From Yuukianura sp. NJ FZ-2021 (taxonomy: Eukaryota): a stretch of 64,000 bases of DNA. This document shows, one piece after another, positions 1-64,000 of this stretch (positions are counted from its first letter, which is position 1; every line of letters starts with the position of its first letter). The position numbers were made by a program, and so were the translations under genes. Where the stretch lies: contig CM102284.1 in assembly GCA_046563655.1 (NCBI GenBank), positions 2,852,001-2,916,000 of the forward strand, in the 5' to 3' direction. The notes beneath the pieces are model-generated. The model saw only the letters and a list, made by a program, of their open reading frames with translations. It ran no database searches and was not told the origin of the DNA.

Positions 1-562
1 TGATTTTCTTTAACAGGTTGGGGAATAAACTCTTTTTTTTTCTTTTTTTTTTTTGCAAAAAAGGCGTCCCTTCATTTCACAGCATCGTAGTCATAACAAT
101 AAAGCGGAATTTTGTATTTGGTACCAATTTTTTCAATTTTTTGGATTTGTACTAAAATTGGTAGTACCAATTTTTGTTTCTAAGGTTTTTTAGATTCGTT
201 CCCTACATACCTAAATAACCTTCGGTGACGAAGCTTCCTCCAAACCAAAGAATATAAAAAATTATTCTATTTTTCAAAAGCTTTTATTGAATTCAAAATG
301 CAGTGTGTGACTTGAAATAAAATAATTTGTTTAATAGGATGTTAATAAAATTCGTATCAGATTGCCAGTGACAATAAAGTTCAAAGCAACACAAGGAACA
401 ATTAACAGCGGCCAATTCAATTATGCTAATCAATAAATCAAGCAAAGCACAAGCTATAAGGCAAATGGAAAATTCTGATCAAACAACCTTTCTCTTTTGT
501 TTTTGTTGCAGTTATGCCCTACTAGTAGCTGTGGAATTTTATTCACACGAACCAAACTGTTC

Positions 563-3500
563 CTACTCTTCGTTTCGCCTTTGATTTTTATTTTCAATAT
601 TTCTAGCCTTCTCAACCTCGTACACGTCTCTCCTCGTGTTGACAAGTTCAACCGCTTTTTCAATCGCTTGTCGAGCTTGCTGTGGAGTAGTGGTGTAGCG
701 CTCTTTGCCACCTAGTATTCCCTCGATAACATGTTTCTGGTCCTCAAGAAGTTTATGCGCAATTCGTTCAGCTCGTATTGGGTACGGAGTGGAGTAAACA
801 GTGTTTAGGTCGTAGACATGGTCATCATCTGTGTTACGCGTGTTTTTGTTGGCAACTCCTTGAACATATGTCTTGGGGTCTTGAACAGTTCTTCCTATCT
901 TGATTGCTCCCTCGTCAATGCCTTGGTGCGTATAGCTGTACAGCGATCCCTTCTCGGTTTCACCAGGACTTAGAGGCTCGTCCAAGATTTTTTCTATTTT
1001 CCTCATTGTTTCGTCTGAGATTACTAAATCGCCACCCGCAGCGTCTGCTTCATTCCGCTTTTCTGCCAATTCGGCTTCACGTTGTAGCTGCTGTCCTCTA
1101 ATGGATGATTTTCTTATTTCGCGCTCTGTACCACCCACCATTAAAAATTTAGAGGCCTCTTCCGGATACCTATCCTTCATCCACTGCTCATTGTTATGAA
1201 TTTTCTCAAAGGTGGCGCCACTCTTTAGAACAACCCCAGCCGTTTCAACACGCATCTCCTCTACACTTTTTCCTGCTAGGTGCCCAAGGACTGCATAACC
1301 ACAGTCGGCTCCCGTGCTGGTGATATCGACAAACCCAGATCCGTCGTTGGTTTTGAGACGGTAGTGTCCCACTTGCTCTCCAGGGGGCGGTGGTTCATAA
1401 ACAATTACTTGACAACCGGAGTCAATTTCCTCTTGCGTTTGTTTGTAGTTGGGATCCTCAACAATTTTTACGTTCAAGCCTTCAGCATTTGCTGCCACAA
1501 TCATCAAGGCAATGTCGGCAGGAGCACCGTCGAGAGCGGCTAGAGCAGTTTCGGCTGTCTTGGAAGACACTGGAGCCCCTTCACTGTTGCCAGAATTGAC
1601 TTGTTCTGCGGCCTCTCTCGCAAGTATTGCTGTGTCTCTTCGCTGATAAGCAACAGTGTAGTCCTTTGCGTTTGCAAATATTTGGCTAGCGATTGTGACC
1701 GGTTGGTCATTTTTGGCAAGAAATTCCTTTTCTTCATTTGTTAACATACTTGGATCTTTTTCTTTCAACTCTTTTACTCTGTTTTGGTCTGCTCCACTCT
1801 CCGCTTCGTTTACGAGAAACGCTTGTTGCAATTCCGCTGAAAGTTTGCCAATAATTTTTCCGCCAAGTTTTGACATGGTCGGAGAAACCAAGTGACTGTT
1901 GGCTACTTTGATTATGTGACCGGTGATGAGGTCTACAACACATCGTTTGATGATGCTCAAGTCACTCTGTGACGCAGTTTCAAACGACTTTTGAAGTTTC
2001 TGCAGTTTTTCGAAAAACTCTTTTACGTTTTTATCAGATGGTTTTGCAATCAACTCAAAATCGGTTTCTCCACCAGGCTTAAGTTCAATTTCGCCTGCTT
2101 TTTTCTCAGCTTCATCTCGACTAATTTGAAAGTGGGTTTGGAATTGGAGGGTAAAATTAATCTGATCTTCTGCTAGTTTGGACCGAATTTGATTGAAAAC
2201 CTTGTCAATGGCTTCATGGATCTTGTAAATTCCTTGAACGGCGCCGGCAAACGCTATTGGCGCGGAAAAGGCGCCTCCTATGAAGTTCGGATTGGAGAAA
2301 ATGCCTGTGCAGAGTGGAGCACCAACAGTGTCCCAAATATCTCCTTTTGGATTTGTTGTAGCAGAGACAATTCCTTCAATTTTTGCTTTTAGTTGACCTC
2401 CGCCTGAACTCTTTTTGTAGTTATCCAGTGCCCAGAACTTACTGAGCAGGCGCCGCAGTTCTGCGTTTCGAAAATGATCTTCCACTCGAATTCTTACCTC
2501 CGTTGCAATTGTTTCTCTCAGTTGTTCAAAACAGAAATTGGTCAAATTGTCCGTTAAAGCCTTGAGGCCAATTCGGCCAACGTTTTCGCCGGCTGAAACT
2601 GCAATGGTTTTGACGGCCAATGAACTTAAGTTTTGGCCACTTGCTGTGACAGTTGCAGTGAAAACTTGTTCTGCGGCAGCTTCCGTTGCTTTTTTGGTTA
2701 CAGTTTTGCCAAGCATCTGAGCTCCTTTGGCTCCATCTTTCAAACTGCTCAGTCCCAAAGAAAACGCGGAGATGGCCAAGCTCACAGCTTTTTGCTTTCC
2801 ATATGACGACCAATCGAGTTGACGCGACTGATATGAAGTCCAAGCATAAGTGAAGTCTGACATTCCTTCTGTAATGAGCGACATGCCAAAAGAGGCGCCA
2901 AAACCAGTCGAAATCAAAAACCCGCCTGCGGCTACTTGTAGAGCTGCGAGTGCACATAACGATGCAATGCTGATCCATGGAATAAACATGTCTTCTGAAA
3001 ATGAAATTAGAATAGAGAGCCCTCTAGCGGATAACTGTTGAATCTCGGCCAGTGGAAGACAGTCTTTCATGTACATTTCAAGCAGTTGCTGAGCCTTACT
3101 CTGCTTCATATCTTCTTGTCTGAGGTCTGCATGTGACAGAAGGTCTTGGGCACTTTTGAAAGTCAATCCAGTTACGTCCATGGTGAATCCAATGTTTAGA
3201 TTTCTTAAAAGCGGAATGACGGACCGTGCAATAGAGTCGCTCAGATCCTGGAGTCTGATCACGTTTTGCTGATAACATGACAACAATGTCAGCCAGGATT
3301 TCAAAAGTTCTGCCTTATTTTTCTCGATGCCATTCAAACTCAAGTTGTAGCTGCTGACCCCTGACACGCTCTGACAAATTTTGGTGACCTCGTTCAAAAT
3401 CTCTTTCGATCGGAGGTCAACGCATTTGACAGAAATTAGGGATTGTCCTATACTGGTGAGTTGAGTCGATCTTTTTGTTTCATCTGAGCTTAAAATTTGT

Positions 3501-6500
3501 GTGGTGACCTCTTCTGGTGATTTGGCTCCAACAGATTTAAATTCAACACAAAGTCCAAGCGCATTAAATTTCGGATCGCTGACCAATTTTACAAGATTTT
3601 TCGAGGGACCGATGACCTCTAGGTCAAATGAGGTCACTTTTGCCGATAGCAGTTCCAGTTCAATCAGCGATTTGGTACTTTCTGGAAGCAGTTCGAGTCC
3701 CAAAATGTCAATGGAAAGCTTCGCTTCATTTTTGGACCACAATTCTTGGTCCAATTCCTTACTGTCAAGGATTTTCGCGAGGTCACAAGATGCACAGTTG
3801 AGGTCAACTTTGAACTTGACTCCGCTCCACCACTTCTTTACGTCCATTGGAACTCTTCCAGCTATTCTGCTCTCTCCTTTCAGATTTAAAGTTTGGATGG
3901 CTTGGTCAACACTGCCCATATCAGACAGGACAGCGAGGTCTCTAAACGTAAATGAGAACTGGTCAAAATCTTTCCACTGTTTGATTGACCTGGTACCTCC
4001 ACGTATCAACGTATTCGGCATCAAAACGGTTACACGTTCATATATGTCCGTGTTTTTCGTTTTTGAATGTTTGTCTACACGAATTCTGGTACAATGGACT
4101 CGTCGAAGTGATCGTTCGATGGCATCGATGTTCATGTTAACAGTGTTAACAAAAGTACCGATGAGGTTGGACTTTTCCGTTAGTTGACAGAAGAGTGGCG
4201 ACTGGTCGTCTGAGAGTTCCTGGCGCTCAACCAGCGACTGCGCAACAGTGATCATAGCCATTTCGTCATACAGCAGCGCAAGAGCATCACGGTATAGCCC
4301 GACTGCCTCCTCTTTGTATTCTCCTTTGGCAAGTCTTAAGGCAACAGAAGCCAAACCAACAATTCCACCAGCGGCAAACTGCCTGTCAAGGTCAACAGCT
4401 GTTTGAAAGTACAACTTCGCTTTTTCAAAGTCTTTTCCTTGGTAGTACTCGTGATGTCCAAGTTGGATAAAATAGAAACAGTTTTTGCCGCATTTGAGTA
4501 AATTGAATATGCCAGAATCAACTTCGTTTTGCATGGAAGATTCAAATTCTTCAAAAGCTGGAAGAGAGTTTTCCAACGGAATGATTCCATCATCAACTTG
4601 GCGTAGGAACATGGCCCACCTCTCTTCTACGGATTGAAGGACAGTTGTTTCAAATGGACCGAGTTGATCCCATCCAAATTGTTCTTTGAGATTTCCAAAC
4701 CAACCGCACTGTTCTTTTAATTTCGAGCGCAAACGACTGTAAAATGAACAAAACTTTGAAAAAAGTTCGTCATTTCGCTGAATTGATGGAAATTCTTTGG
4801 ATTCAAAACTTCCGAGCACTTCGGCTTCACCGGCATCTCGCTCGTGTCGAGGATCAACTCCTTTTGCAATTGTGGTTGAAGTTGGTACGCAAATTATAAG
4901 CTGTCCGCTACCTGTTTTTGGAAGTAAAAAAAAGTTTTAAAAAGATTAGAAGAAATATTAACGTGTGATGCAAAATTGTTGTAGTAATAACGATAATTAG
5001 TATAGAATTACCTTTATTTCCTTGGCGCGAAGTTCTTCCGAAAGCTTGTTCTTCAATCCTTTGACTCTGTGGAAGAAAAGTGAGACAAACATGTAGGCCC
5101 CCCTTGCCTTCGATTTCAAGTGTCTTAATGTCCGTTCCTCTTCCCGCCAAATTTGTGGATACAATGACATCTCCTGGATGAATTCTCTCAATTTGAGTTT
5201 CGCTTTGACCTTCATCGCTGTTTTTGGTGTAGACTTTGACCTTGACCTTCGTTGTACTTAGTGCTTGGCTGACAAGTTCCGCTTTGGCAATTGTTTCACA
5301 AATGACCAGCACTCCTCTTCCTTTTCCAGTTTCCTCCAAAGTAGAAATGACAATTTCCCGCATCCATTCCTCTTCTGAGTCCACGACAATATCCGGAAAT
5401 TGTCTGTAGCGTTTGAACTTTGTTTCCGGTAAAGTCAAAAGCTAAAAAACATAAAACAGAAGCAATGATGGGAAACTTAAAAAAAATGGAGAAATCATAA
5501 TTAATGCACAGCATTTTTTCAGCACAGATCATGTACCTTAACGTTGTAGATTCTGTACATAACTTCTCTGCCCTTGGTTGACCCCAATGTCCCCGTGAAC
5601 CCAACGACATTTGACCCGTATTTTTTGAACATGGCCAAATTTGATAGGAAATTTGTAGTAACCGTCTCCGGTTGAATTTTTAGTCCATGCTTCAATCCCA
5701 AAAATTGATGAAGCCCGTTGTTCCAATTGGTGTTACCCTGGACAACTCCTGTAGTCTGAAAGTCAACTGGTTTTATTTGACCTTGGTCGACAATGTAATG
5801 CACGTTTTCCTCATATGCCAATGCCGACAAGGCACTGTCCACCCACTTGGGAATTTGGGCCATTGCAAATGGTTGGAGAAACAGCGGTAGCTTGACGTTA
5901 GCTGACTTGGATGCTGCATCTGGATCAATTAACGCCCTCGCATAGTTCACAAGATGATCTTTGATGTAAGTTTCAACGGATTCAATGGGATGAATCCTCG
6001 CTGCGGCCAAATCCTGATTGGTTATGATGTAACCAAACAGATTGTCTATTCTTCTGGTTTTATTTGTAGTTTGGTCAACATAGTGGTAAATTGGTGCTCC
6101 AGAAGTTTTGTCCTTAGACAGTTGGCCTTCGAGATAGTAGAAATCTTGCGCAATAGAGTAAAGATGTGTTTTGAGATACCCAATACGATCCCAAAGGAAG
6201 TGGTAGATGATTTCCAGAAGGTCCATCCCGGGTAGAGTAGAGCTTAACCGCGCCAGCTTCGAACTGTCATCAATCAACATTGCATCAACTTCATCGACAA
6301 TGGCAAAGTCTGGTACTCGGTATCCCATTGTTCCGAGATCGCTGTACTTATCTCTCAAGAAATCGAATTGAAACTGAGAACATTCGCCATAGACAATGGA
6401 ACGACGGTAACAAGTTTTTTCACCTTTGACATATGAATTTCCCTTGTCCCCATTGTGGTCACATTGGATTCCAAAAATGTCGTAAAATTTTTGCCATTCT

Positions 6501-9500
6501 TTTGCATCACGTTCTGCCAGAACAGGGCTGCTAGTGTAAACATCTACGTTGTGACCTTCCAGTGCTTTGATTACTGACAATACGGCAATTATCGCAGACT
6601 TCCCGGAGCCAGTCGCCACCTATTGATAAAACAACATTAACAAAACCAATTAACGTTTTACCATCGAATATCCTGGTTAAAATATCGAACTAAGTGTTGG
6701 AAATTATCGTAAGGTGTGTTGGTAGGTGGAATGTGGTAGATAAAATGTAGAATGACGTAGATTTAACGCGTTATGTATTAGATGGAATGTGGTAGATAAG
6801 ATGTAGTATGTAGTAGGTGTAATGCTGTAGTATATGGAATGTGGTAGATAAAATGTAATATGTGGTAGGTGTAAATGCTGTATGTAGTAGGTGGAATGTG
6901 GTAGTACAAATATGGTAGGTGGTATGTTTAATGTGGTATGCACTATAGTGCATACTACATTAAACATACTACCTTACCCATAAACTAGTTTATGGGTAAG
7001 GTGTAGTAAACGGAAGGTGCTTTACATTAGGTAATCGGTGGAAGGTAGTTTACAACAACCAAACTAAACTGTTGCGAACGTTATATATGTCATATATAAA
7101 CTTCGGGTTGGCTAACCTGTTGTAGTTGACCTTTGCCTTGATCTTTTTCTAATTTTTGAAGCGCCAACAGACAGGACAGTATCTGAACGTATGTTAGGTC
7201 GAAATTTCTATGAAGTTTCATCGCCTGCTTTGCCACAACCATCGCCTCCAGGTAGAATTCATTTTTAGAAACTTCTTCGGCACCATCTTTAACTCCAAAG
7301 TTTCGGTAGCGCAGGCGACTTGCTTCTTGTGTTAAGCCTTTCACGGCTTCGGTTGTTTCTTCGGAAGCTTCCATTGTATTGCAAAGTAGTTTTGCTTCAT
7401 CTGCCACAGCTTGAATTGAGTTATCCAAAATTCCATTCCGTTTGTACAGATATTTTACCGCGGTTGCCCAGGCATGAATACTCGAAATGTCCCAGTCACA
7501 AATTTTTGTTTCTTCAAATACAAGCGGTTTGTAAATTTTACTGAAAGTGTCTCCGTTTCGGACTTGCAAAATTTTCAATTTCAAAAAATCGTACTGGTAG
7601 CCCGCTTTTGCAAATCTTTCTCTAAGACTACTCCACTTATAGGAGGTTCTAGAATTGGCCAATCGAAACTCTTTGACGATTTGTTCTAAGTCTTTTGCTC
7701 CGTATTTTCCATCAAACACGCTTTCGCTGATCAGCGTATCGACCAGGGAAATTACGTTTTTCGACTTTTTCTCAGTTTCAAGAGCTGTGACAATTTTTGT
7801 AAACAGACTTGGGGTGACCTTGTACTGACTTGCTTGAAAAATGGTGTGCTCAAAAGCTTTGTGAACGGCCAATTTATTTCGCTCGGTTTTGTTTTTTTCA
7901 ATAGTGAGGTCCAGGAGCTTACGTAAATCCGCCACCAAAATACCATTGGACAGAATCATCTTCAAAATTCGTTCAATTCTTGGTTTTCTGGGCGTTCCTG
8001 GTGGCAGCATGCTCAAGATGATTTGCGTTTCAACCAAAATTTTTAGTTCATCCGGTGTGAAATGGCGTGGTTTCAATTTTGGTTTTAAACTTGAAAGTAT
8101 TCCTGCAACTTTTTCTTTTGTTACATGATTTTCAAAACAGGAAATAAGTGCTTCAAGACTGGACACATTTTGAATTTGTGTGAGGGAACCGCCAAGGGCC
8201 ATGGCCATGTCGATGCCCACAATTGATACGAGTCGTTCTGAGAATATTTTGATAACAGCGGGCGAAATTTGAACTTGGAATTTGCTCTCAAGCAGTCGAA
8301 CAAGCAGAATTTCTTGAGTTTCTTGTTCCCAGTTTTTTTCAAATTCGGGATCTTCCAAAACGTTCAGCGTCTCCATTGGGGTAAGTTGTGACAGTGTAGT
8401 CAAAAGGACAGGAACCAAAGACTTTGGAATTTGAGTGCACTTGAGTGAAAGTGTTTGTAGAAAGTAAAAGAACGCTTTCTCAGGACATTTTGAACCAATG
8501 TCATCCAGTAACCCTTGCATTCGAATTTGCTCGTCAATTGAATTTGTGAAGGTAGAAATAAAATTGGATCTCAAAAGAATTTGTCCCCAATCGTCTCGAT
8601 TTTTTCCGCGCAAAGATTTGAGGTCCCAATAGTTGAGGCTGTAGAGAAAATTGAGAAATTCTGCAACAAAAGTTGTATCTTGTGCCAATTCCTTTTCAAT
8701 TACAACTGGATCTTCCGTATCAAAAATTTCACCGAACGTAATATACGCAAGTTCTTCCATATTTAGCATAAAGTCATGCTCAAATTTTTCAATTTCCTTC
8801 AATTCGTCCTGTTTTTTCTTGTCCACTTTCAAATTTTTTACTGGAAGACTGGAAAGTGCTTGCATACTGAGTTTGCGAAGAATTCCCGTTTTTGCATTTC
8901 CCGCCCCTTTGAGCTCTTCTGTCATCAGTTGAACACAGTCGTAAGTGATAAAAGGCTTTCCAATGTCACTCTTACATAGGACTGAAAATGTTTCCAGAAT
9001 TTCAGCTTTTCGTTCAATGGAACATTTTTTTTCGGTGTAAGTTTTGGTCAAGGCGCGAATCAATCTTTTAAATTCTCCCTTGTAACCGCCCTCAACAACT
9101 TTTCTGTAGGCTTGAAAAACAATCAGTTGAATTTTTGCAGAGGAATCTAGCAGAGCCCCTTCGAGGATTTTTCCTGCCTTGGTTTTGGAACTCTCGTCTT
9201 GTGGTAGCGGGAATTTCAAAATGTGACGTGCTGTAAAATATGCAAGATTTGCCGCGCTTTTAAGTGACCCAAGATCGGTAGATAAGACTTTGTAGAAATG
9301 TTGTTTTCCCATTTTCAAGTTATCCAAATAAGGGCTGACTCCCTTAAGTCCTTTGTCTATTTTCTTTCCTTCCAAGGAACACTCAAATTCAAGCGCTGCG
9401 ACGATGTGTGGGTCGACGACGTTTTGCTGCTTCGGAATTTTCAGAATCAAGTCTTTTGTGAATTCCGTACATGTTTGAAGGTAGTGAACCATTGTGCGGG

Positions 9501-12500
9501 AAAATTTGAATCCGTGGTCAAGTATACTGTGGAGTATACTTTTAGTAAGCAATCGAACCTTCTCAAAGTCTGAGTTGTTCACCATAGCAAGCGTTACAGC
9601 TTCGTAGGTAGCAGTTGGAAGCTTTGTTTTTTGAGTATAGTCACTCAGAATCTGAAGTGCTTGAAGTAAGACGTCTGAATTTTGATTGGTGGAGAGCAGA
9701 ATCTGCATTCGGGTTTGACATGGTCCACTTTGGAAGAAGTCGTGGTCTTGCATTTGGAGCAAAAATGGAAGATCAGCTAGGAATTCTTTATCTGTTTTGT
9801 TTTCTAGGTTGGACAATTTGAGCGTTGCTTGAAGTCCCAAAGGCAATTTTTTCTGGGTTGACAAAAATTCGGCGATTGACGCCTTGACGGAAGCGGAAGA
9901 AGCAGGACGTCTTTGAATTTGAGCGAGAAGTTTGAAATCTGAATCGTCACAAAATGGCGCTAGAAAACAAAATTCAAAGCGTTAATTGTGTAATTTTAAT
10001 TTTTTTGTATTGTTTAAGAGTGTCGCCATGCATGATTACATTTGTTATAAAATTACATCAAAATTAATATTTTCTCAAGTATAAATTCATAATTCCAGAC
10101 TCTTCCAAAACCGTAAAATTTCTTAAACATTTTCACATGAATAATCTTACCGGCATAATTGGCGTTGTTTTCTCCACCCGTCGCCTTGTTAAGGGCAATA
10201 AATCCATGTAGACCTGTTTCCAGTAGTTGTCCATTTTCTTCATATAGAGCCATGACAAAAACTTTTTTCAATGTAGCCTTATCCAAGTCTAATTGTTCTC
10301 CACAGTTAACTAAGCTTGAAAGTGCTGCAAGGATTTCAAGACGTTGCCGATGGTTACCGGCATTCTCCGGAATAAATCCTTGGCAGAATTTGCTCATCAC
10401 TTGCTCAAGCTTTGAAAATTTTCGGTTGTTTTGAAGAAGTTTTGTAAGAACTGCAAGAATTGTCTGGTTGACCTCATCCGTGTTAAAGATTGTAGCAAAT
10501 GACTGAGAGCAAAATTGGGAAATGAGTTGATCCAAATAAGCTGGCGGCAGAGTTTGATTGTTGTCAACCAGCGCCAGAGCAATTTTTGCCAGAGTTTTGA
10601 CATTCTTTTGGCGTTCAAAAATGGTTTCAATAATTTCCGCAGACAGTGTTTGACCATTTTCAGCAGCAATGGTAAGTGCTTGGAGAGCCTTCTCAGAGTA
10701 GTCCTTGAAGGAGAGACTGGATTCCAAAGCAAAAAGTGTTAGCGGAGACGCCATAATTCCTTGACTGGCAGAGTTCAAAAGTGTTTCAATCAAATTCTGT
10801 TGAACGGTTTTTGAATCCTTGTGTGGCAAAAAATTCTTCATTAATTCTGGAAGTTGAACCGGGCAATTTTTAATTGATTGTGTTTGCAGCAAGAGACGCG
10901 CCGAAGCAAAGTCGAGGTCAAAATTTACAAAAACGTGATCAGCAACATCTTGCCCAAAAATTGCAAACATCATGATCAGAAAATTGGAGTCGTTGTCGTG
11001 CAAATTTCGGAAAATGTGTTCCACTACGTTGTCACTCAATGGGAGCCCAAGCTTCACAGTTAATGCAAAAATAACCTGCAAAAGAAACCAAGATTTTTAT
11101 ACAATTACTGTCAATATTTCGCAATTTTTTCTTCTAAAAGAAGCAGAATTAGTGATAAAAGTAAACTAGAAGAATGTATTTAGAAAACCCGGTTCAAATT
11201 CAATTTCTGTATTGTTAATAAAACATATCTGACGCAAAGTATACATCATAAATTCAAATTCAAATTGAAAAAATGAATTTGCTGCAGGACAGCACAAGCG
11301 TAAAGTAACCCAGCGGTGGCAGATTGAAAACAGTCAAATTACCCGAGTCGAAAGTGGCAACTGTGCTTGGTTAGACAGGAAAATATTTTCCACGGCTTCT
11401 CTACAGTAGTTTGGCACTGTTTTTGGAGATTTTGTAGCTTCCAGTTGTTTCAGAAGTATTTCCAGCGTAGGAGTGACGACACTTTGTGATGCATCAGCAG
11501 TGTCGCTTAAGTTGAACGTCAGAAGCTGGAAGACCAAATCAGTAAACGTCACCAGACTAGCCTGTGCTTCTAGAACAGACAGGATGCATGGGTTGACAAA
11601 CGGTGTAAAATCCTTGTCGTCAAGAATTAATTTTTCGAAACAGTAAACTTGTGCAAGCCAGTTGAGGTCAAACGAAGTCATCGGTTTTCTAGGGAAAATG
11701 AAACTTCATTTAAAATCGTTTTTGTGCTCATAAAGGTTCAATTCAATTTTGTTGTTTTTTTATTTCTTACGACTTGGCATATTCATTCTGAGCAAGGGAA
11801 GTTAAGTAAGCTCCGCGGCAGTGGATCTGGAATGACAAAATATTTTCAAAGTCATTAGAGTTCTTTCCACAGTAAATAAATTAAACGCATAGTATCACCA
11901 CTACGCAAGGATTAAGTAAAAATTCGCAATACAAACTCAAACTCAAACCCAAAAATTGAGCGTTCCAAACAATTCTTTTTTGCTGAAGAATAAAGAATCA
12001 ATTTTTGGAGCTATCAAAACAAACTACACATGCGCGTAAATTTTAAGTTAGTACCTTGACATCTACCACACTTTCCGTTTCTTCTGCAAACGGTTGAAGC
12101 AAAGCGAGTTGTGTTTGGTCCAACGTCTTTCCCGCCATGACCACCGTAAACAAACATTCTGCACACAAAATTCTTGTGTTTTTGTTGCGACTGGACTTTA
12201 GTGCTTCCAAAATATTTGTAAATGTGGTCTCCCGGCATTTGAAATTTGTCATATCCTTGACTTGTTCTTTCAAATAGTGAAGTAAAATGTGTGCAGTCAT
12301 GTGAGACACATAAGTAACACCTTCTTCAGCCGGTCGAAGGTCATCTTCTTTGCCATCACCCTCAGTGCTCAAGTGAACTGTTCCGTACTCGTCAACTGTA
12401 TCTTCCTTCATAAGTCGGAAAGACAGAAGATCAGCATTGGGGATTTTGATTTCATTTGGAAACTTGATGACCAAGTTGCCCAAAGAAACTAAAATGAGAG

Positions 12501-14477
12501 CTTCCAGTTTTGGATTTTTCTTCAAATTTGAAATTCTGATAAGAAAATTCAGCAAATCATCTGGTAGCGCCTTCGGCTCAAAATTTTGCTTGTTTAAAGT
12601 TTTCAAAATGGACTCAATAATGGCCTCCAAAAATGGAAGTTCTTTGCCATCCCATTTTTTGTCTTTCTTCACAGCATCGTAAGCTTTGGTAAATGCACCA
12701 AGCCACTCTTTGGACAATCCAGGGCTGGATTCGTGCTCAAGGTAGTCACATACTATTTGACCCACTTGTGTTTGCATTTTCTTTGCATCGGCACTACTAG
12801 CGTCTTGTGTCGTAATTTTGAGAAGTTTTTCAAAAAAATTCTGCTTTTCCTCAAGGTCGTTTGCTCTTTGTTCGATGTTGGCCTAAAAAAAATTTAAAAA
12901 AACATCACTTAAAAAATGTACTCAATTTTTTGTAAAGTATTTTTTTCAGAAATAATTTTTGTTTCTAGAAAAAAAAAACAATAATCTTTTTCGCTAAATA
13001 ATACCTGCTCAGCAATATATTCCAAATGTTGTTCATAATTTTCATCTGCTTCTTTTTGCTTGTTATTGAAGTATTTGCACAGAGCTTCAATTGACTCGGC
13101 AAAAGTTTCGTGAAGATTGTTGTCATCTTTTTTGAAAATTCGCCAAAGAATTCTCCGCATTTCTGCATTGCACCGCTCTTCTTTCCTGAACTTTTGAAGC
13201 AGTTTTTCTGATTTAGTGGGCAGCTGGGATCTCATTCTACACTGTTCCAACGTACGGAGCAGCGTAAGCCTTCGATCAGTTGCAGGCGGGTCTAACATGA
13301 AGTCGGTCAACGGATACTCCGTTAGCGCATCAATAATGTTATCAGGAATTACTTGTTGTTCGCTAATTTTTAAAAAGGCTTTGCCAATTTGGGCTCGGGT
13401 GAGTTCCGGCATAGCGCCAGCAAATCCAAGTGTGATTCCCCAAGCAATGAACTTATCTTTAAGATAAACCATGTCGTCGTAACAGATTGGTTGTCCGCTA
13501 TGGGCTTGATCGTAGAGATAACTCACTTCCATTCCCGTCGTCCGCCAATAGGATCGCACGCTTTCTCCTTCATTGCTGAGTGTTGGAGTCAATTCTAGGG
13601 TTTGATTAGTCCCGCGAACTTTTCCTCTGGAACTGTTTAGTGCCTTGGCAAGATTGATAGCCTCAATTTCTTCTTTTTCTGACACATTGTGTTTGTATAC
13701 AGTCGTAACCGCTTGTTGACTCTTGACAACGTCTGCCCTTTGACCTGACTTTTTAGTCACCTCATGCACATGCGTCAACACACCCGATCCCGTTTGAAAA
13801 ACGCTTTTTTCACTTTTTTCCAACTCGTCCGCGTAGTAATCCTTATGCTCTTTGGCTTTTGACTTTCCCTTGTCCTGACCTTTTTCTGAAAAATCCGCGG
13901 CAAGGCCGAGTTTCACTAGTTTGGCATGTAAGAGAGACGACGTCTTGAGGTCAACTTGTGGAAGGTAGCTCTTCACATGCGAAATCAGCTTAGAGTCGCA
14001 GTTGTCATGGGTTAGCGTCATTGTGATGCACTGGATCAGCTGACTCAAAATGGCGTGGCAGACAACGTCATCCTTGCCTGGACCTTGGTTTTGTTTTTGA
14101 ATTGTCGAAATGTGCTTTAAAATTTTAGCTGGGTCTAGGGCAGTTTCATTATACGCAAGTGAGTACTTGAGAGTTGTGGCAATGTGATACTTTGTTTCCG
14201 CAGTTACGTTAGGTGACTCAAGAAAAGCACAGATTGACTCCAGAATAGACAGTGGAAGGCCGTGACGACGCGCGAGGTACTTGAGCAGTTTGATGACATT
14301 GCATGAAGCACCGTCGTCCAGCTTCCAGCATGCGTCTAAATGGATTGTGTTTTTCGAGGCATGCGCAGTCCAGAGCTTTTGAAGCTCTTGATAGACGAGT
14401 GAACTGTCTGAGGCGTGGACGTAAAGATTGAAAAAAGTTCGAAATTCTTTTGCAAAGTCCATTTTCTCCAGGCACAT
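563..14477 (-). CDS. Giant (~4110 aa) SecA-like ATPase protein with N-terminal helical repeats and a C-terminal hydrophobic hairpin, permuted OTU-like protease and T5orf172/GIY-YIG-like domain; 9 coding exons
   Basis: Hand-spliced exons with GT-AG boundaries and matching phases: 14477-13005, 12882-12055, 11826-11771, 11688-11343, 11075-10151, 9959-7117, 6619-5537, 5441-5012, 4911-563 (12333 nt, divisible by 3). SecA motifs: QVATGSGKS, LAERDA, FQFDFLRD, AIVDEVDAMLID, WNNGLHQF, GFTGT, STNLAGRGTDI, GGLHV, QAFGRTSRQGNKG. The start could be ATG 14477 or 14462; a likely 5'UTR intron lies at ~14501-14881. Confidence 0.85.
6712..6960. repeat. Degenerate intronic minisatellite or low-complexity repeat (GGAATGTGGTAGATAAAATGTAG-like units)
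   Basis: Recurring ggaatgtggtag(ataa) units at ~6729, 6784, 6836 and 6892 inside intron 6620-7116 of the SecA-like gene. Confidence 0.7.
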
Positions 14478-16995
14478 GTGCAGTTCGGTTCTGTAGTTTC
14501 CTACAATTTCAATACAAATTCAAGTCTATGAATTGGCTTTACAGCATAATGTTTTTTTTTACAATTTTAAGATTTTTTATATTATGACAATAATTTTGGA
14601 ATATTCTTAATCATGGTTTAAAATTAATTGTTGCGAAGCCTGCTACGTGACCTCCGCCACAGAAATAAGTTTTCATGATATTTTCCAAAAATAATTGAAC
14701 CAAAACGATTGAAATTTTCTCTGAATTAAGCCTCACTTAATTAAATTAAAAGTTTATAACTTCTTCAAAAATTGATATTTAATATCAATCTTAGCGCCTT
14801 AAAATGTGAACCGTCATAAAAATTTTAAAGTATTTTACAATTTTTCTTTCATAAAAAAGAGACAATTGAGAAATCACTTACAATGTGTCAAGCACGACAC
14901 CTTTGGCTTCGACTTTTTTTTTCAATTTTAAACTGCAACCTAGTACTATGACCACTAGCACTAGGTTGACTAGGTCAGAAAATTTTGGACGTGACCCACT
15001 TCACATTCAGTGTTTAAATAGAAAATTGTCCATAGAATTCAAACAAAGTGCTTCTTATACGAAAAAAAAACGTTTTCTTAGTTCTTACTAGTGATAGAGT
15101 TTGTTTTGTTCAAGAAAAGAGTCATGGCAGTTTAGTGGTTGCTTCTAAACTGACGCTGTTGTACATCAGTTGGCATAACTTTTAGTACAAGGCCACTTGA
15201 GAAACTTTCAATATCTCATCAGACGCAAACAATTCTTGGAGATCATTTTTCCACGAAGCCGGCTGGACTTTGCACCAACGTCTGGTATAGAGCCAAACCC
15301 AGAGCAAAAAAAAGCAGTTCAACTGAACGGCAGTTGCAGAGATTGAACTTAAGGCTTCGCTAAATTCGACGGAACGATTCGGATTTCAGCTGAAATCCAA
15401 ATTGTAAAGATTGAAATAAAAATTGTTAATACTAGAAACTTCAACATTCGATTCAATCAAATTGCAATACCATTTGCTTTTATTAAATTGATTAAAATGT
15501 TGTTCACAGAAGAAAGCGTATTGAAAAGTGGATGTTTTTTCATCTTTTGCTTATTTCTATTTTCTTTGCTATTTTTCAATTTTTTGAGATTCAGTTAACT
15601 TTGTTGTGCGTTAGAGGAATATTTTGTTTAATTCCGAAAACCGAAACCCACTTTACAAAACTTTTTACTCGGATTTGAATCAGGGTTCAAGCCCACACCT
15701 AAACTGGAGTTCTTTGGAATAACCTTGGATGTTGGGTGGTGTGAAAATATTATTTGCTTACTTGTTGCTAACTTTAGAACTCTTCGTAGAAGTGAGGATT
15801 TATGGGACAATAGCGAATGGGGTCAGAGCAAATAAAAGTGTCAGGTCACGTCACAGTTATAAAGTGGCTAACTTTGCACTTTAACCTCACTTTAACACCA
15901 ACTTTTGATTAGAATATGAAGACTTGCTGGTATTTGCAATAATATCGAGTTACACAATGTGTGGAGAACTATCTTATATCTTATTATTATTTTTTGTAGT
16001 CTTATTTTTTTCCGGGAGCTTAACGGATTTATGTCCTCCGATTTTTTCGTTACATTTAGAAAATGAGTTATTTTAAACATTGTACTAAAAGGACTCTAAG
16101 CACCATTACTGGATTTCACTGACGCTATAGTTCAACAAGGCTCGTAAAAGTTAAGCTGCGGATTCAAAAAAAAAAAATTCTGACAAGTATGTCTGAGGCG
16201 AGCATGCTTGAAAACGCGTACAAGGCACATGCTACTGCGAAATCTGTTGTAAGAGGAAAAGCCACTTGCGATCATTAGCAGGGTTTTAAGTATTTTTCAT
16301 GTTTTTTCGAGTTTCTTCAAAGAGCAAGTTGAACAAATTAGTGAGTTATTACATAGAATTAGTATATTTCATTTACTTCTTTGCAAGTTCAATCGTCAAC
16401 TAGAGCATGATTGACGGAACTAATACATAATACTAATAACCCTCGGAACTTTATTGATTGTCTTTGCTTTAATATATGCAGACTTCAACCTGATTGACGT
16501 TTTACAAAAGTTAAGAAATATAACTTCTACGGAATTGAAGTTTTCGAAGTTATTCACTATTCAACGTTTCACGTTAATTACAAAACTAGAACCAACTTCC
16601 AAGTTTGAAAGATTTGAAATCCTGTAGGATTTCAATGTTTAAAATTTAAAAAAAAAGTGCGGCAAACTCTTTCACAAGCGAAATATATTTCGCACTGATG
16701 GAAAACAACAAACAAGCATCATAAGTATTTAGAGTAAGCCCTAGATTGTATGAAAGACTAAGAATTCAAGCAGTAATAAGCAAATTACTAGATCTAGAAT
16801 CTAGATCACAGCCTTATGATTTCCTATTTAAAGCGACGCTTGGATAAAGTTTAATTAGTTTTCATTTTTCGGATATGTTTAATTAAGTCTGAAAAACACG
16901 CTAAAAACATGTAGTCGTGTTTTTTTAACACGCACACATTTTAATTTTTCACTGATTAGTACATTACATTATTTGGTGCTTTGCAGCAATTTATA

Positions 16996-19504
16996 ATGTT
17001 GTCAGTGGCACTTCTTTCAACGGCAATTTTAATTTGTCTTTTCTACAACTGGTGGAACCCGAAGAACTTGCCGCCTGGTAAAAACTTTATTTTAAAAATT
17101 GTTAGAAAATAACAGTCAATTATAGTGTTATATTTTTTTAACATGGAAGCCGTGATGACAAATGTTTCAATTTGCACAGGTCCAAAAAACTGGCTTGGCG
17201 TAGGAGCTGCTGTGAAAGTGTGGGGTACAAATTTGAGGTTTCCACATCTCGCTTTCATTGAACTTGCCAAAAATTATGGTGACATTATGTATGTTTCGTG
17301 GGGTGTTCACGACACAAGTAAGACCAGCGTATTTTAAAATTGCGTTTAAAAAGTAATTTTGTCATTAAAATGTTATTTAATTTTTTAATTAATACAAACG
17401 TTAGTTTATTTTATTTTTTAAAGTTGTTATTAACAAGTTTGAGGACATGAAGGAGCTGCTAACGAAGCATGAGTTCCATGCTCGCTATGAGTTTGACTAT
17501 TTGAAAGACAGGGCATTTGGAAGAGAGCTGGGTAAGTTGAACAGATTCACTACGACTTCAAAATTTAATTAGTAATACAAATAATCTTATAAAACTGTAC
17601 GAATTGAAAACCTGTCACACGATTCTTCAATGGCCATTTTTGTTTAATTTTGCAGGGCTTCTATTTAGTAGTAACAAACTTTGGAGCGACATGCGCCGCT
17701 TTTCGCAAAAACAACTGTCAAATTTTGCATTAAAAAAATCTGAGATTCTTGGAAATGCTATTAAAGACGAATTCTTGGATTTTGCGGCTGCTATAGAACA
17801 ATCGGCAGAACGCAATTCTGGGTTAATTACAATTGACTGCACGTTTGATAAAACAATTACGAACATTCTATGGCGACTTCTTTTTGGATTTGAGTCCGAA
17901 GAATGTTTAAAAAAGGTTTACAAAGTCACGGAAGCCAATGAAAAACTGATGAAGACGTTTTCATACAAGAACCTTGCGTTGCCGTATCCGTGTCTGCGAA
18001 AAATATTTCCACGTCTAACAGATCACTATAACAACATGAAATTGTTCAAACACAGTCAAGACACCTTCCGCGTAAGTTTCCGTTCAAATTTTTAATGATA
18101 ACGCATACGTTGACAGAAGTAATGTGTAGTGTCTTATAAGGCAAATGTTTGGTTGATTTATGTTTACGACGAATGCCAATGTTGCCAGATACAAAACCAA
18201 CTAAAGTTAAGTTATGTAGGCAACACGATGAGATATTACAATTTTTTATTAAATAAATATTAACAAAAAATACTTTTATGCTCAACATATTTATAATACA
18301 CAGGAACTCATCGAGGAATCTCGGAAAAGACAAACGATAGGAGAAGTACCGCTTTCTTTTGTTCAAGCATTTACAGCAAAAATTCATGAAAATCTTAACG
18401 TTGATGCATCACATTTCACAGGTAAAGATTACATGCTTTTGGTCATAAGTGCATTCATGTGCATTTTTTTAAATAATATATGAGTAGGTTTGATAAAGAA
18501 TAAAAATGTATACAAACTGTACAGTTTACATTGGTATACCATTTTAATAAGATTAACAATGTTTCTCCCAACTAACGTAAATGTTTGTCAGACTTTATAA
18601 TTGGCAAAACGGCTAATTGGTAATGCTAAAACTGGTTTGTAGATGACAACTTGCTGATAACACTCCTGGATATTTTTTTGGCGGGAACTGAAACGTTGAG
18701 CAGATTCTTTGATTACGCCATTCTGTACTTAGTGATTCGGCCGGATGTTCAGGAGAAAATATTGGAAGAAATTTATTCCATATATCCAGACGGTGGAGTT
18801 CTAATTTTATCCGACAGTGACAAAATGCCGTACACCAGAGCCGTAATTCTGGAAACTTTGCGTTTGGCAAACATCATTCCAATGCCTACACCACGTAGAG
18901 TCATTGTGGACTACGTGTACAAGGGATATCATTTTCCGAAAGTAAGTACAGTCGAAGTACAATTATTACAATATTTTCAAAATAACTATTATAAAAAACA
19001 TTGTGCTATGTTATTCATAGCACAATGTTTTCGTTTTTTTCGTTTTCTTTTATATTTTTTTGTTTTAAGGGTGCTTGTATAGCTTTCAACTTAGTTGGTG
19101 CACTGAGGGACCCCACTTACTGGGGAAATGACGTAGACAAGTTTTCTCCTGAGCGTTTCATTAATCCCGTTACCGGAGGAGTGATCAAGACAGATCGCGT
19201 GCCCGCATTTGGATTCGGTAATGTAAAAAAAAAAACTTAAATTTAAAACATAATATGCTTTAAATTTAATTTTAATTTTAAATTTAATAAAACTTTGCTG
19301 AATAACGTTTTTCTTTCCTCAGGGAAAAGAAGTTGCTTAGGGGAAACTGTTGCAAGACAATCCGCGTTCATTTACCTGACCGGATTGATTCAAAAATTCA
19401 AATTTTCACAGGCGCCAAATTCTCCTACGTTGGAGCATAATTCTCTGCCTGGGTTTACGTCAAGACCACACCCTTTCGACATTGCAGTTGCAAAACGACA
19501 CTGA
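16996..19504 (+). CDS. Cytochrome P450, CYP2 clan, multi-exon
   Basis: N-terminal anchor MLSVALLSTAILICLFYNWW then LPPGP, I-helix FLAGTET, ETLR (ExxR), PERF, and heme motif FGFGKRSCLG split by an intron at ~19218-19322. Confidence 0.93.
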
Positions 19505-20094
19505 TCAGCTTACTGCTACAGATGAACTGTTTAGTAAATCAGAGTAGTTGAAATTTTTTTAAATGAGTTTAAAGGGAAGGAGGTGTTATTAAATATTTTA
19601 AAATATTTGTTGCATTCTAAACCGCATTTGGTACCTATGATTCCTTTCCAAAACAACGATTTTATTACTGCGCTGGTAAAGGTTGAATCTAGCTGTAGCG
19701 CCTTTAATAATACATTTTGAAACAAAATAAAATGGATAAGAGCAGTAGAATTTCGACGGAAGTTGCAAAACGTCTACCAAATTTTTCCATCATATATTTT
19801 CTTGAATCTTGCAAATGCTTTAAAATCATTAAACCCGAACAAAATTCTACGAAGTTCTACCGCACCTCTCTACGAAATTCTACGAACCGCATACTGTTAA
19901 CCGGAATCAAGGCAGGATTTGGTTTAGGAAAAAGTTGCAATAACTTAATAAAAGTGGTTGTATTACTGAGGACTCTTGCGGATTTCCGTGTTTATGCAAA
20001 GTTCAGTGCGAGAACTGAAAAGTTCTATTAGTTTAATCAGAAAATAAATAAATATTAAACATAAGTTACATAGAGAAAACTCTTGCTTTTAAAA

Positions 20095-23000
20095 ATGATT
20101 TTGGCCTGTGGAATTGTGTTTTGTTTAATGACACCAGCATTTACGTCGGACTCTGTCAAAAGAGTAAGTTATCGAACTGGCAACTATAAATTGATTAACC
20201 AATTTAACATTTTCATTTTTCAGGAAACTGATTTCGTCTTGGAAGGAAGCTCGGACTATTTTGAATTATTTGCACCGGAGCCATTAAATACGAAATGTGA
20301 GTTTAAAACTTTCAAGGTATCCCACGCTACGGTAGATCGTACAACTCTCGTCAACTTCCTCCAGAAATGTCAGCAACTCACTGAAGTTCAACTGAAAAAT
20401 ATCAGATGGGAGTGGGATAATAGCGGAGTTACGCAAACAATTCATCTTCCAGCTTTGAAAAAATTTGAATTTGAGTTGTTTGGTGATGCAGCCCTAGCCT
20501 GGAAATCCGCCAGGGATATTGAATCCATCATATTTTTTCATGTTAAGCCATACACAAAGGGCGGTTTCAAGGAGCTGTTGAATGTGAACTTTAGTATTTC
20601 CGGTAGAACTTTGGAAGGAAAACTGCGGCTTACAAGTGGGGGTTTGGTGGAAGTCATTGGAATTAAAGACAAGCATGTCTGGAACTTACTTTTTGAAATC
20701 TGGGGGTCCTTTACCGCCTTCAGTTGTACCAATTGCCTATTTGATCTTTCAAAACTGGATTTTGCGGAAATGACCTCAATATATCTCAACACCAGCATCA
20801 CAAGTGGACAGTTTGAAGACGTCTGGAAATCTGCACACAACGTCTATGAACTGACTTTTTTACCTCAAAACGAAACAAATATTAATCTTTCGTTGTTATT
20901 CAAAGAACGTTTGACAAAACTAGTTGTTTCAAAAGTAAATTTTTGCGAGAATTCAAAAACAGAAACACTAGAAAACCGGCCTTATACAAACTTCGCTAAA
21001 AATCCAAATAGTATTAACGGAAATTTTGAATGCTCGCTCAAAGTATTTCAAATGTCTGACCATCAGTTATGTCGATCAACCTTGGTCCGCTTTCTTCGAG
21101 ATTGCCGTAACTTGAATTCCATTAAGCTCCAAAATGTTACTTGGAAGTGGGTTGCACACCTTGGGAATCAAAAAATTCATCTTCCACGTCTCAGTGAATT
21201 TCACTTTGATCTGAATCCTGATGAGAGCTCAGCATGGAAATCGAGCGGGGATTTTGAATCTATTGTATTCTTTCACAAGAATTCAAATTCCAAACATGGA
21301 CTTCTGGAACTTCTGGATCTTAGTGACTTCTCTATTGTTGGAAACACTGCGGAGGGATTCCTAAGTTTGCAAAATAGAACCCTATGGGCAAATCAAATTC
21401 GAGATCAGAAATTTTGGATTCCTTTATACGAAGTATTACCCACTTTTGTTGAAGTTACAGCTTCAGAGTGTGTTTTGGACACGGAAAAATTAAACTTAAC
21501 TTCAGCAAAGTCTCTACAAATGATCGACAACCAGTTGCAACATGGCCGAATTGCGGATATTTTAAAAACGTTGCCAGTTGTGGAGATGTTGCAGATCACG
21601 GCGTTGGAGGATGAGGCAGTTGACGTTGCCTTACTTCCCCGACATACGCTCAAAAGCGTTCAAACGAAGCGAATGAGCTTCCGCTGGGCTTCTGACCATA
21701 CGCCTATTCATTTTCCAAGGCTTGAATCACTGGAAATGGTCGACGGTGACCTAAATGTGAACTTGTTTGGTGTATCAAAGGAGTTCACGAAGTTGGAATT
21801 GCACCAAGTGGAGCTTATTTATAGCAGTGTTGCAGACATACGCAAGCGCATGAGCAATCTGACGCAGTTGAATTTTTACTGCCAATTTTTCAAAGGGTCT
21901 TGCCCAGAGTTCAGGCTGGGTACACTCCCTGAGTCAATCACTTCACTCGTTTTGAATAACGTCAAAGTTACTGCAGGACAGATCCGTGCATACCCAAACC
22001 TCCAGCAAATTGCCTTCTTTTGGTGCAATGTAGACCGCGACATACTGTGGAATTCAGTGAGGATGTTCCCGAATCTGGACCTCATTGGCTTGTCTGTTGA
22101 GGATGTACTCAAACCAGGAGTATTTGAGGAAGTACTCAAATTGCCAACACTTGAGAACTTGCTCATTGCCATTGGCCCAGGAACTCCACGCCAACTACGA
22201 ATGAAGCTTGAGTCTACTATAATGAAGTACTTGGGAGTCAGTCCACCAATAGAGAACCACGCTGTGGAAATCAACGTCCGTTTTACTAAAGAAGGTGATC
22301 AATGGAACTACGCAGTGCAGGATTTGGGGCTGCGGAGAGAATATCGCGTGTCGCAACTGCTAACGCTGTTTGGGATATCTGAAAGAAACATTACCCCGGA
22401 GACTCTGCGATTGACTTACGTTATTTACCTAGCGGTGGTGTACTCTCTGTGCACCGTTGGTTTAATTGGTAACAGCCTGAGCATGTTGACGCTTCTGCGC
22501 AAGTCCATGCGTGGATCAACGGCTTACGTCATGACTGCTTTAGCCCTGAGCGACTCACTGTATTTACTTACGACGTTTTTTAGTGCTGAAGAATTCAAGC
22601 TTCTATTCTCGTTTGGTGTCGTCCGATCCGCGTTCAATGGTCATGTCGCTTATCCGCTAAACGGAACAGGTAACACACAAACTAGTTTTCACTATACTAT
22701 ATTTTTTAATAACTTTTATTAGCAATAAATAAAAAAAGTCTACATTTATTTATATATACTGTTGTAACATAGAAATGCAAAACATTTTTTTTGTTTTCAG
22801 CCTACACTGTATCGGTGTACCTAATAATTTTGATCACAATTGAACGATTTGCTGCCATTTGTTTTCCATTTGAAGCCATTCACCTGTTCTCACTCGTCAA
22901 AACGAAGCAATACTGTTTGTGTGTTTTTGCATTTGCGACGGTTTTAAATTTTCCAAAGTGGTTTGAATTTTTCACTTGGAGCTATGCGGCGGAGTCCATT

Positions 23001-23554
23001 TCTTGGAGTTCAAATTCACCGCGCCAACTTCACAAGTTTCCTCTCTATCAAGCCGTGTACCGGAAGGGAATTTTGTATTTTTTTCTCTACGTTGTGCCAA
23101 TTCTGGCAATTGCAATTCTAAATCTACTAATCGGAATCAACGTAAGTTTTTAAAATCATACTTTCAAAAAATTCTTGAGACTTGTATTAAGAAATGGGTT
23201 CATACTCTTTAAAAGGTTAAAAAATCAGCCAAGAAGCGACAGGAACTTAAAAACACAAAAAAGACAGACTCGGGGAATTCAATTACGAAAGTCCTGCTTC
23301 TGGTTGTCTTCGTTTTTTTCGTTTGTAATACTTTGAGTGCCATCACTCAGTGGATCCTGATTTCCAAATATGTGGATCCAGAAGTTGCAGAAATATTTTC
23401 TTCGATTCCCGTTATTTTAAACTCTGCTGTCAATTTTCTACTCTACTACGCAATGGGAGCGAAATTCAGATCAGAATTCAAATTAATGTTGCAAGGTATG
23501 TGGTGTTGCGTCAGGAACCAATTGCGACACCAGGCGGCAAGTTCTGAAGGTTAA
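20095..23554 (+). CDS. Class A peptide-receptor-like GPCR (FMRFamide-receptor-like) with a large, internally duplicated LRR-like ectodomain
   Basis: Signal peptide; exons ~20095-20163, 20224-22669, 22801-23141, 23216-23554. TM1 GLIGNSLS, TM2 LALSD, TM3 TIERFAAICFPF, TM4 NFPKWFE, TM7 NSAVNFLLY. Ectodomain and TM1-2 lie in the same exon. Confidence 0.8.
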
Positions 23555-24104
23555 GGGAAAATTGAATACCTACAGTTAGTTACATAACATTATCTACAAC
23601 AGATAATGTATTAGCAATTATTCGACCAAACCATATTACTCACGTTTTATGCCAAATTAGTGCTTTTTAGTACAGAATCTGAAAAATATTGTTTTATCTG
23701 TCTGTATCTGTAAAAAAAAGCCCTTAAAAATCTACAATAAAAGGCCCAATTCAGATTTAACCCTTTGTTGTAGGTTACGGTGAAGATGATTAGTTTAATG
23801 AGTTAAGTACATAATAAATTTAAATTTAGATACGCCTGAATTGAAAACTGGAACACATTACCTTATTTTAGCAAAAATATTGCTTAGAGATTGTAATTTC
23901 AACCAAGTATTTTCAAGACTGAGATTTGATTCTGAAAGCTTCTACATGAAGTGAAAATTATCTAATGAAAGCGTCACCTCCATCAACTAGTTCAACTTCT
24001 AAAATACAATTTGGTCTGAATGACGCAGAAGAACGCTTTTAACCACTCAAAGGCCCCGTAGCCTTGTGTTAAATGACTTTTAATGTGTATAAATGTGTCT
24101 TAAT

Positions 24105-24615
24105 CTAAGGATACTGAGGCTCCAAAGTATAAAGTGTTGGCACGGCATCAGCGTACTTGCATTTCCGTTCACAATGCCAGTCACAGCATTTAGCGCCTTC
24201 AAATAAATCAATCAAAAAGACAGCATAAAAATTGTGTAGATACTTCTTTGATGAAACAAACTTTCATTTTATGGAACTAACCAAACTCTTGCTGCACTTA
24301 CCAGAAGGACATGCTTCATCAGAGTTGCAACTTTCTCGAACAATTGCAGCGCAAAATGGCGATGGATTTTCAATAGGGCAGTGACCTTCCTTATCGACTG
24401 AAAACGAGACATTACAATATCTTAAGCTCCCACAGGACAAATAAGCAATCAATCCAACAAAAAAAAAGATGTCTAAAATTTTGAAAGCAGAATATTTGAA
24501 TCTTTTTTAAAAAGAGTATTAAAACATTAAAACCTTGAGACTTACATGAAGCTAAAGAATTTGAAATGAACTGGAATACGACGAAGACGACGCAAGCAAC
24601 AACGAGCAGCTTCAT
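24105..24615 (-). CDS. Small secreted WAP (four-disulfide core) protein, 3 exons; protease-inhibitor or antimicrobial type
   Basis: Signal peptide MKLLVVACVVFVVFQFISNSLAS. Spliced mature part KEGHCP...FC...ESCNSDEACPSGAKCCDWHCERKC has the 8-Cys WAP pattern. Confidence 0.85.
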
Positions 24616-25426
24616 TTTGAGTTTTTGACGAAAAGAATGAGCCGTACCGTTAAATATTAAGCTAAAATGTGAACTAAATTACTGCTAATTGGATTTTAAT
24701 GTTTAGCTAGCTGTTGTCAATTATCATGCGCATATTAATTCTGTGGTTTAGTGGACAAGAGAGGTCGTGTTGATTTAAAGTAAACTAAAATTACTTCTAC
24801 ATGGAATTCCTGTTAATTAAAGCTCTAGTCAAAAGTGGATTTTCTGGACTTCTTGCTGCGAGAAAAGAGACTTTAGCTACACAGACTTACTTTCGAGGCA
24901 CATACGTAGGTTAATATACAAGTAAAATAACTACCTTCTATACAAATTGACTCACAGAAGATGAGATACGTTGTTGCCTATTTAGTATAGAAACACAAAA
25001 GTGCAACTAATTGTGTTAAAGATGATGGCATTGATCATTCGTAGCAATGAACCTGCTTCACTTCTACTGCGACCTACAGTAGATCCTACACTTAGACAAC
25101 GCAACGAATTGTCATTTTAAATGCTTCTCACATATCACGTGTAAATACACGCCGTTGAATGCCCGAGAGTTTTCATGAATTGATCTGGCCAATGCAATGG
25201 AATGACAATGGATATATATGTCAAGTTTCTGAACCGCAAATGAATTTTAATGACACAATTTGACTTTCGTTTAGCGGCTCAAAGGCTTTTTGTGATATAC
25301 AAATTCAGGGCAGTTTCAGGTTATATAATTCCCAGTTACTGCTAAAGTTATACTACAAAGAAGTAGTACAACAATAATAGTCGCAATATCTGTTTTACAC
25401 GCGAAGTTTGGACGCAGAGAATTGAA

Positions 25427-26935
25427 ATGAAACTAACTATATTAGGTGCCTATTTTCCACTATTATTTGCGGTTGTTGCAATTTGCGAAGATCCAAGGAA
25501 TAAGTGTGCTTTCTTCAGAGTCTGTCTAATTTCAAACCGTGTGCCAAAGGACGCAGTTGTCTGTGACAATGACAGATTCAGTGGAAGTAGCAACGTATCC
25601 TACGATTTCCTCAACTACCAATGGAACCTCTTTGGGCAACGCATTCTTCCTCTGGGCTACTTTCTTCCAGAAACTACATCTCAGATTCAAGTGGGCGTCA
25701 AATGTGCGTGGAGTCTTCGCATACACCTCGTGCCAAAGTCCGGTGGACACGACTATGGAAAATTCAGTTTCGGAGATAACAGTAGCATGGTGGCTGACCT
25801 TCAGAAAATGACTGATCTAGCAGTTAACACCATAGCAAAAACGGCTATTGTGGGACCAGGGTTTCTAAGCGGTCCACTTGCTGCAGCGCTTTATTCGAAT
25901 GGAAAGCTCATGCTTCCAAACGGTCTCTGCCCCACCGTCGGAATCTCTTACGCCCTAGGCGGCGGTTACTCGTTTCTAAGTCGACGCTACGGACTTGTGT
26001 TGGACAACATACTGGAATTGGAGCTAGTGAACTGGCAAGGCGAGCTTTTTGTGGCAAATTCAAAACTGAACAGCGATTGGTTTTGGGCATTGCGAGGAGC
26101 TGGTGGCGGATCTTTTGGAATTGTAACACACTATAAATTTAAAATTTTCTCTGCGCCGAGGTTTGTTGTTTACCGTCGACTGAGTTACGCTTTGGAGCAG
26201 TTTCCGACCATATTTGACTGGTTCCAAAAAATTGCTCAACAAAATCCAAGGTCAACATTGAATATCATATTTACTGTTTCAAAAACAGAATTGCTGGTAG
26301 AGGTCATCGACCTCCGACACAAAAATCAATGCTCTTCTAAATCCGTTGCTCAAAATGTGCCACTACCTAAATTCTTTTTCCACTCCAGTTGTACAGTTCT
26401 GAAGTTTAGAAACTATTTAAACACTGTTGGCGCTTATGGAACAGGCTCTGGCGACATTGCAAACGCTACGAGACATGAATACCAACCCATCTACTTCCGC
26501 GGTACATCATTTTACGTTACAAAGGTCATTGACCTTGAAAAAGTCGGTGACCTCAATTGGCTAATACAGAGGATTCCTGACTACGTTGTAGTTGAATTTC
26601 AACTTAATGGAGGTGCAATCAACTACATGAAGCCTTCCCACACTGCTTATGTCCACAGGAGTCAAAATATTTATAAGGTCAATCCAGACTATTTGGGCCC
26701 GGTGAACAGAACAACAGAGCAGGAAAAAATGGCGCTGAAATGGCAAAACGATTTTTTTAGCCTTACGCAACAAATCATGCGTCATACGGAATCGTATCAA
26801 AATAACGTTGATCCTTACCTTCAAAACTACCTTAAGCGATACTATGGGCAAAACTTGGAAAGGTTGATTCGGATAAAAAGGAAGTATGACCCCACCAACT
26901 ACTTCAAAAATCCGCAGTCTATTCCAAGGTTTTGA
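25427..26935 (+). CDS. Secreted FAD-linked oxidase, berberine-bridge-enzyme (BBE)/VAO family, intronless
   Basis: 502-aa ORF with signal peptide, KSGGHDY (FAD-His), GLCPTVG (FAD-Cys), FWALRGAGGGSFGIVT, and C-terminal BBE motif YQN..D...YYGQNLERLIRIKRKYDPTNYF. Confidence 0.93.
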   Translation: MKLTILGAYFPLLFAVVAICEDPRNKCAFFRVCLISNRVPKDAVVCDNDRFSGSSNVSYDFLNYQWNLFGQRILPLGYFLPETTSQIQVGVKCAWSLRIHLVPKSGGHDYGKFSFGDNSSMVADLQKMTDLAVNTIAKTAIVGPGFLSGPLAAALYSNGKLMLPNGLCPTVGISYALGGGYSFLSRRYGLVLDNILELELVNWQGELFVANSKLNSDWFWALRGAGGGSFGIVTHYKFKIFSAPRFVVYRRLSYALEQFPTIFDWFQKIAQQNPRSTLNIIFTVSKTELLVEVIDLRHKNQCSSKSVAQNVPLPKFFFHSSCTVLKFRNYLNTVGAYGTGSGDIANATRHEYQPIYFRGTSFYVTKVIDLEKVGDLNWLIQRIPDYVVVEFQLNGGAINYMKPSHTAYVHRSQNIYKVNPDYLGPVNRTTEQEKMALKWQNDFFSLTQQIMRHTESYQNNVDPYLQNYLKRYYGQNLERLIRIKRKYDPTNYFKNPQSIPRF

Positions 26936-27033
26936 ATCAAATTCCGCTTTTAGTAGCAGCAATTAATAGGTTACCTTACCCCTAGTGTAGTCAATGTCAC
27001 GAATTGGTCTAATCCGTTGTGATAACACCGAAT

Positions 27034-27892
27034 CAGAGGTGGTAGCCTGCAACTATTTTCCCCAACCTGCCCCGCCTGCACTGCAGGAATTTTTAGCCTG
27101 CACGCCTGCAGCCTGCAAAATTATCAAAAATCGGCAGCCTGCACGCCTGCACCTGCAAGGCTCTTCGGCAGGCCAGCCTGCAGCCTGCGCAGGCTGCCTG
27201 CAGTTAGCCTGCAATTTTTTTTTATACGAACTGTAATCTACAAAAATTTTAATATACACTTACAACTACTGCGTAAATTCGTTTGCGTATAACGGCAATT
27301 ACTCAATCACCCTCGATTATCTGTCGGTTGTCCTTTCCAAACACGTAGGGAGAAAAATTCCTAGTAATAAATTGTTTTACGACACTGCTACCTTACTTTT
27401 GGTTTGTTTAACTTTTAAAAATTCTGGATCCTTGCACATAAAAAAATCCTCAAAAGTTATACTGTCAAATCTTGCGTTGCCTACACGGGCAAGTGTAACG
27501 CCAACTTTACTTAACCATATTTCTGCCTCCGGATTCATTATTTATTGTTTAAAGGCCCTATAGTGCAACTAATGTGCAGCAAAAAGTTTGCATAGTTCCA
27601 TTGACTTTAATTCTTCAACATTCCAAAGTAATTTTTCTATTCGTTTCTGTCTTTTCTTGAAGTTTCTGGGAATAAACTCTCAAAAAATCACAACCCGCAG
27701 CCTGCAGGCGAAATGCAGGCTCCTGCAGGCGCCTGCAGAGCATTGCAGGCCGAACCCGCCCGCCTGCAACATTTCCAAATAAAAACCTGCACGCCTGCAG
27801 CCTGCAAAAATCCACCGCAGGTTGAGCCCGCCTGCACGTGCTGCAGGTTAGCCTGCAACCTGCGCAGGTTTACCTGCGGGCTACCACCTCTG
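27034..27892. mobile_element. Non-autonomous hAT-type DNA transposon (MITE), 859 bp
   Basis: TIRs CAGAGGTGGTAG...CTACCACCTCTG; perfect 8-bp TSD CACCGAAT at 27026-27033 and 27893-27900; subterminal arrays of GCCTGCA motifs at both ends. Confidence 0.92.
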
Positions 27893-28155
27893 CACCGAAT
27901 CGGCTGAGCTGAATAAAAAAAAATCACACTTGTCTGTCACTGCCTTGAAATTCATCTAAAACATGAACTCGATTTCTGTTGGTGAAAGCACATTGACGGT
28001 CTCTAATCTGTTCTAGTGAGCAAAAGGTCAAATTTCTATCAGCGTTTCAAGTGTTTTTACCAAAAGCAGTTGTTATTCTGGTATTTATAAGTTCATTCAA
28101 CAATTAGTTGCCTCTATGGTTCAGTTATTTAATTATTTCCGTTTCATCTAACGAC

Positions 28156-29237
28156 ATGAATCCACAAAGCTTGGTAATTCTTTTACTCTTGATTGGTAAG
28201 TAATTTCGTGATCTCTCCACAAACGAAAAAAAAATTTTAAATCCAACTCTAGCACTCTAGCTTTTCAATATTTTTCAGGAGGAACTGCACTAGGCAAAAC
28301 ACTAGAGCGGCAACAGCCGAAAACAAACTCGCCAATAGGAGCCGTCTACATCGAGGTCAACAGCAACAATTTTGCAAACATCAACTGTTACAGTTTGCGG
28401 GGCAATAGATCACAACCACTTTTTGGCATCGGGATCATATTTGCGGCTAACATTCGGTATGATCTAGAAGCAGAAAGGGCCGTTTTGTATCTAAATCCGA
28501 ATGTACAAACGGTCCTAGATGGAGCCGACACATACATTCGCCCACTTCAACGCAAGGGAACGAAAGTGCTACTGTCACTTTTGGGTGATCATCAAGGAGC
28601 GGGAATTTGTAATTTCGAAACGCCGGAGGCGGCGAGGGATTTTGCTGAACAACTCAACGCTGTTGTACGACTCTATGATCTTGACGGAATCGATTTTGAC
28701 GATGAGTATGCCGATTACGGAGAGAATGGAACGCCCATGCCGAATCCAGACTCTTTCCTGTGGCTTCTGAAGGAACTTCGTCAACTGATGCCAGACAAGA
28801 CGATATCATTTTACTTCTACGGTCCAGCCACTGATCGACTCGAGACAGAAGAACTGAACGCCGGTGACTGCCTGGACTACAGTTGGAACTCTATCTACGG
28901 GACCTATTTTGCTCCAGCAGTGCCGAAACTTACTGCATTACAGCTTGCACCGGCGGCAACTTGGATCGACCGCACTCTTCCTGTAACTGCCAATTATCAT
29001 GCGCTCCTAACTGTCGAGGATGGCTACGGCGCATACCTCTACTATGACCTTACCAACGAGAATGTCAATGATTACTTGTCCGACATCGCCTGGGAATTAT
29101 ACGGTGATTCGGCAGTAGTAGAAGATGAGTGCCTTCAATCTTGGCCACCAGAGGGAACTCCTGCTGTTCATGGTCCACGTGAAAGGATGAGGAAAGAGCA
29201 AACGCGATCAGGCCTTATAGATTTATTGGAGCCATAA
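28156..29237 (+). CDS. Secreted endo-beta-N-acetylglucosaminidase H-like enzyme (GH18), copy 1
   Basis: Exon 1 28156-28195, intron 28196-28278. Motifs YIEVN, IFAANI, IRPLQRKGTKVLLSLLGDHQGAG and catalytic LDGIDFDDEY follow the Streptomyces Endo H motif series. Confidence 0.93.
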
Positions 29238-30019
29238 GATTCTAAAAGTTAGCCTAAACAATAAAGATTTCGCAGAACTTGACTTTTCCCTTTTTCGTAA
29301 CTGAGAGGTTCAAACTAAAAAAAAAGTTTATCGTAGGCAACAAAAATTGAGGCGAGAATCCAGCAAAAACACTTGAAAAATATTTCCTTCTTTGGCCTTC
29401 TTTTTTACAGAATTCCTACGGAAAATGAGAAAAAGCCTGTGTTAATAATAGAAGTTCGACTTTTTTCTACCTAAAAAAATCTTAACCAGTCAACACTCAC
29501 AGTAAATACAACGAAGGACACTACATACCTTAAACAGCTTTTCCGCCTGCTGAGCCCTTTCTTGCCAGCATCAGTCGTATAATATAAAATTAAGTTCTAT
29601 ATTTGGTGAAAGTAACATTCTTGAACATTTTCCATCTTTACCAAGTAATTTAGGAACCAAGTAAGCGAACCTACAAACCGGTGAGCGTAGTTGCGTAGTA
29701 CAGCATAAATCTATTCGCTTTATTTATTTTACCTTATTCATTTTAATTCTTTGCCAGTTTAAGAAAACCTTAAAACATAATAAATATCTGACAATTTAGT
29801 TTCATATTTTCACTGCTTTATGCTTGTGAAGTTGACAATTAAAACTTATCTAGCATGCAACCCTTGAACTTCAATTGTAAAATTATTATGACAGTTTTTG
29901 AGTCACTGTTTTAAAAAGTTTTCATCTATCTATGTACTTTTTTTTAAACACAAAAAAGTATTACAAAATTAATTATTATGGAAAAGCTATTTTAATTTTG
30001 GAATCGATTTTTTTCAGCC

Positions 30020-31057
30020 ATGAATTTCGTGGAATTCGGAATTATATTTCTATTTGTTGGTGAGTCAATAATTAATGCTGTTTCTAATTACAGAACAACG
30101 CTAACTGTAACACTATTTAAAATCACAGTTCCTCTGGCACTACAAAAACCGCTTAATCGTCACCAGTCATCGCCGCCCATGGGGAGCGTATACATCGAAG
30201 TCAATACGATAAACTTTGCAAATGTGGGATGCTACATGCTGGGATCAAACAACGCGACGCCTCTCTTTGACATTGCAATTATATTTGCCGCCAATATTAA
30301 CTATGACGTGGAGGCTCAACGAGCCGTATTATGGTTCAACGGTAACGTTGCAACGGTCCTGGAGGGAGCCGATACGTATATAAGGCCCCTTCAGCAAAAG
30401 GGAATTAAAGTCCTCCTTTCAATTCTTGGTAATCATCAAGGAGCGGGAATTTGCAATTTCCGCACTCCCGAGATGGCAAAAGATTTTGCCGGACAGCTCA
30501 ACGATGTCGTGAAGCTCTACGACCTTGACGGAATTGACTTTGACGACGAGTTTGCCGATTACGGAAACAATGACACACCACAGCCAAATCCAGATTCGTT
30601 CTTGTGGCTTCTAAAAGAACTTCGTCTGTTGATGCCCAACAAAATAATTTCGTTCTACTTTTACGGCCCAGCGTCATCTCGACTCGAAACGAAACAACTG
30701 CATGCTGGAGACTACTTGGACTACAGTTGGAACGCAATTTATGGAACATTTTCTGTACCGAACGTTCCGAAACTCAGCAAAGCACAACTTGGTCCAGCCG
30801 CAATTTGGGTACCAGAGACGGACCAACCTACGGCGGAGTATCTCGCAGAGAAAACAGTGAATGAAGGGTATGGAATCTACCTGTACTATGACCTTCCGGA
30901 TAAAAATGTAAGCAGTTACCTATCGTCCGTCACAAAGGAGCTTTACGGTACTGCCACATCTCTCACAGAACACTGCTTGTTAACGTGGCCCCCGCCTGCA
31001 ACACCCGCCTTCCACGGTCCGCGTCAAAAAATGCGGAAAGTATCTCTGATTTCTTAA
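30020..31057 (+). CDS. Secreted endo-beta-N-acetylglucosaminidase H-like enzyme (GH18), copy 2
   Basis: Exon 1 30020-30059, in-frame 69-nt intron 30060-30128. Motifs YIEVN, FDIAIIFAANINYD, LGNHQGAG, LDGIDFDDEF. Tandem paralog of copy 1. Confidence 0.93.
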   Translation: MNFVEFGIIFLFVGESIINAVSNYRTTLTVTLFKITVPLALQKPLNRHQSSPPMGSVYIEVNTINFANVGCYMLGSNNATPLFDIAIIFAANINYDVEAQRAVLWFNGNVATVLEGADTYIRPLQQKGIKVLLSILGNHQGAGICNFRTPEMAKDFAGQLNDVVKLYDLDGIDFDDEFADYGNNDTPQPNPDSFLWLLKELRLLMPNKIISFYFYGPASSRLETKQLHAGDYLDYSWNAIYGTFSVPNVPKLSKAQLGPAAIWVPETDQPTAEYLAEKTVNEGYGIYLYYDLPDKNVSSYLSSVTKELYGTATSLTEHCLLTWPPPATPAFHGPRQKMRKVSLIS

Positions 31058-31446
31058 ACATTAAGGAATTGCGTTATTATATGTTAGAAATACGAACACT
31101 ATGATAGGAATATGAGAGATAATGTGAAAAATGAGATACATTCTGGAAATGGACACAGTCGTGAGTAATAGACTATGACGTTATTAATTACAAACTGTAT
31201 ATGTACCATACTGTTAGTAATTTGATATCTTATTGTAAGAGTACACAAACTTCTACTTAAACATATGTACAAAACTAATACTGACGTAGCTTTTCCGAAC
31301 TTATTTCTGAAATTCAACTGCTTCCTTGTAATCTAAAGATTAATTCTGATTAAAAAAAACTATTTCATAGAGAGGTAATGCCTTTGCATTTCGTCACAAT
31401 CACGGCACGGCAGAACATTATATGATTTTCCACAGAACTATAAGCA

Positions 31447-32610
31447 CTAAGCAAAAGAGTGAAATGGCAGCTTTGATCTCACAAGTAATTGACCTTTCCA
31501 GGTCAACAAAGTATGAATAATGACAGACATGATTGTATTCAGAGCGGGGAGGACTGCTGACCTTTGGAACACACAAAATTCGGACAACTGAAAAGTGATT
31601 GGTCGAAGGGCTCTGAGCTCCATGATTCTAGCCTTACCCTCCAACTTCGCAAGTCTGGAACGTGGGTTTGAATATACCTGAATAACAGAACGCTGCAGAC
31701 ACCGCTGGAGCAGGATGGATAATTCTGAGTAATTGGACATGAAATTGAGTGGAATGAATTCCACAAATAGCGTGAAGGCGGCAGAGCTCGAGTAGACCAA
31801 ATAAGTGAATATGTCAAAGTAGCGGTAAAGGCGCAAGGCTGTGTACGTTGCCGTCGTACCGACGAGCATCAGAGCCATAATCAGTGCCAGGCCAATTCTG
31901 CTAGTCGTTTGGCTAACGGCAGTATTCAGGAGCTGTAGTGCCGCGAAACTTCGAATTTTTTGGCGCCAAGGTCTTTCGTTTTGTTGTAGAAGGCCACAGA
32001 GTGCTAGGGTTTGGAGGCGCGTAAATTTGAGTAGCACGTTAATGTAGAAGACCCAGTTGAACATAAAGCAGCCATTGACAGTTGTTTCCGCGAGGACAAG
32101 GAAAATGAACAAAAATGAAATTTCCCCGCTCGGAACGAGTGTTGGATAAATTGACTTGAGCACAGTTTTGGGAAACGTAACAGCCAAAACCGGTAGACAG
32201 AACAAGGTTGTGCATGTGTTGTAGAGATAACAGGCTCCTACGTAACGATAGTACGGGAGATCATGTTGATCAAACTTTTGATCGAGTCGTAAAAGTTGGT
32301 TGACGGTAGCTGTGAGCTGATCACGACGCAAGTAATTATTGAACGACATAGCAATTCCTCCAAGAAACGTTCCCGCCAACATGATTTGAATAATTGTATC
32401 TGACAATTTGTAGTTCCCAGAGACATAGAGGTAGAATGCAAAGATTGTGCGCCAACTTCGAAAACACAAATCAAATAAAATTGAAAGGCGGTAGATTTGA
32501 ACTTGGCGCTGAGACCCGACACGCAGTTCGGTTCGATCCTCATCCCAGCGGAAAGGTTGTATGTTGAGAAACGAAGTGATTTTGACATAAATTTCCAACG
32601 GATGTTCCAT
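31447..32610 (-). CDS. Intronless multi-pass membrane protein, probable divergent gustatory/odorant-type 7TM chemoreceptor
   Basis: 387 aa with about 7 hydrophobic segments; C-terminal LRPITFQLSEF...IIHTLL resembles the end of insect GR/OR-superfamily proteins. Confidence 0.65.
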   Translation of the reverse strand: MEHPLEIYVKITSFLNIQPFRWDEDRTELRVGSQRQVQIYRLSILFDLCFRSWRTIFAFYLYVSGNYKLSDTIIQIMLAGTFLGGIAMSFNNYLRRDQLTATVNQLLRLDQKFDQHDLPYYRYVGACYLYNTCTTLFCLPVLAVTFPKTVLKSIYPTLVPSGEISFLFIFLVLAETTVNGCFMFNWVFYINVLLKFTRLQTLALCGLLQQNERPWRQKIRSFAALQLLNTAVSQTTSRIGLALIMALMLVGTTATYTALRLYRYFDIFTYLVYSSSAAFTLFVEFIPLNFMSNYSELSILLQRCLQRSVIQVYSNPRSRLAKLEGKARIMELRALRPITFQLSEFCVFQRSAVLPALNTIMSVIIHTLLTWKGQLLVRSKLPFHSFA

Positions 32611-33905
32611 CAGGTAATTGCTACGCTCCTTTGTGTACTTGAAGAATTTTCGGCACTCCTGTTCCGCGATCCTTTAAAATTGATTTTACATTGTATGAAT
32701 TGTATGAGGTTACTAAAACGAATTCTTAAAAAGTATGCAAATGAAATGTTGTAAGTGGCAGGTTAATAATATTCAGAGAAAGTTACTTTAAATTTCATAT
32801 TACAAATAACTTACTGTAAAGAACGACGCATTTCCTTCATGTTATTTTTTAGTTCAACCTTTGACCTTTGCGGATTCTAAGTAAGTTCGTGATTCTTTTC
32901 CCGAAGCAACAACTAAAGTCTGCTGCAGCCAGAATTCTTTCTGTTTTAGTTATTTTCTCTAAATGGACAAACTTTAAGGGAAATATGGTTAAAAATATGT
33001 TTATAAAATAAAAGCTTATTTAGAAAGTCGACTTCATATCAAATCGACTTCTATCAAACATCAAACACCAAGACCGAGGCAAGGTCTTGGTTAAGTTTAT
33101 ACTTCAAAAACAGTTTTGAGCTGAAACATTTATGACTTAAAAAGTATTTTAAGTACAAACCCGTGTTTTAAAATGCTCGTGGTGAAGCGATAATATCTAA
33201 AACGGCCTTTTTAGAGAAAACTTAATCAATTTAAGAATTCTTGGATTTTACGTAGCAAAAAAAAACTTTCAAGGGGATAATGGATTTTGAGTTCAATTAA
33301 TTACCTTTTTAACACTCTTTTAAATTTTACAAAACCAGTTTGGATTACGTCGTTCAAGAACGTCAACTACAAGTACTCATCACGTCGATTTATTCCCCAC
33401 ACGTAATACCCGTCACAGATTTTTTTTACAACGTGTCAAATTAGTCGACCTCCAGTTAAATTTAACTCTGGAGCCTTCCCAAACAAGATTTTTAGCAGAC
33501 CTTGATTTATTATTTTTAAACTGCACAATTTCTGCACCGACGAGTATGGTAACCGCATGGTAAGACGCACGTAGGTACGAAACCAGTTTTTCAAAATCCG
33601 TCATCCTTTCACTTCTTGATGACGTTAACTCAACAGTAAATTAGATACGAACACAGTTGTCGAAGTTGCTATAAAAGGCTAAGCGTCCCTCCTCACATTT
33701 AAATCAGACAATTTTCTGAGAACCTTCCACAACGCTTTACCTTTTCTGGCTTTCAAATTCAATTCCAATTAACATTGTTTCAATTTAGTTTATTTTTGCC
33801 AAATCATCTGCATTTTGTTTTAAGTATCGAAGTGATACTTCTGTAATTTATTAGATATATTATTTTTTAATTTATTGATATCCCATTACAAAACACAGTA
33901 GCCAA

Positions 33906-34517
33906 ATGATGTTCTCCAGCACAACAACCACAACAGTGATTTTTGTCACCATTTATTGTCTCACCTTCACCACGACTCATGCGCGAGTTGTTCCACTTGA
34001 AGACGTAAATCCAAACTCAAACAGTCTTTATTACCAAGGGCAACGCAAACTTACCGATGCGTTAACCATCACCGAACTACTTGGCATTTCTGCGTTCACT
34101 GACCTTCACAATGACGATTCCGTAATTACTCTTGAATCCATTTACTCTTGGGGTAAAGGAATGACAGCCCAAGGTCACGGTGACTTTGACAAGGACGAAG
34201 CTCGTCAAATTTTCAAGGAGAAAGACATCAACCGAGATGGAGAGATATCTTTGGAGGAATGGGAAGACATGAGTCATCTTCTCATCACGGAAAATGTCGT
34301 ATCTAAACTGTTTCAGTTTAGTGTTGTTGACCTCGATGACAACAAGGAGATCACAGAATCAGAATATAATTTGTGGGCGAATTCACTTGCAAAGATATTT
34401 CGAAACGAGGAATACGGGCGCTTCATTGGCACATTGTTTGCCCAGGAAGACACAAATGGAGATGGCGTACTCGAACCCAGCGAGTGGGCCAAGCAACCAA
34501 CCACACTTTATAAGTAA
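33906..34517 (+). CDS. Secreted EF-hand calcium-binding protein
   Basis: Signal peptide; EF loops DINRDGEISLEE, DLDDNKEITESE and DTNGDGVLEPSE, plus degenerate DLHNDDSVITLE. Confidence 0.85.
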   Translation: MMFSSTTTTTVIFVTIYCLTFTTTHARVVPLEDVNPNSNSLYYQGQRKLTDALTITELLGISAFTDLHNDDSVITLESIYSWGKGMTAQGHGDFDKDEARQIFKEKDINRDGEISLEEWEDMSHLLITENVVSKLFQFSVVDLDDNKEITESEYNLWANSLAKIFRNEEYGRFIGTLFAQEDTNGDGVLEPSEWAKQPTTLYK

Positions 34518-34551
34518 TACTGTTGTGCCTTGTGAAACTTTTTGTAACTAA

Positions 34552-34590
34552 GAATAATAATAATAGTAATAATAACAGTAATAACGATAA
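34552..34590. repeat. Imperfect (AAT)n microsatellite
   Basis: aataataataatagtaataataacagtaataac just downstream of the EF-hand gene. Confidence 0.7.
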
Positions 34591-35409
34591 AAGTATGCAG
34601 CCATAATCCAATATTTGAGTTTCCAAGCTATGAACGCCTTTCGTATTGATATTCCTAGCAAACATAGCATAAACCGCGGATTTATGAATTCACGTGTTAC
34701 CTCCGGGCATTCTCTGAGAATAAAACATTGTATTCAAAATACAAAATGTTTACTAAAATGTTATGAATAAAATTAACTCGTTTTGTAAAAATTGACAAAA
34801 AACGAATAACAATTTAAAGAAAATCTACTGAATCACGTCTACGGATCGTGAGAGTACGGTGCTTTTCGGTTGCGATAGTTATCGGGATAAGTAAATGCGT
34901 TATATTTACAGCAAACCTAGAGGTGGGTTTTGGAGACTCGGGTTAGCGCCAACTTTACTAAAATTTTACCGAAGCCTAACAGCGATACTAAGCGATTCAC
35001 AGCAGCATACTCATGCTTTATAACCAGGCCTGTCAAAAATATGTGCTAAAAACCACCAAAATATTTATTTAAATATGTATCAAAAACCGTGAAATATGGA
35101 CTAGAATATTTACTTGCCGACTGGATTGGAGTCAGTGGTGACGCTCAAATCATGTATCTTAAGCAACTACCGAATTTTAGCTTTTCCTTTCAAAAACGAA
35201 CCAATCAAAAACGTGCATTGTACAACACTCACGATTCCATTGTGAAGCTCTCTGCAATCATGTGTTGCTCATCCATTTTTATCCAATGTCAAATGAATTT
35301 AATTATTAACCCCACCAGAAATAAACTTAACCTTTAGAATTTGCCCTTAACATTTTGGAGAACAATTCTACGAAGCCAAATTGGGATGATTTTTTAAATA
35401 ATTAATAAT

Positions 35410-38400
35410 TCATTTAATATAAATACTAGTTAAATGTGGTAATATACGGTTGTCACCATGAGCTTGGGATTCATTATCAGCGTTCATCGTTCTTCGAGAG
35501 AACCTACTTCCACTTTTTTAGTTTTGGACCATCTTGATTTCCGTTTTTTGGTTAGCGAACTGGCTGATACCTTTGACGGGGGACTGTCTGCAGCATAGAT
35601 GTTTTCTTCGTCACTTTTAGCACGTTCATCGCGTGCCTTTTTTGAACTCCCAGCGTTGCACTAGGAATGATGGAGGGTCAGTTTTATGCCATATATATAG
35701 TTTACCAATAAATAAATGCATATTGGATTTTTGAATATTTTTAAATACTTAAATACTTTGAACAAAACAAACATACGACACAAAAAGATTAAAAAATTTG
35801 TAAGACTTACTTCCATATCTGCCCCGTATTTTTCGATTTTCGAAATTACGTATTTCAAGTCGTCTTCATTTGTGTCGATTATGTCAATTTTTAAAAATCC
35901 GTATTTTCCATTCTCGTAAACTGTGCTGTTTGTATAGTACACTCCTGGAACGCGATTCTCTTTTAAAATTCCTTCCAGTTGCATTTGTATCTAACAAAAA
36001 GAAATTACATATTTCACATTCACAATTTCACATAATGAATTTAAAAAATAAATGGAAAAGCTTAAGATTTACCCCATCAAGCACTTCTGGTCCAAGTTCT
36101 TCTTTGTATTCTTTTGGTGTATAAACGAAACAAATACTCGTTAGTGAAAACGCAGGCAAGACAAGATTGAAGGACGGGTAGGTTTTCATAATTTTGATTG
36201 CGGTTTGTGTTGTGTCCATAAGACCATCAATTCGATCGGCAACCTTGTTCAATCCCTAAAAAAAACAAAAAGGTTAAACAAATTAATGTTCAAAAAATTC
36301 CAAGAAGTTTAAAACCCTATTTTGAATTCACCCAAAGGAAAAAAAAACGAACAAATTGAACAAACTTTTCAAAAATTGAAAACTTTAGAAATGGGACTTT
36401 TTTGAATTTCCAATTAATACCTCTGATTTCAGATTGATCCAGTACTTGAATTCGTCTGAACTTCTAGATCCAGGTGACCTCGGGTCATCTTCGTCTTCAT
36501 CAGCAGTTTTGTTGTTCTTTGGTTTAAAAACTTCGTCGAAGATGTTTTCGTATTTGGTCACAACGATGGCAAATTTCATCGATTCGCCTTTGTAGAATCT
36601 CCTCGGGCTGAAGGAAAATGAGTCCGAACTGCAAAGAACAACATATAAAAAAAAGAACAGATGCATTTACGGTCGCCGAAAACAAAATCGTGGTACTTTT
36701 TATATTTTTAATACGCTTCGTTTTTTTTTCAAATTTTTTTGTTGAAAGTTTTGGTTTGCTTGCACGCTTACTTTTCAATTCCACCAAGCTTCTTTTTGTA
36801 TCTCTTGGAAAAGATCAACGGGCCACCAAAATGACCGTCAATATGAAACCACAAGTCATACTTATCACAAACCGATCTGATTTCATTGAAGTTGTCCACT
36901 GCTCCAAGGACGTCCGATCCCAATGTACTGACGACCAAAAATGGTTCCTTGTCACCCGAGTCCAAATCTTCCTTGATGGCTTTCTTTAGTGCAGCGACAT
37001 CCATTTCACCGTTACTGTCAACCGGTATGTATCTGCAGTTGTCCATTCCAATTCCAAGGTTTCCTGCTGCCTTGATCCATGTCCAGAATCCTTCCGTACT
37101 CATGTACATCACAAGCGTCTTGTCTCCAATCTTCTTCTTACTTTGTTTGTAGTACCTTGCCAATGTGACTGTGTAGAGTGTTACTGTGGATCCGTCGGCA
37201 CTAACGGTGATTGCATCCCCGTCTCCATTAGGGTATCCCACTTTTGTTCGGATGTATTTTTCCAGTTCTTCCTTAAAGGATTCAAAAGGAGGTGAAGATT
37301 CTTTGGAATTCATGGAAGGAGACATGAACGATGTTAGAAAATCTGCCATTAGAGTCACAATGTTGCCTCTGCAATAATAATACAAAAGAAAAAAGTTTTA
37401 TAACTTATTTTTAAAAATAAGCAATACATACATATGTAACAACTTATGTTTGAAAATATAATAATACATAAATAGTTTATAACATATTGTCATACTTGTC
37501 AAACATCTTGAAGCCATCTTGGAATCCTTGGAAAGGGAATGGGGAGCCTGGTGTTGGGGAAGAGCTGTCATTTCCCTTAGGAATTTGAGTGAACATGCCT
37601 ATAAAGTCTCCCATGAACGGCATCACATCTTTCTTCTTCATCCCGAATTCCCCAAGCGCCAAATCCACAGCCTTATCTTTCTTGTTATCAGAATTTCCTC
37701 CTTTGAAGAAGAGTTCAAACATTCCTTTGAAGAACGGAATGTGCAAGTCCGGCATTAAGGCGTTTACGTAGGGAACGTAGCCATCTTTCGACATTGCCAT
37801 CGGAGATAGCTGGTTGATTCTTTTCGACAGTAATTCGGAGCATTGTCCTAAAATATATTTTGATAGCAATATTTTGATAGTGCGTATTGGTATGAGCATT
37901 ACATTTAAAAGCATTTGAGCTTTAGTTTGAACAGTAGTAAAGGGTGTGGCAAGTAAAATTAGACGCCTGAAATTCGTTGCTACCGGCAACTTGACGCGGA
38001 ACTGTATATAGGGGTCGCAAACTCGATTCTGGAGACGGACTCGAACTCGAGTACTCGTCCATTTTTTTGGGACTCGAGACTCGAGTCTTCGGCTTTTCAA
38101 ACTCGAGTCTCACTTCAAAATTGAACCAAATTGAGGTGCTAGTTTTGCTTACCCAAAGTTGTTTTATATAACACGGTAAAATTGAAAGTTCAAAAAATCG
38201 AATCCGGTTTGCATTAGTGCAGGGGCCCCTTCAAATCAAAAAATTTCCCGGTTCGCTTTTTGTCCGAAACGCAATTAAAACTCATTCTGACACTCTGAAA
38301 CACGGAATGAGCTTTTCCAAAAAAAAATTTTCCTCGAAGTTTCGAATTTGAGTAAAACATTCCCATCTTTTGAGAAACATCTTTTTCTCAACTTTTTCAA

Positions 38401-41400
38401 AAAAAAAAAACAAGCAATTCTTTCCTCTCATTTTTCACGACGTTTACAAGCTATTTCCAGTCGTTTTGCACAGACTTCTTTTTTGTTGGGAAGGGAGCCC
38501 CCTTTGTATGCATGTTTTTGGAATTTGATTTTTTGAACTTTTCCGAAATGAACGGGTTGAGGTCAAAGGGTTGAACGCTTCGATCTCAATAAGTGGTCGG
38601 AAGAAAATTCTAAAGGTGAATAGGACGGTTGGACGTGCCCGGGGCGATCCCCAACAAGAATGCTACGCATTCTGGTATAATCTGTAGTCATTCCATTCTC
38701 CTTAATTCCCGGAATAGCTAATTTAAGGTTCAAAGTGAGACTGGAGTCTGGACTCGAGTATAGACTCGTCGCCCAAATTCTGGACTCGAAACTCGATTCT
38801 CAAAAACTAGACGAGTCTGCGACCCCTAACTGTATACCATGTGGGGGAAATAATACTCCCTAAAGTTTATCTTCCTCATTTATGGAAATTTAAAAAATTC
38901 CAAAATATTGATTTTTAAAAACCCAATTACACCTTCTAACTTTCCACAGAAGGACTTTTGGAAAAAGTCAGGATTAGGCTTACAAATTCACTAAAGTGCA
39001 TTCAAGATCAGATGATATGTATACATACCTTTTTTGTTTCCTGCTAAATCGTTGGCGTGACATTCAATCGTATCAAGGACGTAGAGGATATCCGGTTCCG
39101 TCATAATTGAGTTAGAAAGCGGGAACATAAAGTGCTTCGGTTCACCTGGCAAGCGTCGTTTTGTAGAAATGTAAACAAAGCCTTGCAGGAGGAGTCGAAA
39201 TTTCAAATCTTTGGTAAACTATAATACCCAAACAAAAAGTTTTCAAGTAAACCAACCAAGTTCAATATTATTTCACATAGTTTCGCTTTCACAAAAATTG
39301 GAATCGATATGAAACTTAATCAACAAACGGCATACCTTGTCCATTTCTGCGATGTTTGAATCCTTGTCTTTTAAGTTTGATGGAATGACACGGAATGCCA
39401 CCAGGGGAGTGTCCGATTCCGTCGTCAAGAGTTTAAACATTGGCCGCTTGCGCATATGTTTTCTCGTGAGTTTTGTAAGATTGTATGAGTACTCAACATG
39501 TTGGCGCAAACCACGGTAACCCTATGGTAATAAATAGTATATTAAAATATAATTTTATAAATATTTAACTAGAAACTTACCTTGATGAACCACATAAGCC
39601 ATGTTTTTCCAGCATCGGTGATTTTGGGTGATTGCATTAATTGCATTCCAAGATGTGAAGCTAAGTACGTTTTCAGTTTCTCTATATCAAAAAGACTTTT
39701 AAAAATGCCATCGTCTCGCGTAATTAAGAAACTAGCTGGATACGGGACACCCAGCAAGCTTGCAAAGCTGAACGCAAACGAGTTAGACCTAAAACATGAA
39801 ATAATATATTTAAAATATTATTTACAAATATGAAGTATATTTTACTTCGTACACAGTGACAACAATATGTAATGTTTTTACCGTTCTACTCCTTTCCACT
39901 TCTCTTTGATGTCGTTCGAAAACAAGCATGGTCCACCATGCGTACCATCAATGTGTAGCCATATTTTATACTTTTCGGTGATCTTGACAATAGCTTCAAT
40001 CGGATCTACTGCTCCCAGTGTAGTTGATCCTACTTGGGCGATTACCATAACCGGATTCATTCCTTTGCCCTTTGACTCCTTAATTTTCCTTTCCAAATCT
40101 GCTGGATCCATTCGACCTTCTTCGTCCATGGCAACCCGCACAATGTAGTCATCCGGTATTCCTAGATTTCGGTAAAACAAGTATACACAATTTTATTACA
40201 TGAATCTTTACCAGATTTTAGATTCAAGTTTTAGATTCAAAACCAAATATATTTAGTTTATACCTGAGAAAAGTCCGAAAATGATTTTCTGGACTTCATA
40301 GTTTCCTTCAGAAACCAGAAGAGCCGGAGATCCATTCCCTTTTCCACCTCCTATCAATTTGGTGAAACCGAATGCCGCAAACAGAGGACACTTGACGGAC
40401 ATCGCAAGTTCCAATGCCTTCAGATTGGCTAAACACTCTCCAAAAATCATGACTCCATCTCCGTTTGGATAACCTGAACAAAATATTTGAAAGAGATAAA
40501 AATTATACTCCAACGACAACATCAGTCAGCTATTAATGAACAACGCACTATGCTATACGTTAGATTTCAGTCTATATGTAAATAGTATTGAAATGTTTAC
40601 CTAAAATAAAATGTGTAACCCACCTATTAGGATACGAATTTGATGAACAAGGAGTCTTTGAACTATCCACCAAAACGTGTACACAGCAAGTTCAATTTCG
40701 ACGTGATAGCCTTTTCCACAGATCAGAATAGCGGTGGTAACGGTAACAGATAGAATGTCTCCAATCACAGCGTAGGGGTCCAATCTGACCATTAGTTTAG
40801 AAATATACAAAACTACCCAAACGTTTTTGCGAAGTATACTTTTCGAAAAAATTTGGCTAATTTTGTTTATCATGATATCAACAAAAAAAATTTTGTATCA
40901 AGATATACATATGATACCAAAAAAAAATCTGTTGAACAAAAGCCCAGAAGCATATGCAATGTTTGTGAATGTGATAAGTTTACATGTAAAAATTTACTGA
41001 GACATACCCAGCCGCATCTCTCTTCAAGTAGAATGGATGTGCCCTGTGCGGTGAATCCGAAATGACAAATTCGTAAATTGTGAGTATCGTTTCCAGCGAC
41101 TCCTCGTCGTCTCCGAAAGCCGTGTCGACTTTCTTATTTTTTGGCTTTGATTTCGGTTTGCCGACGCTTGTTGTTGGTTCTTCGTAGTTAAATGGCGTTT
41201 TGTCTTTCTCTTCTGGAGTACCGAAGAACATTCCCTTTTTGAAAAACATGCGAATGCAATCAAACACAAACAACCCGTTAGAAAAATCAGGAGGTTTAAA
41301 ATCCGTGGGCATAAAGTCCGGAGAGAAGCCAGGCGGACCCATGCCGGAACCAGGCGGACTCATCCCGGAACCAGGCGGACCCATGCCGCCGTGACCCGGT

Positions 41401-41777
41401 TTCCCGGGAAAAAATGATCCAAATCCCGGACTGTCATCTGATCCTGGCTCATCATCATCTCGTGATTTCGGACGTTTTGACTTTTTTGAATGTGAAAATC
41501 CAGGAGGCCCGGAATCTTCTGAACTATCTGATTTTTTCGGACCTTTCCCATGAAACTTTGACCCACCAAAACCTGGAGGTCCGCTGTCCGCATCTGAAAT
41601 TGAAACAAATTCCTTATGTGACCTTAAGACCAAAAGACATTGTCTTTTTTTATTGCGCAAATCTTCAATAATGATTTGAGATTTTAAAGAATGCTTACCG
41701 GGTCCTCCAAACCCAAACTGGCATAGAATAACCGGAATTTGAATTGTAATGAAAAAAATTAAGATCCAAGTAGACAT
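35410..41777 (-). CDS. Secreted multi-exon protein with two tandem group II PLP-dependent decarboxylase-like (GAD/CSAD-like) domains, both apparently lacking the catalytic Lys
   Basis: Signal peptide MSTWILIFFITIQIPVILC and a Gly/Pro/Ser-rich linker. Domain 1: GYPNGDG, GSTTLGAVDPI, WLHIDGTHGG. Domain 2: GYPNGDGD, LGIGMDN, GSDVLGAVDNF, WFHIDGHFGG. Donor after 39029 and acceptor before 37847 are phase-compatible (KKG-QCSE). The last exon and stop are less certain. Confidence 0.75.
38009..38828. mobile_element. Non-autonomous hAT-type MITE, 820 bp, in the intron between the two decarboxylase domains
   Basis: TIRs TAGGGGTCGCAAACTCG...CGAGTCTGCGACCCCTA; perfect 8-bp TSD ACTGTATA at 38001-38008 and 38829-38836; subterminal ACTCGA(G) motif arrays. 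Confidence 0.92.
41330..41392 (-). repeat. Coding 21-bp tandem repeat (GM(G/S)PPGS x3)
   Basis: ccaggcggacccatgccggaa-like units giving GMGPPGSGMSPPGSGMGPPGF. Confidence 0.7.
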
Positions 41778-44226
41778 TTTGAAATCCCTTATGCTTTTAA
41801 ATGACGTCTGTAGTGTTCTCTAACCTGGCACAATCCTAAGTGACGACCACACTAAACCCGAAATACAATGAGTTCCTGGTTAGGTTGACTTCCGCATTAG
41901 GTTAGTGAATTTTATATTCTAATTGAACTTTTATAGCGTAAGACGAGGAAGTCCAGAGAAAAATCATTAATCACAGGAACTCATAAAAAATCGGAGATTA
42001 ATCGTGGCAATTTCAAAATAGGTGAAACGACTCTACTTGTTTCGGTATTGCTGACCTTTCTATTCACAGGAATGTCAGTCGCTGAATGTCGTAGTTGCTT
42101 GGTCATCTGCTGTTGCTTTCCCGGACTCTTTTGATACATGAAATGTAAGTTTTGCATGTAAACATTTTAAGGTGAAAAACGTTTTCAGTCATGCGCATGC
42201 TCATAACCTAATCTTACGTAGACGCCTAACCTTTAACAGGAAACGAAAGTTGATGATTTATGAGGTAAAGTGTTTGACACTTTCGATCATACTATTACTA
42301 CTAACGATCTTGCGACATTGAAAGAAGGCGGAGTTGATAAAGGTAGACGGATTTCAAAACGACGCTCCCTCATATGGGAGTGAAACCTGCGCATGAGTAT
42401 TTCTTCCCTAAACTTTTTGAGACAGAAGATTTATCAAAACAAATGATCAAAACCGAAAGAAAAATGCGACTCCCAGAGTCAATAACTTTCACTTAAACTC
42501 CCAATTTAACCGCCAAAATTCCACGGCAAATAAATTGAAAGTTAGTCGTAATTGTCCATTATAAATGTTCAATTACAACTAACTATTGGATAGCCTCTAT
42601 CCAATTTAAGCATCTCCTTTTCGTTGCTTTTTGGAATCTAAAAAAAAAATCAAAACTCATTTTTATGTTCCTATTTTTTTTTAAAGTTGCTTGTTCGTGG
42701 ACGTTTGTGGTCAAATTTTAAAGAGGAGAAAAATTGTTTAACTTAAATCCAAATGTGTGATTGTGTCTAGCGACTTTAAGTGAAACTAAAAAAACAGTCC
42801 AAATTCATTTCTTGAGTTTTTTTTAAATGCAAAATATTGGCAAGGAAAGGTATAGTTCTATTATCAACTACCATGTAGTTATTTCTACAGTCATTTTGAA
42901 AGCCTCGGTATAAAATTTAGTAGTTTCCGCCAAAAACCTTCCACGGAGTAAACTTTGAAATTTTTGATCAAACGTAAAGTTGATACTTTTAAAACAATTG
43001 CTAAAATTAGGTCAAAGTCTATCAAATCCATGTTCCATATCATTTCAAAGTCATTGGTACTATTTTTCTAAACAACTTCTCCATTCTTTGGTAGATCTTC
43101 ACAATGGACTAAAATCCTCGTCATGTCAAGGTCTTTGAAAGATGGGTCAGTAAACTTTAAAGAAAAACATCGGATTTCCAAAGTTGAAGGGTGATTTTTA
43201 TCATTTTTATTACCGCAATCCGCTTCAGCAACAGCAATCTTTTAGTGAGTCTGTGAAACTTGTGGGTACGCAATCTACCATTGGCTTTCAGAAAAAGTCA
43301 AGACAGAAAAAACTATAGCTTCATTTCATAGAAAGAACCATAAAAGTAATTACCGTTTGACCTTTGCTTGTCAAACTTTTGTCACATCTCTGTCGATAAT
43401 GAAACCTAATATACATTATTGTCCTTAAACTAACTTTAAAACGTTTTAATTAGTTTTACAAATTAGAATAAAAATCAACGCTAATGCTAAGTCGCAGAAA
43501 CGCTGTGATAATGTAATTGTTACAAATAACAATTACAACGGAATTTCGAATTCAAATTTACAAAAACTCAGTTTCAGAATCGTCTTCACACATTGTATAA
43601 AAGAGTGAAGGAAAGATGGAACTTCCGCGCTATACCACATACCGTTACTGTCACGGCGACATTTGCAGTCACTAGCAATAATACTGTGGCTACAATTACT
43701 GTCGGTCGTTTCAATTAAGTTGCGCCAAACGCAGTATTCATACAATCTAACCACTCCTTGTCTCCACTGGGTGGTTACAAACATGACCTTGTTATACAAT
43801 GTGGTTACAACTGCGATAGTTCCAGTTTCCGGGCTCAAACATAACGTTATCTTTTTCACTGGCAGCTCCAATTTCAGCCTTAAAAATGTTGTGTTTTTGT
43901 CTCTTGTCGTGTTGTCAGCTTTTTTCTCATAAGTTATGAGTCATGACGAAGCTGAAAAGTAGAAACAAGACGCAGAGCATTTTAGAAGAAGACGGAACGA
44001 CAAACCAACGACTGCATTTAGCTTCGTAAGCCAAAACCAAAGCTTCAATAATACTGGTCGCAGGAAATCTTCATTCAGTTGATATTTGAGTTTCGAAGAA
44101 GGATCTTCTCTCATATTGGTAAGTAAGATTCAACGTTTTGTGAACTTTATAAACCTTAGTAACAACCATTTGCCTTCCAGGTTCGAGTATTACGTGTCAG
44201 TCCAACGCCAATCCAAGGTCATCGTG

Positions 44227-44745
44227 ATGTCTGGTCGTGGAGGAGGAAGCAATGGTGGGGGCGGTGGTGGGTACGGCCGTGGCGGAGGGTACAGCTACAA
44301 TGGTTCCGGAACGAACTCTCAGGTCAGTTGTATGTTCAAAGGTTACACGAGAAAACATGAAGGTCATTTGTCTGTGACCTGTGGCTTCAGCGTTAAAGCA
44401 TGGGACTAAAGTAGAACAAAGTATTACAATCCATGAATCCATCGAACACTGATTAGGTTCAGTTTAGGCTCAATGTTTAAATAGAAGCATATGAAAAAGC
44501 AATTATCGAATTTGTACTTAAACTTACTTTTCATTGTACAGGGCAACCACTACTGTTCCCGAAATTACGGCTCGGATGCACCGAATCCGAATTCATACCA
44601 TTACTCCAATGAGAACGGGAGTTACTACTACAGCAACCCGAATGGAAGCCAATACTACAACGATGGGAAGGGTGGAGGTTTCTACAATCCCCCTTCTGGA
44701 GGTCAAGGTCAAGGGGGCAACCAAGGGAGCCAGGGCCAACGTTAA
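44227..44745 (+). CDS. Small (~99 aa) Gly/Tyr/Asn/Ser-rich protein of a fungal-like family
   Basis: Exons 44227-44322 and 44542-44745 give ...YSYNGSGTNSQGNHYCSRNYG...NSYHYSNENGSYYYSNPNGSQYYNDGKGG, a motif string I recall from small uncharacterised fungal proteins. Confidence 0.75.
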
Positions 44746-45439
44746 CATCAGCAACCGAATTCCTCATCCAGCTCCACATTTTCACACTGCCATTTGTCAG
44801 TTAATTCATTAGTCCTTGTCACTTGTAAGTTTCTTGTAATCTTTTTTCCCATTGAGTGCCTTAAGCCTTAAAGCCATTTAAATTTCGGTTTTTTTCTCAC
44901 ATTAGCCTTGATTAATTCACACTTAGTAATGTCTTTTTCCCAATGAATTTCGTTTCCACACTTTCTTCAACTAAAAATAAAATACTGTACGCTTTTGCCC
45001 AAACGCTGCACAGCATCAAGCGTTTTTTTTTAAATCGACTCAACGTAAAAGCATACCTAATTCAAATTTACTTTTCATCGAATTTATACGTGTGTGAATT
45101 TTGTAACATTGCTGCCGAAAATTTTGAAACCGATTTTCAGTTTGTTTTTGCTTCCCGTATGCAGATTCTTTTACGATTTACTTACTAGTTCAGATTAAGC
45201 TTAAATATAGCTGACAACATTTCAAAGTAATAAGTTTCAATTAAAATTTTCAGTTTTAACAGTAGAAAACCAAACGATTCAAAAATTCAAACTTGTTCAT
45301 TAAAGAGTTACAACGGTTTGACATGAATGTTCTTAAAGATTTTCAGTGTTCTGTTGTGCTCGCAGTTATGTGATAGAGTTAAAAATTGTCGACTAATTAG
45401 AAGTGGTGAAAGTTTACTAAAATTTTTTAAGTATTTTAG

Positions 45440-47317
45440 TTATAATATAACCGATGAAACGTATGTGTTTATCAGTTCAACTGCTAAAAACACCGCAAAT
45501 GAAAAAATTATTCCAAATGCCCATAGTATGAATGCTCCTGACAGGTTTTCTAGCAACAGTGATTCTGCCTGGTGCCGATCCAAAGCACAATTCCACGCTG
45601 CGCCTGTGCTGGAAGTTTTCTTGTTAGTTTTTCCCTCTTTCCGCAAAAAATCAATGTCCATTTTAATCCATTTTTCAAATAAACCAAGATCTGTAGCCTG
45701 AGCAATCACAGCATCAAAATTGGCTAAAAACGGCGCATGCTTCTTCACCATACACCCGACGACAAGGGAAAACCGAAAGTCAGTTGACTGTAGAAACGGA
45801 GTTCGTCCATATTTGTCTGCGAAATGCAAATTCCCAATATAGTCTCCAACGTCGTACCATGAAAAACAAGCAGCACGGCTGCGTAGAACTTCTTCAAAGC
45901 ACTTCCGTGGATCAGTTTCTAGCTCAAGACGGGCTCTAATTTTTTGAAGTGTTGGATTCGTTGATTGCTTGATGTTGGAATAAGCAATTCCTTTGATATA
46001 GTATAAAATTGTACGAAAATTCGAATTTGCTAGCTGATCGTACGCTCTTGGTACAGTTTCCAGTTCTGGAAACATGAGTACGCTCATTAACTTTGAGCGG
46101 TAAGCTGTGACGACTACGACGCACGTCAACAGCCACACGGCCATTATCAATCGGGCAGCTACTGACAAGCGCAGGCGCAGAACTAGACTGGAGTCTCGTT
46201 CTAGAAGTCCGTCAAACCCAAATCCCAGAATGTTAAGCCAGCTTACTGACGCTGTTGGGTCAAAGGTCATTGCAATCCACAGTACAATCGACATGACTAA
46301 AAGCGACACGAACGTCAATGCCCACAAAGTAGGCGCCAGCGGGCGGAAGATGGATTTCCAACTGTAAAAAGGCGGTGGTTTGGCTACTGTGAATGCGTAT
46401 TTGTTAAAATAGTAAATTCGAGTAGTGTCGACATAAAAGTGTCGTTGATATGTCGTAGCGAGTTGGGAAATCATATGAGCCCTGCCTGAAACAACATCAC
46501 CTACGGCGCCAGTCCAAGTTCCATTGATCAGCATCCCTGCACCTCCGCCATCATGTGACCGAAAGTACTCAATGCTGAAATTAAATCGATTTCTCAAATG
46601 TTCAAAAATTGGCGCCGCCATACCACGTTTCAGCTTCCATGTCCCATTTGGCTGCTGTGTTATGTCTGTAATCCATGCAGCCAGAGTTGGTACGCTTACT
46701 CTTAACTTTTTCCCACCGAAACCATAACGTTCAATCAAGTCCGGAAAAATATCATTTCTGAACCTAGTAGACTTGAGGTCGATTTTGTGACTTTGGCCAT
46801 TTTCGCCGAAGGTAACAATACTGTTAGATGTTAGTGAAGCTTTGGTTGCTTGCGACGCGGTGACAACAATTCTGAATTTGAGTTTCGACTCTGGTAAAAT
46901 CTTGGAAAGCAATGAAAGTTGAGCATGCGTTGCCACTAACACAAAAAATGTTTTTGATGGATGTGCCTCTTCCACAAAATAAGAAACATATTGATCCAAT
47001 TTCTGTTCAACTTCAAATTGTGCCAAATTTTGAATAAATAGGACTGTCAAAATACAAAATTGACCTCTGCCAATTCTTGACACTGGAATAATATCGGACC
47101 CGACCATTTCGATATACGACCAATGAAATAAGTACGCACCTTTTGTGTGAGACAAAATTTTGCTAAACTTTGACATAAGATGACCATAGTCGCTTACTTG
47201 GTGCGTAACAACCACCAGTGAACATTCTTGCGTAGTTCGCTCCAGCAATTCTGGCAGAATCCCTGAAACGGTTGTAATGACTCCGAAGAAAAAATTTGGA
47301 AACAGTAGCAGACGCAT
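45440..47317 (-). CDS. Divergent ionotropic receptor (IR, iGluR-like chemoreceptor), intronless
   Basis: 625 aa; S1 NGTWTGAVGDVVSGRA, pre-M1 SIFRPLAPTLW, M3 TAYRSKLMSVL, C-terminal LLENLSGAFILW...FLAVE. Confidence 0.9.
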   Translation of the reverse strand: MRLLLFPNFFFGVITTVSGILPELLERTTQECSLVVVTHQVSDYGHLMSKFSKILSHTKGAYLFHWSYIEMVGSDIIPVSRIGRGQFCILTVLFIQNLAQFEVEQKLDQYVSYFVEEAHPSKTFFVLVATHAQLSLLSKILPESKLKFRIVVTASQATKASLTSNSIVTFGENGQSHKIDLKSTRFRNDIFPDLIERYGFGGKKLRVSVPTLAAWITDITQQPNGTWKLKRGMAAPIFEHLRNRFNFSIEYFRSHDGGGAGMLINGTWTGAVGDVVSGRAHMISQLATTYQRHFYVDTTRIYYFNKYAFTVAKPPPFYSWKSIFRPLAPTLWALTFVSLLVMSIVLWIAMTFDPTASVSWLNILGFGFDGLLERDSSLVLRLRLSVAARLIMAVWLLTCVVVVTAYRSKLMSVLMFPELETVPRAYDQLANSNFRTILYYIKGIAYSNIKQSTNPTLQKIRARLELETDPRKCFEEVLRSRAACFSWYDVGDYIGNLHFADKYGRTPFLQSTDFRFSLVVGCMVKKHAPFLANFDAVIAQATDLGLFEKWIKMDIDFLRKEGKTNKKTSSTGAAWNCALDRHQAESLLLENLSGAFILWAFGIIFSFAVFLAVELINTYVSSVIL

Positions 47318-47964
47318 CCCTTGAAAAGAATTTTACGACTGTCCATGTGCTGCTAATTTACGATTAAAACACTTTTCTAATTAAGTGAATGCGTGTCGCA
47401 TCATGTCATCATATCAAAAACATCAATTGTCGTTACAATGTTTAAGCAGTTTCCAATCAAGCAGGAAACGTAATTTCGCAAAGTACTGACTAATCTATTT
47501 TTAATAGAAACCAATTATACTTTATGTAGTTCATCCAATTCTAACTTAATTTAGAAAGCTGTCAAAATTTTCTTATTTTCGGTTTACTGTGCTGCAAGTG
47601 TGAAGTAATGTGTAAACAGTAAGTTGTAAGAAAAATCGTGGACTCTGAACTCTAACTAAAGATGCAAAATCCGGAATGATTGGTAGGACGCTAAGAAAAC
47701 TACAGCCACACTACAATGTCAATTTATAATGTATTTGTATAATATCAATTGGTATTTATGTTTTTAGTAGTAATGCCGTTTCATGCTTGCATATAACTAA
47801 TGTTGAGTAAAATTAAACGCTAAATGGAAAAGCAGAGGTTGAAGAGTAAAATTATTCTGGAATTTGAAGTGCCGAAATGATGGGTAACTGTTCTTTTTTA
47901 GCTAGGAAGTTGCAAAAAGTGATAAACACGGAGCAGTTGTGTTTGGGACTTTCTTGCTATTGTT

Positions 47965-49601
<1,637 letters not shown>

Positions 49602-50566
49602 CTTTTCAATTTGTAACTAAAAGTGTTGCAAAATTCTTTTTCAATATCCTTTACGCTTGGGTTACCTCATGTGGAGCTGATTTAATCAAAAATCTTTATT
49701 TCGAATCATAAAATTCCTGAATGGGATTGTAGAGAGTCATTCAATTAAATTTCATGTAAACTGACCCTAAGGTTTATGCCTGAAGAAAGGCATCCATTGT
49801 ACAGTTTTTTAAGTTGTGTAGTTTGTTGGCGTTACTTCCCGCGGTAGGTTTGCGTGAGAACTTCCCTTCGTTTTTTCACTCCAGTAGTTTCTCACAGGAC
49901 ACTTCTTGAGGAAAGAACTCTCTTTCAGACGTCTTTCTTTCTCAGTAGCACATAGTGCGTGTTAGTACTGTAAGCAGAGGTCATTGGAATTTAGCGGAGT
50001 GGAACAATTGTTGGAGTATTAAATCATGTAAGCAAAACTACACAAAAATTATAAACTGTAGGTAAAGTCAAACAATTTTAGAATTTTCCATCGCATCGTT
50101 GACATTTTTTTGAATTTTGAATTTTTTTTAGGTTATTAGGCGATTTCTTTCAGTACGTAGTTCTCGCCATTTTTGTACTTGGCATGGGCAAATTCCTTGT
50201 CTCCGTTTGTCTTCTAATTTATGATCTCAGAATGAAGTAAGGGAATTGAATCAGCTAATTAAACATCATATGGAGAACTAAAATCACATCAGTCAATAGG
50301 TTTAAGACATCTTAATTGAAAGTTTTATTAAACTACACTGCGAATATTATATAGCAGTAATTTTTAGCAGTTAAACTAATTTTTGTGGTATATTTCTTAC
50401 ATATTTTACCTACATCTAATAGTACACTAGATGTACTATTTGGTACGATATATGATACTGAAACAATAAAAGCTATGGTGTTGAATAGAACGTAAAGTGG
50501 TTTCTCAAGCTCTATCTTTGGCGTGAAATAGTAAACGACTTTATAATTTTTATGACAGGTTACATA

Positions 50567-51911
50567 TTAACCGACTGACAACAGGCTCCCGGCGATCCCA
50601 TTTGCAATGTTATCCAATAAAGTGAGTTTGGCTTTCTATAAATTTCCAAACATTCAACATAAAACATATATAAAACATTTGACCTATCATAAACCGTTTT
50701 ACTCACGCTTTCCATGTGGTAGAACCCTCCAATGGTAACCTTCAGCAGCGGAATGGATTTTAGTTCTTTGGAATTTTCCAAATTTTGTGCAGAAGCATGT
50801 TTTTTAATATCTTCATGAAATGCTGAAGAAATATTGAAAACGGTTGACAAGGTCATAGCGCCAGCGTACAGGACAATAACAAGAGTAAAGGTATAGAAGC
50901 AGCACATCATATACACCATAATATGGAGGGAATCACGCAGACGCACAAGACAAAATGCAACAACAAACAGACAGCCCATTAACCCCATCTTAAACCCCGG
51001 CAAAAATATGGACCCAAAAACTCTATTTTGCAACTGATTATAAAGCATCATGCAACGGTAAACATAAATTGAAGTTCCAGTTTTATAGTCATCTAGGCGT
51101 GGCCACTCCAAACTAAAAAGATATTCGTGACCAAAATACAATGCCCTTTGTAAACTAAGTTGTTAAAATTGTAAATAGATTTGTGAAGTCCGAAGATGTA
51201 GAGCTACTTACCACGCCGTCCGTAACCATGCCACCACCGTGACTACCGACGGGACAAAAATTCCGACAACTGCGACCATATCGCATAAGACGGAAATGCT
51301 GTAAACGGAAATCAGTGTAAAGTATACGGCGTATTCCACGGATGACGAAAACATTGAAAAGTTGATAAGAATGTTCTGAATTGAGCCGCCAGTTGCGCAG
51401 TTGCAGATACACGCAACAATCATAACATAAATTTTACCACGAATGGCTTTAGTAGATGGGACGCTAACAGGCAGGCAACCATTTTTGGCCCATTTCACTA
51501 ACAAAAATTCAGAAAAGTACAATTATGCTAAACCACAAAAGACATGCAAAAGTGTAATATATTTTTACTTAGTTTCTCGTTGACTGCGAAAACGTTGTTT
51601 GCGACTTGGACGATTTCATGTGGATATTTGATAAGGGTGATCCGAAACGAAAGCATGCATAATGTTGTTATAATCAAAAGCAACGCAACAATTTGGACCG
51701 CGATGACATCCGTAGTAAAAATACGAATGCAACAAAGCACCACATTTGAAATATACAGCAAAACCAGTGCAGGTAGGAATTTTCTAAAACCCGTCGCTTT
51801 AACTACTCTCACAACGTTTGACTCTTGGCAGAATTCAATTTCACTAAATTTTGATTTTGTTACTAAAGTTAAACATTTTTTGAAAAATGAGAGTTCAAAA
51901 TCGCTCAACAT
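50567..51911 (-). CDS. Probable divergent gustatory-type 7TM chemoreceptor, ~4 exons
   Basis: Hydrophobic exons at ~51911-51570, ~51490-51211, ~51113-50708 and ~50637-50567; C-terminal LKSIPLLKVTIGGFYHMES-KAKLTLLDNIANGIAGSLLS. Confidence 0.65.
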
Positions 51912-53077
51912 GATTTAGAATAAGAAGCACACTCGAACCTTATCGGAGGTAGTTTAGCCACAAAAATTGTATGACTAAAACGTTGATTTAAAGAGTAGAA
52001 TCCGCAAATGAAAACCTTGAGGCAATTTTTTGTTAGTGAGATTGAACATTTCAAATTCAATAAATTAGGCAGTTAATTACCGCAAAAATCCATCACTCGA
52101 AATCAGCTTTGCATAAATCCAACTCGAAAATATAACCTTCTGTTTCATTTTTGTGTAACTTTTTTCATACAAAATTCATTTCCCAATTTTGTTTCAATGT
52201 CAATTAACGTATATTGTAAAGTACTCAAGTTCTGCCCTGTTTTACAATTCATCTAATGTCCCTACGTGTAAACATCGATTAAATCGGAAGCTTTAGAACC
52301 CAGTTCATGCATATGTGGTTTTACTCGTTACCCAAAATAGGTTTGCCTGTTATAAAGTAGGTTACATGATCCAATTCAAAACTGAAATCCAAAAGCCTTA
52401 ATAAAGTGTTTTAAATATGGGAGCGTTGAAGGTTTGCCATAACCGTTTTTGTTGGAGCAATCACACTTACCCAAAACCGTCATTTTCTGGAATGGGTTTT
52501 TCAAGTTTCGTAAGTTAATAAACTGTTAATAAGGAAATGGTTAATGCTTGGAAAATTTAATCTTATGAAATTTCACTGAAAAAATCCACTGCCATTTACA
52601 AATTTACTCTTGTCGAGATTTTATACTTTGTGGGTTTAAAAAAAAGAAAAGAAAAATCAGTAGTGTTTCCATTTGGGAAGCACAATAACACTCTCACAAT
52701 CATTATTCGAATACAACACGAATAAAAGCAAAAGGTATTGGAAGAAGCCTCACATTACAAAAAAGTTACAACAGAAAGTTATTTACAAAATAGTTGACGA
52801 GGAACATCATTGGCGAAAGAGTTTGGTTTGCCCAAAAGTAGCAACTCAAAAGCGTATTTACATATCAGGTTTGAGTAGTACGAAGGTCATTAAGACATAT
52901 CAAGGAAACCAACTAAATTAGTACTTTATTACCTGCTGATGGCTTCAAAGCATCAACATGTCTACTGCATCTGAATTCCCCTCATTCTGCCCCAAAAGAT
53001 CGAACAGACCATCGCCAAAAAATGTTTTGAAAATTTAAACTTTAAAATCTTGCGTAACCTAACCTTAGGCGTTCGAA

Positions 53078-55209
53078 ATGGTTTTTACAGTTATAGGACT
53101 TTTTACTGTTGGAATTTTATGTTATTTGTGGTTAAGAAAATATTACTTCGAGAGGAATGGACTCAAACTACTACCAGGTAAGAATACTTTATGATAAAAT
53201 ATGAGTAATTTATTTTTTAAAAATTGGAAATGAAATGTATGGTTTATGAAGGGCCAATTGGGCTGCCTATTGTCGGTCATTTCCCGTTTTTTGGAGCGGA
53301 ACCATACAAAACGTTTTTGAAATGGAAACAAAAATATGGTCCAATTATTTCCGTCCGATTTGGAAGTTCACCGTAAGTAATTAAACGCAGTGAAACTGGA
53401 TGCCAGAATTATTGAGTCAATTCCAAGTTAATTCCCGTGGACGGCCCACTTATCAGACAGACAGACAAGGGCGATGCATAAAGTAGCCTGGACTGCCTGA
53501 TAAATAAATTTTCGAATTGAAAAAAAGCTTGAATCGATGTTAAATTTTAGCGCTGTCGTTGTGACTGACAGTAAGATGATCAAGGAGCTTCTTAACCAAT
53601 ACGCAACAGCAGATCGACCGCACAACGAAGTGATCAGCGAAATCTCTCATGGGTACAAAGGTTAGGTTCAGAAACAAAGAAACATGCCCTATGCTCTATA
53701 TTACTATAGTTAAAATAATTTTAGAAAGATTAATTTTGTATTACGTTTGCATACCTTAAAACCAAAAAAAAACAGGTCTTATTTTTGGATGTGCCGGTCC
53801 TGCAATGGAGCAACGTCAATTTATTCTAAGAAATCTACGGGATCTTGGCGTCGGGAAAAATACAATGGTATGACATCACTATAATTTTTTAACTAGGCAG
53901 TTAAATACAGAAAGTTTTTGAAAAAGAAAGCTAACCTTCGAATACGATGTTGTAACTTTTTAACTTTAAGGAGGAGAAAATCATGGACGAAGTGAAAATT
54001 TTTATGATGGAATTGGAACACGAAGTTGAGTCTATGCCACCAGGGGGAATGCCGATTCGAGTTAATAGTCGCTTCAAAGCAAACGTCGTGAATTCTTTTT
54101 GGTCGATTTTTATGAGTCGGAAATTTGAAAGAACTGATCCAAATTTTGATAGACTCATAAAAGCAGTCAGTGGGTAAACATTTAGAACAAAATTGGAAAG
54201 CTCATATCAAATCAATCATAATAGAAACTCAAAATAATTGTAATTTCTATAATCTTAGCGGCATGGATTCACCTGGAGCTTTAGGTGAAATGGCAATGTT
54301 TATGCCATGGCTGGCAAAATTAATTCCCCGCTTCTCAGGCCTTGAGGCAAGGATAAAGGGATTTCAAGCAGTTTACGATTTCGCGCAAAAGGAAATTGAT
54401 CAACACGACGAAACCAGGATTCCTCTAAATCCGCGTGATTTCACGGATGCTTACTTGGACAAGGTAGACGCCACTACAGACCCCAACTCATCATTTCACA
54501 AAAGCCGTAATTTGACACATTTTGTATAATATACTACTGTATATTTTTTATTGATATTTAATACAACTTAGGTGATTACCAACAATATATAGCCGGCGAC
54601 ATGTTTTTTGGTTCTTTGGATACTACGAGTACCGCTTTGGATTGGCTTGTGAACAGCTTAGTAAGGAATCCGGCAGTGCAGGAAAAAATCTACCAAGAAG
54701 TCACACGAGTCACGTCTCAAAATTCGCGCCTCCCGAGTTTGAGTGACCGAACTGAAATGCCGTACACTGAGGCAGTAATCCACGAAGTTCTGCGGTTTCG
54801 AACCGTTGGTCCTCTGAGTTTGCTTCATTATGCGATGGAGGACATCACAATCCAAGACTACATTATCCCCAAGGGATGGATTATTGTTTCCAATTTGTAT
54901 GGAGTTAGCCATGATCCAGAAAATTTTGAAAATCCAGACGAGTTTCTACCTGAACGATTTTTAGAAAAGGAAAATGGCTGCCAAAAAGTCAAGCGAAATG
55001 TGGAGGGTAACCTACCGTTTGGATATGGAAAACGAGCGTGTGTCGGAAAAGCTCAAGCAATGGACACACTTTTTCTTTTTACCGCGTCACTCGTTCAAAA
55101 ATTTATTTTTGAGTGTTGGTCCAATGAAATGCCGAGTGTACACATCAACCATGGAATAGTCGCCACTCCTGATCCGTTTCGTGTTAAAGTCTCTATTCGT
55201 TCAAACTAA
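53078..55209 (+). CDS. Cytochrome P450, CYP2 clan, multi-exon
   Basis: Anchor MVFTVIGLFTVGILCYLWL, LPGPIGLPIVG, I-helix FFGSLDTTS, EVLR, PERF, heme motif FGYGKRACVG. Confidence 0.93.
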
Positions 55210-56634
55210 AAAGCGTTATCAAAGCTGATATCATGTACATTTCCAAATTCGTTCATTTAGATTTTTAAAATTTTTAAAAAATTAATTGAATCAATTTTCA
55301 GTTAAGAAAAAGTAATTCTGAAGAATGTCGCAGAATCTACAACCTTAAGAAGAAATGAAAATAAGTTTCAAGCACAAATTTCAATTCAAAGCAATTCTTT
55401 CTGTAAATTTCTTAAGTGCAAAAAGCAATAAAAATAATTCGAAAAGAATGAATCAATTTGGCTAAAAACTGAAATTTTTATTGCGGCTTACTCCACATCT
55501 ATGAACAAATACAAAAGGTCAGGTTCTGTTTTTAAGCTACTTTTTTTTTCATTCAAAAGAAGTGAAGAATCGCTTTCTGGATGCTAAAACTCGAAAAATT
55601 CATTCAAAAATCGGCAGAGCATATTAAAGCCTATAATCGGGCCAAAACAACCTGCGCATGCTGAAACGACACTATTCTACGTCTGCTAGTTTCGGCTGAT
55701 GTCGGAAGAAAGCCTTATTACTTAAACTTGTACTTTCCGTTGACTTGGTCTCGTTTTAAGCGTCATCGCTGCACATAACAGCTGCTTTCTCCAGTGCAGG
55801 AGGAAAAGTGAAATCGATTTCTGCGCAGAATGCGCATTTTTCTGTTTTCGACTCTCTTCTTACGACTCGCGACCATTCGAGTGTCATATAGTCTCCACTC
55901 GTATTTATAGCACTTTCGGTTTGGGTTAGGTTATTCCTAAACCTAATTCCGTACACCCACACCCGCGTCTTCAATTTCATTCCTTGACTCCTTGTAGAAG
56001 AAATACACTCTCTCTGTGTCCAAAAGTCCACTCAATATTCGTTCTCGCCCTTTGACGTCGACCCAATACCCATTTATAATTCAGACATTCCAGCCTGGAA
56101 TTGGAGATTATGATCGTTAAATGGACTTGTTCCTCCTTAGCCTCATTGTCATCGGACTCCTTGCTGGAATTATGCTGAGTCTCTGCTACTTCACTCTCAA
56201 ACACAATTGTGCTACAAAATACAAATACAGTCAGGTACTTTCACTTATAAGGCTTGTTACGAAGCTTAAGGCAAAATACAGTTGTGAAAATTTATGCTTT
56301 CTCTCACCAGGAGGCAACAGTCTAAGCAATTCAACTAGACGTGACCGCTTTAAGCAACTTTAGCACAAAGGTAAGCAGTCAACCAATAAATCTTTGCTGA
56401 TGTTTGTAGCTAAAACTATGCCTGTACCTTGCGGACAAATATCCCAACCATTCCAGCCATTTAATTTTTATTTGACAGTTTTTCAAATAATTTAAGTTCA
56501 TTTGTCACAGTTCAAATCTTGACAACTCTGATTCTCATGTTGTTTACTGGCAACGCACTGAAATTGGTCCGCAGGGTACCCTTATGACCTTAACATACTT
56601 ACAGAAATCACCCTGTATTTTTTTTTCAAATAGA

Positions 56635-59600
56635 ATGAGGGCCCTTCAAAACGACAACTCCAAAAATGATTTTTCAGCACCCTTTACTCCAGAAGCTTTG
56701 CGTAGACAAAATACGAAGCAAACTGCACATGCGTCGACTCTAACTGGTTTTCAACACTACGGCATTCACCCTGAAAATATCAACGTCAAGAACATGAAGA
56801 ACCAATTCGTCTCTGGAAATTCCACTCCTCTCCCGTTGAAAAAAGAAAAGATGGAGTTCAACGAGCGAATGATGAAAATGGGAACTGTAGAAGGACGACC
56901 ACTTTCGTATCACGGGAAGTCACTGTGTTCCAGTGACAATAGTTGTGGAGTCAGCAATCCAACTACGAGTCCGCTCGTCATTTCTCCACTGCCGCTGCGT
57001 CGTAAGAGAGAGGGCAACGGAACGAATCATGTCACTGGAAGAACCAAGGAAGTCAGTCCTTTCCATCGCATGTCAATGCCTGTTGGAAAAGTACTCGAAA
57101 ATCGGCTCAGGAAATTCGGTAAGAACAAATTGAAGTAAAAAAAAATTCAAACATTTTTATTGGAGTAAACCCACACAACAACAAAAAGCGGAGAAAGCAG
57201 GTTTCCTGATTTTTTTTTTATAAACGAAGATGTTGGTGGTTGAAATGCGACATTGTTTTAAGTTTTTTTTTTTTTTAAATTTTAAGATTTAAGATTTGTT
57301 TTTAAGATTTAAAACATAAAACAACCTTGCGTGAAAATTTCTGAAACGCCGCTTTTGTTTTCTTTCACAGCATGAGATTTTCGAAATGGAGAATTTTTGT
57401 CTGAAGGGTTCCCCTTCCGTTTTTTTCACTGGCTTTTTTTTTTTTGAAAAGATCACACATATGTGTCACAGATGGGGATTTCTGTGCCTGAAAAAACTGG
57501 GGACATGAAACAAACCAAAAATATTTTTCAATGGCAGTAGTAATTGCATTTGTTTCTTTTATTTCTTAAGACCTCTCAGATCTTGACACAAATCTTCCAC
57601 GGATTGACCTAGAGGCTATTGAAACACATCTCAAAGTTGCTGGAGAAGATGACACAAAGGTAAGGAAACTGTTAACGGATGTATGATACAACCGCCTTAT
57701 TTCGTGTTTTCAAAAAGTGTTGAATGAAGAAAAGAATGTCGTTTGCGTTCATTTAAAGGTAACGCGCATTTGAAAAACTCTGTTTTACTTTTTACCCGCT
57801 TCGCACAACGTATCTTTCCTACACAAGACGAAACGAGTACATACTCCTGAGTTTGTTTTTTTACTCGGGCGAAATTGATGAACCGTGCGCATTTCATGCT
57901 TATTTTGCCCAAAAAACAGATTTTTCCAGGCACTGAATCAAGCGTCCAACGCTGTTGAGAAATGCTTCTATGCAGACTGTGCGTGTTGTACATACGCATG
58001 GTAGTAGCTGCTTGCTGGCTACTCGAATGACGAGAGTGCGACACGGTTAACTGAAATTCTCGAATTGTTTCAAAGATACGTTTGGCATTTGGGACTTTGT
58101 TTTTTTTTATGAACTGTGATTCTCTGAGAGACTTGATTTTTTAGCATCTTTCGTTCTGGTTCCTTAATTCCTGTACTTCCCCTTCCCCCAATCTTCTTCC
58201 ATTGGAACTTATAAAATCTTATAAACTCACTATCAACGTCTTCACTGCAGACTTCACACAAGAAGAGATCCAAGAAACCGTTTCACTTTAGCCGAAGAAC
58301 TTAAACCAAAAATAGAAGCAAGTTCCATCTCCATATTTGTTTTTATTTTTACCCACAGTGACAGTTAGCTCATTAAATTCAACTGCAAGATCTTCAGCCC
58401 AAGATTGCCTGAGTTTGCGTGTGGGTTGGTTAGATAGGCTGAAGAACATGTGTATGCGATACAGTTTGGACCCCAAGTATCGTCATTACAAGAAAGACTC
58501 CAGATTCATCTCAGACTTGTACACTTTCACTTATGACACAGCGGCGGCGCAGGATGAGCAGGAGGTGGTCAACCCGGGACTCAAAGTTTCGGTTCGTTCA
58601 GTATTGAATCTAGCATTGAGCCAATCGCATTTATCGAAACAATTAATATTTTCAAAGAACAATTTCATTTTCGGCCATATGTCGCCGTATCGCTATCGTC
58701 GTACCAAAGATTCCCGTTTAATTAAATTGGCGCGATTCAAACGTGCTATTTTTTGCATTCCCTGGCACACAATTTGGCGCTAGTGGATTTAGTTTTTCAA
58801 TTTTCGAAATTGAAAAAAAAATTGCACGAAAACCTCGGCTACACCGACTCAAAATATTTCGAGTTGCTACTTAAAACAATTGTTTTTTGGTGTAGCAGAG
58901 AAGATGTGATCGTGATGAGATCCGGCGACGTCTTGCGCTGGAATCTGACGACATACTGGAAAAGTCAAATGGTCGAAAACCAAGTCTACACTCAAGACTC
59001 CAATCCAGTAAGTACTATTAATACAAATCCTACATAACCTATAACTAAAGCACAATCTAGTCAAATTATCGTATTTTTTCCAAAACGCTAAAAAGTTCGT
59101 TAATTCGGAATTTTGCGCTGCTAGAAACCACGGTTGACTTGAGCTAGAAGTTCGAAATTGTGCCACCCTGGTTGAATAAGTAACGTGTAATACACGTATA
59201 TTTCACAGTCCTTGACATACTCATGTCCTAGTCATTAAAACGTTCAGATTTAATTTTCCAGTCATTGTTAACAGTCTGCGCAGTAAACGTACAACCAATT
59301 TGTTCTTAATAGGAGTGAGTACATATTACTCCTGTAGTTCAACGCAAGGTAAACGTGTTGCTTAAATTACGTTAGGTTTTAACCAGCTTAAATTAGCCAT
59401 CTTCAGAAACAGAATGGCGAGAAGGTAAATTTACGAAGTAACAGTTCTGGACAAAAGTTTGAGCGGGTACAATTTGATGCGGGTACCTTACTCCAATTTT
59501 GACGTCGCCGGGACGAAAAACTGAAATTCATACTTTTTAGCGTTTTGAAAAAAAAATATAATATTTCCACAAACGTACTATTATTTTAGCCCCATTTATT

Positions 59601-62600
59601 CAACTCCAATTTGGACTTTCTTATTTACATTTCAAGGTTTGAATCTCCAAATCTGTTTTATGAATGAAACAGCATCTGACAGTGAATCTCCAGGATCAGA
59701 CACAGAGGCAACTAGTAATCAGCAACCAGGAAGTTTACCAATTAATCCAAAGGTAAATTGTATTTAAACTACAAAAAACTCTACTTCCTTCCGACAATTT
59801 TAGCTTTTAGATTTTAACTGTGGAAATATTTTTACCCATAATGAAAACTGTTCTTTCCCCATAACTTGAGTTTCATAGTCTCAATTTCGGCGTGTTTGTT
59901 GGTTTTGATTAACATAAATGCAATAATATATATGAGGGGAGAATCGACTCATAAATGCACCTAACACACACAAGAACAACATGCACACACACAACCAAAT
60001 GTTACACTTTTCACACGTCTAACACTTTACACACACGTCTAAAGGTATTACTTTCCTCACACCTGTAAGACTCGCATTTCACACACCTCTAAGACTTGCA
60101 TTGCACACACCTCTAAGACTTGCATTGCACACACCTCTAAGACTTGCATTGCACACACGTCTAAGACTTGCATTGCACACCTCTAAGACTTGCATTGCAC
60201 ACACCTCTAAGACTTGCATTGCACACACCTCAAAGACTTGCATTGCACACACGTCTAAGGAATTTGATCTTCTCACACACCTCTAAGACTTTTAGTTTTT
60301 TCTCACGAGAACAACTCTCTCCGCCTACTTTTTTTGTTCGCCTCATCACGTGGACTGGGGTGGAGGAATCCACTGAATTTTGAATTTGTAAATCTCGCCT
60401 GGTCTTTCCTATTGAAATATTTTTCATTAAAGTGTTTAGTGATTTCATACAACTGAACAAACAGTAATCACTATGACTGATTCTGACGAGCTCGAACTGA
60501 TTCGCATTGTGCTCAGTTGCGTTGGAAATTGTGTTCATTTTCTAATTTGTAGCTTTCTTGCTGGTCCAGGTCAAAAGTTATGACAATTTAATTTCCTTTA
60601 AGATATAAATTCGTCAAGTGCAGTTGTTTTACTGCTGCCAAAAAACGACTGTCCAGATTCTGAAATCCTTTTGTACACTTAAAGCTTCTATATTAAAGAA
60701 TGTTTCAAGAAATTTGTAGCTTTCTTGCTGGTCCAGGTCAAAAGTTATGACAATTTAATTTCAAAGCCTACCCACTCTCGCTTAAATAAGGTTTTGAACC
60801 TTGGTAGCTTAAACCACTCACAGAAACGATGCCTATCTTAACGCCTTAAAGTAAAGATAAAGTACCGTATTTTAAGGCAAAACTGTTTTCATAAGGCTAG
60901 AACCAGTACGGCAGATATTCTATTAATTACTCTAAATTAAAGTAAATTCTAAACTATTCTATTATTTCGTAGGCAATAATTAATAAGTCGGTAACTCCAG
61001 GTACGAAAACAAACAATTTCGTACACAAATAACAGGGTCTGACCCAGCCCCTTGCAATCAGCACCCTTAGCAACCAACGCAATTTTTGTTTGTGACGTCA
61101 CCCGCTGAAAAACTACCGTAATCGTGATATTTTAACCCCATGGCATCTATGTAAACAAGATGCGGGTTGCGGGTTTCTATAGGACACTATCATTCATACG
61201 CAGAATTCCGGTATTTTTCAGCGGGTGACGTCATTTTTTTTCACATGGCAACCAAACAAACTTTCTGTCCGCACTACCTAGTAGTATTCTATTTACCTTG
61301 GGTCTGAGCAGATAAATATCTGTGTTCAAGTGGGATTCCCTCGCTGCAGACCACGGGATGAGGCGAACAAAAAAAAGTAGGCGGAGAGAGTTGTTCTCGT
61401 GTGAGAAAACTAAAAGTCTTAGAGGTGTGTGAGAAGATCAAATTCCTTAGACGTGTGTGCAATGCAAGTCTTAGAGGTGTGTGCAATGCAAGTCTTAGAT
61501 GTGTGTGCAATGCAAGTCTTAGACGTGTGTGCAATGCAAGTCTTAGAGGTGTGTGCAATGCAAGTCTTAGAGGTGTGTGAAATGCGAGTCTTACAGGTGT
61601 GAGGAAAGTAATACCTTTAGACGTGTGTGTAAAGTGTTAGACGTGTGAAAAGTGTAACATTTGGTTGTGTGTGTGCATGTTGTTCTTGTGAGTGTTAGGT
61701 GCATTTATGAGTCGATTCTCCCCTCATAAATATACACTGTTAACTCAACAGTAATGTTTGTTCATGAACATACAGGCGACTACGGATGGAGAATGGGCTG
61801 GAGGTCGCGATTTTTATATTCGGCAGGCTAAGCTACAGGCAGACGCTTGCCAAGCTCTCTCTCAAGCAAAAGACTTGGCTCGCATTCAAATGTCGCACGT
61901 AAGCCATACAAAAATAAACAAGCAGTTCAACGAACGAGGATACGAAAATAGCAAAGTAAGATAGCATCTGAACGAAGCGTTGCGTTAACGACCGATTTCA
62001 GTTGCTATGGGTTAGAGTCAGTAGTTCGCAATCGCAATTGACCCCAGAGAATTTTTTTCCCAATTCAAGTGACACGATAAAGTATGAGTAACTATTTTAC
62101 ATGTTGTGTCGTTGTAGGAAAGGGAGCGTCGACGATACTCGCTGATTACGGAAATGGTGCGAAACTCCTTGCAGAAAGTGGGAATGAATTTATCTCCCGA
62201 AAGGCGGCGTTTCAGTCGCCAGCTTCTGACAGAGATGAACGTGGCTCAGCTTCAAGTTATTGTTAATGACCTGCACAATCACATAGAAGGTATGGAATCG
62301 TTCTAGACAGTATTTTTCGAAGACGTATCGTTGGTGGTAGGTACTAAAATGTAGCAGGGGGAAGGAATCGATCCCGAACAACGTAAAATGTAAAATTGAA
62401 GGCAGATTCTTCACCTCGATGGTTAAAAGCGTCCATTAAAAAAAATTAACAAAGATGCATTTAACAAACAAAGATGGTAAGCATTTGCATCTATTCGGAA
62501 TTTGCGTGTGCTACACAGGAATACCCAACTGTCTTCGCCCATGCTAGCGAACATATCTTATCAGGGTTGCTGTAGCAAGGAAAATAAGTTTTTTTTTCAA

Positions 62601-63210
62601 CATTAGGTAAAGGTAACGGGAAAGGTAACTAAAAATGTGAAACTCTTATGTAATTTTTGCAAATCGAATAACTTCACTGGTATTCCCTCCAACGTTGTGA
62701 AATTAAAAAATTTCGGTGTACAGTTTTGACCGGCACTCACTGTATAATCGTAGCAAAGGAAGCTGCCCAAAGTGAAAAGGAATATTTTAAACCTACAAAA
62801 GCTATGTGCATTCACAATCTTCCGTCGTGCTGGTAGAACCAACTCGTCCCCAGAACAGTACAGCTCGCCGTTGTTTTTATCATGCTGAAGCTGAATGTGG
62901 CTTTTACCGTTTTGTTTTTTAGATTTGAATGAGAAGCTTGTGTCCATGCTACTGGACCGCGACGAGCTACATATGGAGCAAGACTCGATGCTTGTTGACA
63001 TCGAGGACTTGAGCAGATACCTGTAAGATTTGATATCTGATATTAATACTAGTAACTATAAAAGAAAATATACTACATAGTATGCTTTTAAAAAATCTAA
63101 TTTCAAAAAATGACGGAGTAATGATTTGTTATTTCAGAGTTGCCAAAGAAACTTCCCCGCACCAGTCGCTGCCAGTCATTCCCAAGTCACTACTTCTCGG
63201 ACGGAAATAA
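56635..63210 (+). CDS. SCHIP1: Schwannomin-interacting protein 1 homolog, multi-exon; 5' end uncertain
   Basis: Exon fragments [13 protein letters not shown] (~57594), [17 protein letters not shown] (~59639), [28 protein letters not shown] (~61809), [21 protein letters not shown] (~62226) and [33 protein letters not shown] (~62925) match the SCHIP1 C-terminal coiled coil. Confidence 0.85.
60080..60258 (+). repeat. 24-bp minisatellite, 7 copies (ACACACCTCTAAGACTTGCATTGC)
   Basis: Visible tandem array in the left TIR. Confidence 0.92.
61446..61579 (-). repeat. Same 24-bp minisatellite, 5 copies, inverted
   Basis: gcaatgcaagtcttagaggtgtgt units in the right TIR. Confidence 0.92.
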
Positions 63211-63874
63211 GGAACCATCATTCGCGTTTGCTTAATACTATTTATGATGTTTCATTAGGGTCACATTACGCACATGCCTTTATGTGCTTTCGCATTCGCA
63301 TGCTGGTGACGACTCGAATACAGAAGACTCTGTAACTTAGAAGCTGGGCAAAATACAAAATAAATTGCAATTGCACAAACGGGGTTTGGAAATTTTCCTT
63401 ACCATTGTCCTTGCAAAATCCATACATTTGCCAATATGTGCATTTGGCAATGGCAATTGGACCTCAGTGTATGGAAATTCTGATCCCCGTTTGTGCAATT
63501 GTCACTTGTTTTGTGTTTTGCCCAATTTCTAAGTTACAGAGCCTTCTATATACCCAGTGTAGCCTATAAGTTACTAATGAGTTGGCACTTTCTGAAACTA
63601 AATGTACTGCCCTTAAATAACGTAGAATTAACACACTTAACCGACTATTCTGCTTGCCTCCCGCATGAGACTTGTGACTCTAGCAAATTCATCAATTTTT
63701 GAATTCTGGGAGTAAAGATGACTACTATCAAAGCATATTAACATTGATTAAACGAACCGAAGTTTAATTTATTTCCACACATTTATCTCTTATTCGGGAT
63801 GAAGCATTTATCTAGCAAAATTGAAGATGGAGGAGTTCTTGAAGGAGTAACTCTGCATTAAACCTATATTGTAT

Positions 63875-64000
63875 TTACAACAAACTCTGCATTTCTTTCA
63901 TGAAGTCCTCATAAGCAGCATCTTTACTTGCAGTCGCTTGGGACTTCACAGGAGGATGTATTGTATTCGGCTTCCATTCCTTGTTTGGTCCATGGTCTTC
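63875..64000 (-). CDS. WBP11: 3' end of WW domain-binding protein 11 homolog (partial, runs off the window)
   Basis: Reverse frame ends ...SKDAAYEDFMKEMQSLL*, matching the conserved WBP11 C-terminus (KDDxYExFMKEMxGLL). Confidence 0.75.
   Translation of the reverse strand, partial: EDHGPNKEWKPNTIHPPVKSQATASKDAAYEDFMKEMQSLL

Follow-up and report, generated by a model that had tools for sequence, protein, structure and literature searches.

Cysteine peptidases of clan CE cut after Gly-Gly, with adenain preferring (M/I/L)-x-G-G, and viral papain-like leader and OTU-like proteases, in which the Cys precedes the His, cut their own C-terminus at Gly-Gly or Gly-Ala. In the available text on EschOTU (PMC7396840), OTU enzymes are described as having Asp, Asn, or Glu two residues past the His on the same strand, and a permuted OTU threading is described as known only in EschOTU. 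The available sections on polymorphic toxins (Zhang et al. 2012, PMC3482391) include OTU-like domains among the releasing peptidases and report SecA-like helicase-related domains in Amoebophilus effectors.

The window analyzed here, a 64,000-nt stretch of Yuukianura sp. DNA, contains an intron-bearing animal gene whose neighbors are also animal genes. In this gene, a Gly-Gly forms the exact border between a conserved Cys-protease-like domain and a variable effector tail. Since the Gly-Gly is real and the border exact, self-cleavage at this point is a good idea, albeit a putative one. Judging from sequence and predicted models, we assign a probability of about one half to the joint reading that the domain is a papain-like cysteine peptidase of a deubiquitinase/Ulp kind not yet catalogued, in which His precedes Cys and the Gly-Gly is the C-terminal end, and that it cuts after the Gly-Gly and frees the tip.

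By tblastn, the giant gene was aligned over 563..14438 on the minus strand with residues 17-3770 of a 3947-aa Bradysia coprophila protein (P0001). The two are collinear, the introns are of the GT..AG type, and the alignment halted at nt 1121, three codons beyond the Gly-Gly. The parts of the gene follow in the order SecA-like ATPase, hydrophobic segment, Cys/His domain, and T5orf172 nuclease-like tip. The ATPase occupies two exons (4908..6619, minus strand) with SecA_DEAD, SecA_PP_bind, P-loop_SecA, and Helicase_C regions (E 5.4e-29 and 1.8e-19); the SecA_DEAD, P-loop_SecA, and Helicase_C profiles match the window gene, and a SecA match was also found in 11 of 12 long homologues. The remaining parts lie in a 1418-aa minus-strand ORF (563..4819). 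A hydrophobic Gly-rich segment (residues ~611-647; 2900..2989, minus strand), with Kyte-Doolittle averages over 19 residues of up to 2.07, is likely membrane-embedded. The peptidase-like domain and its N-terminal helix (residues 1040-1230; 1130..1702, minus strand) were delimited with 101 homologues, a 46-member alignment (A1), and an AF2 model. The tip at 656..943 (minus strand) was assigned to T5orf172, a GIY-YIG-related domain (PF10544, E 3.1e-5, 24.8 bits against a cut-off of 20), and the ORF stops at 563-565. Five homologous tips are also T5orf172, and their alignment retains the G..Y, K.G, E, H, and G..E positions. A tblastn search of the window with the ORF revealed no paralog, and the swapping of tips between paralogs suggested in the earlier note is hypothetical. 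No immunity gene or spare toxin cassette was seen in the window, where 562 nt lie downstream of the stop.

The motif itself, KFLMVGGT, lies in the last exon of the gene (1127..1150, minus strand; ORF residues 1225-1231). The reverse complement of 1127-1150 reads AAA TTT TTA ATG GTG GGT GGT ACA, which confirmed the earlier note's placement of the two Gly codons at 1130..1135. The first Gly is encoded at 1133-1135 and the second at 1130-1132 (ORF residues 1229-1230; G190 and G191 of the model). On the basis of sequence, conservation, and pLDDT, they are the proposed P2 and P1 of a processing site and the end of the ordered part of the peptidase-like domain. The first Gly is 56 residues downstream of the putative catalytic Cys134 (codon 1301-1303), in agreement with the ~55 aa noted earlier, and His113 (codon 1364-1366) is 21 residues upstream of that Cys. 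A charged stretch of ~60 aa and a terminal domain, also anticipated in that note, follow the Gly-Gly; the latter is the T5orf172 domain identified by Pfam. The linker between them (944..1129, minus strand; ~62 aa) is disordered at its start and then predicted to be helical, with identity to homologues at background level. If freed by the putative cleavage, the piece downstream of the Gly-Gly would comprise 187 aa. A Gly-Gly dipeptide is by itself uninformative, because ~10 are present in the same ORF, whereas that at 1130-1135 exceeds chance because of how it is conserved and placed in homologues.

Using the last 379 aa encoded in the window as the query, in which the Gly-Gly is at 190-191, the best alignment ended at query residues 185-205 in 76 of 101 homologues. 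P0067, a repeat protein whose best stretch covers only query residues 84-147, was judged spurious and omitted from all counts. Motif statistics were taken from 73 instances with 40 aa on both sides of the site, among ~100 homologues overall. Mean pairwise identity was 45.7% over the 10 residues before the Gly-Gly and 8.4% over the 10 residues after it, against a background of ~6.7%; conservation thus stops at the Gly-Gly, the outcome that the earlier note had proposed to look for. P1 was Gly in 65 of the 73 instances, P2 was Gly in 47 and Ala in 21 (either in 68), P4 was Phe, Leu, or Met in 60, and P5 was Leu in 64. The family pattern is L-L-[FLM]-x-[GA]-G, with hydrophobic P4 and P5. The di-glycine motif claimed earlier is a conserved small-Gly site but not a strict Gly-Gly, since AG was found in 22 and GA in 8 of 90 instances. 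By its sequence, the motif resembles the LxGG of ubiquitin-like substrates. We also take the MVGG of the window to fit the adenain preference.

Beyond the Gly-Gly, the tails of family members formed, among 61, 39 unrelated groups. Lipase, lysozyme, Endonuclease_NS_2, and T5orf172 types are represented, along with many without a known domain; that different members carry different tips speaks for this part of the earlier reading. When tip types were placed on the domain tree, 12 changes were counted, where the lowest possible number is 8 and shuffling gave a mean of 22.9, suggesting that tips are mostly co-inherited with the domain, with some replacements. A conserved body, a sharp junction, and hypervariable C-terminal domains were all found, as in a polymorphic toxin-like layout. 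Such tail diversity past the domain is what the available sections of PMC3482391 describe for polymorphic toxins that have releasing peptidases. Further homologues come from a plasmid of Megaera and from a Francisellaceae MAG, and the giant proteins form a family common to animals and intracellular bacteria. No homologue was found in a search at near-equal protein lengths, only 2 matches were obtained with the A1 profile among longer proteins, and a related-locus search with a 7-row alignment gave one locus.

In alignment A1, C134 was conserved in 46/46 members, R151 (codon 1250-1252) in 46/46, and H113 in 45/46, and the His-Cys pair was intact in 78 of 82 instances. The residue following the His was Tyr, Trp, or Phe in 32/46 and Ala in 13/46, so that the OTU feature of a Cys with a His-aromatic pair is present. 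The second residue past the His was variable (most often Y10, R5, S5, L4, Q4, and K4 of 46) and not the acidic residue or Asn of OTUs. R151 is located 17 residues past the Cys, and its equivalence to K318 of EschOTU is suggested by position. D126 was Asp or Glu in 28/46, and the His precedes the Cys, as in clan CE. P61 and A62 (1517-1522, minus strand) were conserved in 42/46 and 41/46, respectively, and no aromatic residue was found in the 58-63 loop. The Pfam OTU model (PF02338) did not match the window at E up to 10 and matched 0/46 members; no Pfam clan CE or toxin-peptidase model matched the 46 members. The domain matched no Pfam or NCBIfam model, and NCBIfam was blank for the C-terminus encoded in the window. 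Searched with a profile, the PDB yielded OTUD1 alone (E 1.4, across the Cys motif), a phmmer search of the PDB with the last 379 aa gave only chance matches (E 0.5 or worse), and the ESM Atlas leads were all below 0.9 (YccE-named clusters at 0.86-0.87 and a giant-virus OTU cluster at 0.85).

The AF2 model of the domain (pLDDT 91.7) has a papain-like deubiquitinase-type fold, which together with the conserved Cys/His pair upholds the earlier proposal of a protease-like domain before the Gly-Gly. Only two of 48,161 chains gave Z of at least 5 in a fold search. These were 6w9s_A, EschOTU bound to ubiquitin (Z 6.1, rmsd 4.2, 129 aligned), and the NEDD8 protease 2bkq_A (Z 5.3), followed by clan CE deubiquitinases and Ulps, many at Z 4-4.8 (SENP, SseL, OtDUB, and RickCE span Z 3.6-4.8). 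With a truncated model, 6w9s_A reached Z 6.6 with 127 aligned residues, in a comparison where helical-hairpin noise scored higher. Foldseek returned nothing at E up to 0.001 against the PDB or against a viral fold library. The best core match of the model is thus the circularly permuted OTU of Escherichia albertii, tied with clan CE and with middling fold scores. The label OTU that the earlier note had given the domain is not established here, as 0/46 members match Pfam OTU, the His precedes the Cys, the second residue past the His is not acidic, and the permuted-OTU match ties with clan CE.

In the AF2 model, order stops at the Gly-Gly: the chain is ordered through G190 and disordered right after. 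The mean pLDDT is 96 at residues 181-190 and 59 at 191-200, falling below 50 at 196-198, and residues 197-221 form a helix. In the full model, both G190 and A62 take part in isolated beta-bridges, and the A62 bridge vanishes once residues 187-236 are removed. In the model, the P2 Gly (G190) pairs with the conserved Pro61-Ala62 loop, and docking of the tail in the groove can be inferred from such predicted models. A complex prediction of domain residues 1-186 with the next 50 residues gave no verdict, with a score of 0.00 in a run made without controls. Aligned ranges and the available text of PMC7396840 suggest that the Pro61-Ala62 loop lies ahead of the helix that, in EschOTU, follows the loop holding the Gly-Gly of ubiquitin. 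A derivation of the Gly-Gly from the 'WGG' loop of canonical OTUs, displaced to the C-terminus, was rejected, since the permutation point of EschOTU lies elsewhere and the Trp loop probably corresponds to Pro61-Ala62.

Under the proposed mechanism, the domain, sitting between a conserved giant SecA-like body and a replaceable C-terminal effector, would hold its own L-[FLM]-x-[GA]-G tail in its substrate groove, as a deubiquitinase holds the LRGG of ubiquitin. The chain would next be cleaved behind the second Gly by Cys134 and His113, either in cis or by a neighboring molecule, which would free the tip, here the 187-aa T5orf172 nuclease-like module. The Gly-Gly could also be read differently, as a mere structural domain end or hinge, with the tip remaining attached and the Cys/His domain serving to process host or other proteins as a deubiquitinase or Ubl protease. 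Small residues are frequent at domain ends, G190 belongs to the packed part of the model, and each of the closest folds belongs to an enzyme working in trans on ubiquitin, NEDD8, or SUMO. In addition, the Megaera protein extends ~1125 aa beyond the Gly-Gly and includes a separate RickCE-type deubiquitinase domain, so that the domain could be one module among several there. However, a hinge leaves unexplained the LxGG-like pattern of conserved hydrophobic P4 and P5 with Gly at P1. It also does not account for the joint loss of the Gly and the catalytic residues, with fold residues kept, in one lineage. In this clade of three proteins, His and/or Cys were lost in three different ways, P1 is Ser in all, and R151 and L187 are retained. 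The co-loss is confined to that lineage; in a second lineage, P0096 has His replaced by Gln yet retains AG. A Fisher test (p 0.005) cannot be counted as independent evidence, since a single clade supplies three of the four catalytically dead rows. We consider a hinge with an attached tip somewhat unlikely.

Residues past the Gly-Gly (P1'-P3') are rich in Lys and Arg in many members, as in GGKRKK and GGKKKK, and would equally suit a host convertase or a localization signal. Release of the tip by a host protease, furin/Kex2-like or other, acting in the basic or disordered linker instead of by the adjacent domain, is consistent with this composition, with the predicted disorder of the linker, and with furin sites before a variable C-terminal domain in giant phage WO genes, as given in the available text of PMC5062602. 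Nevertheless, the linker in the window (TEREIRKSS) has no strong basic cluster beside the Gly-Gly, the basic positions are not conserved, and the constant place of the Cys/His domain directly before the junction would be left unexplained; we regard such release as very unlikely. There is equally little probability that the domain is a processing peptidase cutting elsewhere, such as a few residues downstream or at an upstream site, with the Gly-Gly as a product-binding or tail-anchoring element: the AG subgroup has ~10-15 conserved aa past the motif (identity still 18.7% over 10 residues, so that the conserved unit continues there) and the GA(G) variants suggest register slippage, but identity in the GG subgroup is already at background (7.5%) over the 10 residues that come next. 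Missing OTU hallmarks, middling fold scores, the AG and GA variants, AG-subgroup conservation past the motif, the Lys/Arg-rich composition beyond it, tips that follow the domain tree, a co-loss seen in one lineage, and the further modules of the Megaera protein count against the favored reading as a whole.

If the cut after the Gly-Gly is real, the domain would represent a self-processing peptidase family that is new and has no Pfam or NCBIfam model. The release step would also be defined for a large unstudied class of ~4000-aa modular effectors, known from the genomes of invertebrates as well as from Rickettsiales and Francisellaceae-type bacteria. L-L-[FLM]-x-[GA]-G would then be a simple sequence rule for locating the cargo boundary, and the domain would be a second natural case of permuted OTU-like threading besides EschOTU (available text of PMC7396840). 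A more speculative and rather improbable picture is that of a one-polypeptide delivery device. In it, a SecA-like motor and a membrane segment would carry the C-terminal part through a membrane. A permuted deubiquitinase-like peptidase, dedicated solely to cutting the [GA]G tail that it bears itself, would then free an exchangeable nuclease, lipase, or lysozyme. The device would have passed to animals from intracellular bacteria, or in the opposite direction, and would have been retained in animals as a gene with introns, perhaps for use as an immune weapon. A literature search found no paper on the animal family or its junction, nor the phrase 'SecA-like domain'.

Compared with clan CE enzymes (Ulp1/SENP, NEDD8 protease, adenain, RickCE, and SseL), the domain shares the order of His before Cys and structural matches at Z 4-5.3; it differs in that the acidic residue on the neighboring strand is only partly conserved (D/E 28/46) and in that no Pfam CE model matches. 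The spacing from the His strand to the Cys is presumably also much shorter than in those enzymes. We take the viral leader and OTU-like proteases to be similar in combining a papain-like domain with a small-Gly site a few tens of residues past the last catalytic residue, where the cut releases the protein that follows. The catalytic order is different, His preceding Cys here, and the viral fold library gave no sequence or structural match.

EschOTU (PDB 6W9S) is the top alpha/beta core match (Z 6.1-6.6, 127-129 aligned). As far as the available text of PMC7396840 goes, it has His before Cys and its termini near the substrate-binding side, and R151 may correspond to the basic residue that stabilizes its Cys-loop. 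By contrast, EschOTU has His-aromatic-Asn where the second residue past the His is variable here, a Trp that holds the Gly-Gly of ubiquitin where the equivalent loop here is Pro-Ala, and a free-standing deubiquitinase where the domain here is at a junction. The giant SecA-domain genes of the phage WO eukaryotic association module in Wolbachia (available text of PMC5062602) are likewise giant, with a SecA domain, closest relatives in invertebrates, and variable C-terminal toxin domains, but a tblastn search of 50,697 phage records gave no match. Relative to polymorphic toxins with releasing peptidases, including OTU-like ones, the copy here is an intron-bearing animal gene among animal genes, and its domain lies outside the Pfam toxin-peptidase models. 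The arrangement of a conserved body, a peptidase, and a hypervariable C-terminal toxin, and the nuclease-, lipase-, and lysozyme-type tips, are shared with those systems as they are described in the available sections of PMC3482391.

The sequence K-F-L-M-V-G-G-T is encoded on the minus strand of the window at 1127-1150, with its two Gly codons (G190-G191) at 1130-1135. The motif occupies residues 1225-1231 of a 1418-aa ORF (563..4819, minus strand); residues are numbered from ORF residue 1040, the first of the last 379 aa, which served as the query. A conserved Cys (C134) lies 56 residues before the Gly pair, and the conserved His is H113. The window sequence shows that the earlier note had described the motif, its position, and its spacing from the Cys accurately. 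Because the same ORF contains about ten GG dipeptides, GG alone is unremarkable, and its significance rests on comparison with homologues.

A full HMMER scan with the query detected 101 proteins at E ≤0.001, 69 of these at E ≤1e-10. For the boundary count, the HMMER-found proteins and P0002 were locally re-aligned and P0067 was excluded, giving 101 proteins. P0067 (1882 aa) was rejected as spurious: it contains ~10 repeats, and its best stretch covers only query 84-147, the region between the His and the Cys helix. The best alignment ended at query 185-205, around GG (query 190-191), in 76 of the 101 proteins; it stopped short of query 185 in 13, which are fragments, and reached query 206-230 in 6 and past query 230 in 6. 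In 73 GG-anchored instances with 40 residues on either side, mean pairwise identity in successive 10-residue bins was 20.1, 23.9, 32.4, and 45.7% before GG and 8.4, 7.0, 6.7, and 6.7% after it. These results strongly support a boundary at GG, the place where that note proposed to look for an end of conservation.

In the same 73 instances, P1 was G in 65, P2 was G in 47 and A in 21, P4 was F in 40, L in 12, and M in 8, and P5 was L in 64. Among 90 instances, the dipeptide was GG in 46, AG in 22, GA in 8 (with G next in six), and VG in 3; the others occurred once each, two of them being GG and AG shifted in register by one residue. The counts indicate that the rule is small-Gly and not strictly GG. 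The AG instances (n=21) kept 18.7% identity over the 10 residues past the motif, indicating a short conserved extension in this subgroup. Lys/Arg clusters (GGKRKK, GGKKKK) were observed straight after the motif, within the first three residues, in many homologues, and might serve a freed tip as dibasic sites for a protease or as nuclear-localisation-like signals.

The 61 tails of at least 60 aa (60 homologues and the window) fell into 39 BLAST groups, the biggest having 8 members. In Pfam searches of 37 shorter proteins, T5orf172 was found in 4, Lipase_3 in 3 (one under cut-off), Endonuclea_NS_2 in 3 (two under cut-off), and Phage_lysozyme in 1, and no tip family was found in 26. SecA-like domains were present in 11 of the 12 long proteins examined, whose tips include T5orf172, Lipase_3 (two), and Phage_lysozyme. 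The window's own tail matches T5orf172 over its C-terminal 96 residues (656-943, minus strand). This tip has Tyr at a column with Arg in all five homologous tips, and it retains the other positions common to the set (G..Y, K.G, E, H, G..E). When tip classes were mapped on a quickly built tree of the peptidase-like domain, comprising 34 rows whose tip could be classed, 12 changes were required, compared with a minimum of 8 and a shuffled mean of 22.9, so tips are mostly passed on together with the domain. Three tip kinds occurred inside one well-supported 12-row clade, and the Endonuclea_NS_2 tip needed at least two origins. Tip replacement thus occurs and is not rampant.

The peptidase-like domain itself gave no Pfam match, either for the window at E ≤10 or for any of the 46 aligned members, and NCBIfam gave no match to the window's C-terminus. 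The alignment consisted of the window and 45 of 51 full-length segments, omitting P0003, P0035, P0037, P0052, P0074, and P0081, of which P0074 and P0081 are without the Cys. C134 and R151 were invariant, and H113 occurred in 45/46, P61 in 42/46, A62 in 41/46, Y86 in 43/46, W174 in 43/46, and L187 in 44/46. A confident AlphaFold2 model built with this alignment (pLDDT 91.7) shows a four-stranded sheet bearing the His, a helix beginning at the Cys, and further helices in support. Foldseek gave no match at E ≤0.001, and in an exhaustive structural comparison only 2 of 48,161 chains reached Z ≥5: 6w9s_A, the permuted OTU of Escherichia albertii (EschOTU) with ubiquitin (Z 6.1, rmsd 4.2, 129 aligned, model residues 38-180), and the NEDD8 protease 2bkq_A (Z 5.3). 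OtDUB, SseL, SENPs, the CidB deubiquitinase domain, YopJ-like proteins, and RickCE followed at Z 3.6-4.8. With a shortened model, 6w9s_A scored Z 6.6 (127 aligned), ranking below 27 matches to helical hairpins (51-73 residues) that we attribute to noise from the two long helices.

PMC7396840 reports that the permuted His...Cys threading is seen in EschOTU only, that ubiquitin's Gly-Gly is held there by a Trp (W214), and that the Cys-loop is supported by a basic residue; it names an acidic residue or Asn at His+2 as the mark of OTUs and places the clan CE acid on the next strand. In the present family His+2 is variable, the probable equivalent of the Trp loop has Pro-Ala and lacks an aromatic residue, and an acid on the neighbouring strand occurs in 28 of 46 members. 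We therefore label it a papain-like peptidase of the deubiquitinase/Ulp type in which His precedes Cys. The domain lies close to the permuted OTU and to clan CE, and we assign it to neither; the OTU label of the earlier note is no more than an approximation.

Of the readings of the junction, we favour self-cleavage after [GA]G, with a probability of about 0.5. Indirect evidence on whether GG is a substrate comes from three sides. The motif follows the pattern hydrophobic-x-small-Gly and resembles the LRGG found in ubiquitin and NEDD8. Adenain prefers (M/I/L)-x-G-G, to which the family motif is similar. In the full model, the chain is well ordered up to G190 (pLDDT 96 for block 181-190), and order is poor right after it (pLDDT 59 for block 191-200; <50 for residues 196-198). 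Its sole isolated bridge residues are G190 and A62, and the mark at 62 was gone when residues 1-186 were modelled alone with the same alignment rows, so the P2 Gly is predicted to pair with the Pro-Ala loop. Judging from the ranges aligned (model 38 with chain 193) and from secondary-structure order, this loop is probably the counterpart of the EschOTU loop with W214, the residue that keeps ubiquitin's Gly-Gly next to the Cys-loop.

The His-Cys pair was intact in 78 of 82 instances covering the relevant columns and broken in 4. Three homologues, P0019 (His to Ser; GS), P0074 (His to Tyr, Cys to Ser; RS), and P0081 (Cys to Gly; CS), have Ser at P1 and keep R151 and L187, and P0096 (His to Gln) retains AG. 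The former three, whose tails are short (26-114 aa), fell within a 6-row clade (support 99) of a 65-row tree in which the four trait columns were left in. This clade also has three intact GG members, and the "dead" label amounts to only 2 changes on that tree. Site and catalytic residues decayed jointly in one lineage and did not in another, a pattern that is only suggestive of GG as a substrate. Separately, P0003, alone among 94 proteins, carries two near-identical tandem units (1144-1332 and 1513-1702), each with its own downstream segment, a polyprotein-like layout.

The conserved AG-group extension and the Lys/Arg-rich residues after GG were counted against cleavage at GG. We consider it rather unlikely that GG is a plain domain end and the domain a trans-acting deubiquitinase. 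Release of the tip by a host protease, possibly a convertase served by the Lys/Arg-rich residues (which could otherwise be a localisation signal), and cleavage by the same domain elsewhere than GG are each improbable, to an equal degree.

The 1418-aa ORF is the final exon of a giant gene, whose minus-strand ORFs up to ~14,438 are collinear with residues 17-3770 of the 3947-aa P0001 of the fungus gnat Bradysia coprophila, with inter-ORF gaps that start GT and finish AG. The gene encodes a SecA-like ATPase in two exons (4908-6619, minus strand; SecA_DEAD E 5.4e-29, P-loop_SecA E 1.8e-19) and a hydrophobic Gly-rich segment (nt 2900-2989, minus strand). In the intron upstream of the SecA_DEAD exon (6620-7090, minus strand), a short CTACCACATTCCA-like unit recurs many times in imperfect form. 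Neighbouring ORFs at 17604-57138 match two P450 pieces, an FAD/BBE oxidase, two GH18 pieces, an EF-hand, a PLP decarboxylase, and an ionotropic glutamate-receptor channel; these are animal-type families, and the setting is therefore an animal chromosome.

The domain was also found in two bacterial records. In a 5225-aa "SecA-like domain protein" of a Candidatus Megaera polyxenophila plasmid (36% identity over query 3-191), it ends ...LLFSGG, followed by ~1125 residues including a weak RickCE_cat match. This gene and a second giant "SecA-like domain protein" gene (1589 aa) lie side by side at plasmid positions 268-20736, and the tail of the first begins GG-C-x-x-C, as in homologues P0038 and P0043. 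A Francisellaceae MAG, the source of the lysozyme-tipped P0005, carries the domain in a long uninterrupted ORF. Literature searches found no description of the animal family or the junction motif; the supplements of PMC5062602, PMC8195603, and PMC3482391 might list members. These papers describe giant phage WO genes that have a SecA domain and relatives in invertebrates (PMC5062602), giant actinobacterial toxins with fused SecA-like ATPases (PMC8195603), and predicted OTU-like processing peptidases in polymorphic toxins (PMC3482391). We class the giant protein as a polymorphic-toxin-like effector with a putative releasing peptidase.

Follow-up and report, generated by a model that had tools for sequence, protein, structure and literature searches.

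Why should an animal gene for a giant SecA-like protein end in a T5orf172-type domain, and what might such a domain do there? T5orf172 domains are known chiefly from phages and large DNA viruses, with a handful of fungal proteins besides, and the members that have been tested are site-directed nucleases. The window analysed here, a stretch of 64,000 nucleotides, raised the question through an earlier prediction that placed a C-terminal T5orf172/MUG113 nuclease domain, as a putative effector, at 640..955 and suggested that the arginine normally found after KIGxT had been replaced. The strings quoted in that original prediction are present in the minus-strand translation (...EKGSLYSYTHQGIDEGAIKIGRTVQDPKTYVQGV...HVYDLNTVYSTPYPIRAERIAHKLLEDQKHVIEGILGGKERYTTT...), where window positions 955..640 encode residues 1328-1432 of P0001, a stop-to-stop ORF at 563..4936 (1,457 aa). 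The gene to which this ORF belongs comprises the following elements.

7090..14519, minus strand: upstream exon-like ORFs of the same gene, helical and, in the four ORFs scanned, without a Pfam family above its cut-off; the homologue P0003 maps in order to 10694-7111 (tblastn).
5012..6619, minus strand: SecA-like ATPase exons (Pfam SecA_DEAD, SecA_PP_bind, P-loop_SecA and Helicase_C; E 5.4e-29 and 1.8e-19).
4912..5011, minus strand: GT-AG intron between the second SecA ATPase exon and the last exon, read from the sequence; the homologues P0003 and P0005 are collinear across it (tblastn).
566..4911, minus strand: last exon of 1,449 codons, in which the TPR, the hydrophobic segment, the His/Cys module and the T5orf172 domain all lie; acceptor AG at 4913-4912.

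Because the T5orf172 domain shares one ORF with the upstream modules, and because a GT-AG intron and the collinearity of homologues link that ORF to the ATPase exons, the domain is physically continuous with the SecA-like gene. The host is an animal gene of several exons and about 4,000 codons in all, part of which encodes a SecA-like ATPase. Its stop codon lies at 563-565, with an AATAAA about 30 bases further on, and its 3' end is 560 bases from the window edge. The domain sits at the extreme C-terminus, where the original prediction had put it. A Pfam scan of the upstream region took in four ORFs and left out a fifth at 11334-11705; the ORFs at 7090-9981, 12043-12882 and 12909-14519 gave no family at E ≤ 1, and the ORF at 10053-11096 gave only matches under their cut-offs (best E 0.032). 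The Pfam scan of the gene returned no secretion domain and no RHS domain, NCBIfam returned no family for the protein, and the window holds no second copy of the T5orf172 tail. The GC and GC3 contents of the domain (0.467 and 0.429) resemble those of the rest of the gene (0.40-0.49), so that composition gives no support to a recent foreign insertion of the tail and any capture was therefore not recent; codon-usage scoring discriminated the frames poorly and is uninformative here. Records of the family come from tardigrade, rotifer, collembolan, amphipod, insect, fish and glomeromycete sources, and literature searches found no description of this giant SecA-like invertebrate protein family.

The C-terminal part of the last exon is organised as follows.

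1142..1564, minus strand: conserved His/Cys module with H1191 and C1212, which may be a permuted peptidase of the papain/OTU type; jackhmmer detected it in 5 of the 120 fetched proteins.
1130..1141, minus strand: MVGG (residues 1266-1269), the end of the family-conserved core, placed by the ends of phmmer and tblastn alignments.
950..1129, minus strand: charged linker of about 60 residues (1270-1329) leading from MVGG to the domain, with low-confidence helices and not conserved in homologues.
656..943, minus strand: match to T5orf172 (PF10544), P0001 residues 1332-1427, from Pfam, PHROG 681 and the ESM Atlas.
566..655, minus strand: helical charged tail after the domain, helix pLDDT about 80 in both AlphaFold models, followed by the stop at 563-565.

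The profile evidence agrees with the predicted T5orf172 domain. Against a curated gathering cut-off of 20 bits, PF10544 scored 22.5 bits (E 1.7e-4) in the Pfam scan of the 1,457-aa ORF, 25.2 bits (E 2.3e-5) on a 333-aa piece and 27.9 bits (E 3.5e-6) on a 145-aa piece, the match spanning positions 3-99 of the 101 in the profile. The Odn nuclease of phage ICP1 scores 33.3 bits with the same profile and four ICP1 paralogues score 29.5, 21.1, 26.3 and 25.4, a range within which the 27.9 bits of the domain alone falls. PHROG 681, annotated 'endonuclease', matches the tail with an E-value of 1.2e-3, and in the ESM Atlas a T5orf172/MUG113 set makes up 26 of the 30 nearest clusters (top score 0.92, 172 shared features). 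The MUG113 (PF13455) half of the original prediction did not hold: its scores of 13.1, 15.9 and 18.3 bits lie under the cut-off of 22.3 in every context tested, the weak co-match falling on the same residues (profile 2-72 of 73). With the GIY-YIG catalytic domain profile (PF01541) the query was unlisted at E ≤ 1 or E ≤ 10, and one ICP1 paralogue reached only 15.2 bits. As judged from its sequence and by Pfam's own cut-off, the tail is a T5orf172-type domain of the GIY-YIG clan. We take it to be a real but divergent domain, and probably an altered DNA-directed end module; the family itself is known, but this member departs from it and stands in an architecture that literature searches did not find.

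Relatives of the tail are hard to detect. A phmmer search gave no match at E ≤ 0.001 among 1.84 billion representatives and nothing under E 0.3 among the 120 fetched proteins, and a word-indexed search of longer proteins, queried with residues 1100-1457 and 40-1250, found no relative, which is weak evidence. Against phages, tblastn returned five records, all at E ≥ 7 and on capsid or hypothetical genes. PADLOC returned nothing for the tail and one unrelated weak match for the whole last exon (E 0.015, residues 43-108), and a PDB sequence search of the tail gave only irrelevant matches (an ABC-transporter binding protein, E 0.18). A match of the A2 profile to an intein in the PDB (E 0.048) lay on the unaligned tail and was judged irrelevant.

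In phage ICP1 itself we found five T5orf172 paralogues. A tblastn search with the Odn domain returned 152 phage records, almost all from Vibrio or Aeromonas phages, and a profile scan of genome contigs gave four loci, two of them close to ICP1 and two spurious matches of 15-20 residues. An HMM built from the five paralogues scored the query at 2.7 bits on the first motifs only, and hhalign with the paralogue profile covered 27 columns at a probability of 6%, again the first two motifs only; the second half of the domain is left unaligned because the ICP1 clade is too narrow. The single-sequence AlphaFold run had a mean pLDDT of 53.6, with residues 1-79 under 50, and in the 333-residue run with five sequences the His/Cys module reached pLDDT 71-86 and the T5orf172 part stayed under 50. 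Within the domain the models gave no more than the two helices that should follow the third strand, and Foldseek at E ≤ 0.001 found nothing for the 333-residue model against PDB and BFVD or for the domain model against PDB.

What the domain might do depends on its motifs, which can be set against those of Odn.

932..949, minus strand: GSLYSY, first-strand 'GIY-like' motif (Y1333), aligned with Odn DYLYVI by hhalign and the ICP1-derived HMM.
887..904, minus strand: IKIGRT, 'KIG/YIG' motif (residues 1345-1350, with K1346 and G1348), aligned with Odn IKVGRS.
863..880, minus strand: DPKTYV, helix start and expected site of the family arginine; T1356 is at G+8, with K1355 as the closest basic residue.
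755..772, minus strand: AERIAH (E1390, H1394), candidate equivalents of Odn E180 and H184 by spacing and Pfam span.
695..709, minus strand: GKERY, 'E-x-aromatic' motif (E1412, Y1414) by spacing; its Odn counterpart is S-V-E-T-F.

The available text of PMC8263062 describes T5orf172 as a GIY-YIG subfamily whose nuclease activity depends on E180 of Odn, the E180A variant being inactive, and cites E75 of I-TevI as the counterpart catalytic glutamate. Both motifs of the first hairpin, a hydrophobic-Tyr strand followed by [IV]K[IV]G, are present here (SLY and IKIGRT, against YLY and IKVGRS in Odn), and I-K-x-G-R is invariant in all five ICP1 paralogues. The spacings also correspond: from Tyr to Lys 11 residues in Odn against 13 here, from Gly to Glu 40 against 42, from Glu to His 4 in both and from Glu to Glu 22 in both. 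The hhalign and HMM alignments stop before E1390, which is accordingly a candidate equivalent of Odn E180 by spacing and Pfam span. A motif regex had no match in 50,000 shuffles of the 188-aa tail and one in the six frames of the window, at this site, and it matched three of the five ICP1 paralogues and none of the 120 other fetched proteins; since the pattern was loosened post hoc, an initial one that required a hydrophobic residue at E+3 having missed the site, these figures count for little. The domain is not basic, with 14 K+R against 15 D+E in 105 residues.

The arginine is a different matter. In the hhalign alignment IKIGRTVQDPK lies on Odn IKVGRSFDVEK with K1355 on Odn K147, and hence Odn R148 falls on T1356, so that the predicted replacement of the arginine after KIGxT is seen. 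Positions G+8 to G+10 read T, Y and V, and the family arginine is missing there, whereas an arginine at the position of Odn R148 is kept in all five ICP1 paralogues and in both bacterial relatives compared (L004 and L005). Because the Glu/His pair and the E-x-aromatic motif are kept and the family arginine is absent, any cleavage by the domain is probably weak or due to a non-canonical centre. DNA binding is its most likely activity, DNA being the presumed target.

Upstream of the domain, the conserved core comes to a common end. The phmmer alignments of P0035, P0078 and P0040 finish at P0001 residues 1272-1278, tblastn of P0035 finishes at window position 1103, and in all six sequences compared the core closes in (G/A)G. 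Within the module that precedes this point, H1191 and C1212 are invariant in five of five sequences, and the AlphaFold module model places the His on a strand (pLDDT 67-71) and the Cys at a helix start (88-97). Its nature as a peptidase is less clear: the OTU Pfam family was matched in only one of the five members, P0039, at 18.8 bits against a cut-off of 23.3, Atlas scores were 0.83-0.84, and Foldseek gave nothing significant, the best match being a NEDD8 protease at E 0.55. Past the core the frame stays open for 188 codons. The T5orf172 match is absent from all five homologues that have the His/Cys module; their tails past (G/A)G measure roughly 18, 32, 119, 176 and 274 residues in draft gene models and contain no Pfam family above its cut-off. 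In a MAFFT alignment the tail of P0039 shares EKG[ST]LY[SG]Y with the query, with no T5orf172 match and no significant similarity.

The explanation that we tentatively favour, while rating it at somewhat under an even chance, is that the domain is a nucleic-acid-directed end module, or payload, of the giant SecA-like protein. The domain closes an animal protein of some 4,000 residues, encoded by several exons, which from N- to C-terminus consists of long helical regions, the SecA-like ATPase, the TPR, a conserved hydrophobic segment, the His/Cys module ending in MVGG, the charged linker of about 60 residues and T5orf172. It would be a lineage-specific addition to a core common to invertebrate proteins, those of rotifers and insects among them. 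Its service as a payload is an inference, as is the idea that the His/Cys module upstream might release it. To speak of an effector, as the original prediction did, is to argue from where the domain lies and from how the tails of homologues vary, and release of an effector after GG is a plausible possibility. Counting against the favoured reading are the failure to find pairwise relatives, the short alignment to ICP1 profiles, the pLDDT under 50, the absent arginine, the domain's lack of basic character and the small number of homologues, five, behind the variable tails.

A stronger form of the idea would make the domain an active Mg-dependent DNA endonuclease toxin, freed after MVGG by the His/Cys peptidase as in bacterial polymorphic or giant toxins, and acting to kill a target cell or break down invader DNA. 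We regard this as unlikely. The (G/A)G at which all six cores end is consistent with it, as are the invariant H1191 and C1212, set on a strand and a helix start in a module modelled at pLDDT 71-86, and the retained candidate for the E180 glutamate. Precedents exist as well: in the available text of PMC3482391 the processing of polymorphic toxins is proposed to involve papain/OTU-type peptidase domains, and the known payloads include Tox-URI nucleases; according to the same source and the accessible part of PMC8195603 giant bacterial toxins and effectors contain SecA-like ATPases. However, the arginine invariant in Odn's own clade is absent, and the peptidase assignment is weak, with its single sub-threshold OTU match among five members, its Atlas scores and its best Foldseek E-value of 0.55.

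The loss of that arginine, together with the absence of the domain from all five homologues, would instead suit a relic. The host gene would then have taken up, at its 3' end, a T5orf172 gene of homing-endonuclease or viral origin, whose product is now catalytically dead and either has no role or serves only for structure or DNA tethering. T5orf172 genes occur typically in phages and large DNA viruses, as the Atlas taxa indicate, and the available text of a preprint (bioRxiv 10.1101/2023.03.23.533998) describes their nuclease activity and behaviour as mobile homing endonucleases. A relic would, however, have to have kept an open frame for 188 codons beyond the conserved core and most of its other motifs at family spacing; the composition is that of the host gene, which argues against a recent capture, and tblastn found no similarity to any phage record. 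To this reading too we give only a small probability.

We consider it highly unlikely that the Pfam match is a false positive, in which an unrelated alpha/beta-plus-helix region carries T5orf172-like motifs by chance. The scores do exceed the cut-off by only 2.5-8 bits, no sequence relative emerged from the 1.84 billion representatives or from phages, the pLDDT of the domain is under 50 in both AlphaFold models with no Foldseek match, and ICP1-based profiles align the first 27 columns only. Yet three methods, Pfam, PHROG and the Atlas, point to the same family, the profile is spanned almost in full (3-99 of 101), validated members themselves reach no more than 33.3 bits, and four motifs occur in the right order at the spacing of Odn. 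Very unlikely, finally, is a self-contained delivery toxin or immune weapon made by the animal and built like the bacterial giant toxins, in which a SecA-type motor and the hydrophobic segment would shift the C-terminus or make it accessible, an OTU-like peptidase in circularly permuted form (His before Cys) would cut after a ubiquitin-like (G/A)G, and interchangeable C-terminal payloads would be released, here a T5orf172 nuclease whose active centre is non-canonical; if true, proteins of this kind would make up a new family of eukaryotic polymorphic effectors, patchy among tardigrades, rotifers, arthropods and glomeromycete fungi.

The setting, one that the literature searches did not find, is a T5orf172 domain ending a giant animal protein with a SecA-type ATPase and a His/Cys module, and with the usual arginine replaced. 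If functional, the domain would show, as an experiment of nature, how much change the GIY-YIG active centre tolerates, and would offer a handle on the role of this giant invertebrate family in immunity, conflict or DNA handling; if inactive, it would exemplify the reuse of a nuclease fold for binding. In both cases annotators can take it that, where members of this family in animal genomes are labelled 'protein translocase subunit SecA', the name masks a different kind of protein.

Among known systems, MUG113 (PF13455), the fungal and eukaryotic branch, belongs to the same clan, but its score here is under the cut-off. ICP1 Odn (Gp88) and its homing-endonuclease paralogues share the Pfam family, at comparable scores, and with Odn the domain further shares the order and spacing of LY, IK[IV]GR, E-x3-H and E-x-aromatic, a C-terminal position in a modular protein and a candidate for the E180 glutamate. 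It differs from the ICP1 clade in having T1356 where the arginine is invariant (5/5) and in showing no detectable pairwise similarity; the ICP1 proteins are phage DNA-binding nucleases of 226-440 residues, whereas the animal protein has about 4,000, with no adjoining N-terminal DNA-binding domain of the DUF6945, Bro-N or KilA-N type.

A supporting precedent comes from the available text of PMC3482391, where URI nucleases figure as established C-terminal modules of toxins. As set out in that text (Zhang et al. 2012), the Tox-URI modules of bacterial polymorphic toxins resemble the present case in being nuclease-type domains of the URI clan at the extreme C-terminus of very large proteins, placed after a possible processing peptidase, with related proteins bearing different tails. 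The present domain differs in belonging to a eukaryotic, intron-containing gene that lacks RHS and secretion-system domains, and to the T5orf172 branch, a term with no occurrence in the available text of that paper. The SecA-like ATPases of actinobacterial giant toxins (accessible part of PMC8195603) and of Amoebophilus effectors (PMC3482391, as available) are likewise embedded with TPR, peptidase-type modules and a terminal enzymatic domain; as far as these sources go, their setting is bacterial, whereas the records considered here are animal and glomeromycete.

The stretch is animal DNA, and the cytochrome P450, ionotropic glutamate receptor, GH18 and PLP-dependent decarboxylase genes that neighbour the locus of interest are ordinary animal gene content. 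On the minus strand a series of exon-like ORFs runs from ~14,519 down to 563 and ends in P0001, the long ORF used as query here, at the C-terminus of which the original prediction had placed a T5orf172/MUG113 (GIY-YIG-like) nuclease domain. The strings quoted in that prediction are present exactly in the minus-strand translation of 640-955 (EKGSLYSYTHQGIDEGAIKIGRTVQDPKTYVQGV...VYSTPYPIRAERIAHKLLEDQKHVIEGILGGKERYTTT), confirming the observation at this position.

Features of the window: coordinates, strand and description.
563-14519, minus: giant multi-exon gene of ~4,000 codons, with N-terminal exons, SecA-like ATPase, TPR and long last exon
5012-6619, minus: SecA-like ATPase, two exon-like ORFs (Pfam SecA_DEAD, E 5.4e-29; P-loop_SecA, E 1.8e-19)
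5011..4912, minus: GT-AG intron connecting ...GRTSRQGNK-G to SGQLIICVP...
563..4819 from the first start codon (563..4936 stop to stop), minus: P0001 ORF, 1,457 residues
1130-1564, minus: His/Cys module (P0001 1125-1269), ending MVGG, with H1191 before C1212
955..640, minus: T5orf172 tail (P0001 1328-1432, by coordinate mapping)
563-565, minus: stop codon of P0001, 25 residues past residue 1432
17541-19082 and 54601-55209, plus: cytochrome P450 exons in two places
28395-31057, plus: two GH18 chitinase-like ORFs
36768-37385, minus: PLP-dependent decarboxylase
45440-47317, minus: ionotropic glutamate receptor

The T5orf172 domain is fused in frame, within a single exon, to the end of the giant SecA-like protein, and an AATAAA lies ~30 bases downstream of the stop codon. 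The homologue P0003 is continuous over the 5011..4912 junction (its residues 1010-1147 correspond to window 5429-5010, its residues 1147-1409 to 4912-4139), and a second homologue, P0005, is likewise collinear. Because a GT-AG intron is present and homologues run across the junction, the domain forms the C-terminus of one ~4,000-residue protein. The N-terminal exons of the gene are long and helical, without a significant Pfam family. With the ATPase exon as query, the best match is an uncharacterised protein from a tardigrade, Paramacrobiotus metropolitanus (57% identity). Many rotifer proteins (Rotaria, Didymodactylos, Brachionus) come next, then matches in Folsomia, Hyalella, Microctonus, Papilio, glomeromycete fungi and a fish, and, a long way behind, bacterial SecA proteins. 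The tardigrade, rotifer, collembolan, amphipod, insect, fish and glomeromycete records of these relatives carry the name 'protein translocase subunit SecA' or only 'unnamed protein product', and the family seems to be undescribed in the literature searched.

Within P0001 560-900, the stretch of the last exon most conserved among homologues, lies a strongly hydrophobic, Gly/Ala-rich segment (MFIPWISIASLCALAALQVAAGGFLISTGF; P0001 650-679, window ~2900-2989, minus strand; Kyte-Doolittle up to 2.07), which may be a membrane-inserting element. The corresponding region of the Rotaria homologue P0039 gives a weak, sub-threshold Pfam match to Bac_thur_toxin (E 0.0012). Elsewhere in the window, a FAD_binding_4 and BBE (berberine-bridge-like) ORF (25427-26935, plus strand) runs uninterrupted for 502 codons; such an intronless oxidase gene is unusual among the surrounding intron-bearing animal genes and might have been horizontally acquired. 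An 879-codon ORF (20083-22722, plus strand) has no Pfam family except a sub-threshold GPCR match at its end.

Judged by its sequence, the tail is a T5orf172-type domain that has most of the family motifs and lacks the arginine. Positions 3-99 of the 101 in the Pfam T5orf172 profile (PF10544) align to residues 1332-1427, scoring 22.5 bits (E 1.7e-4) with the whole ORF, 25.2 bits with a fragment of 333 residues and 27.9 bits (E 3.5e-6) with one of 145 residues, against a curated cut-off of 20 bits. The prediction is partly supported: its T5orf172 part stands, whereas MUG113, of the same clan, stays below its cut-off (13.1-18.3 bits vs 22.3). As calibration we scored Odn/Gp88 of vibriophage ICP1, the single T5orf172 protein with tested activity that we found, whose E180A mutant, according to PMC8263062, no longer cuts DNA. 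Odn itself scores no more than 33.3 bits, and the domains of four ICP1 paralogues score 29.5, 21.1, 26.3 and 25.4 bits, so a score like that of the tail is nothing unusual among genuine members of this loose family. The assignment agrees with PHROG 681 (annotated endonuclease, E 1.2e-3) and with the ESM Atlas, where T5orf172/MUG113 clusters make up 26 of the 30 nearest to the tail (top score 0.92).

Alignment of the query by hhalign to the five T5orf172 paralogues found in the ICP1 genome covers the first 27 columns only, at low probability, pairing GSLYSY with DYLYVI and IKIGRTVQDPK with IKVGRSFDVEK; an HMM built from the paralogues gives the same pairing. The Odn residue that follows the second motif is R148, called catalytic by the authors of the Odn study, and an arginine occupies this position in all five paralogues and in two real bacterial relatives. 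The query has T1356 there, with T, Y and V at G+8 to G+10 and K1355 as the closest basic residue, so the earlier remark that this arginine is replaced was right. The second half of the domain, for which no tool printed an alignment, was compared with Odn by spacing. From Glu to His there are 4 residues in both (Odn E180 to H184; query E1390 to H1394), from Glu to the next motif Glu 22 in both (E180 to E202 in SVETF; E1390 to E1412 in GKERY), and from Gly to Glu 40 in Odn and 42 in the query. This Odn-like spacing past the first motifs is suggestive. A motif pattern drawn from the Odn and query features, which was loosened post hoc after its first version missed the tail and counts as supporting colour only, occurred in 0 of 50,000 tail shuffles and matched only the tail in the six frames of the window.

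Upstream of the tail, the three longest homologues align with P0001 (phmmer) only as far as 1272-1278, shortly past 'FLMVGG' (1264-1269). The ~150 residues before this point form a conserved module, found by jackhmmer in five of the 120 fetched proteins (P0035, P0040, P0078, P0039 and P0063). H1191 and C1212 are invariant in an alignment of the query with the first four of these, and the module ends in GG or AG in all six sequences. Past this dipeptide the tails of the homologues are unrelated and about 18 to 274 residues long, none of the five having a T5orf172 match; in the query a charged linker of ~60 residues leads into the T5orf172 domain, which is absent from the relatives examined. After a linker of similar length the tail of P0039 (Rotaria sp. 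Silwood1) starts KEKGTLYGY, MAFFT-aligned to TEKGSLYSY of the query (window 932-955); the remainder shows neither a T5orf172 match nor significant similarity, and this tail could be a degenerate relative or a coincidence. In P0063 (Papilio machaon, ~1378-1778) the module ends VKGG and is followed by an apparent degenerate second copy of its first half and then by ~150 residues without a family.

In papain-type dyads the His usually lies on a strand and the Cys opens a helix. The AlphaFold model of the module (pLDDT 71-86) predicts this same setting (strand at model residues 67-71, helix at 88-97), but the His precedes the Cys. The motifs are ordered as if the two halves of an OTU domain had changed places, making a circular permutation possible. 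An OTU Pfam match occurs only in P0039, below cut-off; Atlas scores are below 0.85, the best Foldseek match is a NEDD8 protease (E 0.55), and the query's own module has no significant fold or profile match. A permuted OTU-like autoprotease that cleaves after GG is a lead, not a result.

Taken together, we tentatively favour a lineage-specific end module of the giant protein that would act on nucleic acid. Since the domain retains the Glu/His and E-x-aromatic motifs but has lost the arginine, DNA binding and weak, nicking-type or non-canonical catalysis would be expected rather than robust endonuclease activity. That the domain is a fully active nuclease released as a toxin, for which the GG at the end of the module would offer a cleavage site, seems unlikely with T1356 in place of the arginine. 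An inactive captured relic, to which the loss of the arginine would point, is likewise unlikely: the base composition of the domain resembles the rest of the gene, and most other motifs are kept with the family spacing. A Pfam false positive is quite improbable given the scores of real members, even with no pairwise relative among 1.84 billion representatives (phmmer), nothing below E 7 in the phage collection, no NCBIfam match to P0001, no PADLOC match on the tail (one unrelated match, E 0.015, lies elsewhere in the last exon), only irrelevant PDB sequence matches (E 0.18), and nothing at E<=0.001 in three Foldseek searches with models whose T5orf172 part is of low confidence (pLDDT <50). In the single-sequence AlphaFold model of the tail, mean pLDDT was 53.6 and the half that would form the sheet stayed under 50; the T5orf172 part of P0001 1125-1457, modelled with five sequences, again fell below 50.

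No description of the animal SecA-like family or of its T5orf172 fusion was found in the literature searched; against it, the tail stands as a novel variant within a known domain family, in an architecture not described there. T5orf172 is described as a subfamily of GIY-YIG whose members include homing endonucleases and anti-satellite nucleases (PMC8263062; bioRxiv 10.1101/2023.03.23.533998; 10.1101/2020.11.28.402263), for which recombination and restriction roles have been proposed (PMC7824862, PMC4738411). Bacterial polymorphic toxins are known to carry URI-clan nucleases as C-terminal payloads (PMC3482391), and SecA-like ATPases have been noted both in giant bacterial toxins (PMC8195603) and in Amoebophilus effectors (PMC3482391).
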